Source: Parcubacteria bacterium C7867-005 (GTDB lineage: Bacteria > Patescibacteriota > Minisyncoccia > Phycocordibacterales > Zambryskibacteraceae). From it: a stretch of DNA of 64,000 bases. The stretch's first letter is position 1; each line of letters begins with the position of its first letter. Position numbers and translations under genes: made by a program. Of the stretch, positions 1-64,000 are shown one piece after another. The stretch is taken from positions 156,848 to 220,847 of the forward strand of contig LFCO01000001.1 in the NCBI GenBank assembly GCA_001189165.1. The letters run 5' to 3'. Under the pieces are notes generated by a model. The model was not told the origin of the DNA and did no database searches. It saw only the letters and a program-made list of their open reading frames with translations.

Positions 1-624
1 GGAGATATTGTGCCGTCAGTTTCTATGAAGAGCTTGAGCTTGTTGAAGTCTGTCCTGTCACCGACACGCATGTTTTCAACTTCGTAACTAGCTCTTCGAA
101 TAGGAGTAAAAATACCATCGAGTGATATGGTGCCTATGTCTACTCTATTCTTCTCAAGCATTTCCTTTGCGACGAAACCTAGACCTTTTTCTGCTTTGAT
201 TTCCATCACCAACTCAGTGTTTTTCCCGGTAACTGTGGCGATAATCTGCTCAGGGTTAAGGATTTCTACTTGGCCAGGAACATCCAAATCAGCTGCAGTG
301 ACAACCTTTTCGCCCTTGATTTTGAGATTGATAGTTTGAGGTTCATCAGTTGAGAATCTCATTCTTATCTTTTTTAGGTTCAGAAGTACAGTTATGACGT
401 CCTCCTTGACTCCTTCCATGACTGAGAACTCGTGGCTAACACCAGAAATTTTGACAGAAGTTATAGCTACTCCAGGTAGAGAAGAGAGAATGATTCTGCG
501 CAGACTGTTTCCAAGTGTGTGACCGTATCCAGGGTAAAGACCCTCGATCTCATAAACCCCGCTTACCCCCTCTTCAGAGATAACTTTAGGTTTGGAAGGT
601 AATAGTATTGTGTAGTCAGCCATA
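1..624 (-). CDS. rpoA: DNA-directed RNA polymerase alpha subunit (N-terminal part; C-terminus beyond window start)
   Basis: Hand translation from ATG at 624 gives MADYTILLPSKPKVISEEGVSGVYEIEGLYPGYGHTLGNSLRRIILSSLPGVAITS..., the RpoA N-terminal domain motif; canonical position after rpsD. Confidence 0.85.
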
Positions 625-695
625 TGAATATTAAAAGATTAGTCTTAAATTATACGTTATTATTGCGCATTCTGCAACTCTATGTCGAAACTCTT

Positions 696-1301
696 TTATC
701 GACTATAGAATTCAAGCACCGCTCCTAAATCGAACACATGCTCACCGGGAACATACGTGGGGAGTGAAGAAACTTTGGATTCCTTCTTTTTTGGATCGAG
801 TATCAACCAATTTGCGACAGTCAGTGCCCCCATGCGTTCTACAACCTCACCGAAGAGTGGGCTCTCTTTGCTTCCGTCTCTGATGCCCACCACATCCCCT
901 TCTGATAGCTTCATCGAAGGGATAGTGACTCTTCGACCATTTACTGTGGCGTGACCGTGGGCAGCCATCTGCCTACCAGAAGCACGGGTTTTGGCAAAAC
1001 CAGATCTGTAGAGGATGTTGTCGAGTCTTAGTTCAAGAGATCTAAATAATTTTTGCATAGGTTCAGCTGCGTTCAGAGCTTCTTTGGTGTATTTAGAGAA
1101 TTGTTTTTCTGAAATACCGTAACTAAATCTTGCTTTTTGCTTTTCAATAAGTTGTTTGCCGAACTCTGATTTTGGCTTCATTCTGCCTTTCATGTTCTTT
1201 TCCTTACGAGCCAAAGAGAGAGCATATTTTTGGCCTTGAGTTTTTTCAAATATTGGGGCTCCGAGTCTTCGAGCTATTTTGTATTTTGGTCCGATTTTCA
1301 T
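696..1301 (-). CDS. rpsD: 30S ribosomal protein S4
   Basis: ORF translation MKIGPKYKIARRLGAPIFEKTQ... typical uS4; synteny rpsK-rpsD-rpoA. Confidence 0.95.
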   Translation of the reverse strand: MKIGPKYKIARRLGAPIFEKTQGQKYALSLARKEKNMKGRMKPKSEFGKQLIEKQKARFSYGISEKQFSKYTKEALNAAEPMQKLFRSLELRLDNILYRSGFAKTRASGRQMAAHGHATVNGRRVTIPSMKLSEGDVVGIRDGSKESPLFGEVVERMGALTVANWLILDPKKKESKVSSLPTYVPGEHVFDLGAVLEFYSR

Positions 1302-1331
1302 ATATTTTATTTTTATAGTGAGATGATCGAA

Positions 1332-1766
1332 CTATGCGCGTCTAGGTCTAGGTGATTTAGGCCCATTGTGAGGAACAGGGGTCATGTCCTGTATGGTTGT
1401 AAGGTTTATACCTTTGGAAATAAAGCCTCTGATGGCTGATTCACGACCTGAGCCAACTCCTTTGACCACGACCTTGACCTCTTTGATACCGAAAATCTGA
1501 GCTTTTTCAGCAACTTTTTCGCCTATTTTAGCCGCAGCAAATGGTGTACCCTTTTTGGCCCCCTTAAAACCTATAGATCCGGATGAAGACCAGGCTAGGG
1601 TGTTTCCCTTCGGATCAGTTAGTACGAGCTTGGTGTTGTTGTAAGTAGATTCAACACAAAGAATACCAGAATCAAATCTCTTTTTTGATCCACCTGTTTG
1701 AGCTGGTGCAGTCTTTACTGCTCCTTCTGCCTCACCTTCAGTTTTTATTATGCGCTTTTTTCCCAT
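1332..1766 (-). CDS. rpsK: 30S ribosomal protein S11
   Basis: Translation ...GILCVESTYNNTKLVLTDPKGNTLAWSSSGSIGFKGAKKGTPFAA... uS11 signature; synteny. Confidence 0.95.
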   Translation of the reverse strand: MGKKRIIKTEGEAEGAVKTAPAQTGGSKKRFDSGILCVESTYNNTKLVLTDPKGNTLAWSSSGSIGFKGAKKGTPFAAAKIGEKVAEKAQIFGIKEVKVVVKGVGSGRESAIRGFISKGINLTTIQDMTPVPHNGPKSPRPRRA

Positions 1767-1772
1767 ATAAAA

Positions 1773-2153
1773 TTATTTCTTTTCAGCTATCTTACGGCCA
1801 GTACCCATGGTCTTTCGGACATTTCCACGACGAGTACGAGAATTCGTCTTGGTTCTCTGTCCGCGAACAGGCAGTCCTCTCATATGCCTAACCCCCCTGT
1901 ATGCCTTTATATCCTTGAGGCGCTTTACATTACCAGCTATCTCTCGCTTAAGGTCTCCTTCGAGGGTTATACCCTCTATAAGTGATTTAAGCTTGTTTTC
2001 ATCATCTAGGGAGATGTCCTTGGGTCTCTTTTCCCTAGGAATACCAGCTTTTTCCAAGAGGCTAGCGGCCCTTGATCTACCAATACCAAAAAGAACGGTT
2101 AATCCGATGTCAATTCTCTTTTCTTCTGGGATGGTGATACCGAGTATTCTCAT
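1773..2153 (-). CDS. rpsM: 30S ribosomal protein S13
   Basis: Translation MRILGITIPEEKRIDIGLTVLFGIGRS... uS13; synteny. Confidence 0.95.
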   Translation of the reverse strand: MRILGITIPEEKRIDIGLTVLFGIGRSRAASLLEKAGIPREKRPKDISLDDENKLKSLIEGITLEGDLKREIAGNVKRLKDIKAYRGVRHMRGLPVRGQRTKTNSRTRRGNVRKTMGTGRKIAEKK

Positions 2154-2155
2154 TT

Positions 2156-2272
2156 TTAACCTTGACGTTGTTTATGGCGAGCGTTTGCTTTGCAGATCAC
2201 ATAGACGTAGCCCTTCCGCCTGACGATTTGGCATTTTGCACACATCTTTTTGACCGATGCTTTGACTTTCAT
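2156..2272 (-). CDS. rpmJ: 50S ribosomal protein L36
   Basis: Hand translation [38 protein letters not shown] (38 aa, Zn-ribbon CxxC...C...H); below the 60-aa cutoff of the ORF track; lies between infA and rpsM as expected. Confidence 0.85.
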
Positions 2273-2334
2273 AGGTGAATAAGCTATTTTAGCGGACTTT
2301 GATTTTTTGTCAATCGGACCATGTATAAAAAGGC

Positions 2335-2550
2335 CTATAGACGCTTAATAATTCTGGCCTTACCTCCATATGGCTCAAGAACCAGGACAACTCTATCCCC
2401 GACTAAAACTCTTATTCTGTGCAACCTCATTTTCCCAGACAAATACGAAAGAGTGTCATTTTCGTCACCGTCAATCTTCACGCGGAACATGATGTTTGGT
2501 AGGGCTTCCACCACAACTCCAGTTTTTTCTAACTCTGTATTTTCTGCCAT
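2335..2550 (-). CDS. infA: translation initiation factor IF-1
   Basis: 71 aa, S1-like OB fold sequence [29 protein letters not shown]...; synteny with rpmJ. Confidence 0.95.
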
Positions 2551-2591
2551 TAGTCTATTGATGATTTTAGCTATGATAACCTGTTTTACTC

Positions 2592-3998
2592 TTATTTCAA
2601 AGTAGAGTTGATTATTTTGATTTTGGACTGATCATCAGGGAAAGTGTTTTTCCAAAATGGTCGGATGACCGCACCAGCTGTTAATATGCCAGGATAATTT
2701 TTCAATATAGCCGTTAGCTCATTTTTATTAATTCCCGCGAGACTACTTCTCAGGTCATTCTCTGCGATGATAGAGGTGGCTATTACCTTGCCGGAAACAA
2801 TAAAATCAAAAACAGTTGCAGTTAGGAGGTCTGGAGCAGATGATTTTGCAAAAGATACATCTAGGGACTCGAGTGTAGATATCATCACAGGCAAAGTGCT
2901 CGTGCTGTTCATCTTTTTTGATGCGAGGAAGTTACTTAGATCGGCTCTTTTAAACATTACTCCATAGAATTCACCGCGTCGGTTCACAACAGCCACATCT
3001 TTGCTTGAAGACGTCTGGGGTAGATCGCTAAAGCTTGTATGAGAAAGCTTGGGGTATAGGATGAAATCTTCAGGAACCTGTTTAACCGCCTCATTTGATA
3101 GTTGATCAGTGAGATCTGCCTCAACTTTGGCCTTAGCAGAAGCAAGATCGGTTGGATTGATCTTTTTTGAAAGACCCACAAAACCACCAGTCATTGGAGT
3201 TTTGGATCTGGCATAGATCGTCTCAAAGCGTGGGTCGCCTTTCAATCCCGGCACTGTGAAATCAGCTAATCCGATATTATATTCAGCCCCAGGTTTGTCT
3301 GCGTATAGAGTCACCTCAAGGGATCCTGGCTCAGTCCCTTTTTTGCCAGGGACAACAATATCTGACTGTACACGATAGATCTTTCCATCAGATGTCTCAA
3401 ATCGAGTGTTTTTAATAAGTTTTTGAGACGCTGAGCTTGTATTGTTATAAACCACTGCTTTACCACTGGATTTTATAGACACTTGTTCTTCACCAGAAGC
3501 CTTTGCTTCAGTGCCCAAATCTTTGGATAATTTGATGACACTAAAGAATAGTTTGCCCGCCTCACCTGACTTGTGTGCCATATACAGATCTTTGTTAAAG
3601 CTTATCTCGTCTGATTTTGGAGTATAAGAAAGAGAGGCGCTTTCATAAAATGCGAAAACAGTTAGACATATAACCAAGACACCCAGAATCGTGCCCATCA
3701 ACAATTTCTTCTTAGGAAACTTAGATCCGCTTTGGACTTCTCCGTTGTATGGGATGTGTTGTTCGATTTTGTATTCTGGAACTCTCACACGTGGTGCGGG
3801 TGATTTTACTTCAGTAAATTGACTATACGAAAAAGAATTAGATTCTTCTTTTGGAGAATCCGAGTTTTTGTTTATTTTGATATCTGAAACTGCATCAATG
3901 AGGTTAATCTTCCTCCGATTTTCTGGAAGTGGAATATTTCTTATGGATTTCCTGTCTGGTCTATCAGGAACCCGGATATCTTCTACATTTCTTGGCAT
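2592..3998 (-). CDS. hypothetical bitopic membrane protein (about 95-aa basic cytoplasmic N-terminus, one TM helix, about 350-aa extracytoplasmic domain)
   Basis: 468-aa ORF; single hydrophobic segment [20 protein letters not shown]; no recognisable catalytic motif; directly downstream of an actin-fold ATPase gene. Confidence 0.55.
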
Positions 3999-4052
3999 AT
4001 TGTTGTAAGTTTAATTGTAACCCAACCACCAAACTACGCAATCTGTGGATGA

Positions 4053-5204
4053 CTAAATCCTCAGATTAGAAAAGTTTGACAGGATTGCGAGCTTCTCATC
4101 CACTAAATTTTCCTGTGGCCACGAGACAATCTCCTTAGTAAAGCTATTATCTTTGCCCAGAACTACGATCTCGTGGCCACTGAAAGCATTCTCGAGGAAT
4201 ATGCCTATCGCATTTTCAAATAATCCCCTCCCAACGAAAAATATTCTGTATTGGTAATTAAGATCAGAAGCAAACTCCTTCAAAAATGATTCACAGGCTT
4301 TTTTGAAAATATTACTAGTCTTGGACAACTCATCTTCAATTTTTGGTGAAATAACCCCATCCAAGACCCCATCAGATAGGAGGGCAAGATATGAACGAGC
4401 AATTTCTGTGGGTATGCCCAAGCTTTTACTAACCTCGTTCACAATGGTTGTACTGCCGACGGGCACAGAAGTGACAACCACGGGGTGATTATTTTTTATG
4501 AATAAGAAATCTGTACTGAAGTCATTCATATTTATCAAAAGCGGAGAATGAGCTGTGGGAAAGGCGTGTGACAAAACCTTCATAAAAGCAAAACTGAAGT
4601 TTTCTAGCACAATATTGTTCTTAATACCCAAAGTACTCGTTATTTCCTTTTTAATTTTTTGAACAAATTTTGATTTAGTCGCACTCATCATAAAATGCAT
4701 ATCCGCTGATACAGCTTTTTTACTTTGAGGAAGCGTGGCCTCGTAGCCATTTATAGTCAGATTGGTTATCTTGGACTCAAAAACGTCGTAGTCATCTGCT
4801 GACTGGTCGATTAATTCTTTTTTGAACACTTTCTCTTCATCGTTCAACACATTTGCCACTGTTTTTTGGTCCAGTATAAAACCCTCGGTATGATTAAGAG
4901 TATTATTTTTTATTTTTGAATATACCCAAGGAGAAGAGAGTGAGACCAGGGCTCTGTTCACATGCTTTTTGCTCCCTATCCTTGAAAGTGCGTCCTTGAG
5001 GCACTTGAGGATTGCTTCTCCCTGTTTTTCCGAGTTATGATCGACTTCTAGAAAATATGAGCTTCTGGAATAAGTGACAATCGTTGGCAGCTTGTCCTCT
5101 TGCAGGTCAACTATAGCTGCACCAACTGAACCAGAAGAAATATCTAAAATTAAAACACTGTCACCAACAAAGGATGTTTTCCAAAACATCCTTATATTGT
5201 ACAT
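4053..5204 (-). CDS. actin-fold (ASKHA) ATPase, PilM/FtsA-like
   Basis: N-terminal phosphate-1-like motif VLILDISSGSVGAAIV and internal LINMNDFSTDFLFI resemble PilM/FtsA; family assignment is inference. Confidence 0.5.
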   Translation of the reverse strand: MYNIRMFWKTSFVGDSVLILDISSGSVGAAIVDLQEDKLPTIVTYSRSSYFLEVDHNSEKQGEAILKCLKDALSRIGSKKHVNRALVSLSSPWVYSKIKNNTLNHTEGFILDQKTVANVLNDEEKVFKKELIDQSADDYDVFESKITNLTINGYEATLPQSKKAVSADMHFMMSATKSKFVQKIKKEITSTLGIKNNIVLENFSFAFMKVLSHAFPTAHSPLLINMNDFSTDFLFIKNNHPVVVTSVPVGSTTIVNEVSKSLGIPTEIARSYLALLSDGVLDGVISPKIEDELSKTSNIFKKACESFLKEFASDLNYQYRIFFVGRGLFENAIGIFLENAFSGHEIVVLGKDNSFTKEIVSWPQENLVDEKLAILSNFSNLRI

Positions 5205-5207
5205 CGT

Positions 5208-6986
5208 TTAAGAATTCCTCAATACTGCTTTTATCCTCCTCACGCCGGACGACACAGCTTCTTCTTTCGCAATACTAAATACGCCAAGCTCACTAGTATT
5301 AGATACGTGAGGCCCACCACAAAATTCCTTAGAATAAGCCCCTTCTATTGAATCACCAACAAAATAAACCGATACGGAATCGCCGTACTTGTCACCGAAG
5401 AAATGAAGGGCACCGGTTTTCTCTGCCTCTTCCTTAGGTAACACAACCTTGTTCACTGGTAATTTATTTTCAATTTTATCATTCACTATTTTTTCTACTT
5501 TTGTGATTTCTTCTGGAGTCATCTTTCTGGGGAAGGTGAAGTCAAGGCGAAGCCTCTCTGTGGTGATGTTCGATCCTTTTTGACCAACTTCACTGCCTAA
5601 TACATCTCTCAAGGCTTGGTGCAACAGGTGCGTGGCAGTATGGTATCTAACTTCTACACCACTATGTCCAGCCAGTCCCCCTTTAAATTTCTGATCCGCC
5701 CCTGCACGTGAAAGTTTTTGATGTTCGGTAAATTTATCAAGGAAGTCTTTTTCATTTAGCTCCAGGCCCTTCTCTTTGGCAAGCTCTTTAGTAAGTTCGA
5801 ATGGGAATCCATATGTGGTAAAAAGCGTAAACGCATCCATGCCTTTTTCAAACTGTTTTAAGCCATCACTGAGTGTCTCTCTAAACTTATCCTCTTCTTT
5901 TATAACGGTATTATGAATAAGTGTCCTTTTCTCTTCAAGCTCTGGATATGCTCGAAGATATAAATTAACTACTCCTTGTGTGCAAATATAACCAAGTTCT
6001 TGATTCATTACTCCAATTTTATCTGCATTAAGTACAGCACGACGTATCAACCTGCGAAGCACATATCCACGTTCTGTATTTGATGGCAATACTCCATCTG
6101 CAATCATAAATGTTGCCGTCCGCAAGTGGTCAGCAATTATTCTAAGGGATCTTTGGTCAACATCGATTTTATCTTTGTTATATATCTGTGATTTTATTTC
6201 ATTTATGATCGGCATAAACAAATCCGTATCATATGCAGTTTTTTTTCCTTGCATGACCGCTGTTATACGTTCAAGTCCTGCTCCGGTGTCTACATTTTTA
6301 TTTGCGAGTTTACCTACAACCTTGCCATCTTTCTTTACATACTCCATAAACACATCGTTCCAAATCTCTACCAGGTCCTCTCTTTTGACGGCCTCCTGAA
6401 AATCCTCTTTGGAGAGATCACTCAAACCACCATATGTCATGTCATAAAACATCTCTGTGTCCGGCCCACAGGGTCCATTATCTCCTGCACTCCACCAGTT
6501 ATCTTCTGCGCCCAAGGCGTATATACGGTGTTCTGGTAAACCTAAGCTCATCCAAATCTTTTTAGACTCCTCATCAAATGGCGCGTTCTCATCTCCTTCA
6601 AACACTGTCACATAAAGCCTCTGTGGATCTAGACCCAGACCTTCATCTTTGGAAGTTAGGAACTCGTAACTCCATTTGATAGCATCTTCTTTAAAATAAT
6701 CCCCAAGCGACCAATTACCGAGCATCTCAAAAAATGTAAAGTGTCTGTTGTCTCCAACATCATCCAAATCACCAGTACGGACACACTTCTGTACATCTAC
6801 CAACCTCTTACCCTTAGGATGTTCTTCACCAAGAAGATACGGCACAAGTGGGTGCATCCCTGCGGTAGTAAAGAGGACTGAAGGGTCATTCTCCGGCACC
6901 AGGGGTGCAGAAGGGATAACAGCATGCCCTCTTTTGGCAAAAAAGTTTAAGAACCTTTGTCTTATTTCCTCTGATTTCATAGGCAA
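5208..6986 (-). CDS. alaS: alanyl-tRNA synthetase, short form (catalytic plus editing domains, no C-Ala domain)
   Basis: RFLNFFAKRGHAVIPSAPLVPENDPSVLFTTAGM class-II AlaRS N-terminus; editing-site HTATHLLHQALRDVLG; 592 aa. Confidence 0.9.
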   Translation of the reverse strand: MPMKSEEIRQRFLNFFAKRGHAVIPSAPLVPENDPSVLFTTAGMHPLVPYLLGEEHPKGKRLVDVQKCVRTGDLDDVGDNRHFTFFEMLGNWSLGDYFKEDAIKWSYEFLTSKDEGLGLDPQRLYVTVFEGDENAPFDEESKKIWMSLGLPEHRIYALGAEDNWWSAGDNGPCGPDTEMFYDMTYGGLSDLSKEDFQEAVKREDLVEIWNDVFMEYVKKDGKVVGKLANKNVDTGAGLERITAVMQGKKTAYDTDLFMPIINEIKSQIYNKDKIDVDQRSLRIIADHLRTATFMIADGVLPSNTERGYVLRRLIRRAVLNADKIGVMNQELGYICTQGVVNLYLRAYPELEEKRTLIHNTVIKEEDKFRETLSDGLKQFEKGMDAFTLFTTYGFPFELTKELAKEKGLELNEKDFLDKFTEHQKLSRAGADQKFKGGLAGHSGVEVRYHTATHLLHQALRDVLGSEVGQKGSNITTERLRLDFTFPRKMTPEEITKVEKIVNDKIENKLPVNKVVLPKEEAEKTGALHFFGDKYGDSVSVYFVGDSIEGAYSKEFCGGPHVSNTSELGVFSIAKEEAVSSGVRRIKAVLRNS

Positions 6987-7005
6987 AATATATCACAGAC
7001 AGGCC

Positions 7006-7599
7006 TTAAATGAGAGTTTTGAGTATCTGGAAATCTCTTAGGAGTTCCTGTTTATTGTTTGGGTTATACAGAGCTACAGCTGGATGATACAAAGGGACCA
7101 CTTTGACATTTTGACCACTGATCGTTGTCAGAAAGACCTGGCCGTGCAGTCTGCCTATCGGGCCAATCTGCGCCGAGAGTCCATATCTGTTCATGATGTA
7201 GTCCATGGAAAACCGACCAAGAGTAGCAATAATCTTTGGTTTAATTATCTCTATCTGACGATCGAGGAATGGTGCATATAGCTCTATTTCTTCTGGCTTT
7301 GGATCTCTATTTTTCGGAGGGCGGTCTTTGACTATATTAGTAACATACACTGATTCTCTTTTGATTTGGACAGATAGGAAGAGCTCATCCAACAACTTCC
7401 CTGATCTACCACAAAATGGCCTGCCTGCTTTGGCCTCGTTCTCACCGGGTGCTTCGCCTATGAACATCATCTCTGCCTCATGACTCCCTTCGCCAATCAC
7501 CGGGAAGGCCCTGTTGGCCACTCGATCTTCATAAAGAGGAGAGGATTTGAGGTCAAGTACTTCTTGTTTTATTTTCTCTAATGATTCATCTCTATCCAT
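7006..7599 (-). CDS. uracil-DNA glycosylase, family 4
   Basis: GEGSHEAEMMFIGEAPGENEAKAGRPFCGRSGKLLDELF and HPAVALYNP motifs of the family-4 UDG. Confidence 0.85.
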   Translation of the reverse strand: MDRDESLEKIKQEVLDLKSSPLYEDRVANRAFPVIGEGSHEAEMMFIGEAPGENEAKAGRPFCGRSGKLLDELFLSVQIKRESVYVTNIVKDRPPKNRDPKPEEIELYAPFLDRQIEIIKPKIIATLGRFSMDYIMNRYGLSAQIGPIGRLHGQVFLTTISGQNVKVVPLYHPAVALYNPNNKQELLRDFQILKTLI

Positions 7600-7609
7600 C
7601 TGATTCTTA

Positions 7610-8449
7610 TTAGGATAATTTTTTGGCTTTGCTTCTCAACATTTCACCCAAAGCTGTCGTGTATGCACAATAGTCGCATTCATTGGCGGCTTTCGGTATC
7701 CTGTCATCATCTAGACATTTCTTTATACTTTGTATAACTGATTCTATCCAATCTGTATTCCCTGTATAAGGGATGAGCTTCACATCAAATTCTAATTTAC
7801 CATCAAATGAATTCCTGTCTGTTTGGCCGTTCACATATACAAAGTACCCCGTATCTGAGACTTTGAAATTATTTTGTCTAAAGAGCCACTGATAGATCTC
7901 CATCTGACGTTTATATCCTATTTGCCACTCTGCATCGAGGCTCACCTCCTCATCTTTGGATGTAGCCTTGTAATCCACGATTAAAAGCTCTCCCTCCGGA
8001 TTTATCCATACATCATCAATACCACCAGAGATGAGCATTCCAGTACTTGAATGCATGTACTGGATACCTCCCTTAAGAGCGTCACGCCATTCATCTATCT
8101 TTGGATGTGAGAATGGTACCGCGTCGAGTCCGTAGGCTTTCAAAAGAGGGTGGTGACTCGCCGCCTCCCTGTGGATATCAAATTCTTTTTTCAAAAGTTT
8201 ATCTACAGCACTGTTCAAAGTAAAAGGATACCCTTTGGGCCTCGCGATGCCCAACTTATTGTCTATATAAAAACAACGTTTACAATCCAAAAACAAATCT
8301 ATTTTAGATCTGGAAAGTCTCCAGCTTTTTCCGCCGTAATTCCAGTTTGGATTACGATTTGGCTTGTAGTATTGAGACATCTTAACTTTAGATACTAATT
8401 CTTGTTCTCCCTTTTTTCCAGATGGAGAACTGTATGTTCGATAAACCAA
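7610..8449 (-). CDS. PD-(D/E)XK nuclease, Cas4/RecB-like with Cys cluster
   Basis: IVDYKATSKDE (D..EXK-like core), N-terminal CKRCFY and C-terminal CDYCAY cysteines as in Cas4/AddB Fe-S nucleases; an alternative start MSQYYK at 8380 would remove the overlap with the upstream gene. Confidence 0.7.
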   Translation of the reverse strand: MVYRTYSSPSGKKGEQELVSKVKMSQYYKPNRNPNWNYGGKSWRLSRSKIDLFLDCKRCFYIDNKLGIARPKGYPFTLNSAVDKLLKKEFDIHREAASHHPLLKAYGLDAVPFSHPKIDEWRDALKGGIQYMHSSTGMLISGGIDDVWINPEGELLIVDYKATSKDEEVSLDAEWQIGYKRQMEIYQWLFRQNNFKVSDTGYFVYVNGQTDRNSFDGKLEFDVKLIPYTGNTDWIESVIQSIKKCLDDDRIPKAANECDYCAYTTALGEMLRSKAKKLS

Positions 8450-8838
8450 AAGAAAGTGAAAACTATTAGTGTTGCCAGGGTTGCAAATATGGCCAATGAT
8501 TCGAGGCCGTAACCTACAGCCATACCCACACCAGAGGCTACCCAGAGGCCTGCAGCAGTAGTTAAGCCTGATATCCTAGAATCTTTAAAGATGATCACCC
8601 CTCCACACAGAAAACCAATACCCATGACTATGCCGGCGGCCATTCTCATGGGATCAAAATCATACCCACCATTTGCAGGGATAACGATCCTGGATATAAG
8701 GATAAACAAACAAGAGCCCATCGACACTAAACTATAAGTTCTCATCCCCGCAGTCTTACCAGCGAAAGACCTCTCTATGCCGAGACTGGCTCCAAGCAAT
8801 AGTGCGATGACTAGATCAAGAAAAATTATATTGGACAT
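8395..8838 (-). CDS. mgtC: MgtC/SapB family membrane protein
   Basis: LGIERSFAGKTAGMRTYSLVSMGSCLF ... AGLWVASGVGMAVG typical MgtC core, 147 aa, four TM segments. Confidence 0.85.
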   Translation of the reverse strand: MSNIIFLDLVIALLLGASLGIERSFAGKTAGMRTYSLVSMGSCLFILISRIVIPANGGYDFDPMRMAAGIVMGIGFLCGGVIIFKDSRISGLTTAAGLWVASGVGMAVGYGLESLAIFATLATLIVFTFFWFIEHTVLHLEKRENKN

Positions 8839-8854
8839 TGTTTTTTATAAAATT

Positions 8855-9763
8855 TTAAAGTTCGTTTATCTCACTTATGATTTCATCGATATTGACCTTT
8901 GCACCAAGCGCCTGTTCAAGCAAGTTTGGGTTTTGCTTTATTTGCGTGCAGAGCACAATTCCCTCCTTCAGCAGAGTATCTTTATCTACTGTGGATAGAG
9001 ACACCAGACAGGTTATCGGGTGAAGTTTTTCTTCTTCGATCATGTCCTGCAAACTTCCATCTTCTGGATAGTTCCATCCTATCATGACCAAATCTTTGCA
9101 CTCCCCATAATGAATAGCTGTCGAAGAAAACTTAGTATTAGTTATGAGCCATCCTTCGTTTATTTTTCTTTCTTTACCACCATATTTAAAGATATTTTCT
9201 CTGAGGTCATCGAATCGGGCTTTGACATATAAAGCCACCTTCACATCTGATTTTGTACCTAATTGGTTATGGAATTTAGCTTCACACATAATCAATTTTT
9301 TATCATTCCAGGCTACAACGTCTACTTCGTGTGGAACACAACCTCCGAGGACGGACTGACGCGTTTCTGTCTCAAAGCCTTTGGCTTTGAGTATTTCTGC
9401 GACGAAATCTTCAAAAGGAAAACCGGATGGTCCAAGGTCCATCACTGCCCTCCTCAATGAATATCTCCTTGCTACGGGCTTCTCTTTGGCATGAAGGAGA
9501 GAAAATGCATGGCTATAAATCTCTGAAGTCGTCATCCCATTATAGAGATCGGGGAGGATTTTGGAGATGACGTCTTCCACCGATTCAGACATGGCACCAG
9601 AACGCAAAAGTGAAGCTCTTAACTTTTCTGTATCAAAAGCCTCATGTTTGCCGTTCGCCTTCTCTATAATTATTTGATTTGTGGTGAGATCTGGATTCAC
9701 TTTTCTAGTATAACTTAAAACTACTATTCTAGGATACTGTCTATAACAGCTCCTCCAAGGCAT
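8855..9763 (-). CDS. ATP-cone domain protein fused to a restriction-endonuclease-like (Mrr_cat) domain
   Basis: IIIEKANGKHEAFDTEKLRASL is an ATP-cone start; C-terminal FEDFVAEILKAKGFE...HEVDVVA...IMCEAKFH is a PD-(D/E)XK Mrr-type core. True start probably the GTG at 9700 (VNPDL...), which avoids overlap with mnmA. Confidence 0.65.
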   Translation of the reverse strand: MPWRSCYRQYPRIVVLSYTRKVNPDLTTNQIIIEKANGKHEAFDTEKLRASLLRSGAMSESVEDVISKILPDLYNGMTTSEIYSHAFSLLHAKEKPVARRYSLRRAVMDLGPSGFPFEDFVAEILKAKGFETETRQSVLGGCVPHEVDVVAWNDKKLIMCEAKFHNQLGTKSDVKVALYVKARFDDLRENIFKYGGKERKINEGWLITNTKFSSTAIHYGECKDLVMIGWNYPEDGSLQDMIEEEKLHPITCLVSLSTVDKDTLLKEGIVLCTQIKQNPNLLEQALGAKVNIDEIISEINEL

Positions 9764-10860
9764 TCTTCACCATGGTAAAAAACAATAGACTGCCCGGATG
9801 CGATGGTCTGGTGAGTATAGAAAGAAACTGTATCTCCCTCTATGTTTACATTGAATTTGGTTTGCCTGTATCTAATACGAGCTTCTATTTTGAAGTCAGA
9901 GATATCCACCCTGTCATGTATCCAGTTTGCCTTAACTATCCTGATTTTTTTGGCCTTGGACGATTCTACGACGACAGGGTCGTCTGACACTGTTATTGTG
10001 TTTTGATCTATGTCCCTAGAGATTATGTAGTTTGGGTTACTATCTGCTTTATTTTTGATGATTGTAAAACCATGTCTTTCTCCTGAAGTATAGAAAATCG
10101 CGCCTCTATGTTGGCCTATTACCTCGCCTGCACTATTCAGCACCTCCCCCTTTTGTTGTGGGATAAAGTGATGAAGGAAATCTTCCATGCTGATATCACC
10201 AAGAAAACATATACCCTGGCTGTCCTTTTTGTCTGCGACTGGCAATTTTAATTTTTTGGCCAGCACTCTAACCTCATCTTTTTTTAAATTCCCAATAGGA
10301 AAAAGTATTTGCCCCAATAAATTCTTCTGAATGGTCCAAAGGAAATAACTCTGGTCTTTGTTTGTGTCTCTACCTTCATAGAGTAAATACGAATTGTCCT
10401 TCTTTATAACTCTCGCGTAGTGACCCGTAGCAATACAATCTGCACCCATCTCCATCGCTTTTTTAAAAAAGATACCGAATTTTATTTCTTGATTGCACAT
10501 CACGTCTGGATTCGGGGTCCTCCCTGCTTTATATTCGTTAATCATGTACTCGGCAACTCCTTCTTTATATTCCTTTTCAAAATCAAAAAATAAAAAAGGT
10601 ATGTCCAGGTGAGCAGCAACTCTCATGGCATCCCTTCTTTCTTCTTGCCACGGGCAAGGTAGGAAATCCGGTGACCAAACCTTGATAAAGACGCCGGTCA
10701 CATCAAACCCTTGGTCCTTTAAGAGTGCGGCAGAAACAGCACTGTCTACTCCACCAGAAAGACCCACAAACACTCTAGGCCTGTGACTCTTAGTTCCTGA
10801 GATATTTTGCTTTGTTTTGCTTATGTTCATCGAATGTCTTGGCATAATGCATGACACCAT
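9724..10860 (-). CDS. mnmA: tRNA-specific 2-thiouridylase MnmA
   Basis: VFVGLSGGVDSAVSAALLKDQGFDVTGVFIKVW PP-loop, C-terminal MnmA body; N-terminal extension or a later start possible. Confidence 0.9.
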   Translation of the reverse strand: MVSCIMPRHSMNISKTKQNISGTKSHRPRVFVGLSGGVDSAVSAALLKDQGFDVTGVFIKVWSPDFLPCPWQEERRDAMRVAAHLDIPFLFFDFEKEYKEGVAEYMINEYKAGRTPNPDVMCNQEIKFGIFFKKAMEMGADCIATGHYARVIKKDNSYLLYEGRDTNKDQSYFLWTIQKNLLGQILFPIGNLKKDEVRVLAKKLKLPVADKKDSQGICFLGDISMEDFLHHFIPQQKGEVLNSAGEVIGQHRGAIFYTSGERHGFTIIKNKADSNPNYIISRDIDQNTITVSDDPVVVESSKAKKIRIVKANWIHDRVDISDFKIEARIRYRQTKFNVNIEGDTVSFYTHQTIASGQSIVFYHGEECLGGAVIDSILE

Positions 10861-11800
10861 CGTCGTCCGTCAAGAAATAAAAATAATCACTGGTCTTAGG
10901 ATTAAGCGCCGCGATGATTGATTCAAGGCCCGGGTTCGAGATGGGTTCTGGGGGTAGTCCTCTGTATTTATAAGTATTGTATGGCGAATCTATGCTTAGA
11001 TCATCTATGGTGAGCTCTTTACTTGTTTTGCCTGTTATATAACCAATACTAGCATCAACCTGCAAGGCCATTTTTATACCTATCCTCTTCCATAAAATCC
11101 CAGAGACTATTTCTCGATCTACCTTATTTTGTGCTTCTGACTCAAGAATCGAAGCCATGATAATAATCTCTTTTTCTGATTTTTTTGATTGCTTTATGTC
11201 TTCTACAAGCGGTTCTAGCTTATTCTCAAAATTATTTACTAGTAGGTTGATAGTTGATGAAGCGGTCGCACCCGTCTCTATAAAATATGTATCAGGAAAC
11301 AGATACCCTTCTCTCGCATTATTCAAAAAGTACTGATGATCAAATTTGGAAAATCTGTCATCAAAGAGTTTGGAGATTTTAGTTTTAGTAAAACCTTCTG
11401 GGATGGTTATCCGAACTGTGTCTAACCCCCTCATTCCATGTAAAATTCTCCACGCCAGAGTAAGAGAGCCCTGTGGTTTGGACAAATAATACTCCCCAGC
11501 CTTCATCTCTCTCTCGCCGCCTAGAATGATGGCAAATGTTTTGAATCCAAAAGCAGACCTGATAACCTTATCCTCCTTCAATTCAAGAGCCAGTCCGTAC
11601 AGACCGGAACCCTCTTCTACTGTGATAATACTGTTTTGTGGGAAGCCAGAAGGTGCTCGAACAATAAGTATAAATATCAAAACAAGCAAGAAAATTATCG
11701 ATCCTAGACCGACATGCAGATTAGTTAGATTCTTGTTTTTTATCCATTCGTCTATTCGTAGAAGAATGCTTTTCGATATTCTGAAAATCGGGTTATCCAT
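10790..11800 (-). CDS. mltG: endolytic murein transglycosylase MltG (YceG-like)
   Basis: N-terminal TM, YceG-like domain with DSPYNTYKYRGLPPEPISNPG motif. Confidence 0.85.
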   Translation of the reverse strand: MDNPIFRISKSILLRIDEWIKNKNLTNLHVGLGSIIFLLVLIFILIVRAPSGFPQNSIITVEEGSGLYGLALELKEDKVIRSAFGFKTFAIILGGEREMKAGEYYLSKPQGSLTLAWRILHGMRGLDTVRITIPEGFTKTKISKLFDDRFSKFDHQYFLNNAREGYLFPDTYFIETGATASSTINLLVNNFENKLEPLVEDIKQSKKSEKEIIIMASILESEAQNKVDREIVSGILWKRIGIKMALQVDASIGYITGKTSKELTIDDLSIDSPYNTYKYRGLPPEPISNPGLESIIAALNPKTSDYFYFLTDDDGVMHYAKTFDEHKQNKAKYLRN

Positions 11801-11806
11801 TGGGCG

Positions 11807-13048
11807 CTAAATAGGTAAGTTCGAAGGAGCTTCCGCCTTCTTCGAAGGTATGCGAGTAAGTGTTGGTGTGGCAGCGACGATAGAGCTTGGGAAATGCCAT
11901 AGTGTAGCCAACTCCTCTGTAGTTAGAATAAATGGATTAGCCTTAAAGTTTTTGAACGGAGGATTGAAGAAGGACCTCCTCTTATAAGCCTCGAGGATTT
12001 TCTTTTCGTTCTCAAGTTTCTTTTTACCCCTAAAGTCTTGCCAAGGATAGTCATACCCCGTACTCCACCCTGGTCTAAAACCATTCAAAGCATTTGAACT
12101 GAATTGCTTGAAACTTCCTAAAAGTCCTCCAATATTGTTTGGATTAAAAATTTCTTTGTCTGCCATATAGGCGCCCCTTATCATCGTATCGAAAGCAGGC
12201 TTCGCTGCAGCACGCTCTATGGCCCCTATGACGTCTTGCTGTGCCTTGGTTAAGCTCAAAGTACTTGAGGCCTTTGTGTCATCTGCTTTCATCACTCCTT
12301 TTTTGACAATATCTTTTATCTCTTTCTCTATTTTTGGCTTCCAATCAGATTTTGGAAAGAAACGACCATACTTGATGCCCTCTTTTGTATGTCCTTGGAT
12401 CAATATCTGAATCCAGGCCTGCTCACCTCTTCGCAAAGAACCCAGGAACTCTAGAACAGGAACGATTGGATCATTTTTGAATTCTTCTTTTGGATCTTCA
12501 TGTAAGCCGTAGTCAACATAAGTTTTGATCGGATACGCATCTGCTTTGGTTAGAGCAAACTGACCGAACCAACCAAAACTAGTTTTCTCTGGATTATGAA
12601 CCACATCGAGTGCATAATCTTTCGCTTCATGTATCTCTATATTCGGATACTGAGCATAAAGTTGGGATTCGACGACATTCTTAAATTTTGGATGAAGCCA
12701 TATGTAGAAGTGCACCGCCCCGCCCAGAGAGATAAGTTCAAGTGAAAACCAAGGCCTCACTCGTCCTTTAAGGTAAACGTCTATAAGCGAACCAACACCA
12801 GTCTGGTATAGGTTGCCCAAGAATATCTCCATGGCCACAGGGGAACGACTTATCTCTCTGGGGATCTTTATCTCCAGGAGCAATGCTCCTTGGGACTTTA
12901 TGTATTCTCTTTGTTTGTAACTCAACCAAACATCAAACCAAACCAAAATAAACAAAAGCGGAACCCACACCGGAGCAAAGAGGAGTGCGCTGTCCCATAT
13001 CTCTAGAGCGAGCCTCGTGTCAAAGAAAGAAAGTAGTTTGTCGAACAT
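11807..13048 (-). CDS. conserved hypothetical membrane-anchored protein
   Basis: 413 aa, N-terminal TM (ALLFAPVWVPLLFILVWFDVWL), large soluble domain ending in ...TTEELATLWHFPSSIV; no family recognised. Confidence 0.55.
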   Translation of the reverse strand: MFDKLLSFFDTRLALEIWDSALLFAPVWVPLLFILVWFDVWLSYKQREYIKSQGALLLEIKIPREISRSPVAMEIFLGNLYQTGVGSLIDVYLKGRVRPWFSLELISLGGAVHFYIWLHPKFKNVVESQLYAQYPNIEIHEAKDYALDVVHNPEKTSFGWFGQFALTKADAYPIKTYVDYGLHEDPKEEFKNDPIVPVLEFLGSLRRGEQAWIQILIQGHTKEGIKYGRFFPKSDWKPKIEKEIKDIVKKGVMKADDTKASSTLSLTKAQQDVIGAIERAAAKPAFDTMIRGAYMADKEIFNPNNIGGLLGSFKQFSSNALNGFRPGWSTGYDYPWQDFRGKKKLENEKKILEAYKRRSFFNPPFKNFKANPFILTTEELATLWHFPSSIVAATPTLTRIPSKKAEAPSNLPI

Positions 13049-13106
13049 AGATTCATTTTACACAACAAAGTTCAAAAAAACATCCTTCGCTGTTGCTCGG
13101 GATGTT

Positions 13107-14168
13107 TTATGCGTTCTGATATTTGCCTTCTTTGTCTTTTTTGAAATACTTGCTGTTTTGAAGGTTGACCATGATAGTGTTTTCTTTTACATATCTTTCC
13201 TTCAGCACCTTTTCAATGATCTTGTCTTTGGTTAAAGGGCCCTCCTTGTCGAGTATCTTCTTGATCACATCTTTGACCACTCCAGACATGTAGCCCCATT
13301 CTGCAAGCGCGTATAGACCACGACCAACCAGAACAAAGCGTGGGTCCTTGATAAGTTCGTTGTGGGTTGTGGCTACGTGAGCTTTCTTGTCGAAATACTG
13401 AGAAATAGCCTTGGCCACTTCTTTAAAGTGTATTGGGGACCCATGTTTGCGGATCACCAAGAAAGCATAGTCCCTCATACCTTTGGCGTTTACGTTTGGG
13501 GAGTTAGTTTTGCCCCATTCTCCTAGTGGGTTTTTATCTATTTTATGGGATATAGCGAGCCATCGTTTGATCACTTCTTCATTCTTGTATTTCTCATTAA
13601 TATCTTTGACTTCTTCCAAGAAAGAATTGATCAGGTCTCCTTCGAGCACGAGTTCATCATCTGAAAGTTTGGAATACAGCTTTTTGATCGCACCTTGGAT
13701 TTTCTTGGAGAGCTCTGCGTCCACATGCCATCTATGTTTGAATTCTTCGTCTTCCTTTTCTCTTTTGAATTCCTCACCAACGACTAAAAGAAAATTGACG
13801 TGGTTCTGAGCGCTAATATCCTTTGAAAGGTGCTTGAGCAAATCCTTTTCTGAGACTATGCCTCCGAGTGCGAGAATGACTTCTTTGATTTCTGTAAATA
13901 TGGGTTGGGTTTCCTTGTACTCTTTTGATTTGCGAATAGCGATGAGTGAATGGTTCTCTATCTGACGAACTCTCTCTCTGGTGATACCGTATTTTTTGCC
14001 TATAGCATCAAGAGTCATCCTGGTGGATTTTGGACCTAAGCCGTATCTAGATTCGATGACGTCTTTACCTCTTTTTGTGAGAACAGAAAGCAGCTTTTTG
14101 GTGACTTGCTTTGGTTTGAAGCTCAAATTGATTTTTTCGCTCATGTTTATAGTGTCTATTTGTATCAC
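13107..14168 (-). CDS. sigma-70 region-4-like HTH protein with C-terminal HARE-HTH-like domain
   Basis: VIESRYGLGPKSTRMTLDAIGKKYGITRERVRQIENHSLIAIRK is a sigma region 4.2 HTH; C-terminal KDVIKKILDKEGPLTKDKIIEKV resembles RpoE/HARE-HTH; no sigma regions 2/3. Confidence 0.6.
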   Translation of the reverse strand: MIQIDTINMSEKINLSFKPKQVTKKLLSVLTKRGKDVIESRYGLGPKSTRMTLDAIGKKYGITRERVRQIENHSLIAIRKSKEYKETQPIFTEIKEVILALGGIVSEKDLLKHLSKDISAQNHVNFLLVVGEEFKREKEDEEFKHRWHVDAELSKKIQGAIKKLYSKLSDDELVLEGDLINSFLEEVKDINEKYKNEEVIKRWLAISHKIDKNPLGEWGKTNSPNVNAKGMRDYAFLVIRKHGSPIHFKEVAKAISQYFDKKAHVATTHNELIKDPRFVLVGRGLYALAEWGYMSGVVKDVIKKILDKEGPLTKDKIIEKVLKERYVKENTIMVNLQNSKYFKKDKEGKYQNA

Positions 14169-14213
14169 TTGACTACTTTGGTGTCAAGTGTCAAAAGGAA
14201 ACATTAAAATCAA

Positions 14214-16370
14214 TTATACCACAATGTTGACAATTTTACCAGGAACCACGATAACTCGCTTAGGTTCCCCTCCACTTAGCCATTTTTGGACCTCTATGAG
14301 GCTTAGGGCTGTGGTTCTGAGCTCCTCCTCATTCGCCTCTGAGCCAATCTTGAAACTTGCTCTGACCTTGCCATTTATGGTCACTGCGATAGTCACTTCT
14401 TTTGGTGAGAGTTTGGATTCGTCAGCTTCTGGCCAAGGCGAGAGTAGTATGGATTCTTTGTGTCCAAGTCCATTCCAGAGTTCTTCTGCTGCATGTGGAG
14501 CGAATGGTGAAAGCAATTTTAGTAATGCCTCATATTCTTCTTGTGTCACTTTGTCGTGTTTTTCTAATGCGTTTGCATAAATCATAAGTGCCGAGACAGC
14601 AGTATTGAAACCCATAGACTCTATATCGCCAGATACTTTTTTGATGGCATGGTGCATCTCGTATTTTGGTTCAACACTACTATCTGTGGTGATCTTATCC
14701 TTCAATCTCCAGACTCTTTCTAAAAATTTCCTAGTACCGACCAAAGAATCTTCATTCCACGCTATCGCTTGTTCAAATGGACCCATGAACATCTCATACA
14801 ACCTCAAGGTATCTGCACCAAAACGATCTACGATTAAATCAGGGTTTATCACATTGCCCAAGGACTTGGACATCTTTACTCCATCCGATGCAAGGATAAG
14901 GCCGTGCGAGGTACGTTTCTGATAGGGCTCGCTTGTGGGTACCAAACCTATGTCAAACAAAAACTTGTTCCAGAATCTGGAATACAGGAGGTGGAGAGTT
15001 GTATGCTCCATGCCACCGTTGTACCAGTCCACAGGCATCCAATGTTTAAGTTTTTCTTTGGATGCAAATTCACTGTCATTCTTGTCATCCACGTATCGTA
15101 AAAAATACCACGAAGAGCCTGCCCAGTTTGGCATTGTGTCTGTCTCCCTTTTGGCCTCTCCACCACACTTCGGACATTTGGTATTCACCCAAGCTTCTAT
15201 TAGGGCAAGTGGCGACTCCCCTGTGTCTGTTGGTTGATAGTTTGAAACTTCTGGTAGTAATACTGGTAAGTCGGCCTCTGGTACAGGTACAGCTCCACAA
15301 CTAGCGCAGTGGATTATAGGTATAGGTTCACCCCAGTATCTCTGCCTAGAAAAAATCCAATCACGGAGTTTGTATTTAACAACTTTCTTGCCGAAATTCT
15401 CGAAACCCGCTTCTTGATAATTTTCAACTATTGGTAGTCCGTGTTTCTCTGCAAAAGCTCGATCCCTTTCATCACTTGCAGGTACGGCCATGATCGCTCC
15501 GGTACCATACTCTGGCAAAACATATTCGGCTTCCCAAACTGGGATTTTTTCTTTTGTTGCTGGGTTTATGACAAATCTACCAGTAAATCTGTCTTCTTTA
15601 CCTGCAAGCACGATAAAAGTCGCACCAAAGATCGTGTCTGGCCTGGTGGTGAATACCTCTATGTCATCAAATTTTATAAGAGCACCCTCAGAACGGCCAA
15701 TCCAGTTTCTCTGTTGAGCTTTCACTCTCTCTGGATAATCTACTGTATCTAGGCCATGTAAGAGCTTCTCTGCATAATCAGTGATCTTTAACATCCACTG
15801 TTCCTTATCCTTTTTTTCTACCTCTGTGCCACAACGTTCGCATTTACCATCCACCACCTCTTCATTCGCTAAACCGATTTTATCTTTCGGACACCAATTG
15901 ATCGCCATCTTGGCTTTGTACGCGAGTCCGTGCTCGAGAAACTTGAGGAAAAGCCACTGGGTCCATTTATAGTACTTTGGATCAGTGGTGTTTATCTCTT
16001 TGGACCAATCAAAAGAGATGCCCAGGGATTGAATTTGTCTACGAAAGTTGTCTGAGTTCTCTTTGGTGACCACCTTTGGGTCCTTGCCTGTTTTAATCGC
16101 ATAGTTCTCTGTGGGGAGGCCGAACGCGTCCCAGCCTATCGGATATAGCACGTTGTAGCCCTGCATACGTCTTTTGCGTGCGATGACATCCATACCTATA
16201 TACGGACGAGGATGGCCGACGTGAAGTCCGTCACCTGATGGGTAAGGGAATTCTATAAGCGCGTAGTATTTTGGTTTGTCACTGTTATCCTTGGCTTCAA
16301 AGATTTTGTTCTCTGCCCAAAATTTCTGCCATCTTTCCTCTATGTTTTTTGGATCGTACTCACTTTTCAT
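14214..16370 (-). CDS. leuS: leucyl-tRNA synthetase (compact form)
   Basis: PYPSGDGLHVGHPRPYIGMDVIARKRRMQGYNVLYPIGWDAFGLPTENYA (HIGH region) and VKMSKSLGNVI (KMSKS). Confidence 0.92.
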   Translation of the reverse strand: MKSEYDPKNIEERWQKFWAENKIFEAKDNSDKPKYYALIEFPYPSGDGLHVGHPRPYIGMDVIARKRRMQGYNVLYPIGWDAFGLPTENYAIKTGKDPKVVTKENSDNFRRQIQSLGISFDWSKEINTTDPKYYKWTQWLFLKFLEHGLAYKAKMAINWCPKDKIGLANEEVVDGKCERCGTEVEKKDKEQWMLKITDYAEKLLHGLDTVDYPERVKAQQRNWIGRSEGALIKFDDIEVFTTRPDTIFGATFIVLAGKEDRFTGRFVINPATKEKIPVWEAEYVLPEYGTGAIMAVPASDERDRAFAEKHGLPIVENYQEAGFENFGKKVVKYKLRDWIFSRQRYWGEPIPIIHCASCGAVPVPEADLPVLLPEVSNYQPTDTGESPLALIEAWVNTKCPKCGGEAKRETDTMPNWAGSSWYFLRYVDDKNDSEFASKEKLKHWMPVDWYNGGMEHTTLHLLYSRFWNKFLFDIGLVPTSEPYQKRTSHGLILASDGVKMSKSLGNVINPDLIVDRFGADTLRLYEMFMGPFEQAIAWNEDSLVGTRKFLERVWRLKDKITTDSSVEPKYEMHHAIKKVSGDIESMGFNTAVSALMIYANALEKHDKVTQEEYEALLKLLSPFAPHAAEELWNGLGHKESILLSPWPEADESKLSPKEVTIAVTINGKVRASFKIGSEANEEELRTTALSLIEVQKWLSGGEPKRVIVVPGKIVNIVV

Positions 16371-17303
16371 TTATCTTTTTTGAACTGGGTAGAAGTCTGG
16401 GTCTATAGTTCTGATAAAACACTGATACCCTGCTTCATGTTGCCAGTTAGATCCATTTTTCAATCCATACATAGCAGATGAATCAACCATACTGCCGTTC
16501 TTCATCATCTTCGGAGTCGGCTTTTCGAAAGTGGCGCAGAGTTTGAATGATTGACCATCAACTTTTGTATACTCATATGACTTTTCTGTTTTTGGATCTT
16601 TTGGTACAACCCATCCTCCTATGTTGTTTGCATTTAGATCTTCAGTTTTAGCTGGTAGAATACCCTTCTGTTGCCAGTAGCTTGTCACTTGTGACTGAAT
16701 ATTCTGTAAGTTGTTAATCCTCTCTGAATCTTGCCTCTGCATACGCTGTGTTGATGGAGAGCCAATCACCGAAAATCCTACGAGGATAGAACCAACAACC
16801 AATATGATAGAAAATATTCTCCATGCCATTCTATTTTTAGTAGTCAGGGTGCTCCTCAAATCTGCAAGGAAATATCCGAAAACACTACCAGCGACCACAA
16901 ATACCGACAATACTTTCAGCAAGAAGCCGGCGGTCATCTCTTGCCCATCTATGAATAGATAAAGGAGGGTGATGAGGTCAGCCACGAGCACCGCACCAGC
17001 GACAAAGAGGGTGATATAAAGTAACCACCTACGCACAGACCCCTCTCTCAATGTTGGATCTACTGCATATGACTTTTGAAGGAGAGAAGAAAGGATCAAG
17101 AACAAAGGGAAAATGATGATAAGCGTGGCCACTGGAAAGCTGATAGAGCTACTGTAATAGTATCCGTAGTATTCAGTTACTTGCGGGAAGGCAACGTTTA
17201 TCACTCTAAAAAGAAGATTCAGAAGGGCTATGGCTCCTGCATACAAGGAGATCATCGCACCTAATTGTAAAAAGAAATCTCTGATTGTTGTTTTATTGTT
17301 CAT
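16371..17303 (-). CDS. polytopic membrane protein with C-terminal pseudopilin-like motif
   Basis: 4-5 TM helices followed by RQDSERINNLQNIQSQVTSYWQQKGILPAKTEDL, resembling the GspG/type IV pilin D..R..DL..I..AL..Y...G.YP signature (inference). Confidence 0.55.
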   Translation of the reverse strand: MNNKTTIRDFFLQLGAMISLYAGAIALLNLLFRVINVAFPQVTEYYGYYYSSSISFPVATLIIIFPLFLILSSLLQKSYAVDPTLREGSVRRWLLYITLFVAGAVLVADLITLLYLFIDGQEMTAGFLLKVLSVFVVAGSVFGYFLADLRSTLTTKNRMAWRIFSIILVVGSILVGFSVIGSPSTQRMQRQDSERINNLQNIQSQVTSYWQQKGILPAKTEDLNANNIGGWVVPKDPKTEKSYEYTKVDGQSFKLCATFEKPTPKMMKNGSMVDSSAMYGLKNGSNWQHEAGYQCFIRTIDPDFYPVQKR

Positions 17304-17305
17304 AT

Positions 17306-17333
17306 TTGTATTATAGCAAATCCATCATATAAT
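17306..17333 (+). promoter_or_regulatory. sigma70-like promoter TTGTAT-16-TATAAT for small ORF 17362..17490
   Basis: -35 TTGTAT 17306-17311, -10 TATAAT 17328-17333 read directly in the sequence. Confidence 0.55.
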
Positions 17334-17361
17334 TTCTTTACCCTTACCCTGGAGGATTTGG

Positions 17362-17490
17362 ATGGCCGCGAAGAAGAGAAAGCCCTCGTATCGTTCGAGC
17401 AGGACTCGAAGCAGGAGTCAGCGGGGACGGTCGGGTGGCAAGCAGAGGCCGGCAAGTAGCCGCTGTCGCTGCTGTGGTCACTGCCTCTAG
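17362..17490 (+). CDS. 42-aa Arg/Ser-rich basic peptide with C-terminal CRCCGHC cysteine cluster (GC-rich cassette 1)
   Basis: GGAGG (17351-17355) 6 nt upstream of ATG; codon-by-codon translation MAAKKRKPSYRSSRTRSRSQRGRSGGKQRPASSRCRCCGHCL, TAG at 17488; GC-rich island in AT-rich context; not in ORF track (<60 aa). Confidence 0.5.
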   Translation: MAAKKRKPSYRSSRTRSRSQRGRSGGKQRPASSRCRCCGHCL

Positions 17491-17526
17491 GTAGAGGCCG
17501 GGCGATAAGTTCGCCCGAACATGTTC

Positions 17527-17554
17527 GCGCCGGAACGATGTTCCGGCGCTTTTG
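17527..17554 (+). terminator. rho-independent terminator (10-bp perfect stem GCGCCGGAAC/GTTCCGGCGC, loop GAT, then TTTTG)
   Basis: Stem arms 17527-17536 and 17540-17549 are exact reverse complements; T-run follows. Confidence 0.8.
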
Positions 17555-17585
17555 ATACCAAAAAATATTTTGCTACCATAGTGTT

Positions 17586-18002
17586 ATGGTCAGAATACTT
17601 GAATTCCCATCCTTTCCAGCCCCAGAGGAACCAGAGAAAGACAGACTGGATTCAGAAGAAGTCGAGGGTGCCGATGATCCAAAAGTCGTAGATATCTCAA
17701 GCAAGCAAAAGCACATCGAAGGCGGGTTGGTAAACCCACGTCTACAGGCACTGATCGAAAGACTCAAAATCTTGGGCATTGAAGATTTCCCAATCTCTTC
17801 AATAAAATATAGAAAAATAGTCAAACTATTCGAACAAATGCCAGCGCAACGGCAGGCAAGGCTCTTGGCAGAAAACAGAAAGGTTGTAGCTGAATACAGC
17901 GATGAGGACATCAGAACCTGGTTAGAAAGACCAGAAAGCGAATGGGAAGCCCGCCCTGCTTTCTTTTATGCACTCTACGAAAGGTGTCTACTCGGACGCT
18001 AG
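17586..18002 (+). CDS. hypothetical acidic protein (138 aa)
   Basis: ORF with host-like composition; its stop overlaps the ychF stop (convergent); the antisense ORF 17573..17911 is low-complexity and was rejected. Confidence 0.5.
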   Translation: MVRILEFPSFPAPEEPEKDRLDSEEVEGADDPKVVDISSKQKHIEGGLVNPRLQALIERLKILGIEDFPISSIKYRKIVKLFEQMPAQRQARLLAENRKVVAEYSDEDIRTWLERPESEWEARPAFFYALYERCLLGR

Positions 18003-18817
18003 ACCAAAAACTCGATTACATCGCCGTCTTGGACGATGTACTCTTTGCCTTCTATTCGGACCCAGCCCTTCGCACGGGCGGCAGCATATGAACCCGCTTC
18101 CATCAGCTTGTCATAGTGGATGACTTCTGCACGAATAAATTTTTCTTGAAAGTCTGTATGGATAGATTTGCCAGCCTCCGGTGCGGTCGCATTCCTCTTT
18201 GTTGTCCAAGCTCGGCTCTCCTTCTCTCCTGTAGTGAAGAAAGTGATTAGGTCGAGTAGTTCGTACCCAGATTTGATGAGGTTGTCCATACCTGTACCGA
18301 AGATTGGATCTATCTCTATATAAGGTCCAGGGATTTTAGAAAGGACTTCCCTCTTATTCTCTGCAGCTTCTGAAGTATTGATCACATACAAGATGGGCTT
18401 ATTGATCCCCCCCGCTTCGAGCTCCATGTTGATGATCTCTATGTCGAACAGTGGATCAACCTTGTCGTGCACATGGATAATATCTTTATCCTCGAAGATT
18501 CTTACAACTTGGATGATGGCGTCTACTTCACGGATGTTTTGGAGAAACTTATTGCCGAGCCCCGCACCCTCGCTCGCACCCTTCACCAAACCGGCGATGT
18601 CTACGAACTCCACAACAGCAGGGACTACTTTCTTGGACTTACTCATCTCTGCGAGCTTATCCAGGCGCACATCAGGAACAGGGACGATACCTACAGACGG
18701 ATCTATGGTGCAAAAAGGATAGTTCTCTGCAGGCACACTCTTTTTGGTTAGTGCGTTAAAAAGCGTGGACTTCCCCACGTTTGGCAGACCCACAATTCCT
18801 ACGGATAACTTAGACAT
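17999..18817 (-). CDS. ychF: ribosome-binding ATPase YchF (short form)
   Basis: GIVGLPNVGKSTLFNALT P-loop, Obg/YchF G-domain, C-terminal TGS-like GWVRIEGKEYIVQDGDVIEF. Confidence 0.9.
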   Translation of the reverse strand: MSKLSVGIVGLPNVGKSTLFNALTKKSVPAENYPFCTIDPSVGIVPVPDVRLDKLAEMSKSKKVVPAVVEFVDIAGLVKGASEGAGLGNKFLQNIREVDAIIQVVRIFEDKDIIHVHDKVDPLFDIEIINMELEAGGINKPILYVINTSEAAENKREVLSKIPGPYIEIDPIFGTGMDNLIKSGYELLDLITFFTTGEKESRAWTTKRNATAPEAGKSIHTDFQEKFIRAEVIHYDKLMEAGSYAAARAKGWVRIEGKEYIVQDGDVIEFLV

Positions 18818-18920
18818 ATAGCAAGAATAGCTTTTTTTATGTGTTTTTACGAGGCTATTGACATTCGTATATCAGTGTGACATTCTTATGGAAGAACGCC
18901 CACCTCAATCTGGAAGGTCC

Positions 18921-19340
18921 ATGAAGAAGCGTACGCTGGTCTCGTTCGGCATCACCACGGTCGTCATCTTGCTCGCCCTCACTGTCACTCAGACGCTCTG
19001 GAGGGACGTCGACTACAAGATTGAGATCGGCTCGATCATCTCTTTCGAGGATTCGTGGGGAGCAAGCGCGGGAACTATGGGTGAGAATTGTCTCGCCCCA
19101 AGCTTCGGCCGGGCGCGTGTCGTGGCAGTAGACGGCGCTTGGGTCACCCTCGAGGATGCCGGCGCGTACTACTGGTCCTGGACCAACACGCCTGGGTGTG
19201 ACAGGTTCCAAAGAACTCGCCACTGGGTGAGAAAGAACATCATGAACAAGGCCGCGATCGAAGCAAGGGCAGCCAAGCACGACAGCCACTTACAAGAAAC
19301 GAACCTGGCTGACTATCTTGCAGATCAAGAACGCCAGTAA
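18921..19340 (+). CDS. GC-rich small signal-anchored protein (cassette 2, 139 aa)
   Basis: GGAAGG 5 nt upstream of ATG 18921; MKKRTLVSFGITTVVILLALTVTQ signal/TM; strong GC3 bias in this frame; own terminator at 19370. Confidence 0.6.
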   Translation: MKKRTLVSFGITTVVILLALTVTQTLWRDVDYKIEIGSIISFEDSWGASAGTMGENCLAPSFGRARVVAVDGAWVTLEDAGAYYWSWTNTPGCDRFQRTRHWVRKNIMNKAAIEARAAKHDSHLQETNLADYLADQERQ

Positions 19341-19369
19341 GTACTTTCCCTCTCAAGAGAAGAGGGTGC

Positions 19370-19403
19370 GCTCACCGGGACCAGTCTCGGTGAGCATTTT
19401 TCA
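19370..19403 (+). terminator. rho-independent terminator (GCTCACCG/CGGTGAGC stem, then ATTTTTCATTTTATTT)
   Basis: 8-bp stem 19370-19377/19388-19395 followed by a T-rich tract. Confidence 0.7.
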
Positions 19404-19445
19404 TTTTATTTAACATTCCCCATATTTGGTAACCTACGATACCGA

Positions 19446-19474
19446 TTGACAGTGGCATATTGAATCAGTATTGT
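19446..19474 (+). promoter_or_regulatory. sigma70-like promoter TTGACA-17-TATTGT for cassette 3
   Basis: -35 19446-19451, -10 19469-19474. Confidence 0.55.
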
Positions 19475-19516
19475 GGCGAAAGGAACACACAATCACAAGC
19501 ACACAAGCGAGGTTCC

Positions 19517-19855
19517 ATGATAGTGAAAGAGGAAGTTCGTACGGACATGGTGATCGAGTGCACCACGGATGACACTGGGAGATGGCACTTCAGGAAGGCT
19601 GGTGAGGAGGTCGAGGTGACCTTCTGCTCTGGCGCAATCGTCTTCGTCGAAGGTATTCCCGAAGAATCCAAGAAGAGGTTCGCGGTTCGTTCGGACAGGC
19701 CCAGGGCCACCGTCGAAGTTCGTGGTGACAAGATCAGCTTCGCCTTCGGCAGGCAGACAAGGGCACCGTACATCCCCACCCGTGAGAAACACCGCGTGAT
19801 GATCACCGTGAGGTCCGTCCCCCACAAGGGACACAAGGAACGCCAAACCGCCTGA
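19517..19855 (+). CDS. GC-rich hypothetical protein (cassette 3, 112 aa)
   Basis: GAGG upstream of ATG 19517; MIVKEEVRTDMVIECTTDD...; promoter and terminator flank it; the two antisense ORFs were rejected (no signals). Confidence 0.55.
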   Translation: MIVKEEVRTDMVIECTTDDTGRWHFRKAGEEVEVTFCSGAIVFVEGIPEESKKRFAVRSDRPRATVEVRGDKISFAFGRQTRAPYIPTREKHRVMITVRSVPHKGHKERQTA

Positions 19856-19880
19856 GAGGGCGGTTATATTATTTTGCTTT
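19846..19880 (+). terminator. rho-independent terminator (AACCGCC/GGCGGTT stem, stop codon in loop, then ATATTATTTTGCTTTTTT)
   Basis: 7-bp stem 19846-19852/19859-19865 and a T-run. Confidence 0.65.
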
Positions 19881-20468
19881 TTTGCCGAGGTTGAAAACTT
19901 TGCGTTTGAGGTTTTCTCTACGGCTCATGCCAAAGTGTTTGAGGTAACCGAATTTGTGAACGTAGATAGGTGACAAACCAGAGAACCACAGGATCCCCTT
20001 CTTTAGCTCATTTGTTGTATCTCCAAATATAATTCTCTGGATAATAGGTGCCGTGTCAGAGGTGATGACCATCGCAGCTGATTTACCTTTCAGCAACCTC
20101 TTCCACATGTACCCACCGGAGACGAAGTTGTAAGCGAACCCAGGCAACCATACACGGTCGAACAACCCCTTTAGTAAAGCGGGCATCGTAGACCACCAGG
20201 ATGGATAGAATATAACAAAGTGGTCAGACCAACGAACGTTTTCTTGGAAAGAAAGTAGGTCAGGCTCGAGCTCTTGGCGGAGTCTGTATCCGTGGTGGAG
20301 GATGGGGTCAAACTGCATATCTCCGATGTTCATACGGCGAACCTCGTGACCTGCTTCTGTGGCTCCGCGTTCATATTCATTGGCCAATGTGGAATTCAAA
20401 CTATCCTCATCTGGATGCCCTAAGAGGATAAAAATCTTTTTTTTCTTTGTATTGAATAGTCCAAACAT
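19869..20468 (-). CDS. flavodoxin-like fold NAD(P)H dehydrogenase (quinone) family protein
   Basis: KIFILLGHPDEDSLNSTLANEYERG...HFVIFYPSWWSTMPALLKGLFDRV matches the NQO1/MdaB-type flavodoxin_2 family. Confidence 0.8.
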   Translation of the reverse strand: MFGLFNTKKKKIFILLGHPDEDSLNSTLANEYERGATEAGHEVRRMNIGDMQFDPILHHGYRLRQELEPDLLSFQENVRWSDHFVIFYPSWWSTMPALLKGLFDRVWLPGFAYNFVSGGYMWKRLLKGKSAAMVITSDTAPIIQRIIFGDTTNELKKGILWFSGLSPIYVHKFGYLKHFGMSRRENLKRKVFNLGKKAK

Positions 20469-20472
20469 ATTG

Positions 20473-20700
20473 TTATAAAAGTTTTTGTAATTCGGCCTGG
20501 TTTTTGCGCATCACCTCCATGGTAGCCTCGAGCTCGGATTTACCTGACTTCTTTTTGGCTTCGATCTCTTCTCCAATTCTCTTAAAGAAGTCAGGGTTCT
20601 TTTCTACCATGGCCATGATCTTCTCCTGCTCGGCCTCAGGTACGCCCTTCATCTTGGACTTCATCACCTGTTTGAGCAGAAAGTTTTTGAACATACCCAT
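20473..20700 (-). CDS. small helical hypothetical protein (75 aa)
   Basis: ORF only; Lys/Glu/Met-rich helical sequence; no family recognised. Confidence 0.45.
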   Translation of the reverse strand: MGMFKNFLLKQVMKSKMKGVPEAEQEKIMAMVEKNPDFFKRIGEEIEAKKKSGKSELEATMEVMRKNQAELQKLL

Positions 20701-20788
20701 AGGTCATTTATTATACTGTCATTTATGACCAAATCAAAACCCGACCTTTCAGCCGGGTTTTGATTCTTATTGATAATTTATTATTAAA

Positions 20789-21019
20789 TTATTTTTTGTC
20801 TGAAGGGAGGATCTTGTACATACCGGTTCCGCAAGTTGTACAGGTACCCTTGGCTGCTGGTCGTCCAGGCTTGATCTCTACTTTCTGGACATCCTTCATT
20901 TCCCTCTTTTCCTTGCACTTTACGCAATATCCTATTATTTGATCGTTCATAGATTGATTATACCATTCTATCCACAGGACGCAAGGTATCAAACTTGCTT
21001 TCACACTATATCTGTTCAT
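20789..21019 (-). CDS. small zinc-ribbon protein (likely about 53 aa from internal MNDQ start)
   Basis: CVKCKEK...18 aa...CTTCGTGMYK, a two-CxxC zinc ribbon; hairpin terminator downstream at about 20738-20765. Confidence 0.5.
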   Translation of the reverse strand: MNRYSVKASLIPCVLWIEWYNQSMNDQIIGYCVKCKEKREMKDVQKVEIKPGRPAAKGTCTTCGTGMYKILPSDKK

Positions 21020-21028
21020 AATTAGTGT

Positions 21029-21232
21029 ATGAGTGAATCACTAGAAAACTACTTAGATGCCCCGCTAGCGGACATAGATCCCAGCGTCCCCGCTTTCACT
21101 TACGAGGCCAAGGATATCGAGAAATTCCTGAAAGAAGGCAAGACGTATGCAGAAATCGAGGAGATGCAAAGGGTGGCGAACGAGAACATACTAGCCGGTA
21201 AATATCGTACAGAAAAAAAGCGAGCTGCTTAG
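21029..21232 (+). CDS. small hypothetical protein (67 aa)
   Basis: ORF followed by hairpin GCGAGCT-GCTT-AGCTCGC plus T-run (about 21220-21255). Confidence 0.45.
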   Translation: MSESLENYLDAPLADIDPSVPAFTYEAKDIEKFLKEGKTYAEIEEMQRVANENILAGKYRTEKKRAA

Positions 21233-21266
21233 CTCGCCTTCTTTCTTTTACTCTCCAAGCTTTGGT

Positions 21267-21500
21267 TTATTGATCGAGTAAATTTGTCCAGACTGATGTA
21301 TCCATCATTGGCTCAAGTTCTACGGGTCTATCTACGTTCAACTTGGAATAATCTCCACCGGCTTGGTTTAACTCTTGTTCGAGAGCTGGCATAGTCTGGT
21401 TGTAAACTTCGAGTTTCTGATCCACAGACATGTCTGGGTTCATGAATGCGGCCAATATAAGGCCGAAAAGTTGTATTGTTTGCAATGTAAGCTCTGCCAT
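21267..21500 (-). CDS. small hypothetical protein (77 aa)
   Basis: ORF only; convergent with 21029..21232. Confidence 0.4.
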   Translation of the reverse strand: MAELTLQTIQLFGLILAAFMNPDMSVDQKLEVYNQTMPALEQELNQAGGDYSKLNVDRPVELEPMMDTSVWTNLLDQ

Positions 21501-21594
21501 GAATTTGTGTGTATATTATGCTTAACTGTACAAGTATACCATACATCAGGTATATAAGTCAAGTCAAGATTGTTCCTCATTTTCTGGTGGATAA

Positions 21595-22266
21595 CTACCC
21601 CACCTCGCTTGCCATCTCTGGTTGGAGGATGTCGTTCCAAACTAGGAGCTTCCATTCTGGTTTACAAAACGGCCATTTTTTATAGGTACAGATAGTGAGA
21701 CCTGCATTTTCTATCGGATTTAGAAAACTCAATTTGTTGTATTCAGAAGCAGTGAGACTCTCCCCCATGAGCATGTAGGAGATGATCATCTTCAGAAAGA
21801 TATTGTGAGTAACCATGAGGATCCTTTTTTCCTTTCTCTGGCTGATATATTCGAGCAATGCCTTGGCCCTTTCCTTTAGATCAGCAAAATTTTCTTCATC
21901 TGAGTAGCGGAAATTATCTTTGTGGAACCCTTTGTCTATGAGGTCGATGATTTGTCGCACCTCTGATTCGTCTCCGTGGTGACCAATGATCTCTCTAGGA
22001 TTCCGCCTTTCTTTTAACAAATCACTATATTCGATGTCAGTGATCCCCAGTTCATGAGCGATGATGTCAGATGTTTCTTTGGTTCGCTCAAAGGGGCTGG
22101 ATATGAGGACTTGCGGTCGGCCTTTGTGTTTGGGGAACTTGCGAGCAGTAGCCAAGGCTTGCTCACGGCCCTTGTCTGTGAGTGCTCCTTCTGCCCCTTG
22201 CCTGATCCCTTGTGAATTCAAAACACTCTCACCATGTCTGACAAAATAGATAACCTTCGTAGCCAT
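21595..22266 (-). CDS. histidine phosphatase family protein (phosphoglycerate-mutase-like)
   Basis: N-terminal VIYFVRHGESVLNSQG (RHG catalytic motif) and downstream His. Confidence 0.85.
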   Translation of the reverse strand: MATKVIYFVRHGESVLNSQGIRQGAEGALTDKGREQALATARKFPKHKGRPQVLISSPFERTKETSDIIAHELGITDIEYSDLLKERRNPREIIGHHGDESEVRQIIDLIDKGFHKDNFRYSDEENFADLKERAKALLEYISQRKEKRILMVTHNIFLKMIISYMLMGESLTASEYNKLSFLNPIENAGLTICTYKKWPFCKPEWKLLVWNDILQPEMASEVG

Positions 22267-22315
22267 GAATTTAGTTTACTATACTGAAACCGTATTTATC
22301 TCAGAAATTAAATAC

Positions 22316-22344
22316 TTGACAAACACGCATAGTCGATGTAATCT
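22316..22344 (+). promoter_or_regulatory. sigma70-like promoter TTGACA-17-TAATCT for cassette 4
   Basis: -35 22316-22321, -10 22339-22344. Confidence 0.6.
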
Positions 22345-22397
22345 CGCACGAGAGTTTGCTCTGCCCGCACTTCCACCAACCACTCGTAGAGGGTCCA

Positions 22398-22709
22398 ATG
22401 GCGGCCAAGAAGAAGCCCATGAACGACGCGCGGAAGTCCGAAGTACTGATCAAGATCCTGAAGTCCATCCTTCTCGCGCAGTTGGAAGAGGAGGGTGATA
22501 ACCTGGCTGATGAAGCCACCAAGAAGATGGCTGAGCTGATCGTCGATGTGTCAGAACTAGCCGGCATCTCCTATGAGGATCTCATCGAGGTGGGGCGCCC
22601 TGTGTGCCACGACCTACTCGATGAACTCATCAGTAACGCGATGGAGATCCTCGGGGATCAGAAGGCCGAGAAGGCCACAGGGTCGACGGGCACGCAAGAA
22701 GGCCGGTGA
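22398..22709 (+). CDS. GC-rich acidic hypothetical protein (cassette 4, 103 aa)
   Basis: GAGGG upstream of ATG 22398; MAAKKKPMNDARKSEVLIKILKSILLAQLEEEGDN...; very high GC3; terminator at 22719. Confidence 0.55.
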   Translation: MAAKKKPMNDARKSEVLIKILKSILLAQLEEEGDNLADEATKKMAELIVDVSELAGISYEDLIEVGRPVCHDLLDELISNAMEILGDQKAEKATGSTGTQEGR

Positions 22710-22718
22710 AGTGGGCGC

Positions 22719-22752
22719 AGAGCTGTCAGACAACAGCTCTCTTTTAATTTAT
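22719..22752 (+). terminator. rho-independent terminator (AGAGCTGT/ACAGCTCT stem, loop CAGACA, then CTTTTAATTTAT)
   Basis: 8-bp stem 22719-22726/22733-22740. Confidence 0.7.
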
Positions 22753-22754
22753 AA

Positions 22755-22940
22755 CTAATCTTTGTGTTCGTGCTTTATGAACTTTACTCCGAGGTAGTAT
22801 GGCCAGATGATGATGGCCAAAACACCTTTCCAGAAGCTTAGTTTCAAGTAGCCGATAGTGAACAACCATCCGATCATCCACAAAGTACTCAACCCATCAT
22901 TACTCACGATAATATTATTCATTTCATTCATTCTATTCAT
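22755..22940 (-). CDS. small membrane protein (61 aa)
   Basis: Two hydrophobic segments (LWMIGWLFTIGYL, VLAIIIWPYYLGV); ORF only. Confidence 0.4.
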   Translation of the reverse strand: MNRMNEMNNIIVSNDGLSTLWMIGWLFTIGYLKLSFWKGVLAIIIWPYYLGVKFIKHEHKD

Positions 22941-22966
22941 ATAAGTAGTATATCAAATCATAAACC

Positions 22967-24229
22967 CTATCTCCAAATCCTAAAGTCGTCCATCCATTCT
23001 GATTGAGTCACCGGAGACCCTTGGTTAAATGTCGCTGGTGTTTTAAACAGATAGTATCCACCGCTGTTGTATGTGGCGATGTTCGTATGTGACCACTTTC
23101 GCTCACCGTCTATCCAGCCGTGGATAAATCCATCCAATGCATTCGGGGTTGAACTCTGCCTAGTATGAAAGGTGACTCTGTGCCAATTTCCATCTGCGAG
23201 CGTTTCAACGCTCACTGGACTACCCACATTCTGCTGATAAAGAGGATGGTCATAGTCAGAACCCATACCCAGAGTGTGGTTCTCGCTTATGAAATCAAAT
23301 CTCGAACCAGATTGTGCCCAGAGAAAAAACAGCTTTTTGGCATTACCACTGCACCCGCTCCTACCATTCCAATCGAAAGCAAACCCACTTTGGTAACGGA
23401 CGGAGTACTGTACGTATATCTCATTTGTGGGTGTGAAGGACCATTCGAGTAGCTTCGAATCATCCTGGCAATTACTTGAAGCCGACCAGTCGAACCTCAC
23501 TGCATTCGTCCCTCCTACACCTTGAGAATTATCCGCAAATATAGAATTCTCTCCGAGGGTGGTGTATGAACTCCTGATAGAGGCCGAACTTAGCTTCTGA
23601 TTAAAATTGTCGTACCAAAGAGATGTGTTCACCCCCGCTTGATACTGTGGTTCTGTGCTTGGTTGTGGTACTACAACTGGTGGGGTGATCACTGGAGCCG
23701 GGGCCACGGTGGTCGAAGTAGTGACAGTATTTGTGGTAACTTCCACTGGGAGAGGAGCTATGGTAGGTGCTTCAGGATTATTATTTGAAGAACGAGATGA
23801 TGAACCACCCCCACCAGAAGAGCTCCTTCTCACTGGAATCGTGGTGGCGACAATATTCAAACTATTTAATTTGGTTCTGGTCATTGGTCCGACGAAACCC
23901 GTATTTGATACATTGTTTGAGGATTGAAACTTCTTTACGGCAACTTCGGTGAGGTTCCCATAATATCCGAGGCCGATGTTCGGGGGCATGACCAAATACC
24001 CTTTAGAGATGAGGATTTGTTGCAGAGCAACCACTTGTGTGCCCGTCGATCCAACCCCCATATCATTTATTATATTTGCAGAAGACACGTTCAATACCTG
24101 CATGGCTTGTATTTGTTTTTGCAATAGCAGTAGCTGAGCTTGGAGTTCAGCTATGGTCGGTGTTTGGGCTCTAAGAGAAATTGGGATGAGAACAAGGAGA
24201 AGCAAGGGCAACAAACGCTTCATTGCCAT
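22967..24229 (-). CDS. secreted peptidoglycan-binding protein with Thr/Pro-rich linker and C-terminal beta-rich domain
   Basis: Signal peptide MAMKRLLPLLLLVLIPISLRAQ; PG_binding_1-like VALQQILISKGYLVMPPNIGLGYYGNLTEVAVKKFQ; linker SSSGGGGSSS...TTSTTVAPAPVITPPVVVP; C-terminal domain of about 230 aa of unknown function. Confidence 0.7.
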   Translation of the reverse strand: MAMKRLLPLLLLVLIPISLRAQTPTIAELQAQLLLLQKQIQAMQVLNVSSANIINDMGVGSTGTQVVALQQILISKGYLVMPPNIGLGYYGNLTEVAVKKFQSSNNVSNTGFVGPMTRTKLNSLNIVATTIPVRRSSSGGGGSSSRSSNNNPEAPTIAPLPVEVTTNTVTTSTTVAPAPVITPPVVVPQPSTEPQYQAGVNTSLWYDNFNQKLSSASIRSSYTTLGENSIFADNSQGVGGTNAVRFDWSASSNCQDDSKLLEWSFTPTNEIYVQYSVRYQSGFAFDWNGRSGCSGNAKKLFFLWAQSGSRFDFISENHTLGMGSDYDHPLYQQNVGSPVSVETLADGNWHRVTFHTRQSSTPNALDGFIHGWIDGERKWSHTNIATYNSGGYYLFKTPATFNQGSPVTQSEWMDDFRIWR

Positions 24230-24272
24230 TAATCATAGCAGATATTAAGTAAATCTATTCTCCACACCAAAC

Positions 24273-24716
24273 CTACCAATCTGATTCACTGTAGAGTTTT
24301 TTATCCCTAACATCCTCTAGTGCCCTAAGAATATATGGAATTGTATTTTGAGGTAGATTCTGAAGGTTGAACCAGCTTAGATCGTCACACTTTTCTGGTT
24401 CCATATTCTTCAGCTCTCCATCCCATTTACTGCATGTAAAGAAAAAATCCAGATGCTCGTCATTATGATCCGTCCCGTTCCTGTGCATCACATGGACAAG
24501 TCCGACATCCTTTTTATCTATAAGCACATCTATTTCTTCTTTCGCTTCTCTCACTAGACAATCCAGTACTGACTCACCCTTGTCTACATGCCCAGCTGGG
24601 ACACTGTAGTTACCATCCTCATACCCCGTATTGAAACGACGCAAAAGCAAAACTTTCTCATCTTGAAATAGAAGTAGGTACGATGCCGAAATAATCTTAT
24701 GCCGTTCCTTTTTCAT
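24273..24716 (-). CDS. NUDIX hydrolase
   Basis: Nudix box GHVDKGESVLDCLVREAKEEIDV (GX5EX7REUXEEXGU). Confidence 0.85.
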   Translation of the reverse strand: MKKERHKIISASYLLLFQDEKVLLLRRFNTGYEDGNYSVPAGHVDKGESVLDCLVREAKEEIDVLIDKKDVGLVHVMHRNGTDHNDEHLDFFFTCSKWDGELKNMEPEKCDDLSWFNLQNLPQNTIPYILRALEDVRDKKLYSESDW

Positions 24717-24786
24717 CTTGTGATTCTAACATTCTAGGCTATCAAAAAAAACAAAATACCCCATAAGTGGGATATTTTTGGTTTTG

Positions 24787-24859
24787 TGGACCCTACAGGA
24801 CTCGAACCTGCCACCCCCTCATTGCAAATGAGGTGCTCTACCAGATGAGCTAAGGGCCC
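24787..24859 (-). tRNA. tRNA-Ala (anticodon UGC)
   Basis: Cloverleaf folded by hand: acceptor GGGCCCU/AGGGUCC with G3:U70, D-stem GCUC/GAGC, anticodon stem CCUCA/UGAGG with loop UUUGCAA, T-loop TTCGAGT, discriminator A73; CCA not encoded. Confidence 0.9.
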
Positions 24860-24945
24860 AAGAACATTACTATATTAGACCAAAACCAATAAATCAAGGT
24901 CAGAAACCGAGCATTACCTAATTCTAAAGCACAAGAATCAAATAT

Positions 24946-24973
24946 TTGACTTATTAAAAAACACTGGTATGGT
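24946..24973 (+). promoter_or_regulatory. sigma70-like promoter TTGACT-16-TATGGT for cassette 5
   Basis: -35 24946-24951, -10 24968-24973; the 24969 ATG of the track ORF lies inside the -10, so the start was moved to 25008. Confidence 0.5.
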
Positions 24974-25007
24974 GACCTCAGAGCACACCCACACACGGAG
25001 CAAACCC

Positions 25008-25385
25008 ATGCAGTATTCTGATCTCCCGAAAGCGACATTCATCGGCGTAGCCTCGAATGCCCTCGACCTCTCTTTCCTGCTCGAGGAAGCAATGATTGGG
25101 ACATGGGGACCATTCCTCTACTGCGATCGAGCCCGCGGTGGTCCGAACTCTTGCCGAATCCTCAGTCAGGTGGCGACGGAGTACACAGAGACCGCCCCAC
25201 TTGTGCGGGCGATGGGCTGTACAAGCATGGCCATCGATCTCTTTCGAAAGGATTCCTTCTCGAAAGCGCGATTCGATCCAGCAACACCTCCAGCCCAAGG
25301 CGCAGTCAAGAGTTGGGAGGTGAGCCTCGCTAGCGCTACCGCCCATCACTTAGTGATCGTTAAGGCGGTATGGCGCCTTCCTTGA
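25008..25385 (+). CDS. GC-rich hypothetical protein (cassette 5, 125 aa)
   Basis: GGAG 9 nt upstream of ATG 25008; MQYSDLPKATFIGVASNALDLSFLLEEAMIGTWGPFLYCDRARGG...; strong terminator immediately after stop. Confidence 0.5.
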   Translation: MQYSDLPKATFIGVASNALDLSFLLEEAMIGTWGPFLYCDRARGGPNSCRILSQVATEYTETAPLVRAMGCTSMAIDLFRKDSFSKARFDPATPPAQGAVKSWEVSLASATAHHLVIVKAVWRLP

Positions 25386-25387
25386 CA

Positions 25388-25428
25388 CGGCAACTCTCTG
25401 GAGTTGCCGTTCTTTATTATTTATTTTT
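25388..25428 (+). terminator. rho-independent terminator (9-bp stem CGGCAACTC/GAGTTGCCG, loop TCTG, then TTCTTTATTATTTATTTTTT)
   Basis: Exact 9-bp reverse complement arms 25388-25396/25401-25409 plus a long T-run. Confidence 0.85.
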
Positions 25429-26409
25429 TAATGCCAAATTGAGAACATGCTCAAGAAAACCCTCGGATGACCATCCAGATAGGTCAAGTGACTTGGGCAA
25501 AGAAGAATCAACCCCAAAGGATGGTTGTGAAGAAGTCTCCAATACATAGATCTTGCCTTGAGGAGTGAGGATGAGGTCAGAGCGCGAATAATGTCTTAAA
25601 CCCAGGGCCTGGTGTGCTTTCTTGGCCACGTATTCCAAGCTCCTGTTTTCATTCGCTGTAAATGAATTTTCAGACAAATGCTCTCGCGCAGTAGAGAACT
25701 TTTTATCATAATCCGGTCTCTTGTTCTTCTCTGGAGTGCGGATCTCAACAGGGATAAGTGCGTACAACTCTTCTCCGTGTGCATTTTCTATAACTGAGCA
25801 GGCAGCTTCTTTGCCTCGGACGAACTCTTCAACCAACACTCTATCAGAAAATTCTAGTGCCTCATCTACTGCTTTCACCAACTCATCGAATGTATATGCA
25901 AGTCTGATCCCTCTCATGCTTTCTGCTGTAGCTGGCTTCACTACCAACGGATGCAAATAGTTTCTGAAAACATGAACGAGCTTCTCCACTTCGTCTTCTG
26001 CGGTTATAAGTTCATGTCGTGGTGTGAACAGTCCGTGTATCTCATACACACGCTTACTCATATCTTTGTTCGTGCTGATAGCCGAGCTGATCGTGCTCGA
26101 TCCAGTGAATGGTATATGAAGAGAAGACAAAATCTTCTGAACATTGCCGTCTTCGCCGTATGCACCATGGAGCGCATTCCAAACCACATCTACATGTTCT
26201 AGGGACTTGTGTGGTTCAACCTTCATCCCAGATTTATGCCAGTCCCCTTCTTTGGAAATAAAAATATCTACTGGATGATAGTATTCTGGTTTATCTCTCA
26301 AGATCTTTAAAACATGCTCCCCTGTCTGCAGAGACGCATCATAGTCAGGGGATGGTCCGCCCCGCAGAACAGCCACACGAATTTTATTAGACAGAGATTG
26401 TGGATTCAT
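25417..26409 (-). CDS. ddl: D-alanine--D-alanine ligase
   Basis: NALHGAYGEDGNVQKILSSLHIPFTGS and ATP-grasp body; start placed at MNPQSL (ATG 26409, AGGA upstream) rather than the track start 26517, which would overlap uvrC. Confidence 0.88.
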   Translation of the reverse strand: MNPQSLSNKIRVAVLRGGPSPDYDASLQTGEHVLKILRDKPEYYHPVDIFISKEGDWHKSGMKVEPHKSLEHVDVVWNALHGAYGEDGNVQKILSSLHIPFTGSSTISSAISTNKDMSKRVYEIHGLFTPRHELITAEDEVEKLVHVFRNYLHPLVVKPATAESMRGIRLAYTFDELVKAVDEALEFSDRVLVEEFVRGKEAACSVIENAHGEELYALIPVEIRTPEKNKRPDYDKKFSTAREHLSENSFTANENRSLEYVAKKAHQALGLRHYSRSDLILTPQGKIYVLETSSQPSFGVDSSLPKSLDLSGWSSEGFLEHVLNLALKNK

Positions 26410-26443
26410 AAATAAATTATATCCTACTCCTAACTCACCCGCA

Positions 26444-27706
26444 CTAGATTCGAAAACCGCTTGATCGTAGTTTCCTGTGGTAAGTGATAGCGAACCGGTG
26501 CGCCTCAGAATTTGCAAGGAGGATCGACCTCCCCCATTTCTCTATTTTGCCCTTCTCTCCGATTATTTCTCTTGCTTTATGCTTTTCGTCTTTGACCACA
26601 GAGACGATTTCTATATTGAATCCTCTTTCTTTCAATTCTTCTTTAGCTGCATTTATCTGTGCAGTACTGCCATCAACCACGATGAGTTGTGGCAAATTCC
26701 ACTCCGCATGGCCGAGTCTCCTGCGGATCACTTCCCTTAGATTCTTCGTATCATCAACACCGACCCTGCCACCGACGCCTTTGATTTTGAATTTCCTGTA
26801 CTGACTCTTTTGCAGTTCATCATCCTCTACCACTACCATCACACCGACTGTATCAGACCCAGAGATATGGGCGATGTCATATGCCTCTATTCTAAACACA
26901 TTCTCATCATAAACCCGAGTTGAATCTCTCTTTATCAGAGCGACATCCTGAATATGGTCGAGCGAGTAGAGCGTTCTCTTGATCTTCTCTGCATCTTCAA
27001 ACCTCTCTTCTTTGGCGCAAAGCTTCATCTCTTTCTCTAATTCTTTGATCAAAGTTGTCTTTTCTCCATTGAAAAATAGTTCGAGGTGTTTGATTCTCTT
27101 TCTGTATTCTCTTTTGGATATGGCACCCGAGCAAACCCCGGGGCATAGACCGATTTGAGAGTTAAAGCATGGCTTTATTTTCGCTCCCATTTTCAATTCT
27201 TCTTTAGGAATACACTTGTCCCTGTATGGAAATAATTTACGAATAATTTTTAAAGCTTCTCGGAGCTCCCCACTGCTGGGGAAGGGTCCGAAGACTGATT
27301 TGATCTTATAATTCTTCGCAGTTTGCTCGAAGTGTTCTATGTTCCTAGAACGGATCACTAATACACGAGGGTAATCTTCGAGGGTGACGATAACTGAATT
27401 AAAACTCTTGTTGTCCTTCTCTATGGTGTTGTATGGGGGTAAGTGTTTTTTGATCTGGCCCGCTTCGAGCATCAGTGCTTCGAGGACGGATTGGGTTTCG
27501 GTGAACCTTATACTCGTCGCTCCTTCGACCATCTTCACTAACCTCGGTCCACGGGTTTTGATCAAATCCTTTGAAAAGTAGCTTTTGACCCTATCTTTCA
27601 AACTAGTGGCTTTGCCTATATAAAGTATTTCTTTTTTGGATCCAAGGAAAAAATACACACCTGGTGTGTCTGGGAGTTTGGCTTTCTGTAGTGCTTGACT
27701 ATTCAT
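26444..27706 (-). CDS. uvrC: excinuclease ABC subunit C (short form, no C-terminal HhH)
   Basis: GIY-YIG N-terminus PGVYFFLGSKKEILYIGKATSLKDRVKSYF, UvrBC-interacting and RNase-H-like endonuclease regions. Confidence 0.88.
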   Translation of the reverse strand: MNSQALQKAKLPDTPGVYFFLGSKKEILYIGKATSLKDRVKSYFSKDLIKTRGPRLVKMVEGATSIRFTETQSVLEALMLEAGQIKKHLPPYNTIEKDNKSFNSVIVTLEDYPRVLVIRSRNIEHFEQTAKNYKIKSVFGPFPSSGELREALKIIRKLFPYRDKCIPKEELKMGAKIKPCFNSQIGLCPGVCSGAISKREYRKRIKHLELFFNGEKTTLIKELEKEMKLCAKEERFEDAEKIKRTLYSLDHIQDVALIKRDSTRVYDENVFRIEAYDIAHISGSDTVGVMVVVEDDELQKSQYRKFKIKGVGGRVGVDDTKNLREVIRRRLGHAEWNLPQLIVVDGSTAQINAAKEELKERGFNIEIVSVVKDEKHKAREIIGEKGKIEKWGRSILLANSEAHRFAITYHRKLRSSGFRI

Positions 27707-27752
27707 ACAAATATGATACTATATTTTCAGGACCCGCACAAAGGAGAGGTAC

Positions 27753-27941
27753 ATGAAGCAAAGGACGTTAGCCGAAGACGCAACGAGTGGTAAGCCCAGG
27801 CTCGACACCATGACCCGAAGGAGAGCGGAAGCTGCACTTGATCGTGAGATCAGAACAGCATACTCCAACAAGCTTTCGGGCCACCCGACCTGGACACCCA
27901 TCAACTACCACGATGGTCGCGGTACGCCAGTGAGGCCCTAA
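27753..27941 (+). CDS. GC-rich small basic protein (cassette 6, 62 aa)
   Basis: AGGAGAGG 3 nt upstream of ATG 27753; MKQRTLAEDATSGKPRLDTMTRRRAEAALDREIRTAYSNKL...; terminator overlaps the uvrA stop. Confidence 0.5.
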   Translation: MKQRTLAEDATSGKPRLDTMTRRRAEAALDREIRTAYSNKLSGHPTWTPINYHDGRGTPVRP

Positions 27942-27942
27942 G

Positions 27943-27985
27943 GGAGTAGCAGAAATGCTACTCCTTCTTCCTTTTATTTTTCTTC
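27943..27985 (+). terminator. rho-independent terminator (9-bp stem GGAGTAGCA/TGCTACTCC, GAAA loop, then TTCTTCCTTTTATTTTTCTTC)
   Basis: Arms 27943-27951/27956-27964; the uvrA stop codon (27958-27960) lies in the 3' arm. Confidence 0.8.
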
Positions 27986-30615
27986 AAAATTTTTCTTAAA
28001 TATGTTCCGGTGTGTGTATCAGTATTTGCCACCTCCTCTGGTGTTCCCTTGGCTACCAATTTTCCACCACCGTCTCCACCTTCAGGACCGATGTCCAAAA
28101 CATAATCCGCACTTTTGACAAGATCGAGGTTATGCTCGATCACCACCACAGTGTTTCCTTTGTCTACTAATTTTTGCAAAATTTCTATAAGTTTCTTTAC
28201 ATCCTCATAATGTAGACCTATCGTGGGCTCATCCAAGATATACATAGTTTTTTGTACATGAGGACGATAGAGCTCTGAGGAGATCTTCACTCTCTGTGCT
28301 TCTCCACCTGAAAGAGTCGTAGCTGACTGCCCGAGCTTCAGATAACCCAGACCCACATCACTCATGGATTTTAATCTGTCATAGATTGCGGGGATGTCCT
28401 CAAAGAATCTGAGGGCTTCTTCTACTGTCATCTCCAACACTTGGAAGATATTTTTCTTTTTGTATTCGACTTCAAGGGTTTCTTTCATAAACCTCTTACC
28501 ACGACACACGTCACATGGTACATAGACAGTTGGGAGGAAATGCATCTCTACTTCGATCATCCCATTACCCTGACAAGTTTCGCACCTTCCCCCCTTTACA
28601 TTGAATGAGAATCTGTTTGCTTTCCAACCACGTGCACGTGCTTCGGATGATTCTGCAAAAAGGTCACGAATAAAAGTGAATGCCCCCGTATAGGTGGCTG
28701 GGTTTGAGCGTGGTGTACGACCAATCGGAGACTGGTCGATGAGTATCGCTCGACCGATGTATTCACTACCCGCAAAGGACTGTGCATTGTGTGTTTCTGC
28801 ACTCCTGTATCTACGATCGAGTCTGGCCTGAAGATTTTTATAAAGGATTTCGTAGATGAAAGAAGATTTACCCGATCCAGAGACGCCGGTGACAGCGACT
28901 AATCGTCCGAGAGGGATATCTACATTCAAATGTTTGATATTGAATATCTTCCCCGCGCGAATTTGAATACTGCCTTTTTCTGAGGATCTCCTTTCTTCTG
29001 GCACAGATATTTCACTCTCCTCTCGAAGATATGAGAGTGTCAGAGATTTTGAATCATTCTTCTTCGCGGTCAAAAGTGGCTCGAGGTAATCAGCGACGAC
29101 GACGTGTCCGCCGTGTATACCTGCTCCAGGACCAATATCTACGATATAATCCGAAGAATAAATTGTATCTTCGTCGTGCTCGACGATGAGAATGGTGTTA
29201 CCCAGATCACGCAAGTCGAGGAGGGTTTTGATCAATCTGTCATTATCCCTCGAGTGTAGACCGATAGTGGGTTCGTCGAGCACGTAGAGTGCCCCCACGA
29301 GCCCAGAACCAAGCTGGGAAGCGAGTCTAATACGCTGTGCTTCTCCACCTGAAAGTGTGTGGGCTCGTCTGTCCAGGGTCAAATAATCGATACCCACGTT
29401 TAACATGAATTCGAGTCTGGAAGCGATCTCTTTGATCACCACTCTGGAGATATTTTTCTCCCTGATGGTTAGTTTGATTTTCTTGAAAAACTCATCTGCC
29501 TCTTTGATCGATTGTGCTACAACTTCTACGATATTTTTTCCGCCAACCAAAACATGCAGAGCTTCTTCACGTAGTCGTTTTCCTTTACATTTTGGACATG
29601 GTGTACTGCCAAAAAGATATTTGGTACCTAAACCATTACACTCTGGACACGCGCCGTATGGAGAGTTAAACGAAAATAATCTAGGCTCTATCTCGGGGAA
29701 AGAAAAACCATCTTTCGGGCAAGCCCACTTTGCTGACATGAGAAACTCTTCTGATGTTTCTACGGGTTTTTTACCATCCACAGACATATCTCTAAAACGA
29801 ACCACTAGTAACCCGTCTGATTCATGGATAGATTTCTCTATAGACTCGGATAAGCGTTCGTTCGCAGTCTTTTCATCACTCTTGAATTCATTCAGACTGA
29901 TTGAATCCACTAATACACTGATGTTGTGTGCCTTCGTTTTGGTCAGCACAATCCTCTCTCGGAGTTTCTTGCGCTCACCGTCTACCAAAACTTCTGTGTA
30001 CCCCTTGCCCAAGAGATCATAGAGTAGTTGATAGTATTCACCCTTCCTGCCACGGACGATTGGCGAGAAGATCTCTACATAGATTGGTAAATTTATTTTC
30101 TTCCCATTTGTCTGTGGATTTTTTTCTGCTTTTTCATTGATTTTATCCAGTACAAAATTTTTGATCTCTTCGTTTGAAAGTTTTTTGATCTCTGTCCCAC
30201 AAACCAAACAATGCGGTCTGCCTACTCGGGCAAACAAAATACGAAGATAATCATAGATCTCAGTGATAGTGGCCACTGTAGAGCGAGGGTTATTCGAACG
30301 TGAGGTCTGATCGATAGAGATAGCCGGAGACAAACCGACTATTTCATCTACATCTGGTTTCTGCATCTGCTTTAAAAACTGTCTTGCATATGAAGAAAGA
30401 GATTCTACATATCTACGCTGACCTTCGGCAAAAATCGTGTCGAATGCCAAAGAGGATTTACCTGAGCCAGAAAGTCCGGTGAAAACGATCATTTTGCCAC
30501 GAGGCATCTCCACAGTGATGTTCTTCAGGTTGTGGGTACGCGCACCACGGACAATGATTATATCTTGGTTTGGTTGTTTTTTGTCTTTGGACATACAAAG
30601 ATGGCCCCGGGACAT
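27958..30615 (-). CDS. uvrA: excinuclease ABC subunit A
   Basis: 885 aa, two ABC ATPase modules ([16 protein letters not shown]; [15 protein letters not shown]), zinc-finger cysteines, [15 protein letters not shown] start. Confidence 0.95.
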
Positions 30616-30660
30616 GCCCTAGGGGTTAGATACGAACAAACTATATCATAAAAACCTGAT

Positions 30661-30689
30661 TTGACTATATGGTGGTTTTTATTTATGGT
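30661..30689 (+). promoter_or_regulatory. sigma70-like promoter TTGACT-17-TATGGT for cassette 7
   Basis: -35 30661-30666, -10 30684-30689. Confidence 0.55.
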
Positions 30690-30738
30690 AGTGAGAGGCC
30701 CCCGATGTACATCTGTCCACACATTCCGGAGACAGCGC

Positions 30739-31107
30739 ATGCAGCAACGTACGACCGACGCCGTGGAGCCCACCCAAGTTCGGAGTCAGACCCCCTGCCA
30801 CAGGACCACGATCAGGCTCGATGAGGTGGACACTGACCGCCTCACGAGAATGCTAGGCCACGAATTCCCTGACCCGAGGGTCCAGATCGCAAGCGCGTTC
30901 AACACCGACATCTCCGAGATCAGCGACGAACTCCTCGATCGGATCAACGCGGTGACCAACCACGTCGAGGCTCTCGGTCTCTTCGGAGTTCTGCGCAGGC
31001 ACTACTACGGCGAGAATGACATCAACGCCGTCGTGCGGTGTGTCGCCTGCTTCTGTCGGAAGCCCGCGCCAGAGCCCGCGACTGCTTCGGCCCCCATGGT
31101 GCACTAG
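30739..31107 (+). CDS. GC-rich hypothetical protein (cassette 7, 122 aa)
   Basis: GGAG upstream of ATG 30739; MQQRTTDAVEPTQVRSQTPCHRTTIRLDEVDTDRL...VVRCVACFCRKPAPEPATASAPMVH; terminator at 31129. Confidence 0.5.
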   Translation: MQQRTTDAVEPTQVRSQTPCHRTTIRLDEVDTDRLTRMLGHEFPDPRVQIASAFNTDISEISDELLDRINAVTNHVEALGLFGVLRRHYYGENDINAVVRCVACFCRKPAPEPATASAPMVH

Positions 31108-31128
31108 ACGAACGTCTACCACCTCCAC

Positions 31129-31160
31129 CTCCGCCCTCACAGGCGGAGTCTTATTTTTTA
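31129..31160 (+). terminator. rho-independent terminator (CTCCGCC/GGCGGAG stem, loop CTCACA, then TCTTATTTTTTATC)
   Basis: 7-bp arms 31129-31135/31142-31148; T-run overlaps the uvrB stop. Confidence 0.7.
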
Positions 31161-33214
31161 TCTTCTTTATCCAGTCGCTTTTCTAAGAGTCTGATCTCAT
31201 CTCGGATTATAGCTGCTGTCTCAAAGTCGAGATCTCTCACTGCGATTTCCATTTCTTCTCTTTTGGCTTTGATAAATTTCTTTGGATTTTTGTCGAAAAT
31301 CAACTCATCTGTTTCTAATAAAACATTTACAGCGTTGTGGTGCTCACGCTCAAGAGTGTCAGTGATGTCTTTGATTTTTTTCTTGATAGTGATCGGGGTG
31401 ATGCCGTGCTTTTTGTTATAAGCCATCTGTATCTCCCTTCTTCTTTTTGTCTCCCCCATCGCCCTCTCCATCGAGCCGGTGACTGTGTCTGCGTACAAAA
31501 TAACCTTACCTTCTACATTCCTCGCAGCACGACCAATAATCTGGATAAGGGAAGTCTCTGAGCGTAGGAAGCCCTCTTTGTCCGCATCGAGGATACCAAT
31601 AAAAGTAACCTCGGGTAAATCGAGTCCTTCTCGAAGCAAATTTACACCAACCAAACAATCAAAAACCCCTTTACGGAAATCTGTGAGGATCTCTATACGC
31701 TCGATGGTCTTGATCTCACTATGTAGATACCTCGCTTTGATTTTCTTTTCCTTTAGAAATTCGGATAAATCTTCTGCCATCTTCTTGGTGAGGGTGGTAG
31801 CGATCACCCGACCACCCTTTTTAATCGCTTTCTCAGTCTCATTTATAAAATCACTGATCTGTCCATCATAGTTTCCCTTACTCTGTATTGGTCGCACGGT
31901 CACTTCTGGATCGATGAGTCCTGTGGGCCTGATCACTTGCTCGACTACTTTCTTACTGTTTGCTTTCTCATAGACACTTGGTGTAGCTGAAGTGAAGATC
32001 ACCTGACCAATCCGCTTTTCAAATTCATCGAACATGAGTGGTCTATTGTCTTTGGCTGACGGGAGTCTGAATCCATGCTCAACCAATGTTTCTTTCCTTG
32101 ATCTGTCACCGGCAAACATCCCACCGATCTGAGGAATCGTGACGTGGGATTCATCTATGATCGTGAGGAAGTCTGCACTACCGTCTTTCTTGTGGGGGAA
32201 ATACGAGAGCAGTGTGTCTGGTGCCTCACCAACTTTTTTGCCAGAGAAATGCCTGGAATAATTTTCTATGCCGTTGCAGTAACCGACCTCACGAATGAGT
32301 GCGAGGTCGTATGATGTTCTCCTTTTTAATCTATCTGCTTCCAAAATTTTTCCGTCTTTTTTAAATTGTTCTAGCTGTTTGTCTAGCTCCAGCTTGATAC
32401 TCTGTATAGCCTTTTTCACCTGCTCTTCATCGGTGATGAAATGCTTTGCGGGGAAAAGATAGAAAACTTCTGGTTCACTGATCACCGTCCTCGACACTCC
32501 GTCTATACGCTTTATCGCGGAGATATGGCTGTCTTCTATCTCTATCCTATATATAGTCTTCTCTCCTGTGGGCATGATTTCTACTGCATTGCCGAGTGCT
32601 CTAAATGTTCCTGATTTGATATCCGAATTCGTACGAGAGAAATGGATATCGATCAGTTCTCTGATAAAATCCGCACGAGAGATCTTGTCTCCTTTAGAGA
32701 TTTTCATATTCACCTTCTCATATTCTTCTGGTGAACCTAAACCGTATATACAAGATACAGAGGCGACGATGATTACATCCTTTCTGGTTAAAAGAGCCTG
32801 GGTTGAAGCGTGCCTCAGCCTCTCGATCTCTTCGTTGATCATAGCTTCTTTTTCTATATAAGTATCCGTCACCGGCATATATGCTTCGGGCTGATAATAA
32901 TCGTAGTAAGAAACGAAGTAATGAACCGCATTGTCTGGGAAGAATTCTCTGTACTCTTGGGCGAGTTGTGCGGCCAGGGTTTTATTGTGAGCGATGACCA
33001 GAGTAGGTTTACCTATCTGCTCTATGACATTTGCGGCTGTGAAGGTTTTACCCGATCCGGTGACACCTAGGAGGGTTTGTTTGTCCAATCCATCTTTAAT
33101 ACCGGAGACGAGCTCCTTGATAGCTTTGGGCTGATCCCCCGCTGGTTTAAATTCATTTCTGATCTTAAAAACTGACATTTGTCGAATTATACTTTTTTCA
33201 AACCCCAAAAACAA
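31151..33214 (-). CDS. uvrB: excinuclease ABC subunit B
   Basis: FKPAGDQPKAIKELVSG, helicase motifs, C-terminal UVR domain. Likely real start MSVFKI at 33178, with TATAAT (33186-33191) 7 nt upstream and no SD, so possibly leaderless. Confidence 0.93.
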   Translation of the reverse strand: MFLGFEKSIIRQMSVFKIRNEFKPAGDQPKAIKELVSGIKDGLDKQTLLGVTGSGKTFTAANVIEQIGKPTLVIAHNKTLAAQLAQEYREFFPDNAVHYFVSYYDYYQPEAYMPVTDTYIEKEAMINEEIERLRHASTQALLTRKDVIIVASVSCIYGLGSPEEYEKVNMKISKGDKISRADFIRELIDIHFSRTNSDIKSGTFRALGNAVEIMPTGEKTIYRIEIEDSHISAIKRIDGVSRTVISEPEVFYLFPAKHFITDEEQVKKAIQSIKLELDKQLEQFKKDGKILEADRLKRRTSYDLALIREVGYCNGIENYSRHFSGKKVGEAPDTLLSYFPHKKDGSADFLTIIDESHVTIPQIGGMFAGDRSRKETLVEHGFRLPSAKDNRPLMFDEFEKRIGQVIFTSATPSVYEKANSKKVVEQVIRPTGLIDPEVTVRPIQSKGNYDGQISDFINETEKAIKKGGRVIATTLTKKMAEDLSEFLKEKKIKARYLHSEIKTIERIEILTDFRKGVFDCLVGVNLLREGLDLPEVTFIGILDADKEGFLRSETSLIQIIGRAARNVEGKVILYADTVTGSMERAMGETKRRREIQMAYNKKHGITPITIKKKIKDITDTLEREHHNAVNVLLETDELIFDKNPKKFIKAKREEMEIAVRDLDFETAAIIRDEIRLLEKRLDKEDKK

Positions 33215-33224
33215 AGATCCCAGG

Positions 33225-33494
33225 CTACAAAGTAGCCTGGGGTGATTCGGGCGAACCCTTGAAGTTGAGTTCGAGAACCATCGTCTTGTGGCCGATGGGC
33301 TTCTGCTCGCCCCCCTCTCGCTTCACGGCCTCGCGCTCTTCGTAGCACTCATTGCATACGTGAGCGTTCCGAGTGCTTGGGGTGAGGAGACCCCAGATCT
33401 GGTGAGTCGCGCGTTCCTTCTTGCAGTCCTCGCAAGGAATGGGGAAATATCCCCTGAGATGATTGAGGACGTTCGGGATCACAGGAGCAGGCAC
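33225..33494 (-). CDS. GC-rich zinc-ribbon protein (cassette 8, 89 aa, GTG start)
   Basis: GGAGG 4 nt upstream of GTG 33494; CEDCKKERATHQ...17 aa...CNECYEE (two CxxC); GC3 higher on this strand than on the overlapping plus ORF; 10-bp hairpin CCCAGGCTAC/GTAGCCTGGG (33219-33241) plus T-tract downstream on the minus strand. Confidence 0.5.
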   Translation of the reverse strand: MPAPVIPNVLNHLRGYFPIPCEDCKKERATHQIWGLLTPSTRNAHVCNECYEEREAVKREGGEQKPIGHKTMVLELNFKGSPESPQATL

Positions 33495-33533
33495 GGGACC
33501 TCCGTTGGGCGTGGATGGGAGCGGTCTTTGTAG

Positions 33534-33562
33534 AAAATATAACTATTTCAAATACTTTGCAA
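33534..33562 (-). promoter_or_regulatory. sigma70-like promoter TTGCAA-17-TATTTT (minus strand) for cassette 8
   Basis: -35 at 33557-33562 and -10 at 33534-33539 on the minus strand; overlaps the tgt stop codon. Confidence 0.45.
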
Positions 33563-34748
33563 GGAAATCTGTCTTGAGTTTTTCAAAATTATCATCCAGA
33601 ATCGCTTGGCGCATTCGCTTCACGAGGTTAGTGATGAAATACAAATTATGTATAGAACCCAATGTTGACGCGAGCATTTCCTTGGATCTATACAGGTGTG
33701 AGAGGTAGCCGAGCGAATAATCTTTACATGTTGAACATCCACAGCGTGGATCGATCGGCCCCTCTGCCTCTACGAATTGTGCATTGCCGATATTTATTTT
33801 ACCTTCTTCCGTATACAGAGTTCCCCCACGAGCGCGTCGTGTTGGTGCTACACAGTCAAAGAGGTCTACACCATTCTCTACACCCATGAAGAGATCTTCT
33901 GGCTCGCCTATACCGAGCAAGTGTCTAGGTTTATCTTTGGGCAAGACACCATTCACCCAGAGTACTGCGGTACTCATATCTTCTTTGGCAAAAGATCCGC
34001 CAATACCAAATCCATCAAAATCCATTCTACCGATAAATTCTGCAGACCTTTTGCGCAAATTCTCCTCTCGTCCACCTTGGACAATTCCAAATAATGCCTG
34101 AGACTCTGAATTGATTTTTGATTTGTGATATTCCAAACTTTTTTTGGCCCACCTATGTGTACGATCTAAAGCTTCTTCTTGATAAGCAACAGTCTCTGAT
34201 GGTGAGGTGCATTCATCAAAAGCAAATATAATATCCGCACCGAGGTTATGTTGAATCTCTACAGATTTCTCTGGGGTGATGTAGTGAAGTGACCCATCAA
34301 GATGAGAGCGAAAAGAAACTCCATCGGACCCTATAGTGGCTAGCCTGGGTGCTTCATGATCCATCGATCGCTCTGATATCAGTCTGGATGGATCAGTGAT
34401 AGAGATAACTTTGTTCAAGTTTTTGCCGTAGGCAGCACCGAGGGAGAAAACCTGGAATCCACCCGAGTCAGTCATGATCGGACCAAACCAGTTCATGAAT
34501 TTGTGTAGACCTCCAAATTTTTTTACCCTCTCATCCCCCGGTTGTAGATATAGATGGTAAGTATTTGCTAATACTACATCTGCGCCAGTATTCTTTACAT
34601 CATCAGTACTCAAAGCTTTGACTGTGGCCTTGGTACCCACGGTCACAAACGCTGGGGTGGGTATCACTCCGTGAGGCGTCTCCAAAGTACCTGCACGACC
34701 AAGCTTGCCTTGGAGCTCTTTTATTATGCTGAATTTGATCGGCTTCAT
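33543..34748 (-). CDS. tgt: queuine tRNA-ribosyltransferase
   Basis: TPHGVIPTPAFVTVGTKATVK, VLANTYHLYLQPG, GPIMTDSGGFQVFSL, C-terminal CxCxxC zinc site. Confidence 0.92.
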   Translation of the reverse strand: MKPIKFSIIKELQGKLGRAGTLETPHGVIPTPAFVTVGTKATVKALSTDDVKNTGADVVLANTYHLYLQPGDERVKKFGGLHKFMNWFGPIMTDSGGFQVFSLGAAYGKNLNKVISITDPSRLISERSMDHEAPRLATIGSDGVSFRSHLDGSLHYITPEKSVEIQHNLGADIIFAFDECTSPSETVAYQEEALDRTHRWAKKSLEYHKSKINSESQALFGIVQGGREENLRKRSAEFIGRMDFDGFGIGGSFAKEDMSTAVLWVNGVLPKDKPRHLLGIGEPEDLFMGVENGVDLFDCVAPTRRARGGTLYTEEGKINIGNAQFVEAEGPIDPRCGCSTCKDYSLGYLSHLYRSKEMLASTLGSIHNLYFITNLVKRMRQAILDDNFEKLKTDFLAKYLK

Positions 34749-34787
34749 CGGTACACAATAGCAAATGAAGTTTAAATATAAAATTTA

Positions 34788-34816
34788 TTGACCTAACTCT
34801 AGGATAAAGATATAAA
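34788..34816 (+). promoter_or_regulatory. sigma70-like promoter TTGACC-17-TATAAA for cassette 9
   Basis: -35 34788-34793, -10 34811-34816. Confidence 0.55.
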
Positions 34817-34851
34817 TATGAAGGAACAGATTTCTCACGCCGAGGTATACC

Positions 34852-35070
34852 ATGGGCAGCACAGCAATAGATCGCATGTTCCAAGGCAAGTCGGTCAGAG
34901 AGTTGATTGCCATTGGCACAGAGGAGTCTCGCAAGGAAGCACAGCGCCTGATGGAGATCGAAGCTGACTGCATGGGTATACGCAACCACTACCTATGGGG
35001 CCTGTTTTCCGGACAGAGCAAGCTCCGTGGCCTACAAGACGATGAAGCAGTCACCAAACCCCCGAAGTAA
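34852..35070 (+). CDS. GC-rich hypothetical protein (cassette 9, 72 aa)
   Basis: GAGG upstream of ATG 34852; MGSTAIDRMFQGKSVRELIAIGTEESRKEAQRLMEIEADCMG...; stop codon sits in the loop of the terminator. Confidence 0.5.
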   Translation: MGSTAIDRMFQGKSVRELIAIGTEESRKEAQRLMEIEADCMGIRNHYLWGLFSGQSKLRGLQDDEAVTKPPK

Positions 35071-35095
35071 GTTCGGGGGTCTCTTATTATCTCTT
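35058..35095 (+). terminator. rho-independent terminator (9-bp stem ACCCCCGAA/TTCGGGGGT, loop GTAAG, then CTCTTATTATCTCTT)
   Basis: Arms 35058-35066/35072-35080; overlaps the mreB stop (35087-35089). Confidence 0.75.
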
Positions 35096-36103
35096 GGCGA
35101 TTATAGATTTTTTATAAACATCCAAATGATCTAGAGCGACGCCAGTCCCTTTGGCCACACAAAAGATAGCTTCTTTGGCAAGCTGGGCCTTAACACCTGT
35201 TCGCCTAAAAACAAGTTCAGGTAAATGTCGGAGTTGGGAAGATCCACCGGTCATAATTATTCCTCGGTCTATAATATCTGAAGAAAGTTCTGGAGGGGTT
35301 TCTTGGAGTACATCTTTGATCGCTTTGACCATCTCTCGGAGTTCTTTGCTTATCGCTTTAGTGATCTCATTAGTTTTAATTTCCACTGTACGAGGAAGGC
35401 CCAGGATAAAATCCCTACCTTTCACCGACATGGTGAGCTCTTCGTCCATAGGTACAGCAGATCCAACTTTAATTTTTATATCTTCTGCGGTCTTATCACC
35501 GATAGCGAGGTTGTATGTTTTCTTTATATAGTCTGCTATAGCAGCGTCTATCTTGTTCCCCGCCACCTTAACCGAAGTAGATGCGACGATGCCGCCAAGG
35601 GATATGACAGCGACATCAGTAGTACCACCGCCTATATCTACAATCATGTGCCCCGCTGCCTCTTGGATGGGTATACCCGCACCAATAGCAGCAAGTATTG
35701 GTTCCTTAACCACATAGGCATTTTTTGCACCAGCCTTTATCGCCGCCTCCACAACTGCACGACGCTCAGTGGAAGTAACCCCCGCAGGCACAGAGATCAA
35801 CACATCAGGTTTAAAAATGTTCCACTTGCCCATCGCTTTGTTTATGTAGTAGCGGAGCATTGCCTCAGTCACTCTATAATCAGCAATCACCCCATCCTTC
35901 ATAGGTCTATAAGCGATGATGTTCTCAGGTGTACGACCTATCATGGTCTTAGCCTCTGCTCCTATGGCCAAAATTTTGTTGTCATCTTCTGATACAGCAA
36001 CCACTGAAGGCTCGTTTAGGACAATGCCTATTCCAGGTACAAAGACCAAAATGTTGGTTGTGCCCAAATCTATACCGAGTTTCCTCACTCCAAAGAATTT
36101 CAT
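35087..36103 (-). CDS. mreB: rod shape-determining protein MreB
   Basis: LGIDLGTTNILVFV..., DIGGGTTDVAVISLGG, IIMTGGSSQLRHL actin-fold motifs. Confidence 0.95.
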   Translation of the reverse strand: MKFFGVRKLGIDLGTTNILVFVPGIGIVLNEPSVVAVSEDDNKILAIGAEAKTMIGRTPENIIAYRPMKDGVIADYRVTEAMLRYYINKAMGKWNIFKPDVLISVPAGVTSTERRAVVEAAIKAGAKNAYVVKEPILAAIGAGIPIQEAAGHMIVDIGGGTTDVAVISLGGIVASTSVKVAGNKIDAAIADYIKKTYNLAIGDKTAEDIKIKVGSAVPMDEELTMSVKGRDFILGLPRTVEIKTNEITKAISKELREMVKAIKDVLQETPPELSSDIIDRGIIMTGGSSQLRHLPELVFRRTGVKAQLAKEAIFCVAKGTGVALDHLDVYKKSIIAKR

Positions 36104-36184
36104 ATTTCTATAATACTGTTTAAGGTCTAATTTACAAACAAAGGAAAAACGGGTATTTCATGACCCCTAAGATATAATGTCCTT

Positions 36185-38101
36185 ATGCCGACTAAAGACC
36201 AGCCAGAAAAGTCATATGTGGTAGAGGTTATACCCATAGTCAGAGGGGTAGCCAAATCTACACTTTCATACTTTACCCGAGAGAATTTACCTACTGGATC
36301 TTTTGTACGAATAGAGGTACGCAAGTCAACTGTACTTGGCCTGGTCATCAAAAGCTTTGATGCGCACAGCATCAAGACTGATTTAAAAAGATCTTCATAT
36401 TCCCTGAAAAAGCTTTCGCTTAGTGAAAAGGGGGCGAGGCTCTCTCCATCTTTTATCCGTGCAGCAGAATCATGTGCCAAATATTATGCGACAACTATTG
36501 GGAGTGTGCTGGGTATTCTACTCCCTAAATTTTTCTTAGATTCACCACAACTACTAGGATCTGAATTTTCTCCAAACACCAGATCTCTTACGATCAAAGA
36601 ACCACTTCTCATACAATTCTCTGATCAAGAAAGATACATGGAATACATGAGCATCGTCCGTGAATCTTTTGCGAAATCCAAATCAGTTCTTTTCATAGCC
36701 CCCACTGCAGAAGATGCATTGAGGGCTCACGACATACTGTCCAAAGGAATCAAAGAATACGCTTATACCACTGGAGATAAAGGTCAGAAGGCAGTAAAAG
36801 ATATTTTATTGAAAATTCAAAAAGAAAAACACCCAATTCTCTTTGTCACAACTCCAGCGTTTATAGCTTTTGATAGGCCAGATATGGAAACTGTCATTTT
36901 CGAAAAAGAAAACTCAAGGACATACAAAGCCATGAGCAGACCTTTCGTTGACCTCAGAATCTTTATAGAATTCTTGGCCAAGGAATCAGGTAAGACTCTA
37001 ATATTCGGAGATTCTGTGCTATCCCTAAATTCAATCTGGAAAGAAAAACAAGGTAAATTTGCAGAGCTATCACCACTAAAATGGAAACTCAGTCATGGGG
37101 TGAATGCTAGGTTGGTGGATATGAAGCCGGCGGTTATTGTCGGAGAAGAAAAAGAAAAAAGGTTCAAGATATTTTCAAATGAATTAGTAGAGATGATCGA
37201 GAAGGCTCAGAAGGAAAAACGTAAAGTATTTTTGTTTGGCGCTCGCAAAGGACTCTCCCCTTCAACTATTTGCAAAGATTGTGGTTCGGTGTTGGTCTGT
37301 CAAAATTGTTCGGCTCCAATCGTACTTCACAAAATGGAAGAAGGTAGGATTTATATGTGTCATGCTTGTGGTGCCAAAAGGCCGTCAGAAACCAGGTGTG
37401 ATAAATGCAATAGCTGGGACCTCACTCCACTCGGTATAGGTATAGACCGTATAAAGGAGGAGTTGGAGAGATTATTTCCAGACATACCTATATCTGTATT
37501 GGACAAGGATCACGCCAAAACAAAATCAAAAGCAGAAGCAATAGCCAAAAAATTCGCCAGTGACAAGGGCGGAATACTTATAGGCACAGAATTCGCACTA
37601 TCTTATATAGAGAAGGTTCCTTATGTAGCTATTGTCTCCCTTGATTCTCTATTCTCTATTCCTGACTTCGGTATCAATGAACGAATCTTTTATTTGACCA
37701 GTCGCTTACTTGAGAAGGCAGAGTTTGAATCGATTGTGCAGACCAGAAATATTGGCAAGATAATCCTGCAAGACGCTACAAAAGGGGATGTTTTGGAATT
37801 CTATAGAAAAGAGGTAAAAGAAAGAGAAGAGCTCAACTATCCACCCTTTTCTCTTTTTATAAAAGTTAGAATCGAATGCAAACAAAGTGAAATAGGGAAA
37901 AAAGCTAACCTACTACAAACAATGTTTAGTGATTTTAAACCAGATTTTATCAAGGAAAGAGGTATGAGGAGCGGCAAAATAGCCCTTTCTATGATCCTTC
38001 GTATAAAAAGAGATGCCTGGCCCGACCCAGAGCTTTGTGACAAACTACTTTTGCTAACACCTGATTTTTTGATTAAAGTAGACCCTGAGAGCATATTATG
38101 A
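36185..38101 (+). CDS. priA: primosomal protein N' (PriA)-like, helicase motifs I/II degenerate
   Basis: PriA-type Cys-rich region CKDCGSVLVCQNCSAPIVLHKMEEGRIYMCHACGAKRPSETRCDKCNS; N-terminal 3'-DNA-binding-like domain; expected Walker A (GxGKT) is AKSKS and DEEH is EKEN. Confidence 0.75.
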   Translation: MPTKDQPEKSYVVEVIPIVRGVAKSTLSYFTRENLPTGSFVRIEVRKSTVLGLVIKSFDAHSIKTDLKRSSYSLKKLSLSEKGARLSPSFIRAAESCAKYYATTIGSVLGILLPKFFLDSPQLLGSEFSPNTRSLTIKEPLLIQFSDQERYMEYMSIVRESFAKSKSVLFIAPTAEDALRAHDILSKGIKEYAYTTGDKGQKAVKDILLKIQKEKHPILFVTTPAFIAFDRPDMETVIFEKENSRTYKAMSRPFVDLRIFIEFLAKESGKTLIFGDSVLSLNSIWKEKQGKFAELSPLKWKLSHGVNARLVDMKPAVIVGEEKEKRFKIFSNELVEMIEKAQKEKRKVFLFGARKGLSPSTICKDCGSVLVCQNCSAPIVLHKMEEGRIYMCHACGAKRPSETRCDKCNSWDLTPLGIGIDRIKEELERLFPDIPISVLDKDHAKTKSKAEAIAKKFASDKGGILIGTEFALSYIEKVPYVAIVSLDSLFSIPDFGINERIFYLTSRLLEKAEFESIVQTRNIGKIILQDATKGDVLEFYRKEVKEREELNYPPFSLFIKVRIECKQSEIGKKANLLQTMFSDFKPDFIKERGMRSGKIALSMILRIKRDAWPDPELCDKLLLLTPDFLIKVDPESIL

Positions 38102-38634
38102 AGAAAATCATTCTAAATAGAGACGCACCAGCGTTGAGAAAGATAGCGTTGGAGGTGCCAATAAAAGCAATCGGCACAAAAAAAATTCAAAACATCTTGA
38201 ATAAGATGAAGGGCGCCCTAGACAAGGAAGATGATGGGGTTGCCATAGCTGCGCCACAAATCGGAGAGAGTTTGAGAATATTTGTAGTGAGTGGCAGGAC
38301 ACTGTCTTTAATAAAGAATGGGGATGCGGTTATCAAAGATAAAAACAAGTCAGATGATATTGTTTTTATTAATCCTGTTTTGACCAAACTATCCAAATCT
38401 AAGAAAAAAATGGAGGAAGGATGTCTCTCTGTCCGATGGCTGTACGGCCAGGTAGAGAGAAGCGAGAAGGCTACTATAGAAGCATATGATGAGAATGGAA
38501 AAAAATTTATAAAGGGAGCATCTGGACTCATGGCTCAGATATTCCAGCATGAAGTAGATCACTTAAACGGAGTACTGTTTATAGACAAAGCAACAAACGT
38601 AGAGAATATTCCACCAAAAAAAGAAAATGAATAG
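38098..38634 (+). CDS. def: peptide deformylase
   Basis: GVAIAAPQIG (motif 1), EGCLSV (motif 2), QHEVDHLNG (motif 3); start overlaps the priA stop (ATGA). Confidence 0.9.
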   Translation: MKKIILNRDAPALRKIALEVPIKAIGTKKIQNILNKMKGALDKEDDGVAIAAPQIGESLRIFVVSGRTLSLIKNGDAVIKDKNKSDDIVFINPVLTKLSKSKKKMEEGCLSVRWLYGQVERSEKATIEAYDENGKKFIKGASGLMAQIFQHEVDHLNGVLFIDKATNVENIPPKKENE

Positions 38635-39361
38635 AATAAAATTCGTATTTTTTGGATCTTCAGAGTTCTCAAATATCGTTTTGAATACCCTCAAAGAAAA
38701 TGGCTTTGAGCCCGTGCTGTCTGTGACAAACGCCAAGAAGCCATTAAACCGAGCGGAGCTGGAGTCTCTTGGTGCAGATGTTTTTATAGTTGCTTCATTT
38801 GGTAAAATCCTACCTGACTGGCTGATCTATATGCCCAAATTTAAAACTCTGAATGTCCACCCATCGCTTCTACCCAAACTCAGAGGTCCTTCTCCTATCC
38901 AAGGAGCAATACTTTCTGGAGAACGGATGGGGGTGACGATACAACAAATAAACGAACGGGTGGACGCTGGTCCTATCCTCACCCAAAAAGAAGTGGTCCT
39001 CGAGCAGAACCTTGGTTACAGAGAAATAGAGAAGATACTCGCGCATGAAGGAGCTCTCTTGCTCAAAGAGATATTGACTAAGCTAGTAAACGGTGATGTG
39101 CAGGGTGTAGAGCAGGATCACAGCGAAGCAACCTACACTAAGATGATCACCAAAAATGACGCAGATGTATCAAATGACACGGATGATGTGGCCCTGCGCA
39201 AGGTACGTGCATATGAAGTGTGGCCCCGTGCTAGGAAAGGTGATTTGATCATCACTAAAGCTCATATTGAAGACGGTAAATTCGTCATCGACCGCATAAT
39301 ACCTCCTGGTAAAAAAGAGATGGATTTCAAAGATTATTTGCGAGGCAATAAAATAGACTAA
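38627..39361 (+). CDS. fmt: methionyl-tRNA formyltransferase (compact)
   Basis: Formyl-transferase N-domain NVHPSLLPKLRGPSPIQGAIL (SLLP motif) plus C-terminal domain; 8-nt overlap with def. Confidence 0.85.
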   Translation: MNRIKFVFFGSSEFSNIVLNTLKENGFEPVLSVTNAKKPLNRAELESLGADVFIVASFGKILPDWLIYMPKFKTLNVHPSLLPKLRGPSPIQGAILSGERMGVTIQQINERVDAGPILTQKEVVLEQNLGYREIEKILAHEGALLLKEILTKLVNGDVQGVEQDHSEATYTKMITKNDADVSNDTDDVALRKVRAYEVWPRARKGDLIITKAHIEDGKFVIDRIIPPGKKEMDFKDYLRGNKID

Positions 39362-39750
39362 GGCTTTCTACGGAAACCACTGAGGCGACTACCCAACCCT
39401 CTCATCATATTTTTTACGGCTCTCTGGCCACGTCTCATTAGGCTTATTTTTCTCCCCTTTTCGCTGATTAATTCCCTAGCCAATTCGCTTTCAACTAAAT
39501 CTATGGCTGAGTACAAATCTTCCGCTTCAGATACAGCATAATTATCAAAACCCGCACCACTTATCTTGACCTCTGCTCTAAAAAAATCCCCATTCTTGTG
39601 GTGTTTGGTCGTTTTACCAACCTCAACATTAAAAATAGCTCCCTCTTTGCCTTTTCCTAAAAACTTTTCCAAAGTTCCTATCTTTTTTTGAGCGTATTCC
39701 CTGATAGCATCCGTCAATTCTATCCCCGTCGCTTTGAGATTTATATTCAT
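39358..39750 (-). CDS. hpf: ribosome hibernation promoting factor / RaiA family
   Basis: MNINLKATGIELTDAIREYAQKKIGTLEKF... typical sigma-54-modulation/HPF fold, basic C-tail. Confidence 0.85.
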   Translation of the reverse strand: MNINLKATGIELTDAIREYAQKKIGTLEKFLGKGKEGAIFNVEVGKTTKHHKNGDFFRAEVKISGAGFDNYAVSEAEDLYSAIDLVESELARELISEKGRKISLMRRGQRAVKNMMRGLGSRLSGFRRKP

Positions 39751-39814
39751 AGGCCTTGGTTAAAATTTATAATATCTCCCTCTATATTCTACTAGAACCC
39801 TTTTTCTTTTTCAT

Positions 39815-40879
39815 TTAAACACTACCGGTGTCTAACCATTCTTTACGGACAATAAAATATATATCAAGGAGAGCAAACAACAAACCAAGAGCGAGAGGGC
39901 CCAGGAGGAAACCGAGTGGACCAAAAAGGCCCAGGCCTCCGAGGATCGAAAGCAGTATGAGGAACGGATGGATATGCATCCCCCTCTCCAACAACTTTGG
40001 ACCAAGGAAATTATCCACTAGACCAACCGCCGTTACCCCCCAAACAAACAAACCAACTGCATGATAAGTAGATCCAGACACAAACAGATAAATAATGGCC
40101 GGGCCTATAACCAGAGAAGTCCCGAAGCCGGGTATCATCGCTGCTATGGCTGCCACGCTTCCCCACAAAAGCGCACTCGGCACGCCAAAAATTAAGAATC
40201 CGAGAGATGTAAGGGCGCCCTGAACTATAGCAACGACTAATATACCCTTGATAACAGAATTAACTGCAAGTGAAAGTCTCTTGAAAATCTCTTCATCGTG
40301 GTTGTCTTTTAGTGGGCTCATGGCTAAAACTGTTTTCTTGATCGCTTGTCCATCTTTGAATGAGAAATAGAGAGCGATGAGGAAAACAAAAACACCGACC
40401 ACTATTTTCAAAAGATTAGAAAGTATAGAGCTAAGGTGTGGAATCAGCCATGCGAGACCCTCGCGTGCATATTGACTCAAATCTATAGAAAATCCGGCTT
40501 GGTTTGGTACAAAGTATTTCAAACCATTGATCGCACCCTCTGAGCCGAGAGTGAGAGTGCTCGAGCCTTCGTTGGTCATCAGGTAAAAATAAAGAGTAGA
40601 AGCTTCTTGGAAAATCTGAGAAGCAAAAAAGGAGATAGGTAAAATCACCAAAATAAAAACCAAAATGACGCTCAAAATAGCAGAGAGTCCCCTTTTGCCA
40701 CCTGTAAAGGAGAGGATATATTTGTGAAGTGGGTCAAAAACCGTGGCGAAAACCACCGCCAGTATGAGCGAGTACAGAAACGGCCAAAAAATTGAGAAGA
40801 TTAAAATAAATACAAGAGAGAGTAATACTATCAAGAAATAAAGTTCTGACTTGCGATGAATCATGTTTTTATTATACAA
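39815..40879 (-). CDS. AI-2E family transporter (PerM/UPF0118)
   Basis: 8 TM helices, conserved AMIPGFGTSLVIGPAIIYLF segment. Confidence 0.85.
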   Translation of the reverse strand: MYNKNMIHRKSELYFLIVLLSLVFILIFSIFWPFLYSLILAVVFATVFDPLHKYILSFTGGKRGLSAILSVILVFILVILPISFFASQIFQEASTLYFYLMTNEGSSTLTLGSEGAINGLKYFVPNQAGFSIDLSQYAREGLAWLIPHLSSILSNLLKIVVGVFVFLIALYFSFKDGQAIKKTVLAMSPLKDNHDEEIFKRLSLAVNSVIKGILVVAIVQGALTSLGFLIFGVPSALLWGSVAAIAAMIPGFGTSLVIGPAIIYLFVSGSTYHAVGLFVWGVTAVGLVDNFLGPKLLERGMHIHPFLILLSILGGLGLFGPLGFLLGPLALGLLFALLDIYFIVRKEWLDTGSV

Positions 40880-40884
40880 CCAAA

Positions 40885-41748
40885 CTAGTCAAAAATATTG
40901 ATCAGGAATGTGTCTATCTCTCTCTGATCCATGTTGTAGAAAGTTGTTTTGTCCTTATGTATTTCCCTGGCCAGTTTTTCTCCAACAAATCTCCAGTGCC
41001 ATGGCTCATACTGATAAAAAGAATTACCTTTCGGATAAGAGAGGATGAATCCGTATTTATAAGCATTGTCTACTAGCCACTCAAATTCCTTTGTCTGGTC
41101 AAACGCGATAACCAATGCTCCGGTGAGTGTTTTAGTGGTGAGGTCTACTGTAGTACCAAGCTGGTGCTCTGAGTATCCCTGATCAGCGGAAAAGGCATTG
41201 GCCCCGGAGCCATAAGTAACCTTGTAGCCGAGTTTTAGGTTAATCTGCTCGTCGAATGAGCGGTAGCCAGAAGAGATCAAAATATCCAAGTCGTCATCTT
41301 TGGCATCTTCGAGCATATCCTCGAGGAATGATCTGGCCTGACTATGAAATTTGATATCTCTTTTTTCATAAACAAAATCATCTTCTATGAGTGATACCCC
41401 GTCTGGTATATAGTTCTCGTTCAAGAAATATACCTTTGAGTATTTCTGTAAGAGCTCCTTGTCGAGTTTTCGAAGTTTTTCTAAGTCACCGACTGTATCA
41501 GATATATCTCCAATCTGTTCTTTGAATTCATCATTGATCCTGCGTTCATTCTCTAGTCCGAGATTTAGATCGTTATTTTTCTGTTCTTGCGCCAAAACTA
41601 CCGCTTTTAGACTCTCAACTTCTTGGTTCAAGTGTTTTTCTGTTGCCTTGAGGTTAAATCTTTCTTTAATAAGAAAAAAGTACCCGCCGAGCACTGCGAG
41701 TATGATCACTACAATCAACGCCCTATCCCTTTCTAGATACGCTTTCAT
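40885..41748 (-). CDS. D-alanyl-D-alanine carboxypeptidase, VanY/M15B family
   Basis: N-terminal TM; SGYRS, SEHQLGTTVDL, EPWHWRF zinc-peptidase motifs. Confidence 0.8.
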   Translation of the reverse strand: MKAYLERDRALIVVIILAVLGGYFFLIKERFNLKATEKHLNQEVESLKAVVLAQEQKNNDLNLGLENERRINDEFKEQIGDISDTVGDLEKLRKLDKELLQKYSKVYFLNENYIPDGVSLIEDDFVYEKRDIKFHSQARSFLEDMLEDAKDDDLDILISSGYRSFDEQINLKLGYKVTYGSGANAFSADQGYSEHQLGTTVDLTTKTLTGALVIAFDQTKEFEWLVDNAYKYGFILSYPKGNSFYQYEPWHWRFVGEKLAREIHKDKTTFYNMDQREIDTFLINIFD

Positions 41749-41836
41749 AATTAAATTTTAGCATGGTTAAGCCAAATGAAGAAAACATAATTAAAAGAGC
41801 GCCACCTCATACGAGGGGCGCCTGGAGCACATCAGA

Positions 41837-42094
41837 TCACTTCGGGACCTTCTCCCCCGCCGAGCCGGTGTCGACCGGAGGCTTCACCGGAGCACCGACC
41901 CCAGCACCTGCGTCGGGGTTCTTCGGAGGCCTGGGCGCGACCCTGTGCGGGATGGAGAACGACCCCGTCACACCCTTGTCCTTCTTGCTCGAGCGCCTCA
42001 CCAGGTAGACACCCAGGATGATGAGCCCGAGGACGACCGAGGTAACGATCTTGTGCTGGGAAAGCAGTGACAGCAGTTCGTCCATCGACGGCAT
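41837..42094 (-). CDS. GC-rich small membrane protein with Pro/Gly/Ala-rich tail (cassette 10, 85 aa)
   Basis: GGAGGG 4 nt upstream of ATG 42094 (minus); MPSMDELLSLLSQHKIVTSVVLGLIILGVYLV TM; very high GC3 on this strand; bulged 9-bp hairpin plus T-run downstream (about 41775-41822); the overlapping plus ORF was rejected. Confidence 0.5.
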   Translation of the reverse strand: MPSMDELLSLLSQHKIVTSVVLGLIILGVYLVRRSSKKDKGVTGSFSIPHRVAPRPPKNPDAGAGVGAPVKPPVDTGSAGEKVPK

Positions 42095-42211
42095 GTGCCC
42101 TCCATGAGGGTGATAGGTTGGTGGGAGATCAAAGCCTATACCCAAAATGCAGTAATGGCCCAAAAAAGTCAAACGGTAGTTAATAACATCAAATTTGTAT
42201 AAAATAAACCA

Positions 42212-43300
42212 ATGACAGATCAAATAAGAAAATTGTTCCTATTTTTAATTATCCCTATTATTTTTCTATTCATTGGGTTTTATGCACGAGATCTAAACCT
42301 TCTATCCGAGAAGGCCGGGTCGACCAAAGAAGCTGGGGTGGTAAAACTCGAGGTGACCACGAAAGAAACCGCTCCAACAGCAAAGACGGGCACAGATTCA
42401 ACTACAGTTCCTCCAACTCCAGCAAAAACTACAAAGAAAGCTACGGCACCAGTAGTATCTACACCTGCTGTACCTACACCCGTTGTATTTACGCCTGTCA
42501 CATCCGGCACAGGAGCATCAAAAGTAGTATTTCTTTCTGATTGGAGTAACTCAACCGGCACTGGTCAATCTGCGGTTGGAGATGGGGGCAAGTGGAGCAT
42601 CTTGGGTAATGTGAACGAGGTTATAGAAAATGAAGGACTTGGCCTCCCTATTAGAGTAGAGAATGTTCTTCGAATCCCCGGTGCTACTGGGGGCACAAAT
42701 AGAAAATCAGGTATGCCACCTATGACCGTTGGTGTAGCTAGGAACTATAGACTCTATTTCAGAAATGATATGCCGTTCCCTACCTCTGACACACAGACCC
42801 ACCCATTCCAAGACGGCAACGCTGGGAGCCAGATCAACTGGGCAGTTATCTTTCATAACACCGTAAGCGCAAATCAAATAAAAATAGGCTTCACTCCATA
42901 CACCCAGAGTAGTGGTTGTACGACTTATTGGTATGGTCCGAACCTTAATAAAGGAACGTGGTATTTACTTGATTGGCAAATCATCTACAGAACAACTACT
43001 ACATTGAATGCTTACATAAGAGTATCCGATGCTTCTGGAAATGTTTTGTATGATTCTGATGATTTTGTTCCAGAAGCTTACTGTGGGTCGTCATCTCTGG
43101 CCACGTTTAACTCAAATAATACTTTTACTGCAAATCCCGGAGGAGGAATAAGCAGATCTGATGGATTAAATATTGGTACAAACGATAACATGCCAGAATT
43201 TGCACCAACATACGGCCACCAAGCGGCAGTTGCCGTAGTCGATGGTTTGCCCCAAGGAACATTTATAGGTCCTTATGGTTCAGTGGCTGGAGAGAATTAA
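42212..43300 (+). CDS. membrane-anchored secreted protein with Thr/Pro-rich linker and C-terminal beta-rich domain
   Basis: N-terminal TM LFLFLIIPIIFLFIGFYA; linker TAPTAKTGTDSTTVPPTPAKTTKKATAPVVSTPAVPTPVVFTPV; C-terminal domain of unknown function with a similar architecture to 22967..24229. Confidence 0.65.
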   Translation: MTDQIRKLFLFLIIPIIFLFIGFYARDLNLLSEKAGSTKEAGVVKLEVTTKETAPTAKTGTDSTTVPPTPAKTTKKATAPVVSTPAVPTPVVFTPVTSGTGASKVVFLSDWSNSTGTGQSAVGDGGKWSILGNVNEVIENEGLGLPIRVENVLRIPGATGGTNRKSGMPPMTVGVARNYRLYFRNDMPFPTSDTQTHPFQDGNAGSQINWAVIFHNTVSANQIKIGFTPYTQSSGCTTYWYGPNLNKGTWYLLDWQIIYRTTTTLNAYIRVSDASGNVLYDSDDFVPEAYCGSSSLATFNSNNTFTANPGGGISRSDGLNIGTNDNMPEFAPTYGHQAAVAVVDGLPQGTFIGPYGSVAGEN

Positions 43301-43303
43301 CCA

Positions 43304-43555
43304 ATGACAAACAAAAGATTGTCAGATGGCACTGTGCATAAGATATCCACAGATTTGGAGAAACTTCTTACTTCTGCATCAAAAGCACGAACGGCGTGGG
43401 AGGATATAACCCCTCTCGCTCGCAACGAATGGATATGCTGGATCGAGTCAGCCAAAAAGCTGGAGACAAGAGAAAGTAGAATCGAAAGAACCGTATCAGG
43501 ACTAAAAAACGGAAAACGCCGCCCCTGCTGTTGGGCTGGATGTATACATCGATAA
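43304..43555 (+). CDS. YdeI/OmpD-associated family protein
   Basis: NEWICWIESAKKLETRESRIERTVSGLKNGKRRPCCWAGCIHR matches the conserved C-terminal signature of that family. Confidence 0.75.
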   Translation: MTNKRLSDGTVHKISTDLEKLLTSASKARTAWEDITPLARNEWICWIESAKKLETRESRIERTVSGLKNGKRRPCCWAGCIHR

Positions 43556-43620
43556 AATACCTATCTACTTAAAAACCACAAAGGAGACCACAACACCCAA
43601 ATCTAGTTGATATCTGTCAT

Positions 43621-43649
43621 TTGACTCTAATACCCCCTGGGGGTATTAT
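43621..43649 (+). promoter_or_regulatory. csoR promoter TTGACT-17-TATTAT overlapped by CsoR-type operator TAATACCCCCTGGGGGTATTA
   Basis: -35 43621-43626, -10 43644-43649; 21-bp near-perfect inverted repeat 43628-43648 (10-bp arms); ATG at 43656, 6 nt after the -10 with no SD, so probably leaderless. Confidence 0.75.
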
Positions 43650-43655
43650 CAGTGT

Positions 43656-43922
43656 ATGAGACAAGATATCAAAACAAAAGCCGTCCGTCGATTAAAAATT
43701 GTGGAGGGACAAATCAGAGGACTTCAAAAGATGGTTGAAGACGAGAAATACTGTATCGACATTATTACCCAGGCATCCGCTATTAAAGAGGCTCTTACCG
43801 GGATCGAGAGTCTGGTCCTTGAAAACCATCTTTCGACCCATGTGGTACATCAAATGAAACATGGAAGTGAAAAGAAAGCCGTCGATGAGATCCTTAAGGT
43901 TTATAAACTAAAGCGTAAATAA
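43656..43922 (+). CDS. csoR: copper-sensing transcriptional repressor CsoR (DUF156)
   Basis: 88 aa, YCIDIITQASAIKEALTGIESLVLENHLSTHVV with the conserved Cys/His metal ligands of CsoR/RcnR. Confidence 0.85.
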   Translation: MRQDIKTKAVRRLKIVEGQIRGLQKMVEDEKYCIDIITQASAIKEALTGIESLVLENHLSTHVVHQMKHGSEKKAVDEILKVYKLKRK

Positions 43923-43925
43923 AAT

Positions 43926-46253
43926 ATGAATCATCCTACCAAAACCTACAGAGTCAAAGGAATGCACTGTGCGTCATGTGCAGGTATCATCGAGAAGACT
44001 TTCAAGAAAACGGAAGGGGTTCATTCCGCAGAGGTGAACTATGGGACCGAAAGGGCAAAAGTAGTTTTGGATGAGTCAAAAGTAAGTGCTCAAGAACTTT
44101 CAAAGAGAATAGAACCATTGGGTTACTCCCTAGCCCTGGACCAGGAGATGTCACATGAGCATGGTAGTCAGTCAGCAGAAGAGATGGGTATGTCTGCGGA
44201 CGAGCATGCGGCTCATCTTGGAATAGGTCAGTCAAAGAAAGAGAGGCTTGCTGAAGTTGCAGATATGAAAACTAAAGTCTGGTCCGCCATTCCTCTTGCA
44301 ATCTTTGCAGCACTAGTTATGGCATGGGATATCCTGGCTCAGTATGGGGTTGTGGGAGAAATGAGTTATACGATCAAAGAATTTATTCATCATCTCCTTC
44401 CAATACTAGCGACATATATCCTCTTTGTTGTAGGAAGACCTTATCTACTCGGCTTTTACCGCTTTCTCCGCTACGGCAAGGCAAACATGGATACCCTTAT
44501 CGGTATTGGAACTACTGCTGCATTTTTATACAGCTTTGTAGTTACCGCTTTTGAGGAAGCGCTTCGACCTTTCATAAATGTTGATTACCAATACTACGAC
44601 GTCACGATCGTGGTTATTACCTTTATCGCACTCGGCAAATATCTTGAAGCTCGATCAAAGATAAAGACTGGTGATGCAATAGAAAAACTTCTTAATCTTC
44701 AGGCAAAGACAGCACTTGTGATCCGAGATGGAAAAGAGATAGAGATTTCAGTCAATGAAGTAAGGCATGGTGATCTAATTATCGTTAAGCCGGGTACAAA
44801 GATTCCAGTAGACGGAGTCATTACCGAGGGATCTTCCTTTATCGATGAATCAATGGTTACCGGAGAGCCAATGCCTGCACAGAAAAAGACTGGAGACAAT
44901 GTCGTATCTGGCACTATAAATACAAGCGGTTCATTCACTTTTAAGGCTACAAAGGTTGGGTCCGAAACACTTCTTGCTCAGATTATAAAGATGGTTGAGG
45001 ATGCTCAGGGTAGTAAAGCGCCAATTCAGGCGCTCGCAGACAAGATTTCATCAATCTTTGTACCTATTGTTCTAGTGATTGCATTCCTTACCCTTGGAGC
45101 ATGGCTCATCATCGGATCGCAATATCTGGGCTTCTCCCAAGCGCTTTCATTCGGCCTCGTATCATTCGTAGGTATCCTGGTTATTGCTTGCCCATGTGCT
45201 CTCGGTCTTGCTACGCCAACAGCAATCATTGTGGGAGTTGGCAAAGGAGCTAAAGAAGGTATTCTCATCAAAGATGCTGCAACACTTGAAAAACTTCATA
45301 AGGTAAATACGGTTGTGGTTGATAAAACAGGGACCATTACTAAAGGCAAACCAACGCTCGTCGATATACAAAACATGTCTGATTTAAAAGATGACAATCT
45401 TGTATCAATACTTGCTTCGCTTGAGAAAAAATCAGAACACCCTATCGCACACGCGATTGTGAGTTACGCTCAGGAAAAGAATATCTCCGTATCCGACATC
45501 TCTGACTTTGAGGGTATACAGGGCAAAGGACTCAAAGGAACTATTGGTGGTACGGAATATTTTGTTGGTAATGCAAAGCTTGTAAGTGACCTCGGACTTT
45601 CTTTTGATGTAGCCAAGCTTAATGAGTTTACTTCTCAAGGTAAAACACCTGTCATTCTAGCCAGCAAAGAAAAGGTTCTCGGTTTTGTGATGGTGGCAGA
45701 TGAAATAAAAGCTGAATCAATAGAAGCAGTCAAAAATCTTCATGCTCTTGGAATCAAAATGGTCATGCTCACCGGAGATGATGAGGAAGCAGCAAAATAT
45801 ATAGCATCACTCGTTGGAATCGATGATGTCGTGGCTCATGTTCTTCCGCAAGATAAGCTAAAGAAAATTCAAGAGCTTCAATCACAAGGTCGGGTGGTGG
45901 CCATGGCTGGTGATGGAGTAAATGACGCTCCTGCACTTGCCCAGGCTGATGTGGGTATCGCCATGGGGACTGGAACCGATGTGGCCATCGAGTCCGCAGG
46001 CATCACACTCCTTGGCGGAGATATCTCAAAGCTTGTTAAAGCAATTAAGCTTTCAAAGATCACTATGCGAGGAATTAAACAGAACCTATTCTGGGCATTT
46101 ATCTACAACATTGTAGGCATTCCGCTTGCGGCAGGAGCTTTGTATCCGGTTTTCGGATGGCTCCTAAACCCTGTCTTCGCAGGATTCGCCATGGCGATGT
46201 CTTCGGTATCAGTCGTATCAAACTCACTGCGCATTAAGGCTAAAAAGTTATAA
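43926..46253 (+). CDS. copA: copper-translocating P1B-type ATPase
   Basis: N-terminal HMA GMHCASCAG, CPC motif ACPCALGLATP, DKTGTIT phosphorylation site, GDGVNDAPAL hinge. Confidence 0.95.
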   Translation: MNHPTKTYRVKGMHCASCAGIIEKTFKKTEGVHSAEVNYGTERAKVVLDESKVSAQELSKRIEPLGYSLALDQEMSHEHGSQSAEEMGMSADEHAAHLGIGQSKKERLAEVADMKTKVWSAIPLAIFAALVMAWDILAQYGVVGEMSYTIKEFIHHLLPILATYILFVVGRPYLLGFYRFLRYGKANMDTLIGIGTTAAFLYSFVVTAFEEALRPFINVDYQYYDVTIVVITFIALGKYLEARSKIKTGDAIEKLLNLQAKTALVIRDGKEIEISVNEVRHGDLIIVKPGTKIPVDGVITEGSSFIDESMVTGEPMPAQKKTGDNVVSGTINTSGSFTFKATKVGSETLLAQIIKMVEDAQGSKAPIQALADKISSIFVPIVLVIAFLTLGAWLIIGSQYLGFSQALSFGLVSFVGILVIACPCALGLATPTAIIVGVGKGAKEGILIKDAATLEKLHKVNTVVVDKTGTITKGKPTLVDIQNMSDLKDDNLVSILASLEKKSEHPIAHAIVSYAQEKNISVSDISDFEGIQGKGLKGTIGGTEYFVGNAKLVSDLGLSFDVAKLNEFTSQGKTPVILASKEKVLGFVMVADEIKAESIEAVKNLHALGIKMVMLTGDDEEAAKYIASLVGIDDVVAHVLPQDKLKKIQELQSQGRVVAMAGDGVNDAPALAQADVGIAMGTGTDVAIESAGITLLGGDISKLVKAIKLSKITMRGIKQNLFWAFIYNIVGIPLAAGALYPVFGWLLNPVFAGFAMAMSSVSVVSNSLRIKAKKL

Positions 46254-46255
46254 TC

Positions 46256-47287
46256 ATGACTACGCAAACACAAAAATATACCTTTCACGTACATGGTATG
46301 CACTGCAATGCTTGTGTACTCATGACGGAAAGCGAACTTGGAAATCTTCCAAATATCACCCACGTTAAATCAAGCCTTAAAAATCATTCAGTAGAAGTTA
46401 CTGGAGACTTCGGTAATAAGACACCGGAGCAGATTGCAGAAGAACTCACTATACCACTCAAACCTCATGGTTATATTGTTTCGGTTGAAAAACAAATCAA
46501 AGAAAAGAAATGGGCGGATTTTAAAATCGCTATGCCGATCGCACTAGGCTTTGCAGTTCTGTTTGTGGTGCTTCAGAAAATGGGAATAGTAAATCTTGTA
46601 AGCGCAGGCAATGTTACTTACGGCACAGCGTTTGTAGTTGGTATCATTGCATCGCTTTCAACATGTATGGCAGTTGTTGGTGGTTTGGTCCTATCGATGT
46701 CGGCTACCTTTGCAAAAGAAGGTGACAGGGTACGACCTCAGCTCATGTTCCATACTGGCCGAATAGTATCGTTTTTTATCCTGGGTGGTGTGATCGGAGC
46801 GATTGGATCTGCATTTACGCTCAACACTTCAGCCACATTCATTCTGAGTCTCATCATCGGTATTGTCATGCTCATTCTCGGTATTAACCTTCTTGATACA
46901 TTCCACTGGGCAAAAAAACTGCAGCCGTCAATGCCAAAGTTTATTGCCAAGCACGCTCATGGCGTCTCGAAATTCAACCACACTCTTACACCACTTCTTG
47001 TCGGTATCGCTACGTTCTTCCTACCATGCGGATTCACACAATCAATGCAGCTCTACACCCTTACCACAGGTTCATTCTTGCGGGGCGGTTTGACCATGCT
47101 CGCTTTTGCACTTGGTACACTTCCGGTCCTGGCGCTTATCAGCTTCAGCTCATTCAGTATTCAGAAAAGCTCAAGGGCAGGAATCTTCTTCAAAACTGCC
47201 GGACTGATCGTCATTATGTTCGCACTCTTCAATCTTATTAATAGCTTGGTCGTGATTGGGGTTATACCGCCAGTCTTTAACTTCTAG
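46256..47287 (+). CDS. HMA-domain membrane protein (TauE/SafE- or DsbD-like permease fused to a metal-binding domain)
   Basis: N-terminal HMA GMHCNACV; 6-7 TM helices with paired Cys (LSTCM ... FLPCGF); copper-operon context. Confidence 0.7.
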   Translation: MTTQTQKYTFHVHGMHCNACVLMTESELGNLPNITHVKSSLKNHSVEVTGDFGNKTPEQIAEELTIPLKPHGYIVSVEKQIKEKKWADFKIAMPIALGFAVLFVVLQKMGIVNLVSAGNVTYGTAFVVGIIASLSTCMAVVGGLVLSMSATFAKEGDRVRPQLMFHTGRIVSFFILGGVIGAIGSAFTLNTSATFILSLIIGIVMLILGINLLDTFHWAKKLQPSMPKFIAKHAHGVSKFNHTLTPLLVGIATFFLPCGFTQSMQLYTLTTGSFLRGGLTMLAFALGTLPVLALISFSSFSIQKSSRAGIFFKTAGLIVIMFALFNLINSLVVIGVIPPVFNF

Positions 47288-47300
47288 TATAATTCCAATT

Positions 47301-47687
47301 ATGAAAGCAGCTATTATCTCAGTTATCGTCGCAATAGTCCTCATCGATGGAGCTTTTATACTCACCAGAAGTGGTGACACCGGACAGACCGTAAACGCAA
47401 ACAACGTCAGCATTGTTGATGGAAAACAAATTATAGAAATAACTGCTAGAGGTGGTTACCAACCTAGAAAGAGCGTTGCTGAGGCGGGTATTCCGACAAT
47501 CATTCGATTCAACACCAAGGGGACCTTTGACTGTTCATCATCTGTCCGTATTCCAAGTCTTGGCATAAGCAAATCACTTCCACAGACAGGATCGACAGAT
47601 ATCGATATTGGGAGCGGCAAACTCGGCACGCTTCAGGGTTCTTGCGGAATGGGGATGTATCCGTTTGAAGTCGAATTTCAGAGCTGA
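47301..47687 (+). CDS. cupredoxin-like small secreted protein
   Basis: N-terminal TM/signal anchor; C-terminal ...FDCSSSVRIPSLG...GSCGMGMYPFEVEF resembles copper-binding cupredoxin-like domains of cop operons; start moved to ATG 47301 to avoid overlapping the upstream gene. Confidence 0.6.
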   Translation: MKAAIISVIVAIVLIDGAFILTRSGDTGQTVNANNVSIVDGKQIIEITARGGYQPRKSVAEAGIPTIIRFNTKGTFDCSSSVRIPSLGISKSLPQTGSTDIDIGSGKLGTLQGSCGMGMYPFEVEFQS

Positions 47688-47699
47688 GGCTCCGCGTCT

Positions 47700-47772
47700 A
47701 GGGCTCGAACCTAGGACCTAGCGATTAACAGTCGCTTGCTCTACCAGCTGAGCTAACGCGGAATACTGTATC
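47700..47772 (-). tRNA. tRNA-Asn (anticodon GUU)
   Basis: Hand fold: acceptor UCCGCGU/ACGCGGA, D-stem GCUC/GAGC, anticodon stem AGCGA/UCGCU with loop CUGUUAA, T-stem CUAGG/CCUAG with loop UUCGAGC, discriminator G73; CCA not encoded. Confidence 0.9.
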
Positions 47773-47884
47773 CTCTTGGATACAGAGCAAATCATACCAA
47801 AATACAAAGTCTGGGCAAGTTTTATACGACAACCCTCGCCTGCTTTGATACAATAAACACAACTACAAGCTGATCATTTAAAAT

Positions 47885-48433
47885 ATGAAAAAAATAATCG
47901 CGATCCTAGTACTCATCCTAATAGCTTTCGGGGTTTGGTTTTTCTACAATGCGGCTCAATCAATCCCTTCAGAAAACCCAGACAATCAAACAAATACAAC
48001 AAAACCAGATGCATCAAATGCTTCATTTGAATTTGAGGATGGTCTGATCAAATTAACCAAAGGCAAAAATGAACAGGAAGTCGCACCAGGAAGCGCGATG
48101 GTCCAAGAAACCGTCCTTACGGACCTTAAAAGCTATGGCGACTTGAACGGGGACAACAAACAAGACAGCGCAGCAGTCCTAGTGCAAAGCGGTGGTGGCT
48201 CAGGGGTGTTTTTCTACATCGGAGCATATGTTTCTGGCCCCGTTTCTTATAAAGGTAGCAACGTAGTCTTCTTTGGTGACCGCATTGAACCAAAATCTAT
48301 ATCAGTCAAAAACGGAGTGATCACTTTGGAATATCTGGACCGAAAACTGACTGATTCATACGACGTGGAACCCACCATCAAAACCACCAAAAAATTCTCT
48401 TTATCTAAAGGAATCCTCGTAGAGGCAAAATAG
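47885..48433 (+). CDS. membrane-anchored hypothetical protein (182 aa)
   Basis: N-terminal TM MKKIIAILVLILIAFGVWFFY then a soluble domain; no motif recognised. Confidence 0.55.
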   Translation: MKKIIAILVLILIAFGVWFFYNAAQSIPSENPDNQTNTTKPDASNASFEFEDGLIKLTKGKNEQEVAPGSAMVQETVLTDLKSYGDLNGDNKQDSAAVLVQSGGGSGVFFYIGAYVSGPVSYKGSNVVFFGDRIEPKSISVKNGVITLEYLDRKLTDSYDVEPTIKTTKKFSLSKGILVEAK

Positions 48434-48485
48434 AGACCTATCCAGTATTGCCCGTTTATCGAATTTATGCTTTAATTGCATCCTT

Positions 48486-50276
48486 ATGGAAATTAGGAAT
48501 ATTGCAATTATCGCCCACGTCGACCACGGCAAGACGACCCTCACTGACGCAATCATGCGCCAAACGGGCATGGTTGAAGAAGGTGTATCTATGGACTCAA
48601 ACGACCTAGAAAAGGAGCGTGGGATCACCATCTACTCTAAAAACACTTCGATCTTCTTCAAAAACACCAAAATCAACATTGTGGACACACCTGGCCACTC
48701 TGACTTCGGATCTGAAGTAGAACGTGTTCTGAGGTCAATAGACACTGTTCTCCTCGTTGTGGATGCCCAAGAGGGCCCCATGCCTCAAACGAGGTTCGTG
48801 CTAAAGAAATCCCTCGAACTCGGCCTCAAACCGATTGTCATCATCAACAAGATAGACAAACCAGCCGCACGTCCAGAAATCGTCCATGAAATGGTTCTTG
48901 AACTTTTCCTCGAACTCGGGGCTAACAATGATCAGATCGACTTCCCCACTGTCTATGCCATTGGCCGTGAAGGTGTAGCCAAGAGAAACCTCTCTGACGA
49001 GTTCAAAGACCTCACACCCCTACTTGACGTCGTTCTAGAACATGTACCCCCAGCCAAAGCAGACCTCACCGTCCCAGTGCGACTCCAGCCATTCAACCTC
49101 GCATACGACAACTTCCTTGGGCGCCTCGCCATCGCTCGTATATACGAAGGCGTGATCAAAAATGGTCAGGAAGTTTGGATCAAGAAACCGGACGGCACTT
49201 CTTATAAAGGAAAGGTGACCAAACTTTATACATTCGAGGGTATCAAACGCGTAGAAAGCGCAGAGGCAGTCGCTGGAGATATTTGTATGATCGCTGGTCT
49301 ATCTGAGATATACATCGGAGACACTATCACTGGTGCAGAGAATATCGAGGCACTTCCTACTATCAACGTGGACGAACCTACTATCTCCTTGAACTTTTTC
49401 GTGAACGATTCTCCATTTGCCGGACGCGAAGGCAAATTCGTCACCGGTAGACAGATACGTGAAAGACTTGAAAAAGAGCTCGAGGTGAACGTGGGACTCA
49501 AGGTTGATTTTTCATCCAGCGAACAACTCACTGTATACGGCCGTGGTGAACTACACATAGCCATCCTGCTCGAAAACATGCGCAGAGAAGGATTCGAAGT
49601 TCAAGTTTCTCAACCACACGTCATCATAAAAGAAGAGAATGGCAAAAAATTCGAGCCATTCGAAGAAGTGGTTATAGATGTGCCAGAAGAAATGTCCGGA
49701 GCAGTTATATCCAAGCTCACAGAGAGACGTGGAATACTGATGGACATGAAAACAGAAAACGGGCAGACTCGTTTGATACTCGAAGCACCTACCCGTGGGC
49801 TTCTCGGATACCGTGGACAGTTCGTCGTAGACACCAAGGGTTTGGGCATCTTCTCTTCTCGCCTTACTGCATTCAAGGATTACGCGGGTGTTATAAACCA
49901 TCAGTCAGTTGGTTCCATGATATCTATGGAGAACGGCAAGGCTCTCGCTTTCGCACTGGATAACTTACAGCAACGTGGAGTGCTCTACATCGCTCCGGGT
50001 ACAGAAGTCTATGAAGGCCAAGTCATCGGCAACACCTCAAAAGGAGAGGATTTGTATGTGAACCCAACCAAGGGTAAACAGCTGACCAACATGCGCGCTT
50101 CTGGTTCAGATGATTCAATCTTCCTCGTACCAGCATGGGAACTTTCGATAGAGAGATCAATGGAAATAATGAACGAAGACGAATACATAGAAATCACGCC
50201 GACATCTACACGCCTCCGCAAGCAATACCTCACTCAGCAAGACCGCGCCAAATCCCTCCGCAAAGATTTGAAATAA
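48486..50276 (+). CDS. typA: translational GTPase TypA/BipA
   Basis: IRNIAIIAHVDHGKTTLTD, DTPGHSDF, NKIDKP G-motifs; EF-G-like domains; 596 aa. Confidence 0.92.
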   Translation: MEIRNIAIIAHVDHGKTTLTDAIMRQTGMVEEGVSMDSNDLEKERGITIYSKNTSIFFKNTKINIVDTPGHSDFGSEVERVLRSIDTVLLVVDAQEGPMPQTRFVLKKSLELGLKPIVIINKIDKPAARPEIVHEMVLELFLELGANNDQIDFPTVYAIGREGVAKRNLSDEFKDLTPLLDVVLEHVPPAKADLTVPVRLQPFNLAYDNFLGRLAIARIYEGVIKNGQEVWIKKPDGTSYKGKVTKLYTFEGIKRVESAEAVAGDICMIAGLSEIYIGDTITGAENIEALPTINVDEPTISLNFFVNDSPFAGREGKFVTGRQIRERLEKELEVNVGLKVDFSSSEQLTVYGRGELHIAILLENMRREGFEVQVSQPHVIIKEENGKKFEPFEEVVIDVPEEMSGAVISKLTERRGILMDMKTENGQTRLILEAPTRGLLGYRGQFVVDTKGLGIFSSRLTAFKDYAGVINHQSVGSMISMENGKALAFALDNLQQRGVLYIAPGTEVYEGQVIGNTSKGEDLYVNPTKGKQLTNMRASGSDDSIFLVPAWELSIERSMEIMNEDEYIEITPTSTRLRKQYLTQQDRAKSLRKDLK

Positions 50277-50295
50277 ATACTACGTTTTCCAAACC

Positions 50296-50703
50296 CTAAG
50301 AACTGTTCTTTTCTAGATACTCGTCGATGGCCTCTTTGGCCTTAGCCACAACTTCTTTTGGATTGTACTCACTCTTTACTAAATATTTTACCGCTCCGAG
50401 TGCCAAGGCCTTTTCAGCGTCTTCTTTGCCAGCTAGATTCGTCAGACAAATAACAACGGGAATTTTTTTGAATTTCTCATTGTTTTTCATTTTTTCCAAT
50501 ACTTCTAGTCCATTCAGCTTTGGCATCATTATATCGAGCATCATCACCACAGGAAGTGGGTCCATTTTTTCAAGTTTTTCCAAAGCTTCTATACCATCTG
50601 AAGCCATCTCCACTTCATAACCAGATAATTCAAATATGTTCTTGTACATATCAGACATCAACGAATCGTCCTCTACTATAAATACTTTTATTTCTTTGGC
50701 CAT
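50296..50703 (-). CDS. response regulator, receiver domain only (CheY-like)
   Basis: KVFIVEDD, MLDIMMP (phospho-acceptor Asp), conserved T and K; no output domain. Confidence 0.85.
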   Translation of the reverse strand: MAKEIKVFIVEDDSLMSDMYKNIFELSGYEVEMASDGIEALEKLEKMDPLPVVMMLDIMMPKLNGLEVLEKMKNNEKFKKIPVVICLTNLAGKEDAEKALALGAVKYLVKSEYNPKEVVAKAKEAIDEYLEKNSS

Positions 50704-50749
50704 TGGTTTTTAGTTATCTTGTTTACTGAATTCGCAGACAGAGCATATA

Positions 50750-52936
50750 TTATGCAACGACGACAGGGAGGGACAACCTGAATGTACTACCCTCGCCCAA
50801 ATCGCTCTTAACTAATTCTATTGTACCACCCATTTCTTCAGCCAAAAGCTTGGAGATATACAGCCCCAAGCCCGTGCCCTTACTGGAATCTCTGGTCAGT
50901 ATCTTTTCACCCGCCTGTTGGAATTTCCTAAACAACAATGACTGATTTTCCTTGGATACTCCCTTACCGGTGTCTTCGATGATCACATCCGCGAACCCTT
51001 CTCTGGCCTGAAGGGAGATGGTGATACCCCCTTTCTCCGTATAATTTATCGCATTGCCCAAAAGATTATTGATAATTTGTCTTGTCCTTTCAACATCAGC
51101 AAAAGCTTCTGGCACAGCCTTATCAGAAAGCTTAAATTCAAGTGATAATTTTTTATTTTTGGTGAGCTGTTCCGTCTCTTGGACAACCTGATTTATCATT
51201 CTAACAAGATCTATGGGTTTACTATCAAAGACTATTTTTCCTTGCTCAAGTCTAGACATGTCCAAGAAATCATTCACAATTCCTATCAAACTTTTGCTTG
51301 CAGTATGTATATTATGAATCATGTTTTTCTTCTTTTCTTCATCAAGTTTGGCCCAGTAGTCGAGCATCATATCCGCATTACCACGAATAGCAGTAAGTGG
51401 TGTTCGGAGTTCGTGGCTAGCCACAGCAAAAAATTCTTCTCTAGAACGCTCAGTAACCTTTCTCTCAGTTATATCCTCAAGGAGGATGACGTAGCCGATT
51501 TTATTCTTTGATTCATCAGCCAATAGAATTGGAGCAATAATGGCGCGGAGTGACTTTTTATTAAAGAATATCTCGTTTATTTCACAAACTCTTTCTCCCT
51601 CAAGGCATTTTTTAACCTGATCTTTCAGGTCGAAGCTCTCTCCCATCATCTTAGATACATCTCCTACAGTAAGTTCCTTATCTTCATTTATTCCTAATAA
51701 ATCAACAAGGGCATGATTTTTCAAGAAGATCGTGTCATCTACATTAGCGATGATAAATCCAAGGGACAAGCTGTTTATTGATGCGAGCAACCTTGCCTTT
51801 TCCTCATTCAATTCTTTTGTTCGCTCGACAACTTGTTGCTCAACATTTTTCATTTGAACAGCTAATTTCTCTTCGAGGATCTTGTCATCCTCGAGCAAAT
51901 TAATCATGGCTTTCTTTGTTTCCTCGAGGTCAACAAGTTTTTTGTCGAGTTCTTGAGTTCTATCTTTTATTTTTGCTTCCAAACCAATCGTATACTGAGA
52001 AATGCTCTTCACCATGCCATTGAAGGCATTGGCTAGTGTCTCAAGCTCGTCATTTGTATTTATATGGGTCACCGTATCGAGCTTTCCCTTACCAAACTCC
52101 TCAACAGCAGAAACTAGCTTATAGAGTGGGTTTAAGATGAATTGCCGAACAGACAAAATAGTACCCAGGCTAAAAAATATAGATCCTATAACTGATATTA
52201 GAACTAGCCTTCTCCTCGCCTCTTGCTCTGTTTCATCAAGGGCACGTGTGCTTTTTTCTATGGAGTCATTTGTCCGGCTTATTAACTCTCTCATTTTTAT
52301 ATTTGCGAGCTCAGTAAACTCACGGGCCTTGTCTATAGAAATTTTTGATTTCTGTTTCTCTTGTTCTGAAGCTATATTTCTATTTTCTTTTTTAAGGTTT
52401 AAGAAGTTCAATCTGTGCTTGATAGCATCTTCTGCGTTGTTAACAAAGCCCGTATAGTAAAGATTTATCTCACCAGTGATCTGCGAATCACCCTTCATCA
52501 CCCCGTCGACCACAAGTTCATCCCTTAACCCCAATTTAATCCATTGATCATAGTTTTTACCACCTGAAGAATTTTTAAAAGCATCCGTCTCACTACCCCA
52601 CATGAGAGCTGCCATAAACATATTAAAACGATCAGTAGATTCACTGAACACCCTTACATAACCACTAACATCAGGTATTTTTTTGGGGTCGTCTATATCC
52701 AAAACACTCTCAAGAGCTGTTTGCCCCTCAACAGCAGCGGACAGCGACTCCTGCAGGCTCCGTACCACAGGAACATTTGTTTTAGTAATATTATCTGCAG
52801 ATGATCTAATCCGATTCAATTCAAAAATCTGAGTCCCAACAATACAAATGACAAAAAATGTAAGGGAAATGTAGAACGGTGCGAGCTTCCACTGTATTCC
52901 AAAAAAAGACTTGTTTTGTGGGCTATTTATAGTCAT
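50750..52936 (-). CDS. sensor histidine kinase (periplasmic sensor, HAMP, coiled coil, PAS, HisKA, HATPase_c)
   Basis: Two TMs flanking a sensor domain of about 230 aa; H-box FAVASHELRTPLTAIRG; N/G-boxes NLLGNAINYT, DTGKGV, GTGLGL. Confidence 0.88.
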   Translation of the reverse strand: MTINSPQNKSFFGIQWKLAPFYISLTFFVICIVGTQIFELNRIRSSADNITKTNVPVVRSLQESLSAAVEGQTALESVLDIDDPKKIPDVSGYVRVFSESTDRFNMFMAALMWGSETDAFKNSSGGKNYDQWIKLGLRDELVVDGVMKGDSQITGEINLYYTGFVNNAEDAIKHRLNFLNLKKENRNIASEQEKQKSKISIDKAREFTELANIKMRELISRTNDSIEKSTRALDETEQEARRRLVLISVIGSIFFSLGTILSVRQFILNPLYKLVSAVEEFGKGKLDTVTHINTNDELETLANAFNGMVKSISQYTIGLEAKIKDRTQELDKKLVDLEETKKAMINLLEDDKILEEKLAVQMKNVEQQVVERTKELNEEKARLLASINSLSLGFIIANVDDTIFLKNHALVDLLGINEDKELTVGDVSKMMGESFDLKDQVKKCLEGERVCEINEIFFNKKSLRAIIAPILLADESKNKIGYVILLEDITERKVTERSREEFFAVASHELRTPLTAIRGNADMMLDYWAKLDEEKKKNMIHNIHTASKSLIGIVNDFLDMSRLEQGKIVFDSKPIDLVRMINQVVQETEQLTKNKKLSLEFKLSDKAVPEAFADVERTRQIINNLLGNAINYTEKGGITISLQAREGFADVIIEDTGKGVSKENQSLLFRKFQQAGEKILTRDSSKGTGLGLYISKLLAEEMGGTIELVKSDLGEGSTFRLSLPVVVA

Positions 52937-52945
52937 CAGTTCGTA

Positions 52946-53581
52946 CTACAATAAATTTTTTATGACAGATAGATCAAATACGCCCTTGAGCACGCCGTGA
53001 ACTTCTCCTGATGCGGGGTCTATGATTGGCAGATATATGGATATAGCTTCAGTCTGTGAGCTATCGTCAAATTCTATGTCTCCGTGAAAAGTTCTCCCCT
53101 TACCCTCATTAAAGCTTTTTATCCACCAATCCTCGTCTGCCTGGTAATAATCGCTAGTCTTCTCTGTCTGACCGACGTTTAATCCAAAAGCATCAGCCAC
53201 GAAAATCTCTTTAAAACCAGGATTTTTCTTTTGAAACTCTAGGAGATGTGTGGCTGTCTTGTTTTCTAAGAACATTTGCGTGAATTGACTTATGCCCATC
53301 GATTCTCTCCATGTTTTATCTATAGCAAGAATGTCTTCTAAACTAGTGTTTTTGTTTATCTCGTTTGATTTTTTAGTTTCTTCAATTATCTCTGTGACCA
53401 GTACTAGAGTTTTTAAAAGTGATATCTGCTGATCAATTATATTTTCGATTTGTGGGGCAAGAGTGGCTGTCTCTTTAATCTCTGTTTTAGTAGATATATC
53501 TTTTTTATTTGCTGTATAAAGATAAATACCACCCGAAGAAATTATTATTACAAGAACAACAAAAGTGACAATTTTTTTCAT
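52946..53581 (-). CDS. membrane-anchored extracytoplasmic sensor-like (Cache/PDC-fold?) protein
   Basis: N-terminal TM then a 190-aa domain; fold assignment is inference; operonic with the kinase. Confidence 0.5.
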   Translation of the reverse strand: MKKIVTFVVLVIIISSGGIYLYTANKKDISTKTEIKETATLAPQIENIIDQQISLLKTLVLVTEIIEETKKSNEINKNTSLEDILAIDKTWRESMGISQFTQMFLENKTATHLLEFQKKNPGFKEIFVADAFGLNVGQTEKTSDYYQADEDWWIKSFNEGKGRTFHGDIEFDDSSQTEAISIYLPIIDPASGEVHGVLKGVFDLSVIKNLL

Positions 53582-53583
53582 AT

Positions 53584-54315
53584 TTAATGTAACTTATTTT
53601 CAAGCTCGGTAATCTGTGCTTTCAGGTCGGCCATCTTTATCTCTCTACCCACCATCAACTTATTCACCCTCTCTAATTCTGTGTTTTTATCAGTCAGTAG
53701 CTTATCCATATTCTTGATTTCAGTGATGTCGTTTTCAATCTCAACAAAACCCACTATTTCTTCTGTCTCTTCATTAAAAATTGGGGAGATTGATATCTGT
53801 GCAGTGTAGATATCGCCACTTTTCTTTTTGTTAACCATCTCGACACGGAAAACATCCTTCTTAGTGACGATACTTTTAAACATTTCCACATATTCGTTCT
53901 CGGTTAAATGCTCCATCCACTGCATCAAGTTTTTACCAATAGACTCTTCTTTACTAAATCCAGTAAGTCTTTCTGCTGCTCCATTCATATAGACAACGAT
54001 GCCGTTTTTATCAACAATGACGATGTGCCCACTCGTGTTTTCAACCGCTACTTTATATTTCTGCAAATCGACTGTCATATCAGAAGCAATTTTTTCAGCC
54101 CGTACGTTTGCTGATGAAAGGCCATACACCATAGAGTAAATCAAAAAACTGATCAGGATGCCGATACCAAAATAACCATTCAACTGTGCAGTTGGGACAC
54201 CATTATTTTGTATAATAAACCACCTCCAGACTACATAGACAGTCCCTAGTGTGACTGCCAATACAATAAGATCAACGTGCTGTCTCAAGGCCCTTGCGGT
54301 CCTTTGCGTGTACAT
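53584..54315 (-). CDS. membrane protein with PAS domain and C-terminal coiled coil, no output domain
   Basis: Two TM helices; PAS-like VENTSGHIVIVDKNGIVVYMNGAAERLTGFSKEESIGKNLMQWM; coiled-coil tail. Confidence 0.6.
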   Translation of the reverse strand: MYTQRTARALRQHVDLIVLAVTLGTVYVVWRWFIIQNNGVPTAQLNGYFGIGILISFLIYSMVYGLSSANVRAEKIASDMTVDLQKYKVAVENTSGHIVIVDKNGIVVYMNGAAERLTGFSKEESIGKNLMQWMEHLTENEYVEMFKSIVTKKDVFRVEMVNKKKSGDIYTAQISISPIFNEETEEIVGFVEIENDITEIKNMDKLLTDKNTELERVNKLMVGREIKMADLKAQITELENKLH

Positions 54316-54354
54316 ACTTATATGATACTCTTTAAATAGATCAACACCATACCT

Positions 54355-55125
54355 ATGAAAAAATTATTGACGCTTCTCCTTGTCATAAATGTTCTGTGGT
54401 CAGTTTGGCTTTACAACATACCTGAACATGAGACTGCCGCAAATTTCTTATACAACCTTGCCTACGGATTAAATTTCCTAATCGCATCGATTGCCTGCTT
54501 GTTTTATATCAAGAAGCATCCACCCTATCGTAATATCTACATCGCCATGTTTGTTGGGAGTGCGGTTTTCTTTGTTGCCCAGCTTATTTGGCTTTATTAC
54601 AACCTCATTGCCCGTACAGAGGTGCCGTATCCGGGCATTGCAGATCTATTTTGGCTCCTCTTCTATCCATTTATTGGCCTGGGTTTCGCCTTGATTATGA
54701 AAAGGATTAAAATCAATTTTTCTCTAAGCAGGGTCTTCGAGATTTTCATCATATTTATTGCTATGTTCAGTATTATTAATTCTTTCATTTCTATAAACTC
54801 TGTCCAGGAATCCCTGCCCCTGCTTACTAAGGTACTCAATCTAACTTATCCATTCTTTGACTCTATTTTGCTTGCCCTGGCCCTAAGTACTATCCACAGC
54901 AAGGTCGGCTCGCTACAGCCACACATACTGTATTTCGTTTTCACTTTCATTATCCTAGCTTTTGCTGATACCTTGTTCGCTTATTCTACCTCTGCAGAAA
55001 GTTACTGGAATGGTAATTATGTAGATCTACTCTATGCTGTAGCTGGTTATTTGTTTGCGATGGGCATCATCTCCCTACCACAGCTCTTGCAAGCGAACGA
55101 ACAGAAAACTACTTTATCATTCTAG
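54355..55125 (+). CDS. polytopic (about 7 TM) membrane protein, possible 7TM sensor module
   Basis: Hydrophobicity pattern only; directly upstream of a receiver-only regulator. Confidence 0.5.
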   Translation: MKKLLTLLLVINVLWSVWLYNIPEHETAANFLYNLAYGLNFLIASIACLFYIKKHPPYRNIYIAMFVGSAVFFVAQLIWLYYNLIARTEVPYPGIADLFWLLFYPFIGLGFALIMKRIKINFSLSRVFEIFIIFIAMFSIINSFISINSVQESLPLLTKVLNLTYPFFDSILLALALSTIHSKVGSLQPHILYFVFTFIILAFADTLFAYSTSAESYWNGNYVDLLYAVAGYLFAMGIISLPQLLQANEQKTTLSF

Positions 55126-55134
55126 AGAACATAC

Positions 55135-55575
55135 ATGTCGGAGCAAAAAGATAAAATTATGATATTGGATGACGATCCACTTCTCGTGGATCTATATTCA
55201 ACAGCATTTACCTTGTTCGGCTACGAAGTAGTCACGGGGTTTCGCGGTGACGAAGGTTTGCAGAAACTAATAGACATGGATATCAAACCTATTATCATAC
55301 TGTCTGACGTGATGATGCCGAACATGCATGGATTAGATTTCTTGAGAAAGATTAAGGAGGACCCAAAATTAAAAACTATTCCTGTCGTACTTTTGACAAA
55401 CCTGGATGGAACAGATGATATCCGAAGAGGGCTGGAGCTCGGTGCGGTAACTTATATAGTAAAAAGTGCCTATTCACCAAAAGAAGTTGTGAATAAAGTT
55501 AAGGAAATCCTAGCTGGTTATGACAGAGAGAAAACTCCTGAGGTCAAGACTATTATAAAGGGCCTTAGCTCGTAA
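55135..55575 (+). CDS. response regulator, receiver domain only (CheY-like), paralog of 50296..50703
   Basis: IMILDDDP, ILSDVMMP, LLTNL, KS/AYSPKEVV, all alignable with the other receiver. Confidence 0.85.
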   Translation: MSEQKDKIMILDDDPLLVDLYSTAFTLFGYEVVTGFRGDEGLQKLIDMDIKPIIILSDVMMPNMHGLDFLRKIKEDPKLKTIPVVLLTNLDGTDDIRRGLELGAVTYIVKSAYSPKEVVNKVKEILAGYDREKTPEVKTIIKGLSS

Positions 55576-57007
55576 GATAGATCGTGAGTCGGTAGAGGGG
55601 TAAAATAAGGCCCAAAACGATCAAAACGACGATCAGGATGGTCATCTGATTCGTAGTTTCCGCACTATGGACCAGAGCACCGGGTGTTGTGCTCAAAACC
55701 ACGGTGGCCACATCATTATCTTCACTGTTTTGAATTTTGAAAGACTTACCGATTATATCTTGATCCAATAATTTCATACTCCCCCAAAATTCATCTTTGG
55801 GAATAGATGTAGTAGACTCCGGCAAAAAGGTGGTGCTTGCATAAACTTTATTGTCTACAAATAAACTGGTTTCAAACCCTGAATTATCTTTGAAGGAATC
55901 GGTGAATTCTTTATCGAGCAGGTAACCAACCATGACAATACCTATAACCTTGCCCTGAAAATAAATTGGAGAAGTTGCTCGGATAGACAAACCCTCTGGG
56001 CCGACAACATCTACAGAAGTGGCACTTCTACCCTCTAGAGATTCTTGACCAACACTCTGACTAAGGAGATTTTCTCCTTGGGTAATAGGGAAATTATTCT
56101 TGAAATAAACAGAACCATCTCTTGATGCCACCGACATAAACTGAATACCTGTATTAGATAGAATACGATTTCCGATAGTGCTTAAATCTTCGATGTCACG
56201 AGCTTTGGCAGCGGATGCAAAATCTAAATTATTGGATATGATCTGGCTAGTAGCCAGAGCACGACTCTCCAAGCTGTCTATCTGCATATTTAGTATTTTT
56301 TCGCTAGCAGCAAGACCTCTCAATGTTTCGTTTTCTAAACTTCGCAAAAAGAAACTGGAGAAAGTAGTGACAATTAGTAACGCAATAAAAAGACCATTTG
56401 ATACGAAAATTATCAACATCTCTTGACGTACTCTAAAACTAAGCAGGTTCCATATCCAGAGTGTAATAGAGACAAACCCGAGGAATTTAAGCGCATATTC
56501 TAATATCCACATTATATTCAAAGACCAGGGATCAACGAAATTTGAGATAATTGAAGCGAGAGAAAGTAAGACGAAACCGAATGCGAGCCACTTAAGTAGT
56601 TTATTAATATCTTTGTAGTACTGCTTAAATAACAAAAAGCTCAGAAGTATCAAAAATATGGTTGGTAGAATATTGAAATTCGTAGCTATATTAAAAACTG
56701 GAAGAGCTAGAAATGCATAACTTGGTTTGTCAGGAAGTTTTTCAAAGGCGTAGCTCAGTAAAATACAAAGAAGGCCCACCGAATATACAGTTAAGGACAA
56801 ACGCAAAACAACGCTAGAACTACCGCCAACTGCACTGAAAATTTGCCACACACAGAGAGCCCAAAAACCAACTGATCTTATAAGGCTATATTTGTCTCTC
56901 TTGATTAAATAGGCCTTGAAAAAGAGCCACCCAGCAATAAAAAAGGTGATAGCACCAAACAATTCAATCCCCAAATGAAAGTTATTTAGAATTAAAAAAC
57001 TTGACAT
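55565..57007 (-). CDS. 7TM receptor-like membrane protein with extracytoplasmic Cache-like domain and C-terminal TM, no output domain
   Basis: About 7 N-terminal TM helices, a 230-aa soluble domain, terminal TM MTILIVVLIVLGLILPLY; domain fold inferred. Confidence 0.55.
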   Translation of the reverse strand: MSSFLILNNFHLGIELFGAITFFIAGWLFFKAYLIKRDKYSLIRSVGFWALCVWQIFSAVGGSSSVVLRLSLTVYSVGLLCILLSYAFEKLPDKPSYAFLALPVFNIATNFNILPTIFLILLSFLLFKQYYKDINKLLKWLAFGFVLLSLASIISNFVDPWSLNIMWILEYALKFLGFVSITLWIWNLLSFRVRQEMLIIFVSNGLFIALLIVTTFSSFFLRSLENETLRGLAASEKILNMQIDSLESRALATSQIISNNLDFASAAKARDIEDLSTIGNRILSNTGIQFMSVASRDGSVYFKNNFPITQGENLLSQSVGQESLEGRSATSVDVVGPEGLSIRATSPIYFQGKVIGIVMVGYLLDKEFTDSFKDNSGFETSLFVDNKVYASTTFLPESTTSIPKDEFWGSMKLLDQDIIGKSFKIQNSEDNDVATVVLSTTPGALVHSAETTNQMTILIVVLIVLGLILPLYRLTIYLTS

Positions 57008-57035
57008 TGTTTATATATAATACACCCAATTTGTT

Positions 57036-57569
57036 TTATCTACCGAGCGCTTTGATTTTATCTTCTAAATCTTTTAGAACCAGTGGACCAACAATGACTT
57101 CCCGTTTTAATCCCGATCCATCTATAAATACAAACATGGGCAACACACTTATACTGTACGCGTCGCCCACAATACCTTCTATATCGAGTAATGTATCCAA
57201 GGTGATATTTTTATCATTCAAAACCTTGTTAACAACGTCCAAATCTTCTTGGCTATTGATAGCCAAAATTTCTAGATTTTTTGGAGAATAGCTAGCATAA
57301 TAGTCAGCCAAAGCCCCTAGCTGATCGACGGCAACTGTATTCCAGGACGTCCAGAAAAATAGAACTACATTCTTGCCACGTAAGTCAGAAAGTTTTATCT
57401 TGGTGTTTTGCTGATTCTCTAATACAAAATCAGTAGCAACAGGAATCTTGTTTAAACCAACTTTAAATCCGATGTTCTGAAAAAAGTGAGGTGCAAGAGT
57501 AAAGACGAAATACACACACAAAACGAGTATGAAAATAGAAGTAGATACGATAATTAGATTCTTTTTCAT
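57036..57569 (-). CDS. thioredoxin-fold (TlpA/redoxin-like) protein lacking the CxxC active site
   Basis: LRGKNVVLFFWTSWNTVAVDQL aligns with FWASWCGPC of TlpA but both Cys are replaced (S-W-N-T). Confidence 0.6.
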   Translation of the reverse strand: MKKNLIIVSTSIFILVLCVYFVFTLAPHFFQNIGFKVGLNKIPVATDFVLENQQNTKIKLSDLRGKNVVLFFWTSWNTVAVDQLGALADYYASYSPKNLEILAINSQEDLDVVNKVLNDKNITLDTLLDIEGIVGDAYSISVLPMFVFIDGSGLKREVIVGPLVLKDLEDKIKALGR

Positions 57570-60181
57570 ATGTCAAATAAATTAAAGAATCTATCTACGA
57601 AGGATGGTTTCTTGAGCCCCGCCTTAGTATGAACCTGATCTTTTTCCAGAACCCTCACATTAGCAATAAATTTTTCAACTTTATTTCCATAAACATCTTC
57701 TGCCAAAATACTTAGACGTGACACACCTAATTCATAGAAAGAAAGAGTGGCAGTCCTCAGACCAGAGTCTCTGTCCAGGGTCAAGTCCACCAGCCTATCA
57801 TTTACCTTAAAGACAATCTTTTTTGGATCACCGGCGATAGCAATCCTAAATAATGCCGTACTACTCGCTTCCATATTAAAGAAGCCTTCTTGATCTGGAT
57901 ATAAAATCTGATCATTTAAATCTAGAATGAAACTTCCAATCATAGGAGGTGTTGCGTCTACTATGAATTTTTTGGTGAGCGTTTTTGAAATATTATTTGC
58001 ACGATCTATCGCACGAGCAGACAACGTGTGCTCACCGTCTACAAGGCTGTTTTTATGATCAATTCTAAATCTGGAGTATTTTTCACCGACCGGACCACTG
58101 ATCAATGCCTCAAACCAAGCTGAATCGTCAATCTTGTACTCAATTATTTTTATCCCTGAAAAATTATCCCTACCCTCCCCCTCCAGACTAACTATTCTGG
58201 TTTTGGATATAACAACAGGAGCAAGCTGGGAGAAGAAATCGGAAGCAAGTATTGGAGACTGGTCGTCAAAAACTATTTTGAGGCCCTGAGCATTGGTCAC
58301 AATTTTACCACTTTCGGAAATTCCTCTGAGCACTATTTCAAGAGCGCCGGTTTTTAAATCAGCAAAAACCAAATCAAATCTTTCAAAAGCAGAGCCCCAC
58401 CGCCCATCTTCTGGTAAGATTGCCTTCCATGTTTTTTCATTATCCAAGCTTAGCTCCATTTTTACTAAAAGATCTTTTTTACTCCTGACCATACCGCTTA
58501 TCGTCTTAGATTTTGAAGAGGTAAATAGGCTATCGCTTTCTTCCAAAATAATAGCCGGGAGATCATTGGTTATGGTTATGGGGTGGCTTACAACATCTGA
58601 ACCCAGTGAACCGTCAGACACTGAAACTTTTATCAAGTAATTCGAACTGTCCCTGGCTCTTGTCGAATCCCAGACAAAATGCGATTCTTTGGTGTTCTGA
58701 TGAAGTGGTGACCAGCTTGATCCACTGTCGTCACTCAGCTCTATTTTATATGTGAGCGGATCATCGTTTATATCGTTTGCCTTCCATGAAATATTTATCA
58801 AGCCATTCAGCTTCAATGCACGGCTTTTTGGCTCAACCAAGGAAATAGTAGGTGGACTATTCACAAAGATGACTATCTGGGACGGCTCTGATAGGGCACC
58901 GAGCTCATCAACACTCACTAAACTTATCACGTTTCTACCCTTATCGAATTTCGGATTGAGGGCTATATCTTTCAAGCTAAATAATCCATCACTTTTTATA
59001 TTTTTTATGCGGTACTCTTTGGTATTGTTTACTTTGATAATTATTTCTTTGGCATTCACCGCCTTACCCGAAATAGATTCAAGAGTTGTGCTGGAAGTTT
59101 TTAGTCCATCCTTTGGTATATCCACTGTTGGTCTCGAAGGGGGGTCGAAACCGACAACGAAACCATCTCTATTCTCTACAATGTTCTTATTACCCGCCAA
59201 ATCTACCCCCTCTACATATACCTCAACCGGACCATCAAACCCCTTGATTGGGCTATACTGGCCGACAAAAATCCTTTTTGGAGCACCGAATCCAAAAGTA
59301 ACATCTATTGGTTCATGACGGAGTTGAGAAACTTTAAAAACAGGTGCGTAAATCAAGGATTCTGAACTCTCGATTTTGATTTGAACCGGCTCTCCCCTTG
59401 AAAAGCTGGGTGAGTATGTAGTTATAAAAGTTGGAGGAGTATTGTCTATGGTAATTGGGCCGTCTATATATTCACTGAAAGCACCGTCAGTATCAACTAC
59501 GTGAGCTTTTATCCTGTAATCCGAGCCATCTGGGAATTTCTTGGTGTCCCAATAAAAAGTACCTGTGGCCCTCAGGTTTTTTGCTAATTCAGAATATAGA
59601 TCATTGGATTTGGCATAAAACAAACTAACTGAATCTGTATCCAGTTGCCCTCCTTCTGATTCGTTATTACTTAAGTCATTCTTGTCTTCAGCTACATATT
59701 CTACTGGGACCAACCCAGAGATAAATACCCTACCAAAACTTTTGAAAAATTTTATAGTTGGTTCAAAATTAGTATAAGTACTATTTGATCCTCCACCACC
59801 GCCGCTACTAGCAGCCTGGCATTCTCCACCCAGTGGGTCAACGAAACAAACACTATCATTTGAGTCAACCCAATAATCAACCCCAGGATCTCCCGTTAGG
59901 TTGTAGCACTCTGTCATGTTTAGTGGTCCACAGAGATTGTCATCCGGATTCAACAAAACTCTAAAGTGAAGACCCTCAAAGCCCTGGCCGCTATAAACGT
60001 ATGGTGAACCACTCTGACCAGCCCAATATGATCCCTCACTACTAACTAAATAACCGAATGCGACACCTGGTTCTGTCAGTATAGGAGTAATGGACCCATC
60101 CTCATTATCAACAAGAGTCACACTTGCGAAAGCTGGGGTAACCCAAAAAATAAATAGGAATATTAAAAATAGTTTTTTCAT
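57566..60181 (-). CDS. large secreted cell-surface protein with Cys-rich N-terminal region and multiple Ig-like/beta-sandwich repeats
   Basis: Signal peptide MKKLFLIFLFIFWVTPAFA; Cys pairs (LCGPLNMTECYNL...SVCFVDPLGGECQ); Gly-rich linker; repeated beta-strand-rich segments of about 90-100 aa; 4-nt overlap with the downstream redoxin-like gene. Confidence 0.65.
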   Translation of the reverse strand: MKKLFLIFLFIFWVTPAFASVTLVDNEDGSITPILTEPGVAFGYLVSSEGSYWAGQSGSPYVYSGQGFEGLHFRVLLNPDDNLCGPLNMTECYNLTGDPGVDYWVDSNDSVCFVDPLGGECQAASSGGGGGSNSTYTNFEPTIKFFKSFGRVFISGLVPVEYVAEDKNDLSNNESEGGQLDTDSVSLFYAKSNDLYSELAKNLRATGTFYWDTKKFPDGSDYRIKAHVVDTDGAFSEYIDGPITIDNTPPTFITTYSPSFSRGEPVQIKIESSESLIYAPVFKVSQLRHEPIDVTFGFGAPKRIFVGQYSPIKGFDGPVEVYVEGVDLAGNKNIVENRDGFVVGFDPPSRPTVDIPKDGLKTSSTTLESISGKAVNAKEIIIKVNNTKEYRIKNIKSDGLFSLKDIALNPKFDKGRNVISLVSVDELGALSEPSQIVIFVNSPPTISLVEPKSRALKLNGLINISWKANDINDDPLTYKIELSDDSGSSWSPLHQNTKESHFVWDSTRARDSSNYLIKVSVSDGSLGSDVVSHPITITNDLPAIILEESDSLFTSSKSKTISGMVRSKKDLLVKMELSLDNEKTWKAILPEDGRWGSAFERFDLVFADLKTGALEIVLRGISESGKIVTNAQGLKIVFDDQSPILASDFFSQLAPVVISKTRIVSLEGEGRDNFSGIKIIEYKIDDSAWFEALISGPVGEKYSRFRIDHKNSLVDGEHTLSARAIDRANNISKTLTKKFIVDATPPMIGSFILDLNDQILYPDQEGFFNMEASSTALFRIAIAGDPKKIVFKVNDRLVDLTLDRDSGLRTATLSFYELGVSRLSILAEDVYGNKVEKFIANVRVLEKDQVHTKAGLKKPSFVDRFFNLFDI

Positions 60182-60239
60182 CGTCTCTGACTATTGTACG
60201 ACACCAACAAATATGGTGCAATTTATCACCTGAAAGATT

Positions 60240-60992
60240 TTAGGCGGGCAGACTGAAATCCCCTACTCTGGTGCGTTTAATCCAAAAAGTAGCTGCTCCT
60301 ATTTCGAAAAATTTACCCATCTCATTCACCAAACCCCGAATATACGTGCCACTAGAAACACTGGCAGTAAATGAAGAGATGAGGAAATGCTCTTCTCTAG
60401 AATTTTCTAGGGCATGTCTCCAAGATCCAGATATTTCTTCTTGTCTGAAATCACCTTTCACTAAATTTAATTTATGTTTTATTTGTTCACTTAAATCTGC
60501 TTTTGAAACAAGGCGTGTATCCTGATGGCTTAAATCAAAGATTTTTATTCCTTTTTGTGGTACATCAATTTCTTCCATCTTGTTTTCCCTGGCCCACTGA
60601 AACAGGGGTTTTCCTCCAACAGTCCTCGATGAGTACGGTGGATATACTTGAACCTTTTTATTCTTTATCTCATCTAATAATCTCTGCATTTTTTCTTCAA
60701 TCTTCTTTGGCATCTCCCCACTACCAGAGACCACTCTGCCCAACACGTCATAAGTATCCGTACTGAAACCCCATAGAACATCGAATTCATAGGTTTTGTC
60801 CTGTAGAAGATACTTATCCTTACCCCTGGTATCACCAGAGAGAACGAGCAAGAGTCCTTCGGCTAGTGGGTCTAGGCGCCCAAGATAGGTCATTTTCTTT
60901 GACTTGTATTCTGGGTTTGCATCCTTAAACCGAAGAATGCATTCAAGGGGTGTTTCCCCCAGGTTTTTATAGAGTTTTAGTAACTCGGGCAT
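60240..60992 (-). CDS. truB: tRNA pseudouridine(55) synthase TruB-like
   Basis: GRLDPLAEGLLLVL (catalytic Asp motif), YPPYSSRTVGGKPLFQWAR; TATTAT -10 6 nt upstream of ATG with no SD, so possibly leaderless. Confidence 0.75.
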   Translation of the reverse strand: MPELLKLYKNLGETPLECILRFKDANPEYKSKKMTYLGRLDPLAEGLLLVLSGDTRGKDKYLLQDKTYEFDVLWGFSTDTYDVLGRVVSGSGEMPKKIEEKMQRLLDEIKNKKVQVYPPYSSRTVGGKPLFQWARENKMEEIDVPQKGIKIFDLSHQDTRLVSKADLSEQIKHKLNLVKGDFRQEEISGSWRHALENSREEHFLISSFTASVSSGTYIRGLVNEMGKFFEIGAATFWIKRTRVGDFSLPA

Positions 60993-61009
60993 TCCTGTAT
61001 AATACAGCC

Positions 61010-62095
61010 ATGTCCAAGCTTGATACTAGCCCTTATAAGGGAGTCCGCGACTTCTATCCAGAAGATCAGTTCATTCAGAGCTATATTTTTGACACCTGGA
61101 GAAAGAGCGTAGAAAATTTTGGCTACGAAGAATATGAAGCCTCAGTGCTAGAACCATCAGAAATCTATAAGGAAAAATCTGGAGAAGAAATAGTAAACGA
61201 GCAAACCTTCACTTTTAAAGATAGGGGTGGCAGAGAAGTTACCCTTCGACCAGAGATGACCCCGACTGTAGCCCGCATGGTTGCTGCACGTCGTAGGCAG
61301 CTTGGTTTTCCACTGCGCTGGTATTCGATTCCTAACCTATTTCGATATGAAGCTACACAGAGAGGTAGACTGCGTGAACACTGGCAATTAAACGTTGATT
61401 TGTTTGGAGTTTCTGGGTACGAAGCGGATGTAGAGCTAATCGTTTTGGCTGATAAAATTTTAAAGAAATTTGGAGCAAAAGAGAACGACTATGAAATAAG
61501 ATTAAACGCGACTGGAGCAATTACATTAGAAATGCTCGGTGACTTTATTGAGAAAGAACTTAAACCAAGAGGTGTTGCCAATGCTCTCATTGATGAGAAA
61601 CTAGCTCGTGGACAGGCATACTACAATGGTATTGTTTTTGAATTTTTTGATACGAACCCCCAAAACCCAAGATCTATCCTCGGTGGAGGAAGATACGACA
61701 ACCTCACCGAACTTTTTGGAGAATCAAATATACCGGTTGTTGGTTTTGGCGCGGGGGATGTAACAATTAAGGACTTTCTTGAAACACACAAACTTCTTCC
61801 CATTTACAATCCAAAAACAGAAATCTATGTGATACCAGCACCTGAAAGTGAAAAATCAATTGAAGAAATAAGCTCCATTGTTGAGTCAATTAGAAATTCA
61901 AATGTTAACGTCGCTATCGATTGGTCATACAAAACTATTGGAGATCAAAAGAAAAATGCACTTAAACTGAAAATTCCATTTCTACTTGTCATTCGCGAAA
62001 ATCATATTAGGTCTGGAATATTTGAAATTGAAAACTTAATCACGGGTGTAAAGAAAGAAGTTTCGTTAGAGGAAATACCTGGATGCGTAAAATAG
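61010..62095 (+). CDS. hisS: histidyl-tRNA synthetase (compact)
   Basis: Class-II motifs EVTLRPEMTPTVARMV, RWYSIPNLFRYEATQRGRLREHWQLNVDLFG, GGGRYDNL; start at ATG 61010 (MSKLDTSPYKGVRDFYP) preceded by TATAAT at 60998-61003. Confidence 0.88.
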   Translation: MSKLDTSPYKGVRDFYPEDQFIQSYIFDTWRKSVENFGYEEYEASVLEPSEIYKEKSGEEIVNEQTFTFKDRGGREVTLRPEMTPTVARMVAARRRQLGFPLRWYSIPNLFRYEATQRGRLREHWQLNVDLFGVSGYEADVELIVLADKILKKFGAKENDYEIRLNATGAITLEMLGDFIEKELKPRGVANALIDEKLARGQAYYNGIVFEFFDTNPQNPRSILGGGRYDNLTELFGESNIPVVGFGAGDVTIKDFLETHKLLPIYNPKTEIYVIPAPESEKSIEEISSIVESIRNSNVNVAIDWSYKTIGDQKKNALKLKIPFLLVIRENHIRSGIFEIENLITGVKKEVSLEEIPGCVK

Positions 62096-62658
62096 TATTC
62101 GACATAGAAACAAGAAACGTCTTTGCAGATGTGGGTAAAAATGACCCATCTCTATTGGATATTGCCCTTGTAGCCATACATGATTCTGAAACGGATGAGT
62201 ATACATCATACCTACAAGAGGATCTGCCCCTGCTTTGGCCTATAATCGAGCGAGCAGACATCCTCATCGGGTTTAACTCTGATCATTTTGATATCCCACT
62301 TTTGAATAAATACTATCCTGGTGACCTAACTAAAATAAAATCACTCGACATATTGAAAGAAATTCAAAAATCATACGGACGCAGAATGAAACTTGACCAA
62401 TTGGCAGAAGGAACACTGGGTAAAAATAAATCTGGGCATGGATTGGATGCGATAACTTGGTGGAAGCAGGGTGATATAGCGAAGATCAAGCAGTACTGTA
62501 TTGATGATGTAAAAATAACCAAAGAAATATACGAATACGCCCGATCGAACAACAAACTAATTTTTAAAGAAGGAGGCAAGCTGAACGAAATCAAGCTAGA
62601 CACGACATCCTGGGAAGAACCAAGTGAAAATAAACTAACCTTCACTCTCCCATTCTAA
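62083..62658 (+). CDS. DEDD-family 3'-5' exonuclease (RNase H-like fold)
   Basis: IVFDIETRNV (Exo I), IGFNSDHFDIPLL (Exo II), YCIDDVKITKEIY (Exo III, Y-type). Confidence 0.7.
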   Translation: MRKIVFDIETRNVFADVGKNDPSLLDIALVAIHDSETDEYTSYLQEDLPLLWPIIERADILIGFNSDHFDIPLLNKYYPGDLTKIKSLDILKEIQKSYGRRMKLDQLAEGTLGKNKSGHGLDAITWWKQGDIAKIKQYCIDDVKITKEIYEYARSNNKLIFKEGGKLNEIKLDTTSWEEPSENKLTFTLPF

Positions 62659-63411
62659 CTAGACGAAAACCAGAATCAGCAGAGCGAGCACGATCCTGTA
62701 CCAAATAAAGATAGTTAGTTTGTTATTCTTTAAGAATCTAATGAGGAAATGTATGGCCACGAGACCGGTCAGAAAAGCAACCAATGAGCCTATCCACAAA
62801 TATGGGTCAACCCCTCCAGAAATACCATCTTTATGAAGGTCAAAAAATTTCTTTAAACCAGAGCCAAGGATAATGGGAATCGACAATATAAAACTAAACC
62901 GAGTGGCCATCTCTCTCGTCAAACCAGAGAACAAACCACCGGAAATAGTAGCACCCGAACGAGAAATTCCTGGTATCAGAGCCAGAGCCTGAAAAAATCC
63001 AATAACAAGCCCCCGCTTCGGAGTAAGTATTTGGTCTTGTTTGGCAAACCTTTCGGCAAAATACATAATCAAAGATCCAAGTAAAAACATCCAAGCGACC
63101 AGGTGGATATTCCTGAATGTCGTTTCCATGCTGTCTTCAAGTAAAAAACCCAAGAACACAGCTGGTAATGTGCCGAAAACAACTGCCCAGAACATCGTTC
63201 TGTTTTTTGGCAAGGCTACAAGATCCTTAAAAAAATAAAATATAAGGGCTAGTATGGTTGCAAGCTGGAACACGGCATCTACAGTTAATGCATTAGGAAT
63301 ATTTATCCCCATTAGATCTCTGACTATTATCAAATGACCAGATGACGACACGGGCAAAAACTCTGTGAGACCCTGAACTAGACCCAAAACTATAGCTTCG
63401 AATGCCGACAT
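62659..63411 (-). CDS. uppP: undecaprenyl-diphosphatase
   Basis: LGLVQGLTEFLPVSSSGHL and PGISRSGATISGGL signature motifs; 8 TM. Confidence 0.92.
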   Translation of the reverse strand: MSAFEAIVLGLVQGLTEFLPVSSSGHLIIVRDLMGINIPNALTVDAVFQLATILALIFYFFKDLVALPKNRTMFWAVVFGTLPAVFLGFLLEDSMETTFRNIHLVAWMFLLGSLIMYFAERFAKQDQILTPKRGLVIGFFQALALIPGISRSGATISGGLFSGLTREMATRFSFILSIPIILGSGLKKFFDLHKDGISGGVDPYLWIGSLVAFLTGLVAIHFLIRFLKNNKLTIFIWYRIVLALLILVFV

Positions 63412-63467
63412 AAAAACATAATAACACGTCGTGTTATACTCATAGAACCTTAGAATAAAATAAAATT

Positions 63468-64000
63468 ATGGATACAAACACCAAAGAAACCAATCAGATG
63501 ATTCCCCTCTCAATCTTGGCTGCGGGAGCGCTTATCGCTCTCTCTATCTTCTTTAGTGGGTCTACTGGATTACCACAAAACAACAAGGATGGGACGCCCC
63601 TGGCTACAGTCAGTGGCAAGATCGAAGAAGTGACAGACAAAGATCATATCCTTGGTTCTGTCGATGCTGATGTTGTGATAGTCGAATATTCTGATTTTGA
63701 ATGTCCTTTCTGCAAAGTTTTCCACAACACCATGCACGACATAGTTAGATCATACGATGAAGGAAGGGTGGCTTGGGTCTATAGGCAGTTCCCCATCGCC
63801 CAGCTCCATTCCAAGGCTGCCAAAGAAGCTGAAGCAACCGAATGTGCTGCAAGTTTAGGCGGCAACGGTGCCTTCTGGAAAATGGCTGACCTTATCTTTA
63901 GTACCACAAATTCAAATGACTCGCTGGATCTATCCAAACTACCAGCTATGGCTGGCTCAATCGGATTGGATTCGAATGCATTCAACGAGTGTCTTACGAG
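63468..64000 (+). CDS. DsbA-like thioredoxin-domain protein (partial, continues beyond window end)
   Basis: Hand translation MDTNTKETNQMIPLSILAAGALIALSIFF (signal anchor) ... DADVVIVEYSDFECPFCKVFH (CPFC active site). Confidence 0.7.
   Translation, partial: MDTNTKETNQMIPLSILAAGALIALSIFFSGSTGLPQNNKDGTPLATVSGKIEEVTDKDHILGSVDADVVIVEYSDFECPFCKVFHNTMHDIVRSYDEGRVAWVYRQFPIAQLHSKAAKEAEATECAASLGGNGAFWKMADLIFSTTNSNDSLDLSKLPAMAGSIGLDSNAFNECLT

What the first reader, a model, noticed from the sequence alone, without database searches (positions are those of the whole stretch)
36185..38101. PriA-like protein with intact zinc-binding region but degenerate helicase motifs I and II
The Cys-rich CRR and N-terminal DNA-binding region identify PriA. 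At the aligned position of the Walker A (GxGKT) the sequence is FAKSKSVLFIAPT, and the DExH box reads FEKEN. A PriA that cannot hydrolyse ATP would be a loader or scaffold rather than a helicase. This is unusual and relevant to replication restart in reduced genomes. It is translationally coupled to def-fmt.
Basis: partly seen in the sequence, partly recalled or inferred. Interest (0 to 1): 0.55.

Follow-up and report, generated by a model that had tools for sequence, protein, structure and literature searches.

The report
Motor-less PriA in Parcubacteria
This gene encodes a full-length PriA replication-restart protein that keeps its DNA-fork-binding and zinc-binding parts but has lost every ATP-motor motif, a state conserved across hundreds of Parcubacteria species; it resembles the known Deinococcus PriA "pseudohelicase" and is a second, more extreme lineage of it.

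Summary
The ORF at 36185-38101 (+, 638 aa) is real and is a PriA homologue. The evidence is the Pfam 3'BD and CRR hits, TIGR00595 at E=1e-62, hhalign 99.8% to E. coli PriA, and an AF2 model (pLDDT 88.6) that matches only PriA structures strongly (TM about 0.7).

- Motif I is QFSDQERY, with R150 at the place of E. coli K230.
- Motif II is EKEN in place of DEEH.
- Motif III is GDSVL in place of GSATP.
- Motif VI (GRAGR) is deleted.
- The winged-helix domain is absent.

The degenerate state is a clade trait. It holds in all 78 full-length GTDB species representatives examined (332 matched) and in all 149 aligned cluster representatives. The replacement residues are themselves conserved, so this is not a pseudogene.

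The mreB<>priA-def-fmt gene order is conserved, and priA-def-fmt matches canonical priA in Bacillus. The priA/def ATGA overlap is confirmed.

The best reading is an ATP-independent scaffold that recognises forks and recruits the replicative helicase, as in D. radiodurans PriA (Lopper 2015) and E. coli priA300. I found no paper describing this for CPR. It is a new member of a known kind, of moderate interest.

The parts
36185..38101 (+). priA-like ORF, 638 aa (PriA pseudohelicase), stop codon included
   Evidence: ORF list. TIGR00595 E=1e-62. hhalign 99.8% to E. coli PriA. AF2 model plus Foldseek hits to PriA structures at TM about 0.7.
36215..36526 (+). 3' DNA-binding domain (3'BD), residues 11-114
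   Evidence: Pfam PF17764 above its cutoff. L27, Y29 and F30 are invariant in the family and align with E. coli F16-D17-Y18-L19.
36527..36601 (+). Short, poorly conserved linker (residues 115-139) where E. coli PriA has its roughly 95-residue winged-helix domain; the WH domain is absent
   Evidence: Alignment gap. Lowest conservation of any segment. The E. coli PriA delta-WH structure 6dcr is among the best structural matches, TM 0.72.
36602..37174 (+). RecA-like lobe 1 (residues 140-330) with degenerate motifs I, Ia, II and III
   Evidence: The lobe is as conserved as the other domains, with 18 positions at 90% or more.
36614..36646 (+). Pseudo-Walker A, QFSDQERYMEY (residues 144-154). R150 sits at the E. 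coli K230 position, acidic residues replace the glycines, and there is no P-loop.
   Evidence: hhalign. The position is Arg in 148 of 149 representatives. In the AF2 model a strand at 141-144 is followed by a helix from 147, leaving a 2-residue loop.
36668..36706 (+).
36899..36913 (+). Pseudo-motif II, FEKEN (residues 239-243). E240-K241-E242-N243 aligns with E. coli D320-E321-E322-H323.
   Evidence: The family consensus is [ED][RK]E[SN].
37004..37024 (+). Pseudo-motif III, FGDSVLS (residues 274-280), versus E. coli LGSATPA
   Evidence: D276 is conserved at 90% or more.
37271..37417 (+). Cys-rich region (residues 363-411) with four CxxC pairs, giving two predicted zinc sites, inserted in lobe 2
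   Evidence: Pfam PF18319 E=1e-4. All 8 Cys are invariant.
37421..37840 (+). RecA-like lobe 2, C-terminal part (residues 413-552). It keeps the PriA-specific DSLFSIPDFGINER motif but has lost motif VI.
37697..37720 (+). Site of the 5-residue deletion that removes motif VI (E. coli QVAGRAGRAGK aligns with query RL-----LEKA)
   Evidence: The deletion is present in every family member examined.
37841..38098 (+). C-terminal domain (residues 553-638), with conserved YPPF, W612-P613 and a VDPES tail
   Evidence: Confidently modelled.
38098..38634 (+). def (peptide deformylase); its ATG overlaps the priA TGA (ATGA)
   Evidence: Pfam PF01327 E=7e-41. Sequence. A def-like ORF lies downstream in 69 of 80 related loci.
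38627..39361 (+). fmt (methionyl-tRNA formyltransferase, short 244-aa form), overlapping def by 8 nt
   Evidence: Pfam PF00551 E=8e-27. Sequence.
35087..36103 (-). mreB, transcribed divergently from priA; a conserved neighbour
   Evidence: Pfam PF06723 E=2e-132. Found upstream and divergent in 65 of 81 loci.

Best explanation
This is the Parcubacterial orthologue of the replication-restart protein PriA, and it has become a pseudohelicase. It keeps the PriA architecture: the 3'BD, two RecA-like lobes, a two-zinc Cys-rich region inserted in lobe 2, and the C-terminal domain. It has lost the winged-helix domain and every residue needed to bind and hydrolyse ATP.

The specific losses are:
- The P-loop is replaced by a short acidic turn followed by an invariant Arg.
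- DEEH has become E-K/R-E-N/S.
- GSATP has become GD[ST]xL.
- The motif VI arginine fingers are deleted.

Inferred mechanism: the protein recognises abandoned forks and D-loops without using energy. [quoted passage not shown] The lobes, CRR and CTD would bind lagging-strand template ssDNA. The protein would then act as a platform that recruits the replicative helicase DnaB, directly or through an unidentified adaptor or loader. It would not unwind the lagging-strand arm itself.

It is co-expressed with def-fmt from an ancestral priA-def-fmt operon.

Shown: homology, fold, loss of the motifs, conservation across the clade, and gene order. Inferred: lack of ATPase activity, fork binding, and helicase recruitment.
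For: Identity as PriA:
- Pfam, NCBIfam and PDB hits.
- hhalign 99.8% over 521 columns.
- AF2 model with pLDDT 88.6 and pTM 0.88. Its only strong PDB matches are PriA structures, at E=1e-25 to 1e-35 and TM 0.66-0.73. Other SF2 helicases come in at E about 1e-8 and TM about 0.3.

Loss of the motor:
- Alignments agree on motifs I, II, III and VI.
- None of 267 family proteins has GxGK[ST] at the homologous site, and no GK[ST] is conserved at any position.
- The model has a 2-residue loop where the P-loop should be.

Functional protein, not decay:
- The ORFs are intact and full length in 78 species representatives, out of 332 GTDB species matched.
- They are also intact in 150 representatives at E<=1e-112.
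- Lobe 1 is as conserved as the DNA-binding domains. Conserved positions include Q144, R150, Y154, R159, E242, P253 and D276.

Orthology:
- The mreB<>priA-def-fmt<hpf order is conserved in 61-75 of 81 loci.
- Bacillus velezensis, with canonical GVTGSGKT and DEEH, has coaBC-priA-def-fmt.
- Four family members still carry DEEH, which fits descent from a true helicase.

Mechanistic precedent:
- D. radiodurans PriA has the same K-to-R change, has no ATPase or helicase activity, and binds ssDNA, fork DNA and DnaB (PMC4504706).
- E. coli K230R/K230A PriA supports primosome assembly and DnaB loading (PMC5778457; PMC10175261).
- In the E. coli cryo-EM structure, fork recognition uses the 3'BD, CTD, HD1, HD2 and CRR, all of which are retained here.
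Against: - No biochemistry exists for this family. Fork binding, lack of ATPase activity and DnaB binding are all inferred.
- The WH domain, which contacts the parental duplex in E. coli, is missing, so fork specificity may differ.
- The 3'-end pocket is only partly conserved: E. coli F16-D17-Y18 becomes L27-S28-Y29.
- The E. coli SSB-tail and PriB contact residues are not recognisably kept.
- No replication partner gene sits in the conserved neighbourhood.
- I could not check whether the same genomes also carry a canonical PriA, RecG or another helicase that supplies the unwinding. None is present in the 64 kb window.
- TIGR00595 scores 212.4, below the 230.35 equivalog cutoff.
Confidence: 0.7

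Rival explanations
1. It is a neo-functionalised PriA-like paralogue, or a repurposed orthologue, whose job is no longer replication restart. Possible roles include DNA-structure binding or regulation, initiation at the origin, or something tied to def-fmt and translation. Restart would then be handled by another helicase encoded elsewhere in the genome.
For: - The replacement motifs are strongly conserved, which shows selection for something other than ATP hydrolysis.
- The gene is tightly coupled to def-fmt.
- The WH domain is lost.
- The rest of the genome could not be inspected.
Against: - priA-def-fmt is also the gene order of canonical priA in Bacillus, so the linkage is inherited and not new.
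- All DNA-binding modules of PriA are retained, with invariant zinc ligands.
- The family HMM scores canonical Bacillus PriA at 192 bits and E. coli PriA at 160 bits.
- ATPase-dead PriA is known to work in restart (PMC4504706, PMC5778457).
- PriA is described as the one restart protein conserved across bacterial phyla (PMC5778457).
Confidence: 0.15
2. It is still an active ATPase and helicase, using non-canonical residues or a shifted or second nucleotide site.
For: - An invariant Arg (R150) sits at the Walker lysine position.
- The query has an incidental SGKT at residues 268-271.
- A weak second nucleotide site has been proposed for E. coli PriA (PMC5778457).
Against: - The glycine-rich loop is absent and is replaced by acidic residues. 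The model leaves only a 2-residue loop.
- The catalytic Glu of motif II is Arg or Lys in most members.
- The motif VI arginine fingers are deleted in all members.
- K230R alone abolishes ATPase activity in E. coli PriA (PMC4504706, PMC5778457).
- The SGKT occurs in 1 of 149 representatives, and it precedes the motif III strand rather than strand 1.
Confidence: 0.04
3. It is a decaying, non-functional relic of priA in a reduced genome.
For: - All catalytic motifs are lost.
- CPR genomes are small.
- NCBI labels many homologues 'hypothetical protein'.
Against: - The ORFs are intact and about 600-690 aa in hundreds of species at 33-63% identity.
- There are 58 invariant columns, including all 8 Cys.
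- The pseudo-motifs are themselves conserved.
- The fold is predicted with confidence.
- The operon position is conserved.
Confidence: 0.02

Closest known systems
Deinococcus radiodurans / Deinococcus-Thermus PriA pseudohelicase (Lopper, Boone & Morrow 2015, PMC4504706)
   Same: [quoted passage not shown] Here R150 is Arg in 148 of 149 representatives.
- The CRR and DNA-binding architecture are retained.
- The organisms have no described PriB, PriC or DnaT.
- The likely role is an ATP-independent fork-binding platform that contacts DnaB.
   Different: - It comes from a different phylum (Patescibacteria/Parcubacteria).
- The degeneration goes much further. The whole glycine-rich P-loop is gone rather than only GKT becoming GRT. 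Motif III is changed, motif VI is deleted, and the WH domain is absent.
- There is no biochemistry for this family.
- No Deinococcus sequence was available in the tools, so I could not test whether the two losses share an origin.
Canonical PriA (E. coli / K. pneumoniae structures 4NL4, 6DGD, 8FAK; Bacillus PriA)
   Same: - The domain order is 3'BD, lobe 1, lobe 2 with the CRR inserted, then CTD.
- The same zinc ligands are present.
- PriA-specific motifs are kept: NRRG becomes ARKG, PDFR..ER becomes PDFG..ER, and LPPW becomes YPPF.
- The priA-def-fmt gene order matches Bacillus.
- Structural TM-score is about 0.7.
   Different: - It has no Walker A, DExH, SAT or motif VI.
- It has no WH domain, so it resembles the engineered E. 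coli delta-WH protein 6DCR.
- It scores below the TIGR00595 equivalog cutoff.
- The PriB contact residues (E. coli D438, S481, T482, H483) and the SSB pocket are not recognisably conserved.
E. coli priA300 (K230R) and K230A engineered ATPase-dead PriA
   Same: The Walker lysine is changed to Arg. This is the functional model for a PriA that assembles a primosome without ATPase, helicase or translocase activity (PMC5778457, PMC10175261).
   Different: Those are laboratory point mutants in an otherwise intact motor, and they depend on PriB and DnaT. Here the loss is natural, ancient, spread over many motifs, and found in organisms with no known PriB or DnaT.
Actinobacterial PriA (NCBIfam PRK14873 type; e.g. 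Tsukamurella WP_068739079.1, M. tuberculosis Rv1402 'PriA helicase loader')
   Same: By sequence it also lacks Walker A (QALPGEDW), DExH (WDDGD) and GRAGR. Rv1402 is reported as essential in M. tuberculosis, which has no DnaC, DnaT, PriB or PriC (PMC5694481).
   Different: It is only distantly related to this family. The family HMM scores Tsukamurella at 35 bits, against 192 bits for Bacillus PriA, so the degeneration is probably independent. The replacement residues differ: Trp rather than Arg sits at the K230 position.

Membership tests
PriA (primosomal protein N' / replication restart protein) | N-terminal 3' DNA-binding domain (3'BD) | tested here: met
   Pfam PF17764 over residues 25-114, 25.2 bits against a 22.7 cutoff. 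It aligns with the E. coli 3'BD.
PriA (primosomal protein N' / replication restart protein) | Cys-rich region with four CxxC pairs (two zinc sites) inserted in helicase lobe 2 | tested here: met
   Eight Cys at 363/366, 372/375, 392/395 and 405/408, invariant in 73 family members and conserved at 90% or more in 149 representatives. Pfam PF18319 gives E=1e-4, at 22.6 bits against a 26 cutoff.
PriA (primosomal protein N' / replication restart protein) | Overall PriA fold: two RecA-like lobes plus a C-terminal domain | tested here: met
   AF2 model with pLDDT 88.6 and pTM 0.88. Foldseek gives 8fak_H E=3.5e-35 TM 0.70, 6dcr_A TM 0.72 and 4nl4 TM 0.73. The next fold class comes in at E about 1e-8 and TM about 0.3.
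PriA (primosomal protein N' / replication restart protein) | SF2 ATPase/helicase motifs I (GxGKT), II (DExH), III (SAT) and VI (QxxGRxGR) | tested here: not met
   Motif I is QFSDQERY, motif II is EKEN, motif III is GDSVL and motif VI is deleted. The same holds in all family members examined.
PriA (primosomal protein N' / replication restart protein) | Winged-helix domain between the 3'BD and the helicase core (present in E. coli and Bacillus PriA, though probably not in every PriA) | tested here: not met
   A gap of roughly 95 residues relative to E. coli. Residues 115-139 form a short, variable linker.
PriA (primosomal protein N' / replication restart protein) | Score at or above the NCBIfam TIGR00595 equivalog cutoff | tested here: not met
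   212.4 bits against a 230.35 cutoff, at E=1e-62. Many homologues are named 'hypothetical protein' at NCBI.
PriA (primosomal protein N' / replication restart protein) | Orthologous genomic position (priA-def-fmt, as in Bacillota) | tested here: met
   The window has priA-def-fmt with overlapping codons. A def-like ORF lies downstream in 69 of 80 related loci. B. velezensis has coaBC-priA-def-fmt-rsmB.
PriA pseudohelicase (Deinococcus-Thermus type) | A PriA homologue with non-consensus Walker A and B, including Lys-to-Arg at the Walker lysine | tested here: met
   R150 aligns with K230. The position is Arg in 148 of 149 representatives. Motif II is degenerate.
PriA pseudohelicase (Deinococcus-Thermus type) | No ATP hydrolysis and no duplex unwinding in vitro | not testable with these tools
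   This needs purified protein. The sequence strongly predicts it.
PriA pseudohelicase (Deinococcus-Thermus type) | Retained binding to ssDNA and fork DNA, and physical interaction with cognate DnaB | not testable with these tools
   Only the retention of the DNA-binding domains could be shown.
PriA pseudohelicase (Deinococcus-Thermus type) | Common descent with the Deinococcus-Thermus proteins | not tested
   No Deinococcus or Thermus PriA sequence could be obtained from the available collections.

The most novel reading that the evidence does not exclude
Loss of the PriA motor may be an ancient, class-wide trait of Paceibacteria/Parcubacteria. In this reading the former ATP cleft has been rebuilt into a conserved charged 'latch' that holds the two RecA lobes in one fixed, DNA-binding-competent conformation. 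The latch would comprise the acidic pseudo-P-loop with invariant R150, an Arg or Lys at the catalytic-Glu position, and D276.

Combined with Deinococcus-Thermus and the actinobacterial PriA seen here, this would mean motor-less PriA has arisen repeatedly in lineages with no described PriB, PriC or DnaT. The core role of PriA would then be a structure-specific platform for loading DnaB, with helicase activity as an optional extra.
Probability: 0.4. Interest if true: 0.6.

Novelty: new member of a known kind. Interest (0 to 1): 0.45.

Why it matters
Reviews describe PriA as the only replication-restart protein conserved across bacterial phyla, and they say its helicase activity is conserved 'except in Deinococcus'. 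This family shows that a large, uncultivated radiation, covering hundreds of Parcubacteria species, runs on a PriA with no motor at all. I also noticed an actinobacterial PriA in the same state.

That strengthens the view that fork recognition and helicase recruitment are the essential PriA functions, and unwinding is not. It also gives a natural, minimal, WH-less and ATP-independent PriA for structural and biochemical work.

It flags an annotation problem as well. The public name of this very protein says 'superfamily II helicase', while PGAP leaves most homologues as 'hypothetical protein'.

Finally, it bears on how CPR bacteria with genomes of about 0.6-1 Mb restart replication, and with which helicase loader.

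Tried and rejected
- A regex search for GxGK[ST] over 267 family proteins found four incidental hits, all at non-homologous positions.
- A column-wise GK[ST] count peaks at 8 of 149. The query's own SGKT (residues 268-271) is unique to it and sits before the motif III strand. Rejected.

2. A second priA or recG in the window.
- The only P-loop ORFs are a YchF-like GTPase, UvrA, UvrB and a TypA/LepA-like GTPase.

3. A partner gene in the neighbourhood.
- I clustered ORFs from 81 loci. The recurrent neighbours include mreB, def, fmt, hpf, uvrB and tgt.
- No replication gene is among them.

4. Pseudogene or relic. Rejected on conservation.

5. A specific relationship to the actinobacterial PriA type.
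- The family HMM scores Tsukamurella at 35 bits, against 192 bits for Bacillus.
- NCBIfam PRK14873 models score at most 60 bits, against 212 bits for TIGR00595. Rejected.

6. Sequence comparison with Deinococcus-Thermus PriA.
- No sequence was obtainable. A tblastn of E. coli PriA against PLSDB returned 78 records. Only 60 were listed and none of those is Deinococcus or Thermus.

7. Literature on CPR or Patescibacteria PriA.
- Four searches found nothing that describes this feature.
- The one Patescibacteria paper that mentions priA concerns a neighbouring novel gene in phylum UBP6.

9. Model coordinates are not exposed, so I could not inspect the proposed salt-bridge latch in the former ATP site.

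10. The promoter scan found no sigma-70-type consensus promoter for priA.
Full report
**1. The observation**

The window carries one long ORF at exactly the stated coordinates, 36185..38101 on the + strand, encoding 638 aa.

It is a PriA homologue by every test I ran:
- Pfam finds the PriA 3' DNA-binding domain at residues 25-114, above the curated cutoff. It also finds the PriA Cys-rich zinc ribbon at residues 372-400, at E=1e-4.
- NCBIfam TIGR00595 (priA) matches at E=1e-62. The score is 212 bits, below the 230-bit equivalog cutoff.
- phmmer against the PDB finds only the PriA chains of K. pneumoniae and E. coli at convincing E-values, 1e-26 to 1e-29.
- An identical protein is in NCBI, from a Parcubacteria MAG. 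It is named 'primosomal protein N' (replication factor Y) (superfamily II helicase)'.

**2. The motifs**

I took E. coli PriA from MG1655 and aligned it with the query and its relatives in three ways:
- MAFFT with 120 close homologues.
- MAFFT with 78 species-representative homologues and with 149 cluster representatives.
- hhalign of a 73-sequence family profile against E. coli PriA, which gave probability 99.8%, E=1.4e-28 and 521 aligned columns.

All three agree on these points:
- The Walker A segment of E. coli, G224-VTGSGKT-231, corresponds to query Q144-FSDQERY-151. R150 sits at the position of K230.
- DEEH (D320-H323) corresponds to E240-K241-E242-N243.
- LGSATPA corresponds to FGDSVLS.
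- Motif V, GTQMLAKGHHFP, corresponds to GTEFALSY.
- Motif VI, QVAGRAGRAGK, is removed by a 5-residue deletion.

It aligns with E. coli LAQGKQALVMVPE, which is the end of the first helix plus the motif Ia strand.

Two further results support the corrected placement:
- The TIGR00595 local alignment starts at Y154 = model position 14, immediately after the Walker A of the model.
- The AF2 model has strand 141-144 and a helix starting at 147. That leaves a two-residue loop where a P-loop would need six or seven residues.

- No family protein has GxGK[ST] at a homologous place.
- No aligned column carries GK[ST] in more than 8 of 149 representatives.
- The query's own SGKT at residues 268-271 is unique to it and lies before the motif III strand.

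**3. Fold and domains**

AlphaFold2 with the family alignment gives a confident model, with mean pLDDT 88.6 and pTM 0.88.

Foldseek against the PDB returns the nine PriA chains as the only strong matches, at E=3.5e-35 to 1.8e-25 and TM 0.66-0.73. Other SF2 helicases (Brr2, Mfd, DEAD-box proteins) follow at E about 1e-8 and TM about 0.3.

One of the best matches is the engineered E. coli PriA winged-helix deletion protein, 6dcr (TM 0.72). That fits the alignment, in which the roughly 95 residues of the E. coli WH domain are replaced by a short, poorly conserved linker at residues 115-139.

The architecture is therefore 3'BD, then pseudo-lobe 1, then lobe 2 with the CRR inserted, then the CTD, with no WH domain.

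**4. A clade trait under selection, not an accident**

The family is large:
- The closest 120 database clusters are 42-63% identical, 600-650 aa long, and all from Parcubacteria/Patescibacteria.
- A scan of one genome per GTDB species found 332 species with a relative. The best 80, at 34-60% identity, include Zambryskibacteria, Campbellbacteria, Kaiserbacteria, Paceibacteria and 'Parcubacteria group' MAGs.
- An exhaustive HMMER search of 1.84 billion representatives gave 2030 clusters at E<=1e-30. The top 150 are all full-length matches at E<=1e-112.
- Canonical Bacillus PriA would score 5e-31 on that scale and E. coli PriA 6e-22. The family therefore comprises between 150 and about 2000 clusters at 50% identity.

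Every member examined shares the degenerate state:
- The K230 position is Arg in 148 of 149 representatives, and it is preceded by Asp or Glu.
- Motif II reads [ED][RK]E[SN].
- Motif III reads GD[ST]xL.
- Motif VI is always deleted.

The degenerate lobe is not drifting. Its mean conservation equals that of the 3'BD and lobe 2, and 18 of its positions are conserved at 90% or more. These include Q144, R150, Y154, R159, E242, P253 and D276. All eight zinc ligands are invariant.

Four members still read DEEH at motif II while lacking Walker A. This is a trace of descent from a true helicase.

**5. Genomic context**

- priA overlaps def by ATGA, and def overlaps fmt by 8 nt. Pfam confirms def, fmt, the divergent upstream mreB, and the downstream hpf.
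- Across 81 loci, mreB lies divergently upstream in 65, def and fmt downstream in 75, and hpf in 61.
- The ATGA overlap itself recurs in 17 of 75 loci. In 42 of 75 the gap is 30 nt or less.
- Bacillus velezensis, whose PriA has canonical GVTGSGKT and DEEH, has coaBC-priA-def-fmt-rsmB.
- The linkage to def-fmt is therefore inherited from a canonical priA locus. It supports orthology, and it does not point to a translation-related function.
- No replication partner gene is a conserved neighbour.
- The 64 kb window holds no other PriA- or RecG-like helicase. Its only P-loop ORFs are a YchF-like GTPase, UvrA, UvrB and a TypA/LepA-like GTPase.

**6. Mechanism**

Without a P-loop, without the catalytic Glu and without the arginine fingers, ATP-driven translocation or unwinding is not credible. 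In E. coli PriA, K230R alone abolishes ATPase, helicase and translocase activity (PMC5778457; PMC4504706).

What remains is the set of domains that recognises forks in the E. coli PriA/PriB/fork cryo-EM structure. There the 3'BD and CTD bind the leading-strand duplex and its 3' end. HD1, HD2, the CRR and the CTD bind lagging-strand ssDNA (PMC10175261).

ATPase-dead PriA is functional in two documented cases:
- priA300 cells are nearly wild type, and K230A PriA is used in DnaB-loading assays.
- D. radiodurans PriA is a natural pseudohelicase that binds ssDNA, forks and DnaB.

I therefore propose that this protein is an ATP-independent fork-recognition platform that recruits the replicative helicase, probably on forks that already expose lagging-strand ssDNA. 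That step is inference. So is the idea that the conserved charged residues of the former ATP site form a latch between the lobes, because model coordinates could not be inspected.

**7. Comparison with what is known, and novelty**

The kind, a PriA pseudohelicase, is published for Deinococcus-Thermus (Lopper et al. 2015). The 2018 review states that helicase activity is conserved 'except in Deinococcus'. Four full-text searches found no description of this for CPR, Patescibacteria or Parcubacteria.

The present family shares the K-to-R change but is more extreme. It has no glycine-rich loop, motif III is changed, motif VI is deleted, and the WH domain is absent.

While collecting canonical PriAs I found that the annotated PriA of Tsukamurella tyrosinosolvens (Actinomycetota) also lacks Walker A (QALPGEDW), DExH (WDDGD) and GRAGR. 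The Parcubacterial family HMM scores it at only 35 bits, against 192 for Bacillus and 160 for E. coli PriA. The two degenerations are therefore probably independent.

Motor-less PriA thus seems to be recurrent. That lowers the surprise of this single case and raises the general point.

I file it as a new member of a known kind. It meets the PriA tests for 3'BD, CRR, fold and gene position. It fails the tests for the ATPase motifs, the WH domain and the TIGR00595 cutoff.

**8. Limits**

- I could not inspect the rest of this genome, or any complete Paceibacteria genome, for a second PriA or RecG, or for the helicase loader.
- I could not obtain a Deinococcus or Thermus PriA sequence, so shared versus independent origin is untested.
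- I could not locate the taxonomic boundary of the trait within CPR.
- The AFDB fold library was unavailable.
- All functional statements beyond homology, fold, motif state, conservation and gene order are inferences.

Noticed in passing
L083:2440-4431 (Tsukamurella tyrosinosolvens NZ_LR134460.1, WP_068739079.1): This actinobacterial protein, annotated 'primosomal protein N'' (663 aa, in the order coaBC-metK-priA), also has no Walker A. It reads VWQALPGEDWAARL where E. coli has LLAGVTGSGKTEVY. Motif II is WDDGD and there is no GRAGR motif VI. By sequence, natural PriA pseudohelicases therefore also occur in Actinomycetota. The TB literature calls Rv1402 an essential 'PriA helicase loader' without noting this.
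   Followed up: partly
P0046, P0055, P0059, P0172 (family members): Four members of the Parcubacterial family still read DEEH at motif II while lacking Walker A and motif VI. They may be intermediates or reversions in the decay of the motor.
   Followed up: partly
window 38627-39361 (+): The fmt gene encodes only 244 aa, compared with 317 aa in B. velezensis. Pfam detects only the N-terminal formyltransferase domain, so the C-terminal tRNA-binding domain appears truncated or too diverged to detect.
   Followed up: no
window 36104-36218: The consensus scan finds no promoter for priA. A perfect TATAAT at 36173-36178 ends 6 nt before the ATG at 36185, and no Shine-Dalgarno sequence is visible, so the mRNA may be leaderless. 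Most homologues start at the position of query residues 11-12, where an in-frame GTG (V12, 36218) could be an alternative start.
   Followed up: partly
window 26444-33214 (-): A UvrC-like ORF (26444-27706, 420 aa), uvrA (27958-30615) and uvrB (31151-33214) lie together on the minus strand. The UvrC-like ORF has GIY-YIG, UVR and RNase H-like domains but is short for a UvrC, and no C-terminal HhH region was detected.
   Followed up: no
H60: CP144833.1 110572-110970 (Candidatus Stammera capleta, 297 kb record): E. coli PriA matches only residues 232-364, at 29% identity, in this extremely reduced insect-symbiont genome. This may be a remnant or a heavily truncated priA.
   Followed up: no
window 18001-20000 and 22001-24000: These segments have higher G+C (0.50 and 0.47) than the window average of about 0.42. 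The first overlaps a YchF-like GTPase gene and several short ORFs. I did not look into the cause.
   Followed up: no
window 62083-62658 (+): A 191-aa ORF with RNase H-superfamily and PolB-exonuclease-like Pfam hits (PF13482, PF10108). It looks like a stand-alone 3'-5' exonuclease-like protein.
   Followed up: no

Follow-up and report, generated by a model that had tools for sequence, protein, structure and literature searches.

A 64,000-nucleotide window of the genome of Parcubacteria bacterium C7867-005 contains an apparent copper-efflux operon, which raises the question of how such a module is controlled in a tiny-genome bacterium and whether it is accessory there. We consider it highly probable that positions 43606-47687 constitute a self-contained 4.1-kb copper-resistance cassette under CsoR control, with the regulation, leaderless expression, export function and accessory status proposed below. 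The gene order csoR-copA-HMA/permease-cupredoxin-fold gene, given in an earlier inspection of the letters (the sequence-only reading), was confirmed, Pfam agreeing with every gene label (Table 1). Pfam also recovered the YdeI/OmpD-associated gene placed before the operon in that reading, but this gene is not part of the cassette.

Table 1. Coordinates of the cassette and of adjoining features in the window
Feature	Position	Strand	Evidence or remark
OmdA/YdeI-family gene (left flank, outside cassette)	43304..43555	+	Pfam PF13376, E 2.2e-17
-35 hexamer TTGACT, csoR promoter	43621..43626	+	kept at same distance in relatives
CsoR operator (predicted), perfect 21-bp palindrome TAATACCCCC-T-GGGGGTATTA	43628..43648	.	
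-10 hexamer TATTAT	43644..43649	+	partly made by operator right arm
csoR, 88-aa CsoR/RcnR-family repressor, inferred leaderless start	43656..43922	+	Pfam PF02583 (Trns_repr_metal), E 1.8e-25
copA, 775-aa P1B-1 Cu(I)-exporting P-type ATPase (predicted)	43926..46253	+	Pfam HMA + E1-E2_ATPase + Hydrolase
HMA-DsbD_2 membrane protein, 343 aa	46256..47287	+	Pfam PF13386, E 3.1e-34, and PF00403
Internal TATAAT, candidate CsoR-independent leaderless promoter	47288..47293	+	read in sequence
cupA-like gene, 128 aa	47301..47687	+	Pfam PF13473 (Cupredoxin_1)
tRNA-Asn(GTT)	47688..47762	-	ARAGORN and Rfam

The csoR promoter was read off the sequence and re-checked by script as TTGACT, a 17-nt spacer and TATTAT (43621-43649). 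As the sequence-only reading had it, a 21-bp inverted repeat overlaps this promoter: the palindrome TAATACCCCCTGGGGGTATTA, whose two 10-nt arms match perfectly on either side of a central T, extends from -28 to -8 relative to the likely transcription start site (TSS). It occurs once in the window, and the number of matches with up to three mismatches expected by chance was 0 (100 shuffles). An automated repeat search missed the palindrome because its arms lie 1 nt apart, a limitation of the tool and not counter-evidence. Its description as a textbook CsoR operator held, since it agrees with the published CsoR box ATACCCCnnnGGGGTAT, and its core, ATACCCC-N3-GGGGTAT, is identical to the CsoR box of C. 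glutamicum, both as given in PMC5057107. The csoR -35 hexamer is the best among the leaderless-type promoters of the window, and among 75 related sites at least 42 have TTGAC(N) at an equal distance. With a score of 10/12 the promoter ties for the best promoter-like site within 42000-49000 with a minus-strand site (43672-43645) lying across the same AT-rich palindrome. Promoter-like matches in this interval did not exceed chance in total number, and the assignment is therefore founded on the promoter's position and conservation.

Six nucleotides, CAGTGT, separate the -10 hexamer from the csoR ATG. No in-frame ATG, GTG or TTG is present between the upstream in-frame stop codon (43608-43610) and 43656, and none of GGAG, GAGG, AGGA or AAGG occurs within the 18 nt before the ATG, in agreement with the claim that csoR starts 6 nt past the -10 without a Shine-Dalgarno (SD) sequence. 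Promoter geometry suggests that the TSS is the A of this ATG. Of 80 related loci, 74 retain the operator upstream of csoR and have it joined to a -10-like hexamer; these 74 and the window make up the 75 sites used for comparison. The first in-frame ATG follows the hexamer by 6-9 nt in 52 of the 75 and by 0-12 nt in 69, the remaining six having leaders of 20-43 nt, one with a clear AAAGGAGAG SD sequence. Among the 54 genes of the window, TANNNT stands exactly 6 nt before the start at 15 (background 2.4%, p 2e-12), and SD-like 4-mers were found at just 6 starts. Thus the proposal of a leaderless csoR is well supported by the geometry of about 70 related loci but is not special to csoR: starts that lack an SD sequence or a leader are, on sequence criteria, a genome-wide property of the organism.

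The best match of the repressor in the PDB is G. thermodenitrificans CsoR (4M1P, E 1.4e-16). Residue-level alignment to 4M1P, 4ADZ, 3AAI and 2HH7 gave the ligand set x-C33-H58-H62 with a second shell of Y32 and E78. Y32, C33, H58 and E78 do not vary across 120 homologues, and two additional residues, His65 and His69, are also conserved among CsoR homologues. The expectation that CsoR ligands would appear in a proper alignment was therefore upheld for Cys33 and His58 but not for the third (Z) ligand, which is His62 and not Cys. By its predicted ligands the sensor is an x-C-H-H variant of the Thermus thermophilus type, not a canonical C-H-C protein. The T. thermophilus HB8 protein (TTHA1719, 3AAI) shares the third-position His and the conserved second shell and is likewise encoded beside copA (PMC11672702). 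It is, however, distant, and in a rough NJ tree it falls outside the clade holding the Patescibacterial C-H-H and C-H-C CsoRs, so that the His at the third position probably arose independently. Moreover, its N-terminal His5 has no counterpart here, and His65 and His69 are extra in the present protein. Sister cassettes with canonical C-H-C CsoRs have the same operator and a CopA 81-86% identical to this one. C-H-H and C-H-C alleles thus appear to control the same cassette through the same operator and would respond to the same metal, probably Cu(I).

Two alternatives bear on this account of regulation. The csoR message might not be leaderless but arise mainly by read-through from the upstream p362 and OmdA genes or from another promoter, the palindrome acting also as an RNA hairpin or terminator. 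No terminator was found between the OmdA gene and csoR, so read-through could also yield a leadered mRNA, and once transcribed the palindrome can fold into a hairpin of 9 bp, located 7 nt before the AUG. This hairpin nevertheless lacks a U-tract and was not called as a terminator, and the region folds no better than shuffled sequence (z = -0.07). Palindrome and promoter travel with the cassette amid entirely different upstream contexts, and neither the constant 6-9-nt spacing among the related sites nor the 6-nt spacing at 15 genes of this genome is easily explained otherwise. In Bradyrhizobium liaoningense, according to PMC5057107, 5'-RACE showed csoR to be leaderless, the TSS being the A of its ATG, and a CsoR box lies over the -10. 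That csoR-cueA pair is divergent and its sensor is C-H-C, as against the co-directional operon and deduced TSS of the present locus. We regard predominantly leadered expression as unlikely. The other alternative, slightly less probable still, is that the repressor senses a non-copper effector (Ni/Co as in RcnR, Zn/Cd, or reactive sulfur or aldehyde as in CstR and FrmR). It is proposed because the third ligand is His. The ligand set of RcnR is H-C-H-H, and His at the Z position has been suggested to make such sensors less selective (PMC11672702); T. thermophilus CsoR answers several metals in vitro, as summarized in PMC5057107; the extra His65 and His69 point the same way; and the only NCBIfam matches, to RicR, RcnR and FrmR, fell below threshold. 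Against this, the N-terminus (MRQDIKTKAV) offers no His or Pro at W, so the RcnR H-C-H-H and FrmR P-C-H-x fingerprints are absent, as is the x-C-x-C of CstR. All best PDB matches are copper CsoRs, the regulated genes are all of Cu(I) type, and near-identical copA genes stand under C-H-C alleles with the same operator. Copper thus remains the preferred effector.

CopA scored 612.8 bits against NCBIfam TIGR01511 (cutoff 397) and has the motifs of a P1B-1 ATPase: an N-terminal HMA GMHCASC (C15/C18), CPC at 422-424, DKTGT at 466, NX6YNX4P at 720 and MXXSSX5N at 756. In the HMA-DsbD_2 protein a cytoplasmic CxxC (C17/C20) is fused to a polytopic LysE/DsbD-superfamily domain, in which a membrane Cys137 and the segment FFLPC258GFTQxM264 are conserved (at least 90% in 30 homologues). 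At each of the 30 loci where this could be tested, its gene is accompanied by the cupA-like gene, and the identities of the two vary in concert, independently of CopA. The same HMA and DsbD_2 fusion is found in COG2836 proteins of the gut-Firmicutes CsoR meta-regulon, where CsoR control was assigned computationally; those proteins, however, also have DUF2318 and are rarely in one operon with copA or csoR (PMC4938975). The HMA-DsbD_2 gene of the present family is, by contrast, a fixed operon member paired with a cupA-like gene; both are uncharacterised.

The last gene encodes a protein with a membrane anchor at its N-terminus and a domain of cupredoxin fold carrying the motif Cys78...Cys115-Gly-Met117-Gly-Met119, which is invariant in 26 homologues and at least 90% conserved in 30. 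Its best sequence matches in the PDB are CupA (2MRY/4F2E, E 1.3e-6), and it also matches the pneumococcal CopA metal-binding domain (MBD; 4F2F), with the ligands aligned. The internal TATAAT lies 7 nt upstream of its ATG, and in most cassettes 6-8 nt from it, even among alleles just 43-55% identical.

The cassette occupies what synteny supports as a variable, accessory spot at the 3' end of tRNA-Asn, which abuts the last stop codon and forms the right boundary of the variable segment. DNA homology to one relative (L083) ends at 43559 on the left, and homology to L083 and a second relative (L084) picks up again at 47688/47689. In other genomes, cassette homology begins at 43606-43621, about at the -35 hexamer, and ends at the last stop codon; no flanking genes are shared with other cassettes. 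Serine recombinases adjoin the cassette in seven of these loci (L003-L005, L052 and L055-L057), and a recombinase homologue lies ~5 kb downstream in L006. We regard it as a putative mobile four-gene cassette that travels beside large serine recombinases in other Patescibacteria. The most similar cassettes are in MAGs deposited under the labels 'Saccharibacteria' and 'Peribacteria'.

That the last protein might be a type-1 'blue copper' electron-transfer cupredoxin is suggested by its Pfam match, by source annotations that place it among plastocyanin or cupredoxin domain proteins (its public name is 'plastocyanin domain-containing protein') and by weaker fold matches to the CuA domains of N2O reductase. 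Yet the cupredoxin-fold domain contains no His at all, whereas type-1 sites need two; the four invariant Cys and Met residues are the CupA Cu(I) motif as quoted in PMC5552934; and the top fold matches of the AF2 model are the pneumococcal CopA MBD and CupA (4F2F and 4F2E, TM 0.81-0.82, rmsd 2.1 Å). An electron-transfer role is therefore very improbable, and the 'cupredoxin' of the sequence-only reading is replaced by a predicted homologue of the pneumococcal Cu(I) chaperone CupA. It is likewise improbable, if less strikingly so, that the whole cassette is ancestral, vertically inherited and lost from the sampled relatives. Its GC content equals that of the flanks, the window contains no recombinase, integrase or att-like repeat of the tRNA 3' end, and the nearest cassettes are only ~80% identical in nucleotides, so that any transfer was not recent. 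However, in four loci of three close relatives (two loci of the same gene order), the closest by TypA (88-90% identity), the def-fmt-HPF...tRNA-Asn-p182-TypA synteny is kept with different cargo at each site, including, in L084, a serine-recombinase element integrated into the 3' end of tRNA-Asn. CopA is 92-94% identical in amino acids to copies in non-syntenic genomes, exceeding the identities of TypA, itself a highly conserved protein. The csoR, copA and dsbD2-cupA blocks form a mosaic with discordant identities (e.g. L005 and L027), and at least eight other loci have recombinases at or near the cassette. An acquired accessory cassette remains the favored reading, in keeping with the suggestion in the sequence-only reading that the module may be accessory. 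The further remark in that reading that such a module is not typical of a minimal-genome symbiont did not hold: the cassette is common across Patescibacteria, a close CsoR relative being present in at least 421 species-representative genomes overwhelmingly so labelled, and copA has already been noted in this group (PMC8672522).

We propose that, without copper, a CsoR tetramer on the palindrome would cover the spacer and the -10 hexamer of this strong sigma-70 promoter and so block RNA polymerase. Cu(I) binding at the subunit-bridging site (Cys33, His58', His62'), coupled to the DNA-binding face through Tyr32 and Glu78, would release the repressor, and transcription from the A of the ATG would yield a leaderless, autoregulated polycistronic mRNA. 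No SD site was found at copA or the HMA-DsbD_2 gene; both are probably translated by re-initiation because the stop-to-start gaps are just 3 and 2 nt, respectively. CopA would export Cu(I) from the cytoplasm, and the co-inherited HMA-DsbD_2 and membrane-anchored CupA-like proteins probably trap Cu(I) at the membrane and pass it on. The last gene may also be expressed constitutively from its own leaderless promoter.

Canonical CsoR-CopA(-CopZ) operons (M. tuberculosis, B. subtilis, C. glutamicum, S. lividans and G. thermodenitrificans) share with this cassette a PF02583 four-helix-bundle repressor, autoregulation, a P1B-1 CopA target, the Tyr/Glu second shell and the GC-tract inverted repeat ATACCCC-N3-GGGGTAT overlapping the promoter. 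They differ in having Cys in place of His62 and a free-standing CopZ in place of the HMA-DsbD_2 fusion and CupA-like protein, and the host here is a CPR bacterium with SD-less, leaderless gene expression. In the cop operon of Streptococcus pneumoniae (copY-cupA-copA) the repressor is CopY rather than CsoR, and the pneumococcal CopA has a cupredoxin MBD, said to be the cognate partner of CupA, instead of the ferredoxin-like HMA found here. The cupA-like gene of the present family is always paired with the HMA-DsbD_2 gene. CupA has been described as limited to a few streptococci, whereas the family identified here comprises more than 2,600 clusters, with the best taxon-labelled matches all from Patescibacteria. 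The locus would thus be an ordinary copper-sensing repressor and pump operon in a tiny-genome (CPR) bacterium, valuable mainly as a clean example, its few unusual details lying in the sensor and the copper chaperone.

The cassette consists of csoR, copA, a gene encoding an HMA domain fused to DsbD_2 and a cupA-like gene, and, to judge from its sequence, it very probably represents a copper-responsive, CsoR-repressed export operon. A 21-bp inverted repeat overlaps a TTGACT-17-TATTAT promoter in front of csoR, as the sequence-only reading had it, and the coordinates were upheld by direct reading and by script. The arms of the palindrome are only 1 nt apart and a repeat search therefore missed it; it was confirmed by a pattern search and a script. 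It is unique in the 64-kb window, and no site within 3 mismatches of it was found in 100 shuffles. The operator core, ATACCCC-CTG-GGGGTAT, spans the spacer and the -10 hexamer of the csoR promoter and is the same as the CsoR box of C. glutamicum, which PMC5057107 quotes as ATACCCCnnnGGGGTAT. The same palindrome, with its right arm running into a -10-like hexamer, was present in 74 of the 80 related loci compared, giving 75 sites with the window, and at least 42 of these have a TTGACN -35 element at a distance of 16-18 nt. The identity of the core with the published box and its retention in relatives bear out the proposed match to a CsoR operator. A GC-tract inverted-repeat operator that overlaps the promoter of a copA operon is the arrangement expected for a functional Cu(I)-sensing CsoR.

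Features of the copper cassette, its gene calls in the public record and the corresponding sites in related loci
Feature	Location	Strand	Remark
-35 hexamer TTGACT	43621-43626	+	Read from sequence, script-checked; followed by 17-nt spacer
Palindrome TAATACCCCC-T-GGGGGTATTA	43628-43648		Perfect; sequence and script
-10 hexamer TATTAT	43644-43649	+	Read from sequence, script-checked
csoR	43656-43922	+	
copA	43926-46253	+	
HMA-DsbD_2 gene	46256-47287	+	
cupA-like gene	47301-47687	+	
tRNA-Asn(GTT)	47688-47762	-	
Short csoR call, public record	L085 5246-5437		Versus window 43656-43922
Short HMA-DsbD_2 call, public record	L085 7813-8802		Versus window 46256-47287
Variable-slot cargo	L081/L082		AI-2E transporter, cupin, other genes
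Variable-slot cargo	L083		PMSR, beta-lactamase, OmdA, ice-binding-like protein
Variable-slot cargo	L084		Toprim protein; large serine recombinase (531 aa), its 3' end overlapping that of tRNA-Asn
Large serine recombinase (~531 aa)	L084 2338-3994		At tRNA-Asn
Large serine recombinase (~531 aa)	L003 6068-7725		At tRNA-His, near copper cassette

The csoR promoter scored 10/12 and is one of the two top promoter-like sites in 42000-49000. As the number of such sites in this interval was not above chance, it is called as a promoter on the grounds of its position and its conservation. The tied top scorer, on the minus strand at 43672-43645, overlaps the palindrome as well. It has no divergent gene to serve and was treated as a by-product of the AT-rich palindrome. 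The palindrome was also considered as a terminator or RNA hairpin and rejected: it lacks a U-tract, it was not called in the terminator scan, and the region folds no better than shuffled sequences.

The ATG of csoR lies at 43656, 6 nt (CAGTGT) past the -10 hexamer, and no Shine-Dalgarno (SD) sequence precedes it; both points had been noticed from the sequence alone. This codon was taken as the start because an in-frame stop at 43608-43610 is followed by no other start codon before 43656 and because, in alignments with CsoRs of known structure, the match starts at residue 5-8 of the 88-aa protein. The signature expected of a leaderless mRNA is a -10 hexamer 6-7 nt before the start codon and no SD sequence. 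The TATTAT-6 nt-ATG arrangement of csoR, with no SD, has this geometry, which is kept in the related loci and recurs genome-wide. The first in-frame ATG is 6-9 nt past the hexamer at 52/75 sites and 0-12 nt past it at 69/75. Leaders of 20-43 nt occur at six of the 75 sites, one of which (L078, a related locus) carries the SD sequence AAAGGAGAG. The over-long N-termini of several database CsoR entries are translated operator sequence (e.g. ...TPRGYHAG-MKQ...). The csoR gene of B. liaoningense is leaderless, with 5'-RACE placing the transcription start on the A of the ATG (PMC5057107). In the window a -10 hexamer at -12 to -7 would make the A of the csoR ATG +1, and the csoR transcript is probably leaderless as well. 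Since there is no terminator between the OmdA/YdeI-family gene on the left flank and csoR, read-through from that gene into csoR is possible.

An SD-less leaderless arrangement is not special to csoR in this host. Only 6 of the 54 ORF starts in the window have an SD-like 4-mer, and TANNNT stands exactly 6 nt upstream of 15 of the 54, compared with 2.4% for ATGs overall (binomial p 2e-12). TATAAT is matched at 5/6 positions or better in 12 of these 15; example starts are 17303 (-), 36103 (-), 36185 (+), 27706 (-), 54315 (-), 60992 (-) and 63411 (-). Most leaderless-type promoters in the window have a poor -35 element. The best one belongs to the csoR promoter, which fits a strong promoter in need of a repressor. 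Many genes of the host thus appear, from this signature, to be expressed from leaderless mRNAs, a useful side observation at the level of the organism; among the papers searched, none was found to describe leaderless expression for Parcubacteria.

The public record of the host (DGYO01000004.1, GCA_002396705.1), which is 100% identical to the window over 21.8 kb, has csoR as a 63-aa protein starting at Met26 and hence lacking helix 1. It also has the HMA-DsbD_2 gene 14 codons short and leaves the OmdA/YdeI gene at 43304-43555 uncalled. Given the many leaderless or SD-less starts in this host, these wrong or missing calls are probably artefacts of gene finding that presupposes a ribosome-binding site. 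An exact-sequence look-up of the 88-aa CsoR returned no match.

The repressor belongs to PF02583 (89.5 bits in Pfam, cutoff 22.8; profile positions 2-76 of 78 are matched by residues 6-83), and its top PDB matches are the copper CsoRs 4M1P, 4ADZ, 3AAI, 2HH7 and 7MQ1. The canonical x-C-H-C fingerprint has Cys, His and Cys at positions X, Y and Z, which are C36/H61/C65 in the M. tuberculosis protein. The sequence-only reading had staked its assignment on finding CsoR ligand residues in a proper alignment. In residue-level alignment to solved CsoRs, the first and second Cu(I) ligands correspond to Cys33 and His58, but the third is His62 rather than the Cys of the M. tuberculosis, Geobacillus and Streptomyces proteins (2HH7, 4M1P, 4ADZ), so that the canonical fingerprint is absent. 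C33/H58/H62 instead align with the C/H/H of T. thermophilus CsoR (3AAI), and C-H-H is common to all 120 closest database homologues. The second-shell residues Tyr32 and Glu78 are invariant in the same set, in which further histidines occur at His65 (107/121 sequences) and His69 (83/121). The N-terminus, MRQDIKTKAV, offers no His or Pro W ligand. The RcnR/InrS fingerprint (H-C-H-H or H-C-H-C) is not present, position 3 being Gln here and Q, K, P, E, A or L, never H, in the 120 homologues; the FrmR (Pro) and CstR (x-C-x-C) fingerprints are likewise absent. By sequence the repressor is a CsoR-family member of the x-C-H-H subgroup, which was described in a 2024 review, and not a strict C-H-C sensor.

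Both ligand types are found among the 80 related loci, C-H-H in 46 and canonical C-H-C in 34. They stand behind the same operator, and the CopA proteins of C-H-C cassettes are 81-86% identical to the window CopA. This shared setting is good comparative evidence that the two types would sense the same metal. In a rough NJ tree, which carries no support values, the C-H-C alleles formed one subclade within the Patescibacterial clade, and T. thermophilus CsoR fell well outside that clade. The x-C-H-H variant, the metal specificity of which is unsettled, shares its cassette type and operator with canonical C-H-C sensors. With the cassettes otherwise equivalent, these natural alleles could serve directly to test how a Cys-to-His swap affects metal selectivity.

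P1B-1 Cu(I)/Ag(I) ATPases in the Arguello classification are recognized by CPC in TM4/6, NX6YNX4P, MXXSSX5(N/S), DKTGT and an N-terminal GMxCxxC HMA domain. The 775-aa CopA has all of these, with GMHCASC at residue 12, CPC at 422, DKTGT at 466, NX6YNX4P at 720 and MXXSSX5N at 756, and it scores 612.8 bits with TIGR01511 (cutoff 397). Its N-terminus is a classical HMA domain (PF00403, E 3.4e-16); Pfam found no match to Cupredoxin_1 in the protein. A Met/His-rich linker, QEMSHEHGSQSAEEMGMSADEHAAH, encoded at 44140-44215 (residues ~73-97), separates the HMA domain from the first transmembrane helix and may be a further metal-binding segment.

In the third protein an HMA domain (C17/C20) is fused to DsbD_2, a CcdA/DsbD-like family of the LysE superfamily (PF13386, 119 bits against a cutoff of 24.9). 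Besides the profile match it has the conserved membrane-embedded cysteines, C137 and FFLPC258GFTQxM264 showing conservation of at least 90% in a set of 30 homologues (identity 32-93%). PDB matches were only to its HMA part. HMA-DsbD_2 proteins were computationally predicted in CsoR regulons of gut Firmicutes (PMC4938975), and a literature search for PF13386 itself found nothing.

The last gene had been read as a cupredoxin. The Cupredoxin_1 fold stands, behind a hydrophobic N-terminal anchor (residues 3-21), but by sequence and fold the protein is CupA-like. In the PDB its sequence best matches CupA of S. pneumoniae (2MRY/4F2E, E 1.3e-6) and the cupredoxin-type metal-binding domain (MBD) of pneumococcal CopA (4F2F). 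Cys78 and Cys115-Gly-Met117-Gly-Met119 align with the CupA ligands, for which the Cu(I) motif is given in PMC5552934; the Cys/Met motif is invariant in 26 database homologues and kept at 90% or more in 30 loci. When the AF2 model (pLDDT 84-90 over most of the domain, <50 for residues 1-33) was compared with known folds, 4F2F and 4F2E came first (TM 0.81-0.82, rmsd 2.1 Å), with CuA domains and an uncharacterised B. anthracis Cupredoxin_1 protein ranking lower. A blue-copper protein was rejected because the Cupredoxin_1 domain contains no histidine and the CupA ligands are aligned and conserved. These ligands, the lack of His and the fold matches together identify it, at the level of sequence and model, as a CupA-like Cu(I)-binding protein. 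Members of the family go by the public names "plastocyanin/cupredoxin domain-containing" or "hypothetical". Pneumococcal CopA has a cupredoxin MBD, whereas the window CopA has none and carries an HMA domain instead.

The cupA-like gene accompanies the HMA-DsbD_2 gene in 30/30 testable loci. The identities of the two proteins co-vary, independently of CopA: L005 has 86% for CopA, 44% for DsbD2 and 53% for CupA-like, and L027 has 76, 90 and 83%, respectively. A TATAAT at 47288-47293, directly after the HMA-DsbD_2 stop and 7 nt before the cupA-like ATG, is kept among alleles that are ~50% identical, which suggests a candidate operator-free internal leaderless promoter. The stop-start gaps within the operon (3, 2 and 13 nt) are consistent with coupled translation in an SD-less genome. 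In L003 (12600-14152), and also in L002 and L007, three extra genes lie between copA and the HMA-DsbD_2 gene, encoding a 205-aa protein without family, a DUF305 protein and a 73-aa protein.

Any specific role can be given to the HMA-DsbD_2 and CupA-like proteins only tentatively. A more speculative and rather unlikely reading is that the two work together as a separate membrane module of two components for handling Cu(I), apart from the known chaperone-pump pairs. Such a module might act as a relay, as an importer or exporter, or as a reductant shuttle keeping the Cys/Met site reduced, and would be independent of the established CopZ to HMA-CopA and CupA to cupredoxin-CopA pairings. On this proposal the always adjacent gene pair would be inherited as a block recombining independently of copA, its second gene would have its own operator-free leaderless promoter, and the cassette would have spread among Patescibacteria through serine-recombinase elements targeting tRNA genes.

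DNA similarity to other cassettes (73-82% in nucleotides, 80-97% in amino acids) runs from 43606-43621, at the -35 element, to 47685-47688, at the last stop codon, and no flanking gene is common to the window and other cassettes. Synteny was obtained via TypA homologues, the closest relatives having 88-90% TypA identity; a metagenome scan with the lineage-specific 182-aa neighbour (p182) found no relatives. The closest relatives, L081-L084, keep the order MreB...def-fmt...HPF, a variable slot, and tRNA-Asn-p182-TypA-TruB-HisS, with different cargo in the slot of each. Homology with L083 ends at 43559, just past OmdA, and resumes at 47688, which defines a lineage-specific segment of 43560-47687; with L084 it resumes at 47689. 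This segment agrees with the operon span of the sequence-only reading, and the YdeI/OmpD-associated gene described there as preceding the operon was recovered by Pfam as OmdA/YdeI, along with the other gene labels. The suspicion that the cassette may be accessory was likewise supported by the presence/absence comparison, for the cassette is missing from the same tRNA-Asn site in the closest relatives and other cargo fills the slot. The cassette is in all likelihood accessory, and its site is a recombination hot spot. The gene at 42212-43300, next to OmdA on its upstream side and within the variable segment, encodes a protein of 362 aa that has a membrane anchor at its N-terminus and a linker rich in Thr and Pro; Pfam and NCBIfam gave no match for it.

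In L003-L005 a homologous serine recombinase, overlapping the 3' end of tRNA-His, lies at a distance of 2.3 kb from the cassette. A recombinase is directly downstream of the cassette in L052 and L055-L057 and ~5 kb downstream in L006. Together with the one at tRNA-Asn in L084, these recombinases suggest that Patescibacteria have a family of integrative elements that target tRNA genes and carry the cassette as cargo. For the window itself a classical island structure was rejected: no recombinase homologue lies within the 64 kb, and a search for a second tRNA-Asn 3' end copy or direct repeats around 39300-47900 gave only short chance matches. The hallmarks of a tRNA-targeting integrative element were seen in relatives (L084 at tRNA-Asn, L003-L005 at tRNA-His) and not in the window. 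The cassette shows no GC anomaly, and compositional evidence for transfer was dropped. Housekeeping genes common to the cassette-bearing loci and the window, compared with a view to transfer across classes, are too few for such a comparison, their identities of 30-33% possibly being those of paralogues. Several MAGs with near-identical cassettes are titled Saccharibacteria, Peribacteria, Gammaproteobacteria or Spirochaetota; either these third-party labels are unreliable or the cassette may cross class boundaries.

Elsewhere in the window, 18855-19860 has a GC content of 0.53 (genome ~0.42) and overlapping ORFs on both strands with no convincing gene; Rfam at a relaxed threshold gave one weak, implausible match in the GC-rich patch at 17200-22000 and none at 18855-19860. 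Just downstream of TypA, 50296-57007 is dense in signalling genes (response regulators, a HAMP/HisKA kinase, PAS and dCache sensors in Pfam), a cluster notable for a reduced genome.

A full copper-efflux module had been thought atypical of a minimal-genome symbiont. This view does not hold: a genome scan found at least 421 confirmed relatives, almost all labelled Patescibacteria, the figures for database clusters are 2,402 (CsoR) and 2,658 (CupA-like), and an earlier paper commented on copA in Patescibacteria (PMC8672522). Regulation in the window is predicted to work as in canonical CsoR/CopA systems. Nothing is categorically new, and there are three modest variations, in the sensor ligand, in a CupA-like protein without a cupredoxin CopA, and in a mobile cassette in CPR bacteria. 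With the regulation itself textbook, the locus is of value mainly because it documents such a system well in a group that has received little study. Regulated cassettes for copper export are common in ultra-small CPR bacteria, which pass them among one another, and CupA-like chaperones, previously regarded as limited to a few streptococci, occur widely, here without their supposed cupredoxin-type CopA partner.

Follow-up and report, generated by a model that had tools for sequence, protein, structure and literature searches.

An ORF check of the window, that is, the whole 64-kb stretch of DNA analysed here, found an island of seven ORFs at positions 50296-57007, and the public gene calls of the source contig (NCBI GCA_002396705.1, DGYO01000004.1) agree with all seven. 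The genes, together with two helical segments on which part of the interpretation depends, are arranged as follows.

50296..50703, minus strand: REC1, 135 aa, a receiver-only protein encoded by the last gene of the kinase operon (Response_reg, 80.8 bits)
50750..52936, minus strand: HK, 728 aa, with a TM helix, a 206-aa ectodomain, a second TM helix, HAMP, an acidic linker helix, a weak PAS, HisKA and HATPase_c
51857..51910, minus strand: the acidic E-helix of HK, residues 343-360 of the translation (AMINLLEDDKILEEKLAV), between HAMP and PAS
52946..53581, minus strand: Cache211, 211 aa, with an N-terminal anchor and an extracytoplasmic single Cache domain, without output domain
53584..54315, minus strand: PAS243, 243 aa, with a 2-TM hairpin, a cytoplasmic PAS domain and a C-terminal helix, without kinase domain; first gene of the operon
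53587..53673, minus strand: the basic K-tail helix of PAS243, residues 215-243 of the translation (ERVNKLMVGREIKMADLKAQITELENKLH)
54355..55125, plus strand: TM256, 256 aa, with 8 TM helices, from a family of membrane sensor domains that has no name; 39 bp separate it from the kinase operon, to which it is divergent
55135..55575, plus strand: REC2, 146 aa, a receiver-only protein encoded 9 nt 3' of TM256 (Response_reg, 68.8 bits)
55565..57007, minus strand: TMCache480, 480 aa, with about 7 TM helices, an extracytoplasmic Cache domain, then a last TM helix and a tail of 6 aa; convergent with REC2, which it overlaps by 11 nt

Pfam and NCBIfam searches resolve the island into one histidine kinase, two receiver-only regulators and four output-less sensors, namely PAS243 (2TM-PAS), Cache211 (anchored single-Cache), TM256 (8-TM) and TMCache480 (7TM-Cache-TM). 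Together with structure matches, these domains establish all seven ORFs as real, signalling proteins, and annotation of the seven detected a conventional output domain on none of the sensors or receivers. The minus-strand operon described in an earlier note on this DNA, comprising a PAS protein, a sensor-like protein, a kinase and a receiver, is borne out by the ORFs and their domains, and its reading of the locus as a signalling island of detached sensor modules and receiver-only regulators is supported by Pfam, NCBIfam and Foldseek. Gene lists and domain searches likewise revealed no DNA-binding response regulator in the island or in the 64-kb window, as the same note had stated. A scan for promoters and terminators gave counts no different from those of shuffles.

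HK is a conventional HAMP-PAS kinase, PhoR/WalK/PnpS-like according to NCBIfam, with Pfam matches to HisKA (68.6 bits) and HATPase_c (84.5 bits); it ends with HATPase_c, carries no fused receiver and is not a hybrid. The phospho-acceptor histidine and the N, G1, F and G2 boxes of a HisKA-class two-component kinase are all present: SHELRTP at 507, with S507-H508 in the H-box, NLLGNAINYT at 624, DTGKG at 655, FRKF at 669 and GTGLGL at 687. Residues 252-724 share 40-42% identity with the kinases of related islands (BLAST), and HK has its N-terminal ectodomain and HAMP region (residues 11-338) in common, at 36% identity, with the N-terminal part of a Kaiserbacteria kinase, itself preceded by a Cache211 homologue. 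REC1 (EDD11-13, D57, T88, K110) and REC2 (DDD12-14, D58, T88, K110), which are 50% identical to each other, both retain the equivalents of the receiver residues DD, D57, T87 and K109. Response_reg is the sole domain of each, Pfam detecting no output domain, DNA-binding or other, on either protein, and small receiver-only genes are also the only regulators held by related islands. Open-access papers searched contained no study of receiver-only regulators in Patescibacteria. REC2 could be the partner of a kinase whose gene lies outside the window. As far as sequence can demonstrate it, HK is catalytically complete, and REC1 and REC2 can be phosphorylated.

The gene directly upstream of HK encodes Cache211, which we place outside the cytoplasm because its predicted topology includes an N-terminal anchor. 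Its dCache_1 match is sub-threshold (31 bits versus a Pfam cut-off of 45, E 2.3e-7), and its AF2 model (pLDDT 91.5) displays a Cache/PDC fold, the best Foldseek matches being the sensor domains of KinD, DctB, Tlp3, DcuS, CitA and WalK (E 5e-7 to 1e-5, probability 1.0). Both Cache211 and TMCache480 present a PDC fold outside the membrane, as do members of the Cache/PDC superfamily; the two share no similarity, and the idea that Cache211 is a piece of TMCache480 was discarded. Cache211 homologues lie directly upstream of a HAMP kinase in two loci, the Kaiserbacteria locus and another Patescibacteria locus (L016 and L017). In other relatives, the position of Cache211 is taken by NMT1 (L003 and L005), Peripla_BP_6 (L013) or SBP_bac_3 (L014), and in L003 the gene of an extra dCache_1 protein separates the PAS gene from NMT1. 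Judged by gene content, the binding-protein slot before the otherwise conserved kinase is exchangeable.

The membrane protein encoded divergently, together with the second receiver, had been described as 7-TM; the receiver is confirmed as REC2, and the helix count is corrected by the AF2 model of TM256 (pLDDT 88.9), which has 8 helices, not 7. TM256 belongs to a family of 7,349 cluster representatives for which there is no Pfam or NCBIfam model: the protein itself gives no match in either collection at E<=0.1, and 12 family members give none at E<=5. The named sensor domains MASE1-6, 7TMR-DISM_7TM, HisKA_7TM, 5TMR_LYT and MHYT yield no TM256 profile match, and the N-terminal region of fused relatives is unmatched as well. 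The best-scoring family members (229-300 aa) are mostly stand-alone proteins; elsewhere, the domain is fused, in N-terminal position, to kinase, GGDEF or HD-GYP outputs. In P0132, from another Patescibacterium, it is followed by a coiled coil, PAS, HisKA and HATPase_c, and this fused part is 32% identical to HK residues 338-723. A TM256 profile scan of the genome contigs found three loci, too few to say much about taxonomy. Conserved residues of TM256 include N30/N34, PYPGxAD, YPFFD, ADT and YWNGN. Homology of TM256 to rhodopsins or GPCRs was considered and rejected, the resemblance being generic to 7TM proteins with no Foldseek hit at E<=0.001; none of the invariant columns of the alignment is a lysine, whereas microbial rhodopsins have a retinal-binding Lys in helix 7. 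TM256 and the 7TM part of TMCache480 were likewise rejected as paralogues (BLASTP E 0.62, hhalign probability 1.4%). TMCache480 itself is, as previously described, a convergent 7TM and Cache receptor without output: it matches dCache_3 above the cut-off (57.6 bits) and sCache_3_2 (34.2 bits), only 6 residues separate its last TM helix from the protein end, and an MCP signalling domain is absent. BLAST found counterparts at the same position in relatives. TM256, Cache211 and TMCache480 all lack a K-tail, their coupling to the kinase being proposed from synteny and one fusion.

PAS243 combines a PAS_9 domain (65.5 bits) with two TM helices separated, by topology prediction, by a 9-aa loop. Kinase-less PAS proteins of 458-647 aa occupy the same operon slot in relatives, and over their C-terminal halves PAS243 shares 33-43% identity with them. 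Within its K-tail, G223, R224, E225, K227, M228, L231 and K232 are invariant (alignment A4). The kinase-less PAS sensors of related loci all end in such a helix, with the consensus ELEKxNKLMVGRELKMVELKKEI (core LMVGRELKMxELKK), and the partner kinase carries an E-helix, with the consensus TxxAMLNILEDxEEEK (core AMxNLLED). In a set of loci assembled independently of the motifs, six with a K-tail protein and four without, the kinase had an E-helix in 6/6 loci with a separate K-tail sensor versus 0/4 without (exact p = 1/210). We then turn to 80 metagenome loci bearing the K-motif. A same-strand kinase lay within 3 kb downstream in 32 of the 40 loci with enough sequence, 15 at a distance of -40 to +29 nt, and the E-helix was found in 30/49 first-downstream kinases versus 3/16 other kinases of the same loci (p = 0.004), several of the first-downstream kinases that lack it carrying degenerate versions. 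Some partner kinases are bare cores of E-helix, HisKA and HATPase_c that follow proteins with 3-10 PAS domains and no kinase. A kinase followed by small receivers is the usual neighbourhood downstream of a K-tail protein, and 25 of the 26 receiver genes found directly after the kinase in these metagenome loci encode proteins of at most 180 aa. A plasmid collection queried with K-tail or multi-PAS sequences returned generic PAS matches and no K-tail match, a PDB sequence search with the K and E helices returned nothing significant, and open-access papers searched by motif strings and by concept contained no description of the pair, a weak sign of novelty.

At least six related metagenomic loci contain the same island. 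L003, L005, L007, L010, L013 and L014, found by TM256 homology, and L018, found by the K-tail scan, all have TM256 divergent from a sensor/kinase operon. The full order of kinase-less membrane PAS protein, extracytoplasmic binding protein and HAMP kinase is found in L003, L005, L010, L013 and L014, and on the far side of TM256 most related loci encode small receivers and a Cache-type polytopic protein. In L003, L005 and L014, the receiver or kinase is followed by a LytR_C protein. Patescibacteria have very few signalling genes, and we know of none studied experimentally. About five two-component genes per genome are reported (PMC7137472), and the island accounts for much of the signalling capacity that a Patescibacterium would be expected to have. 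The description of the locus as atypical calls for qualification, given the related loci and the fact that the order of sensor, kinase and small receiver(s), with a sensor devoid of kinase, is common in metagenomes.

Our best explanation, to which we give about an even chance, is that the island encodes one multi-input two-component system, in which a HisKA kinase would be served non-covalently by detached sensors, with output through receiver-only regulators. Cache211 would be an anchored extracytoplasmic ligand-binding co-sensor acting on the 206-aa ectodomain of HK, a role suggested by the conserved Cache211-kinase gene pair and by the solute-binding proteins in the same slot of relatives. 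PAS243 would sense in the cytoplasm or membrane and, in view of the co-occurrence of the K and E motifs, we propose that its K-tail docks on the E-helix after HAMP, so that the signal would enter just before the PAS and DHp of HK. TM256, in which topology places the conserved polar residues on the outer side, would sense an external ligand; synteny and the one fused relative suggest that TM256 and TMCache480 may feed in via contacts within the membrane, for which the 2-TM hairpin of PAS243 is a possible partner. His508 would then pass phosphate to Asp57 of REC1, and probably to REC2 too, and the receivers would act by protein-protein contact. More broadly, and more tentatively, at somewhat below an even chance, K-tail and E-helix may form a dedicated and widespread docking pair, which would join kinase-less sensors (PAS, multi-PAS, Cache-HAMP) to kinases non-covalently, in a heteromeric helical bundle where signals enter the DHp. 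Several sensors might share, or compete for, one kinase, output would go via receiver-only regulators, and the island would be one instance of a general modular class.

Other readings of the whole locus differ in how they treat its regulators, its gene arrangement and its split sensors. The earlier note favoured a phosphorelay or a chemotaxis/twitching-type circuit; the receivers would then be Spo0F-like relay proteins or CheY/PilG/PilH-like regulators of a motor or pilus. Both regulators are receiver-only, as are CheY, PilH and Spo0F, CheY models are among the weaker NCBIfam matches of the receivers, and one distant Kaiserbacteria locus has PilM and a pilin-like gene within 7 kb of a Cache211-kinase pair. 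However, the best NCBIfam matches are the receiver domains of OmpR-family regulators, and the closest PDB relative of REC1 is RR468 of Thermotoga maritima (E 1.4e-18). Moreover, the partners that such circuits need are absent: no HPt or Spo0B-like domain is found among the island proteins or in the window gene lists, and neither the island nor the 64-kb window has a kinase-borne receiver, CheA, CheW, an MCPsignal domain (on the Cache proteins or elsewhere), PilZ or pilus genes, all of which are also missing from the related islands examined. We consider this reading improbable. A less remote one, although still rather unlikely, restricts the system to PAS243, Cache211, the kinase and REC1, leaving TM256/REC2 and TMCache480 as separate entities, serving for example a kinase encoded elsewhere, or as transport or envelope proteins, that are neighbours by inheritance. 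These genes are on other transcription units, the position and number of receivers vary among relatives, TM256 is unrelated to the 7TM part of TMCache480, and the Big_13/redoxin transcription unit upstream may extend to TMCache480 as its final gene, because TMCache480 begins 28 nt after the redoxin gene, which overlaps the gene before it. But TM256 remains divergently adjacent to the operon, with a gap of 7-39 bp, in 7/7 relatives examined while the flanking genes change, a TM256-type domain is fused to a homologous kinase module in P0132, and one kinase is present for two such similar receivers. Finally, the output-less sensors might be non-functional remnants of multidomain kinases or chemoreceptors that came apart as the genome was reduced. 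In L007, PAS sensor and kinase form a single 790-aa protein, PAS243 is devoid of the ~240-aa ectodomain carried by its relatives, and NCBI names such as 'methyl-accepting chemotaxis protein' hint at truncated receptors. Against this, every ORF starts independently and brings a TM anchor of its own, the genes lying 2-9 nt apart with frames intact. Lengths and architectures are kept at 37-57% identity (74 Cache211 homologues of 171-268 aa, six TMCache480 homologues of 480-490 aa with the same architecture, TM256 relatives mostly of ~260 aa), and both the conserved motifs and the confident folds speak for selection. On the grounds of gene spacing, separate anchors and conservation, we reject gene decay or a frameshift as the origin of the split genes, and regard loss of function as very improbable.

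The docking pair has a rival of its own, in which the K-tail is a C-terminal flank helix that homodimerises PAS domains and the E-helix an intramolecular signalling helix, PAS243 acting, if at all, via PAS-PAS or TM-TM contacts, and the co-occurrence being phylogenetic hitch-hiking. The K-motif could be such an ordinary PAS-flanking dimerisation helix because L010 and L036 have it at an internal position, flanked by two PAS domains; in addition, about one quarter of the kinases adjoining K-tail proteins are devoid of an E-like helix, and the sampled loci are phylogenetically clustered, eight of them sharing a near-identical tail. By contrast, in the 80 metagenome loci the K-motif is C-terminal in 100/102 cases, its start being 15-40 aa from the C-terminal end; the proteins concerned range from 64 to 1322 aa, differ in architecture and include a dCache_1 protein in L003. 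K and E motifs are never combined in a single ORF. Kinase cores without a sensor have one to three E-helices in tandem at their start and show translational coupling to K-tail proteins with multiple PAS domains, and the two segments are oppositely charged (net charge ~+1 for K and ~-2.8 for E). We regard the reading as ordinary helices as somewhat unlikely.

If the docking proposal is true, the K/E pair would be a portable rule for the attachment of separately encoded sensors to histidine kinases, bearing on multi-signal integration, on the annotation of 'orphan' PAS proteins and sensor-less kinases, and on modular biosensor engineering. For this organism, the conserved island of seven genes is probably the principal means of sensing the environment or a host; it also supplies many further cases for asking what receiver-only regulators target, and the work on TM256 brings to light a large family of 8-TM sensor domains that has no name.

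Among known systems, HK853-RR468 of Thermotoga maritima resembles the island in pairing a HisKA/HATPase_c kinase with a receiver-only regulator (~120-135 aa), whereas the island has four output-less sensors and two paralogous receivers; we know of no detached sensor proteins described for HK853. Accessory proteins serve the kinases of TorT-TorS, LuxP-LuxQ and YycH/YycI-WalK. Further examples of such 'three-component' systems are QseG-QseE (PMC12691602, PMC6075780), CpxP-CpxA (PMC4160245), LiaF-LiaS (PMC3543457) and HbpS-SenS (PMC4991794). There, as in the island, a separate extracytoplasmic or membrane protein thought to set kinase activity is encoded beside the kinase, its counterpart being the anchored, PDC-fold Cache211 directly upstream. 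For the island, genomic evidence, consisting of the conserved adjacent pair, the exchangeable slot and the motif co-occurrence, suggests accessory sensors that would bind the kinase and alter its activity. Unlike these systems, the island has regulators without DNA-binding domains and unites several kinds of accessory sensor, one of them cytoplasmic with a dedicated terminal helix, and no sequence relationship to the listed accessory proteins was found.

TM256 recalls the MASE1-6, 7TMR-DISM and HisKA_7TM domains, being a polytopic membrane domain that can stand N-terminal to kinase, GGDEF and HD-GYP outputs, but it matches none of their Pfam or NCBIfam models and its best family members mostly stand alone. 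Sensory rhodopsin II-HtrII offers another parallel, since a 7TM-type sensor without cytoplasmic output lies beside a 2-TM protein carrying the signalling part and TM256 resembles SRII generically; in contrast, TM256 shows no significant sequence or Foldseek similarity (E<=0.001), has one helix more and no invariant Lys, and its contact with PAS243 is hypothetical. In the 'split histidine kinases' CheA3/CheA4, the catalytic (CA) and phospho-acceptor (DHp/P1) parts reside on two associating polypeptides (PMC3591291). The island is similar in that kinase function would be spread over polypeptides that need to associate, but its kinase core is in one piece, and the parts residing on separate polypeptides are the sensor domains, with the K-tail/E-helix pair at the putative junction.

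All seven ORFs that the earlier note had described between positions 50296 and 57007 are present and agree with public gene calls (GCA_002396705.1, DGYO01000004.1); proteins identical to those of the window are on record for Parcubacteria bacterium C7867-005 (Patescibacteria). The Pfam annotation that it had proposed was run together with NCBIfam and gave these assignments:

50296-50703, minus strand: REC1, receiver only
50750-52936, minus strand: 728-aa kinase, TM-ectodomain-TM-HAMP-(PAS)-HisKA-HATPase_c
52946-53581, minus strand: Cache211, dCache_1 match below the curated cut-off only
53584-54315, minus strand: PAS243, 2-TM PAS protein
54355-55125, plus strand: TM256, membrane protein with no Pfam or NCBIfam match
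55135-55575, plus strand: REC2, receiver only
55565-57007, minus strand: TMCache480, about seven TM helices, dCache_3/sCache_3, one further TM helix and a 6-residue tail

The kinase contains every catalytic box, and REC1 and REC2, two paralogues sharing 50% identity, both retain the full set of phospho-acceptor residues, which demonstrates, at the level of sequence, that the HisKA kinase is functional and that both receiver-only proteins can be phosphorylated. The predicted multidomain histidine kinase was thereby confirmed, whereas TM256, announced as a 7-TM protein, is described here as 8-TM. The receptor combining 7TM and Cache-like regions without output was also recovered, TMCache480 ending 6 residues past its last TM helix, and the reported absence of a DNA-binding response regulator held true, both regulators being receiver-only and no further signalling gene being found in the 64-kb window beyond the island. 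NCBI names over-call function ('Sensor histidine kinase' for TM256, 'Methyl-accepting chemotaxis protein' for TMCache480, 'Sensory box/GGDEF family protein' for PAS243); Pfam and NCBIfam detected the named output domains in none of the three.

The rest of the window codes for housekeeping functions, including ribosomal proteins, tRNA synthetases, UvrABC, MreB and TypA. Immediately upstream of the island region is a copper-handling cluster (43731-47687, plus strand):

plus strand: CsoR-type repressor (Trns_repr_metal, 63 aa)
43926-46253, plus strand: HMA/P-type ATPase
46256-47287, plus strand: HMA-DsbD_2 membrane protein
plus strand: cupredoxin-like protein

TMCache480 is preceded on its own strand by a secreted Big_13 protein of 871 aa and a redoxin (57036-60181, minus strand), the gaps being -4 and 28 nt. 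In three relatives (L007, L013, L014) the island is likewise flanked by large surface proteins (Pur_ac_phosph_N, fn3, Big_13), which weakly resemble the C-terminal part of the 871-aa protein (21-28% identity, E 1e-5 to 1e-10). Elsewhere, G+C reaches 0.50 at 18000-20000, compared with roughly 0.42 across most of the window, and this patch, which has no Rfam match, holds opposite-strand overlapping ORF pairs (18855-19289/18858-19340, 19460-19855/19465-19836) with no Pfam match. The 353-aa product of 13107-14168 (minus strand) carries an N-terminal Sigma70_r4 plus a HARE-HTH domain, a pairing that looked unusual to us.

The co-occurrence analysis suggested in the earlier note revealed that one island plan recurs in six loci of relatives, located via TM256 homologues (L003, L005, L007, L010, L013, L014). 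The operon runs from a kinase-less membrane PAS protein through an extracytoplasmic binding protein and a HAMP kinase to a small receiver and/or LytR_C protein; the TM256 gene is divergent from it, with a gap of only 7-39 bp, and a convergent polytopic Cache-type protein, at times with a receiver, lies on the far side of TM256. Genes outside this plan vary among the six loci. The binding-protein slot is exchangeable, being filled by Cache211 in the window, NMT1 in L003 (which has an extra dCache_1 protein) and L005, Peripla_BP_6 in L013, and SBP_bac_3 in L014; in L007, PAS sensor and kinase form one chain (CHASE-PAS-HisKA-HATPase_c), followed by two receivers. Independently of the TM256 loci, Cache211 homologues lie directly upstream of HAMP kinases in a Kaiserbacteria locus (L016) and another Patescibacteria locus (L017). 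Residues 11-338 of the window kinase (ectodomain and HAMP region) share 36% identity with the L016 kinase, and its cytoplasmic half 40-42% with kinases of TM256 islands. The L016 regulator is a REC-REC protein without a DNA-binding domain.

In L003 (1232-1756), L005 (2733-3269) and L014 (681-1178), the kinase or receiver is followed by a small protein with a LytR_C domain, and in L014 a MEDS-domain protein follows as well; both are candidates for partners acting downstream of the receivers, and neither has a counterpart in the window. An AbiEii toxin-like gene adjoins the island in L003, L005 and L013, with an AAA_14/DUF4143 ATPase gene beside it in L003 and L013 (regions L003 10770-13313, L005 10728-11946, L013 10153-12658); L007 has the ATPase gene without the AbiEii-like one.

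Contrary to the possibility that they are unrelated to signalling folds, the sensor-like ORFs are genuine signalling modules. A profile built from 12 TM256 homologues retrieved 7,349 cluster representatives with a cut-off of E ≤ 1e-3, and 2,422 with E ≤ 1e-10; the domain lies outside every Pfam and NCBIfam model. Among the best 150 members, the majority stand alone (about 260 aa) and about ten are long proteins, several with the TM256 domain N-terminal to PAS-HisKA-HATPase_c, GGDEF or GGDEF-HD_5, the arrangement by which membrane input domains are recognised. In the Patescibacterial protein P0132, TM256 domain, coiled coil, PAS, HisKA and HATPase_c form one chain, whose kinase module is 32% identical to residues 338-723 of the window kinase; this fusion ties TM256 to kinases of this kind in the manner of a Rosetta-stone protein. 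The positive-inside rule and the alignment place the invariant polar and aromatic residues of TM256 (N30, N34, PYPGxAD(91-97), YPFFD(165-169), ADT(204-206), YWNGN..D(217-224)) at outer helix ends or in outer loops, which suggests a predicted outward-facing binding site. The family probably extends beyond Patescibacteria, since contigs labelled archaeal MAGs, including a Nitrososphaera sp., also carry TM256-like domains at 28-30% identity (L011 805-1308; L012 1986-2489, 5160-5669), one of them close to a kinase core. Cache211 has 74 homologues (171-268 aa), the few with a source name coming from Parcubacteria, Kaiserbacteria or unclassified Patescibacteria, and TMCache480 homologues (480-490 aa) retain the output-less architecture.

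PAS243 and its positional counterparts all end in an invariant basic helix, N.LMVGRE.KM.ELKK (the K-tail). An acidic helix between HAMP and PAS (the E-helix), with the motif AM.N(L/I)LED about 30 residues past HAMP, is present in 6/6 kinases of islands with a separate PAS partner, window included, and in 0/4 kinases without one (L007, L012, L016, L017; exact p = 1/210, by our own arithmetic). Scanning metagenomes with RExKM[VAT][ED]LK returned at least 600 stretches, 256 of those listed encoding a PAS relative, and the best 80 loci were analysed. Of the 102 K-motifs in these loci, 100 start 15-40 residues before the C-terminus (proteins of 64-1322 aa), and no ORF carries both motifs. A kinase core lies within 3 kb downstream on the same strand in 32 of the 40 loci having at least 3 kb downstream, 15 of these 32 at -40 to +29 nt from the K-tail gene; a receiver gene directly follows that kinase in 26 loci, 25 of the 26 receivers being at most 180 aa. 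Among kinases that come first after a K-tail protein, 30/49 have the E-helix, versus 3/16 other kinases of the same loci (Fisher p = 0.004), these K/E statistics overstating independence because the sampled loci are phylogenetically clustered.

Degenerate E-helices, such as A.QNVL.DL, appear in several further kinases. In some of the best 80 loci, bare partner kinases of about 300-370 aa comprise one to three tandem E-helices, HisKA and HATPase_c; such bare cores are translationally coupled to upstream kinase-less proteins with 3-10 PAS domains, and one K-tail protein of L003 is dCache_1, not PAS. Net charge is about +1 for the K segment and about -2.8 for the E segment; by our reading of the heptads, the K-helix has an invariant Arg at a core position and the E-helix a broad hydrophobic face adjoining invariant Asn, Glu and Asp. 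Sequence searches matched neither helix to PDB chains, and no description of the pair was found in the searchable literature. In some K-tail/E-helix operons, the kinase gene is followed by a tandem run of two to four genes for receiver-only proteins of 117-140 aa (L030 5170-6858; L032 9128-10267; L029 9112-9945).

We propose that Cache211 would bind an external ligand and act on the kinase ectodomain, and that the PAS243 K-tail would dock on the E-helix, which separates HAMP from the PAS domain of the kinase itself; there the signal of PAS243 would merge with the one crossing the membrane. TM256 and TMCache480 may feed in by contacts within the membrane, and a plausible partner for TM256, by analogy with sensory rhodopsin II/HtrII, is the hairpin of two TM helices in PAS243, a protein without its relatives' ectodomain. 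Phosphate would pass to REC1, and probably also to REC2, both then acting by protein-protein contact. We give this overall model, four inputs to one kinase with REC1 and REC2 as outputs, an even chance; the specific K-tail/E-helix docking is more tentative, and somewhat likelier to be wrong than right.

Splitting of the sensors by gene decay is unlikely, because lengths are conserved, anchors separate and spacing tight. The island had been read as a phosphorelay or a chemotaxis/twitching circuit, but the defining features of neither were found within the 64-kb window. Those labels are unsupported there, and what stands of the earlier interpretation is the separate sensor modules and the receiver-only regulators.

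We conclude that the island is a two-component system, a known kind differing in form, whose accessory sensors are detached and whose outputs are receiver-only. Two leads from it deserve pursuit: the 8-TM sensor family, which has no name, and the pairing of K-tail and E-helix. Its kinase-receiver core resembles HK853-RR468, and its accessory sensors recall 'three-component' systems (QseG-QseE, CpxP-CpxA, HbpS-SenS), in which accessory or solute-binding proteins act on kinases. By contrast with published 'split histidine kinases' (PMC3591291), where the catalytic core is split, here it is the sensor that is split off.
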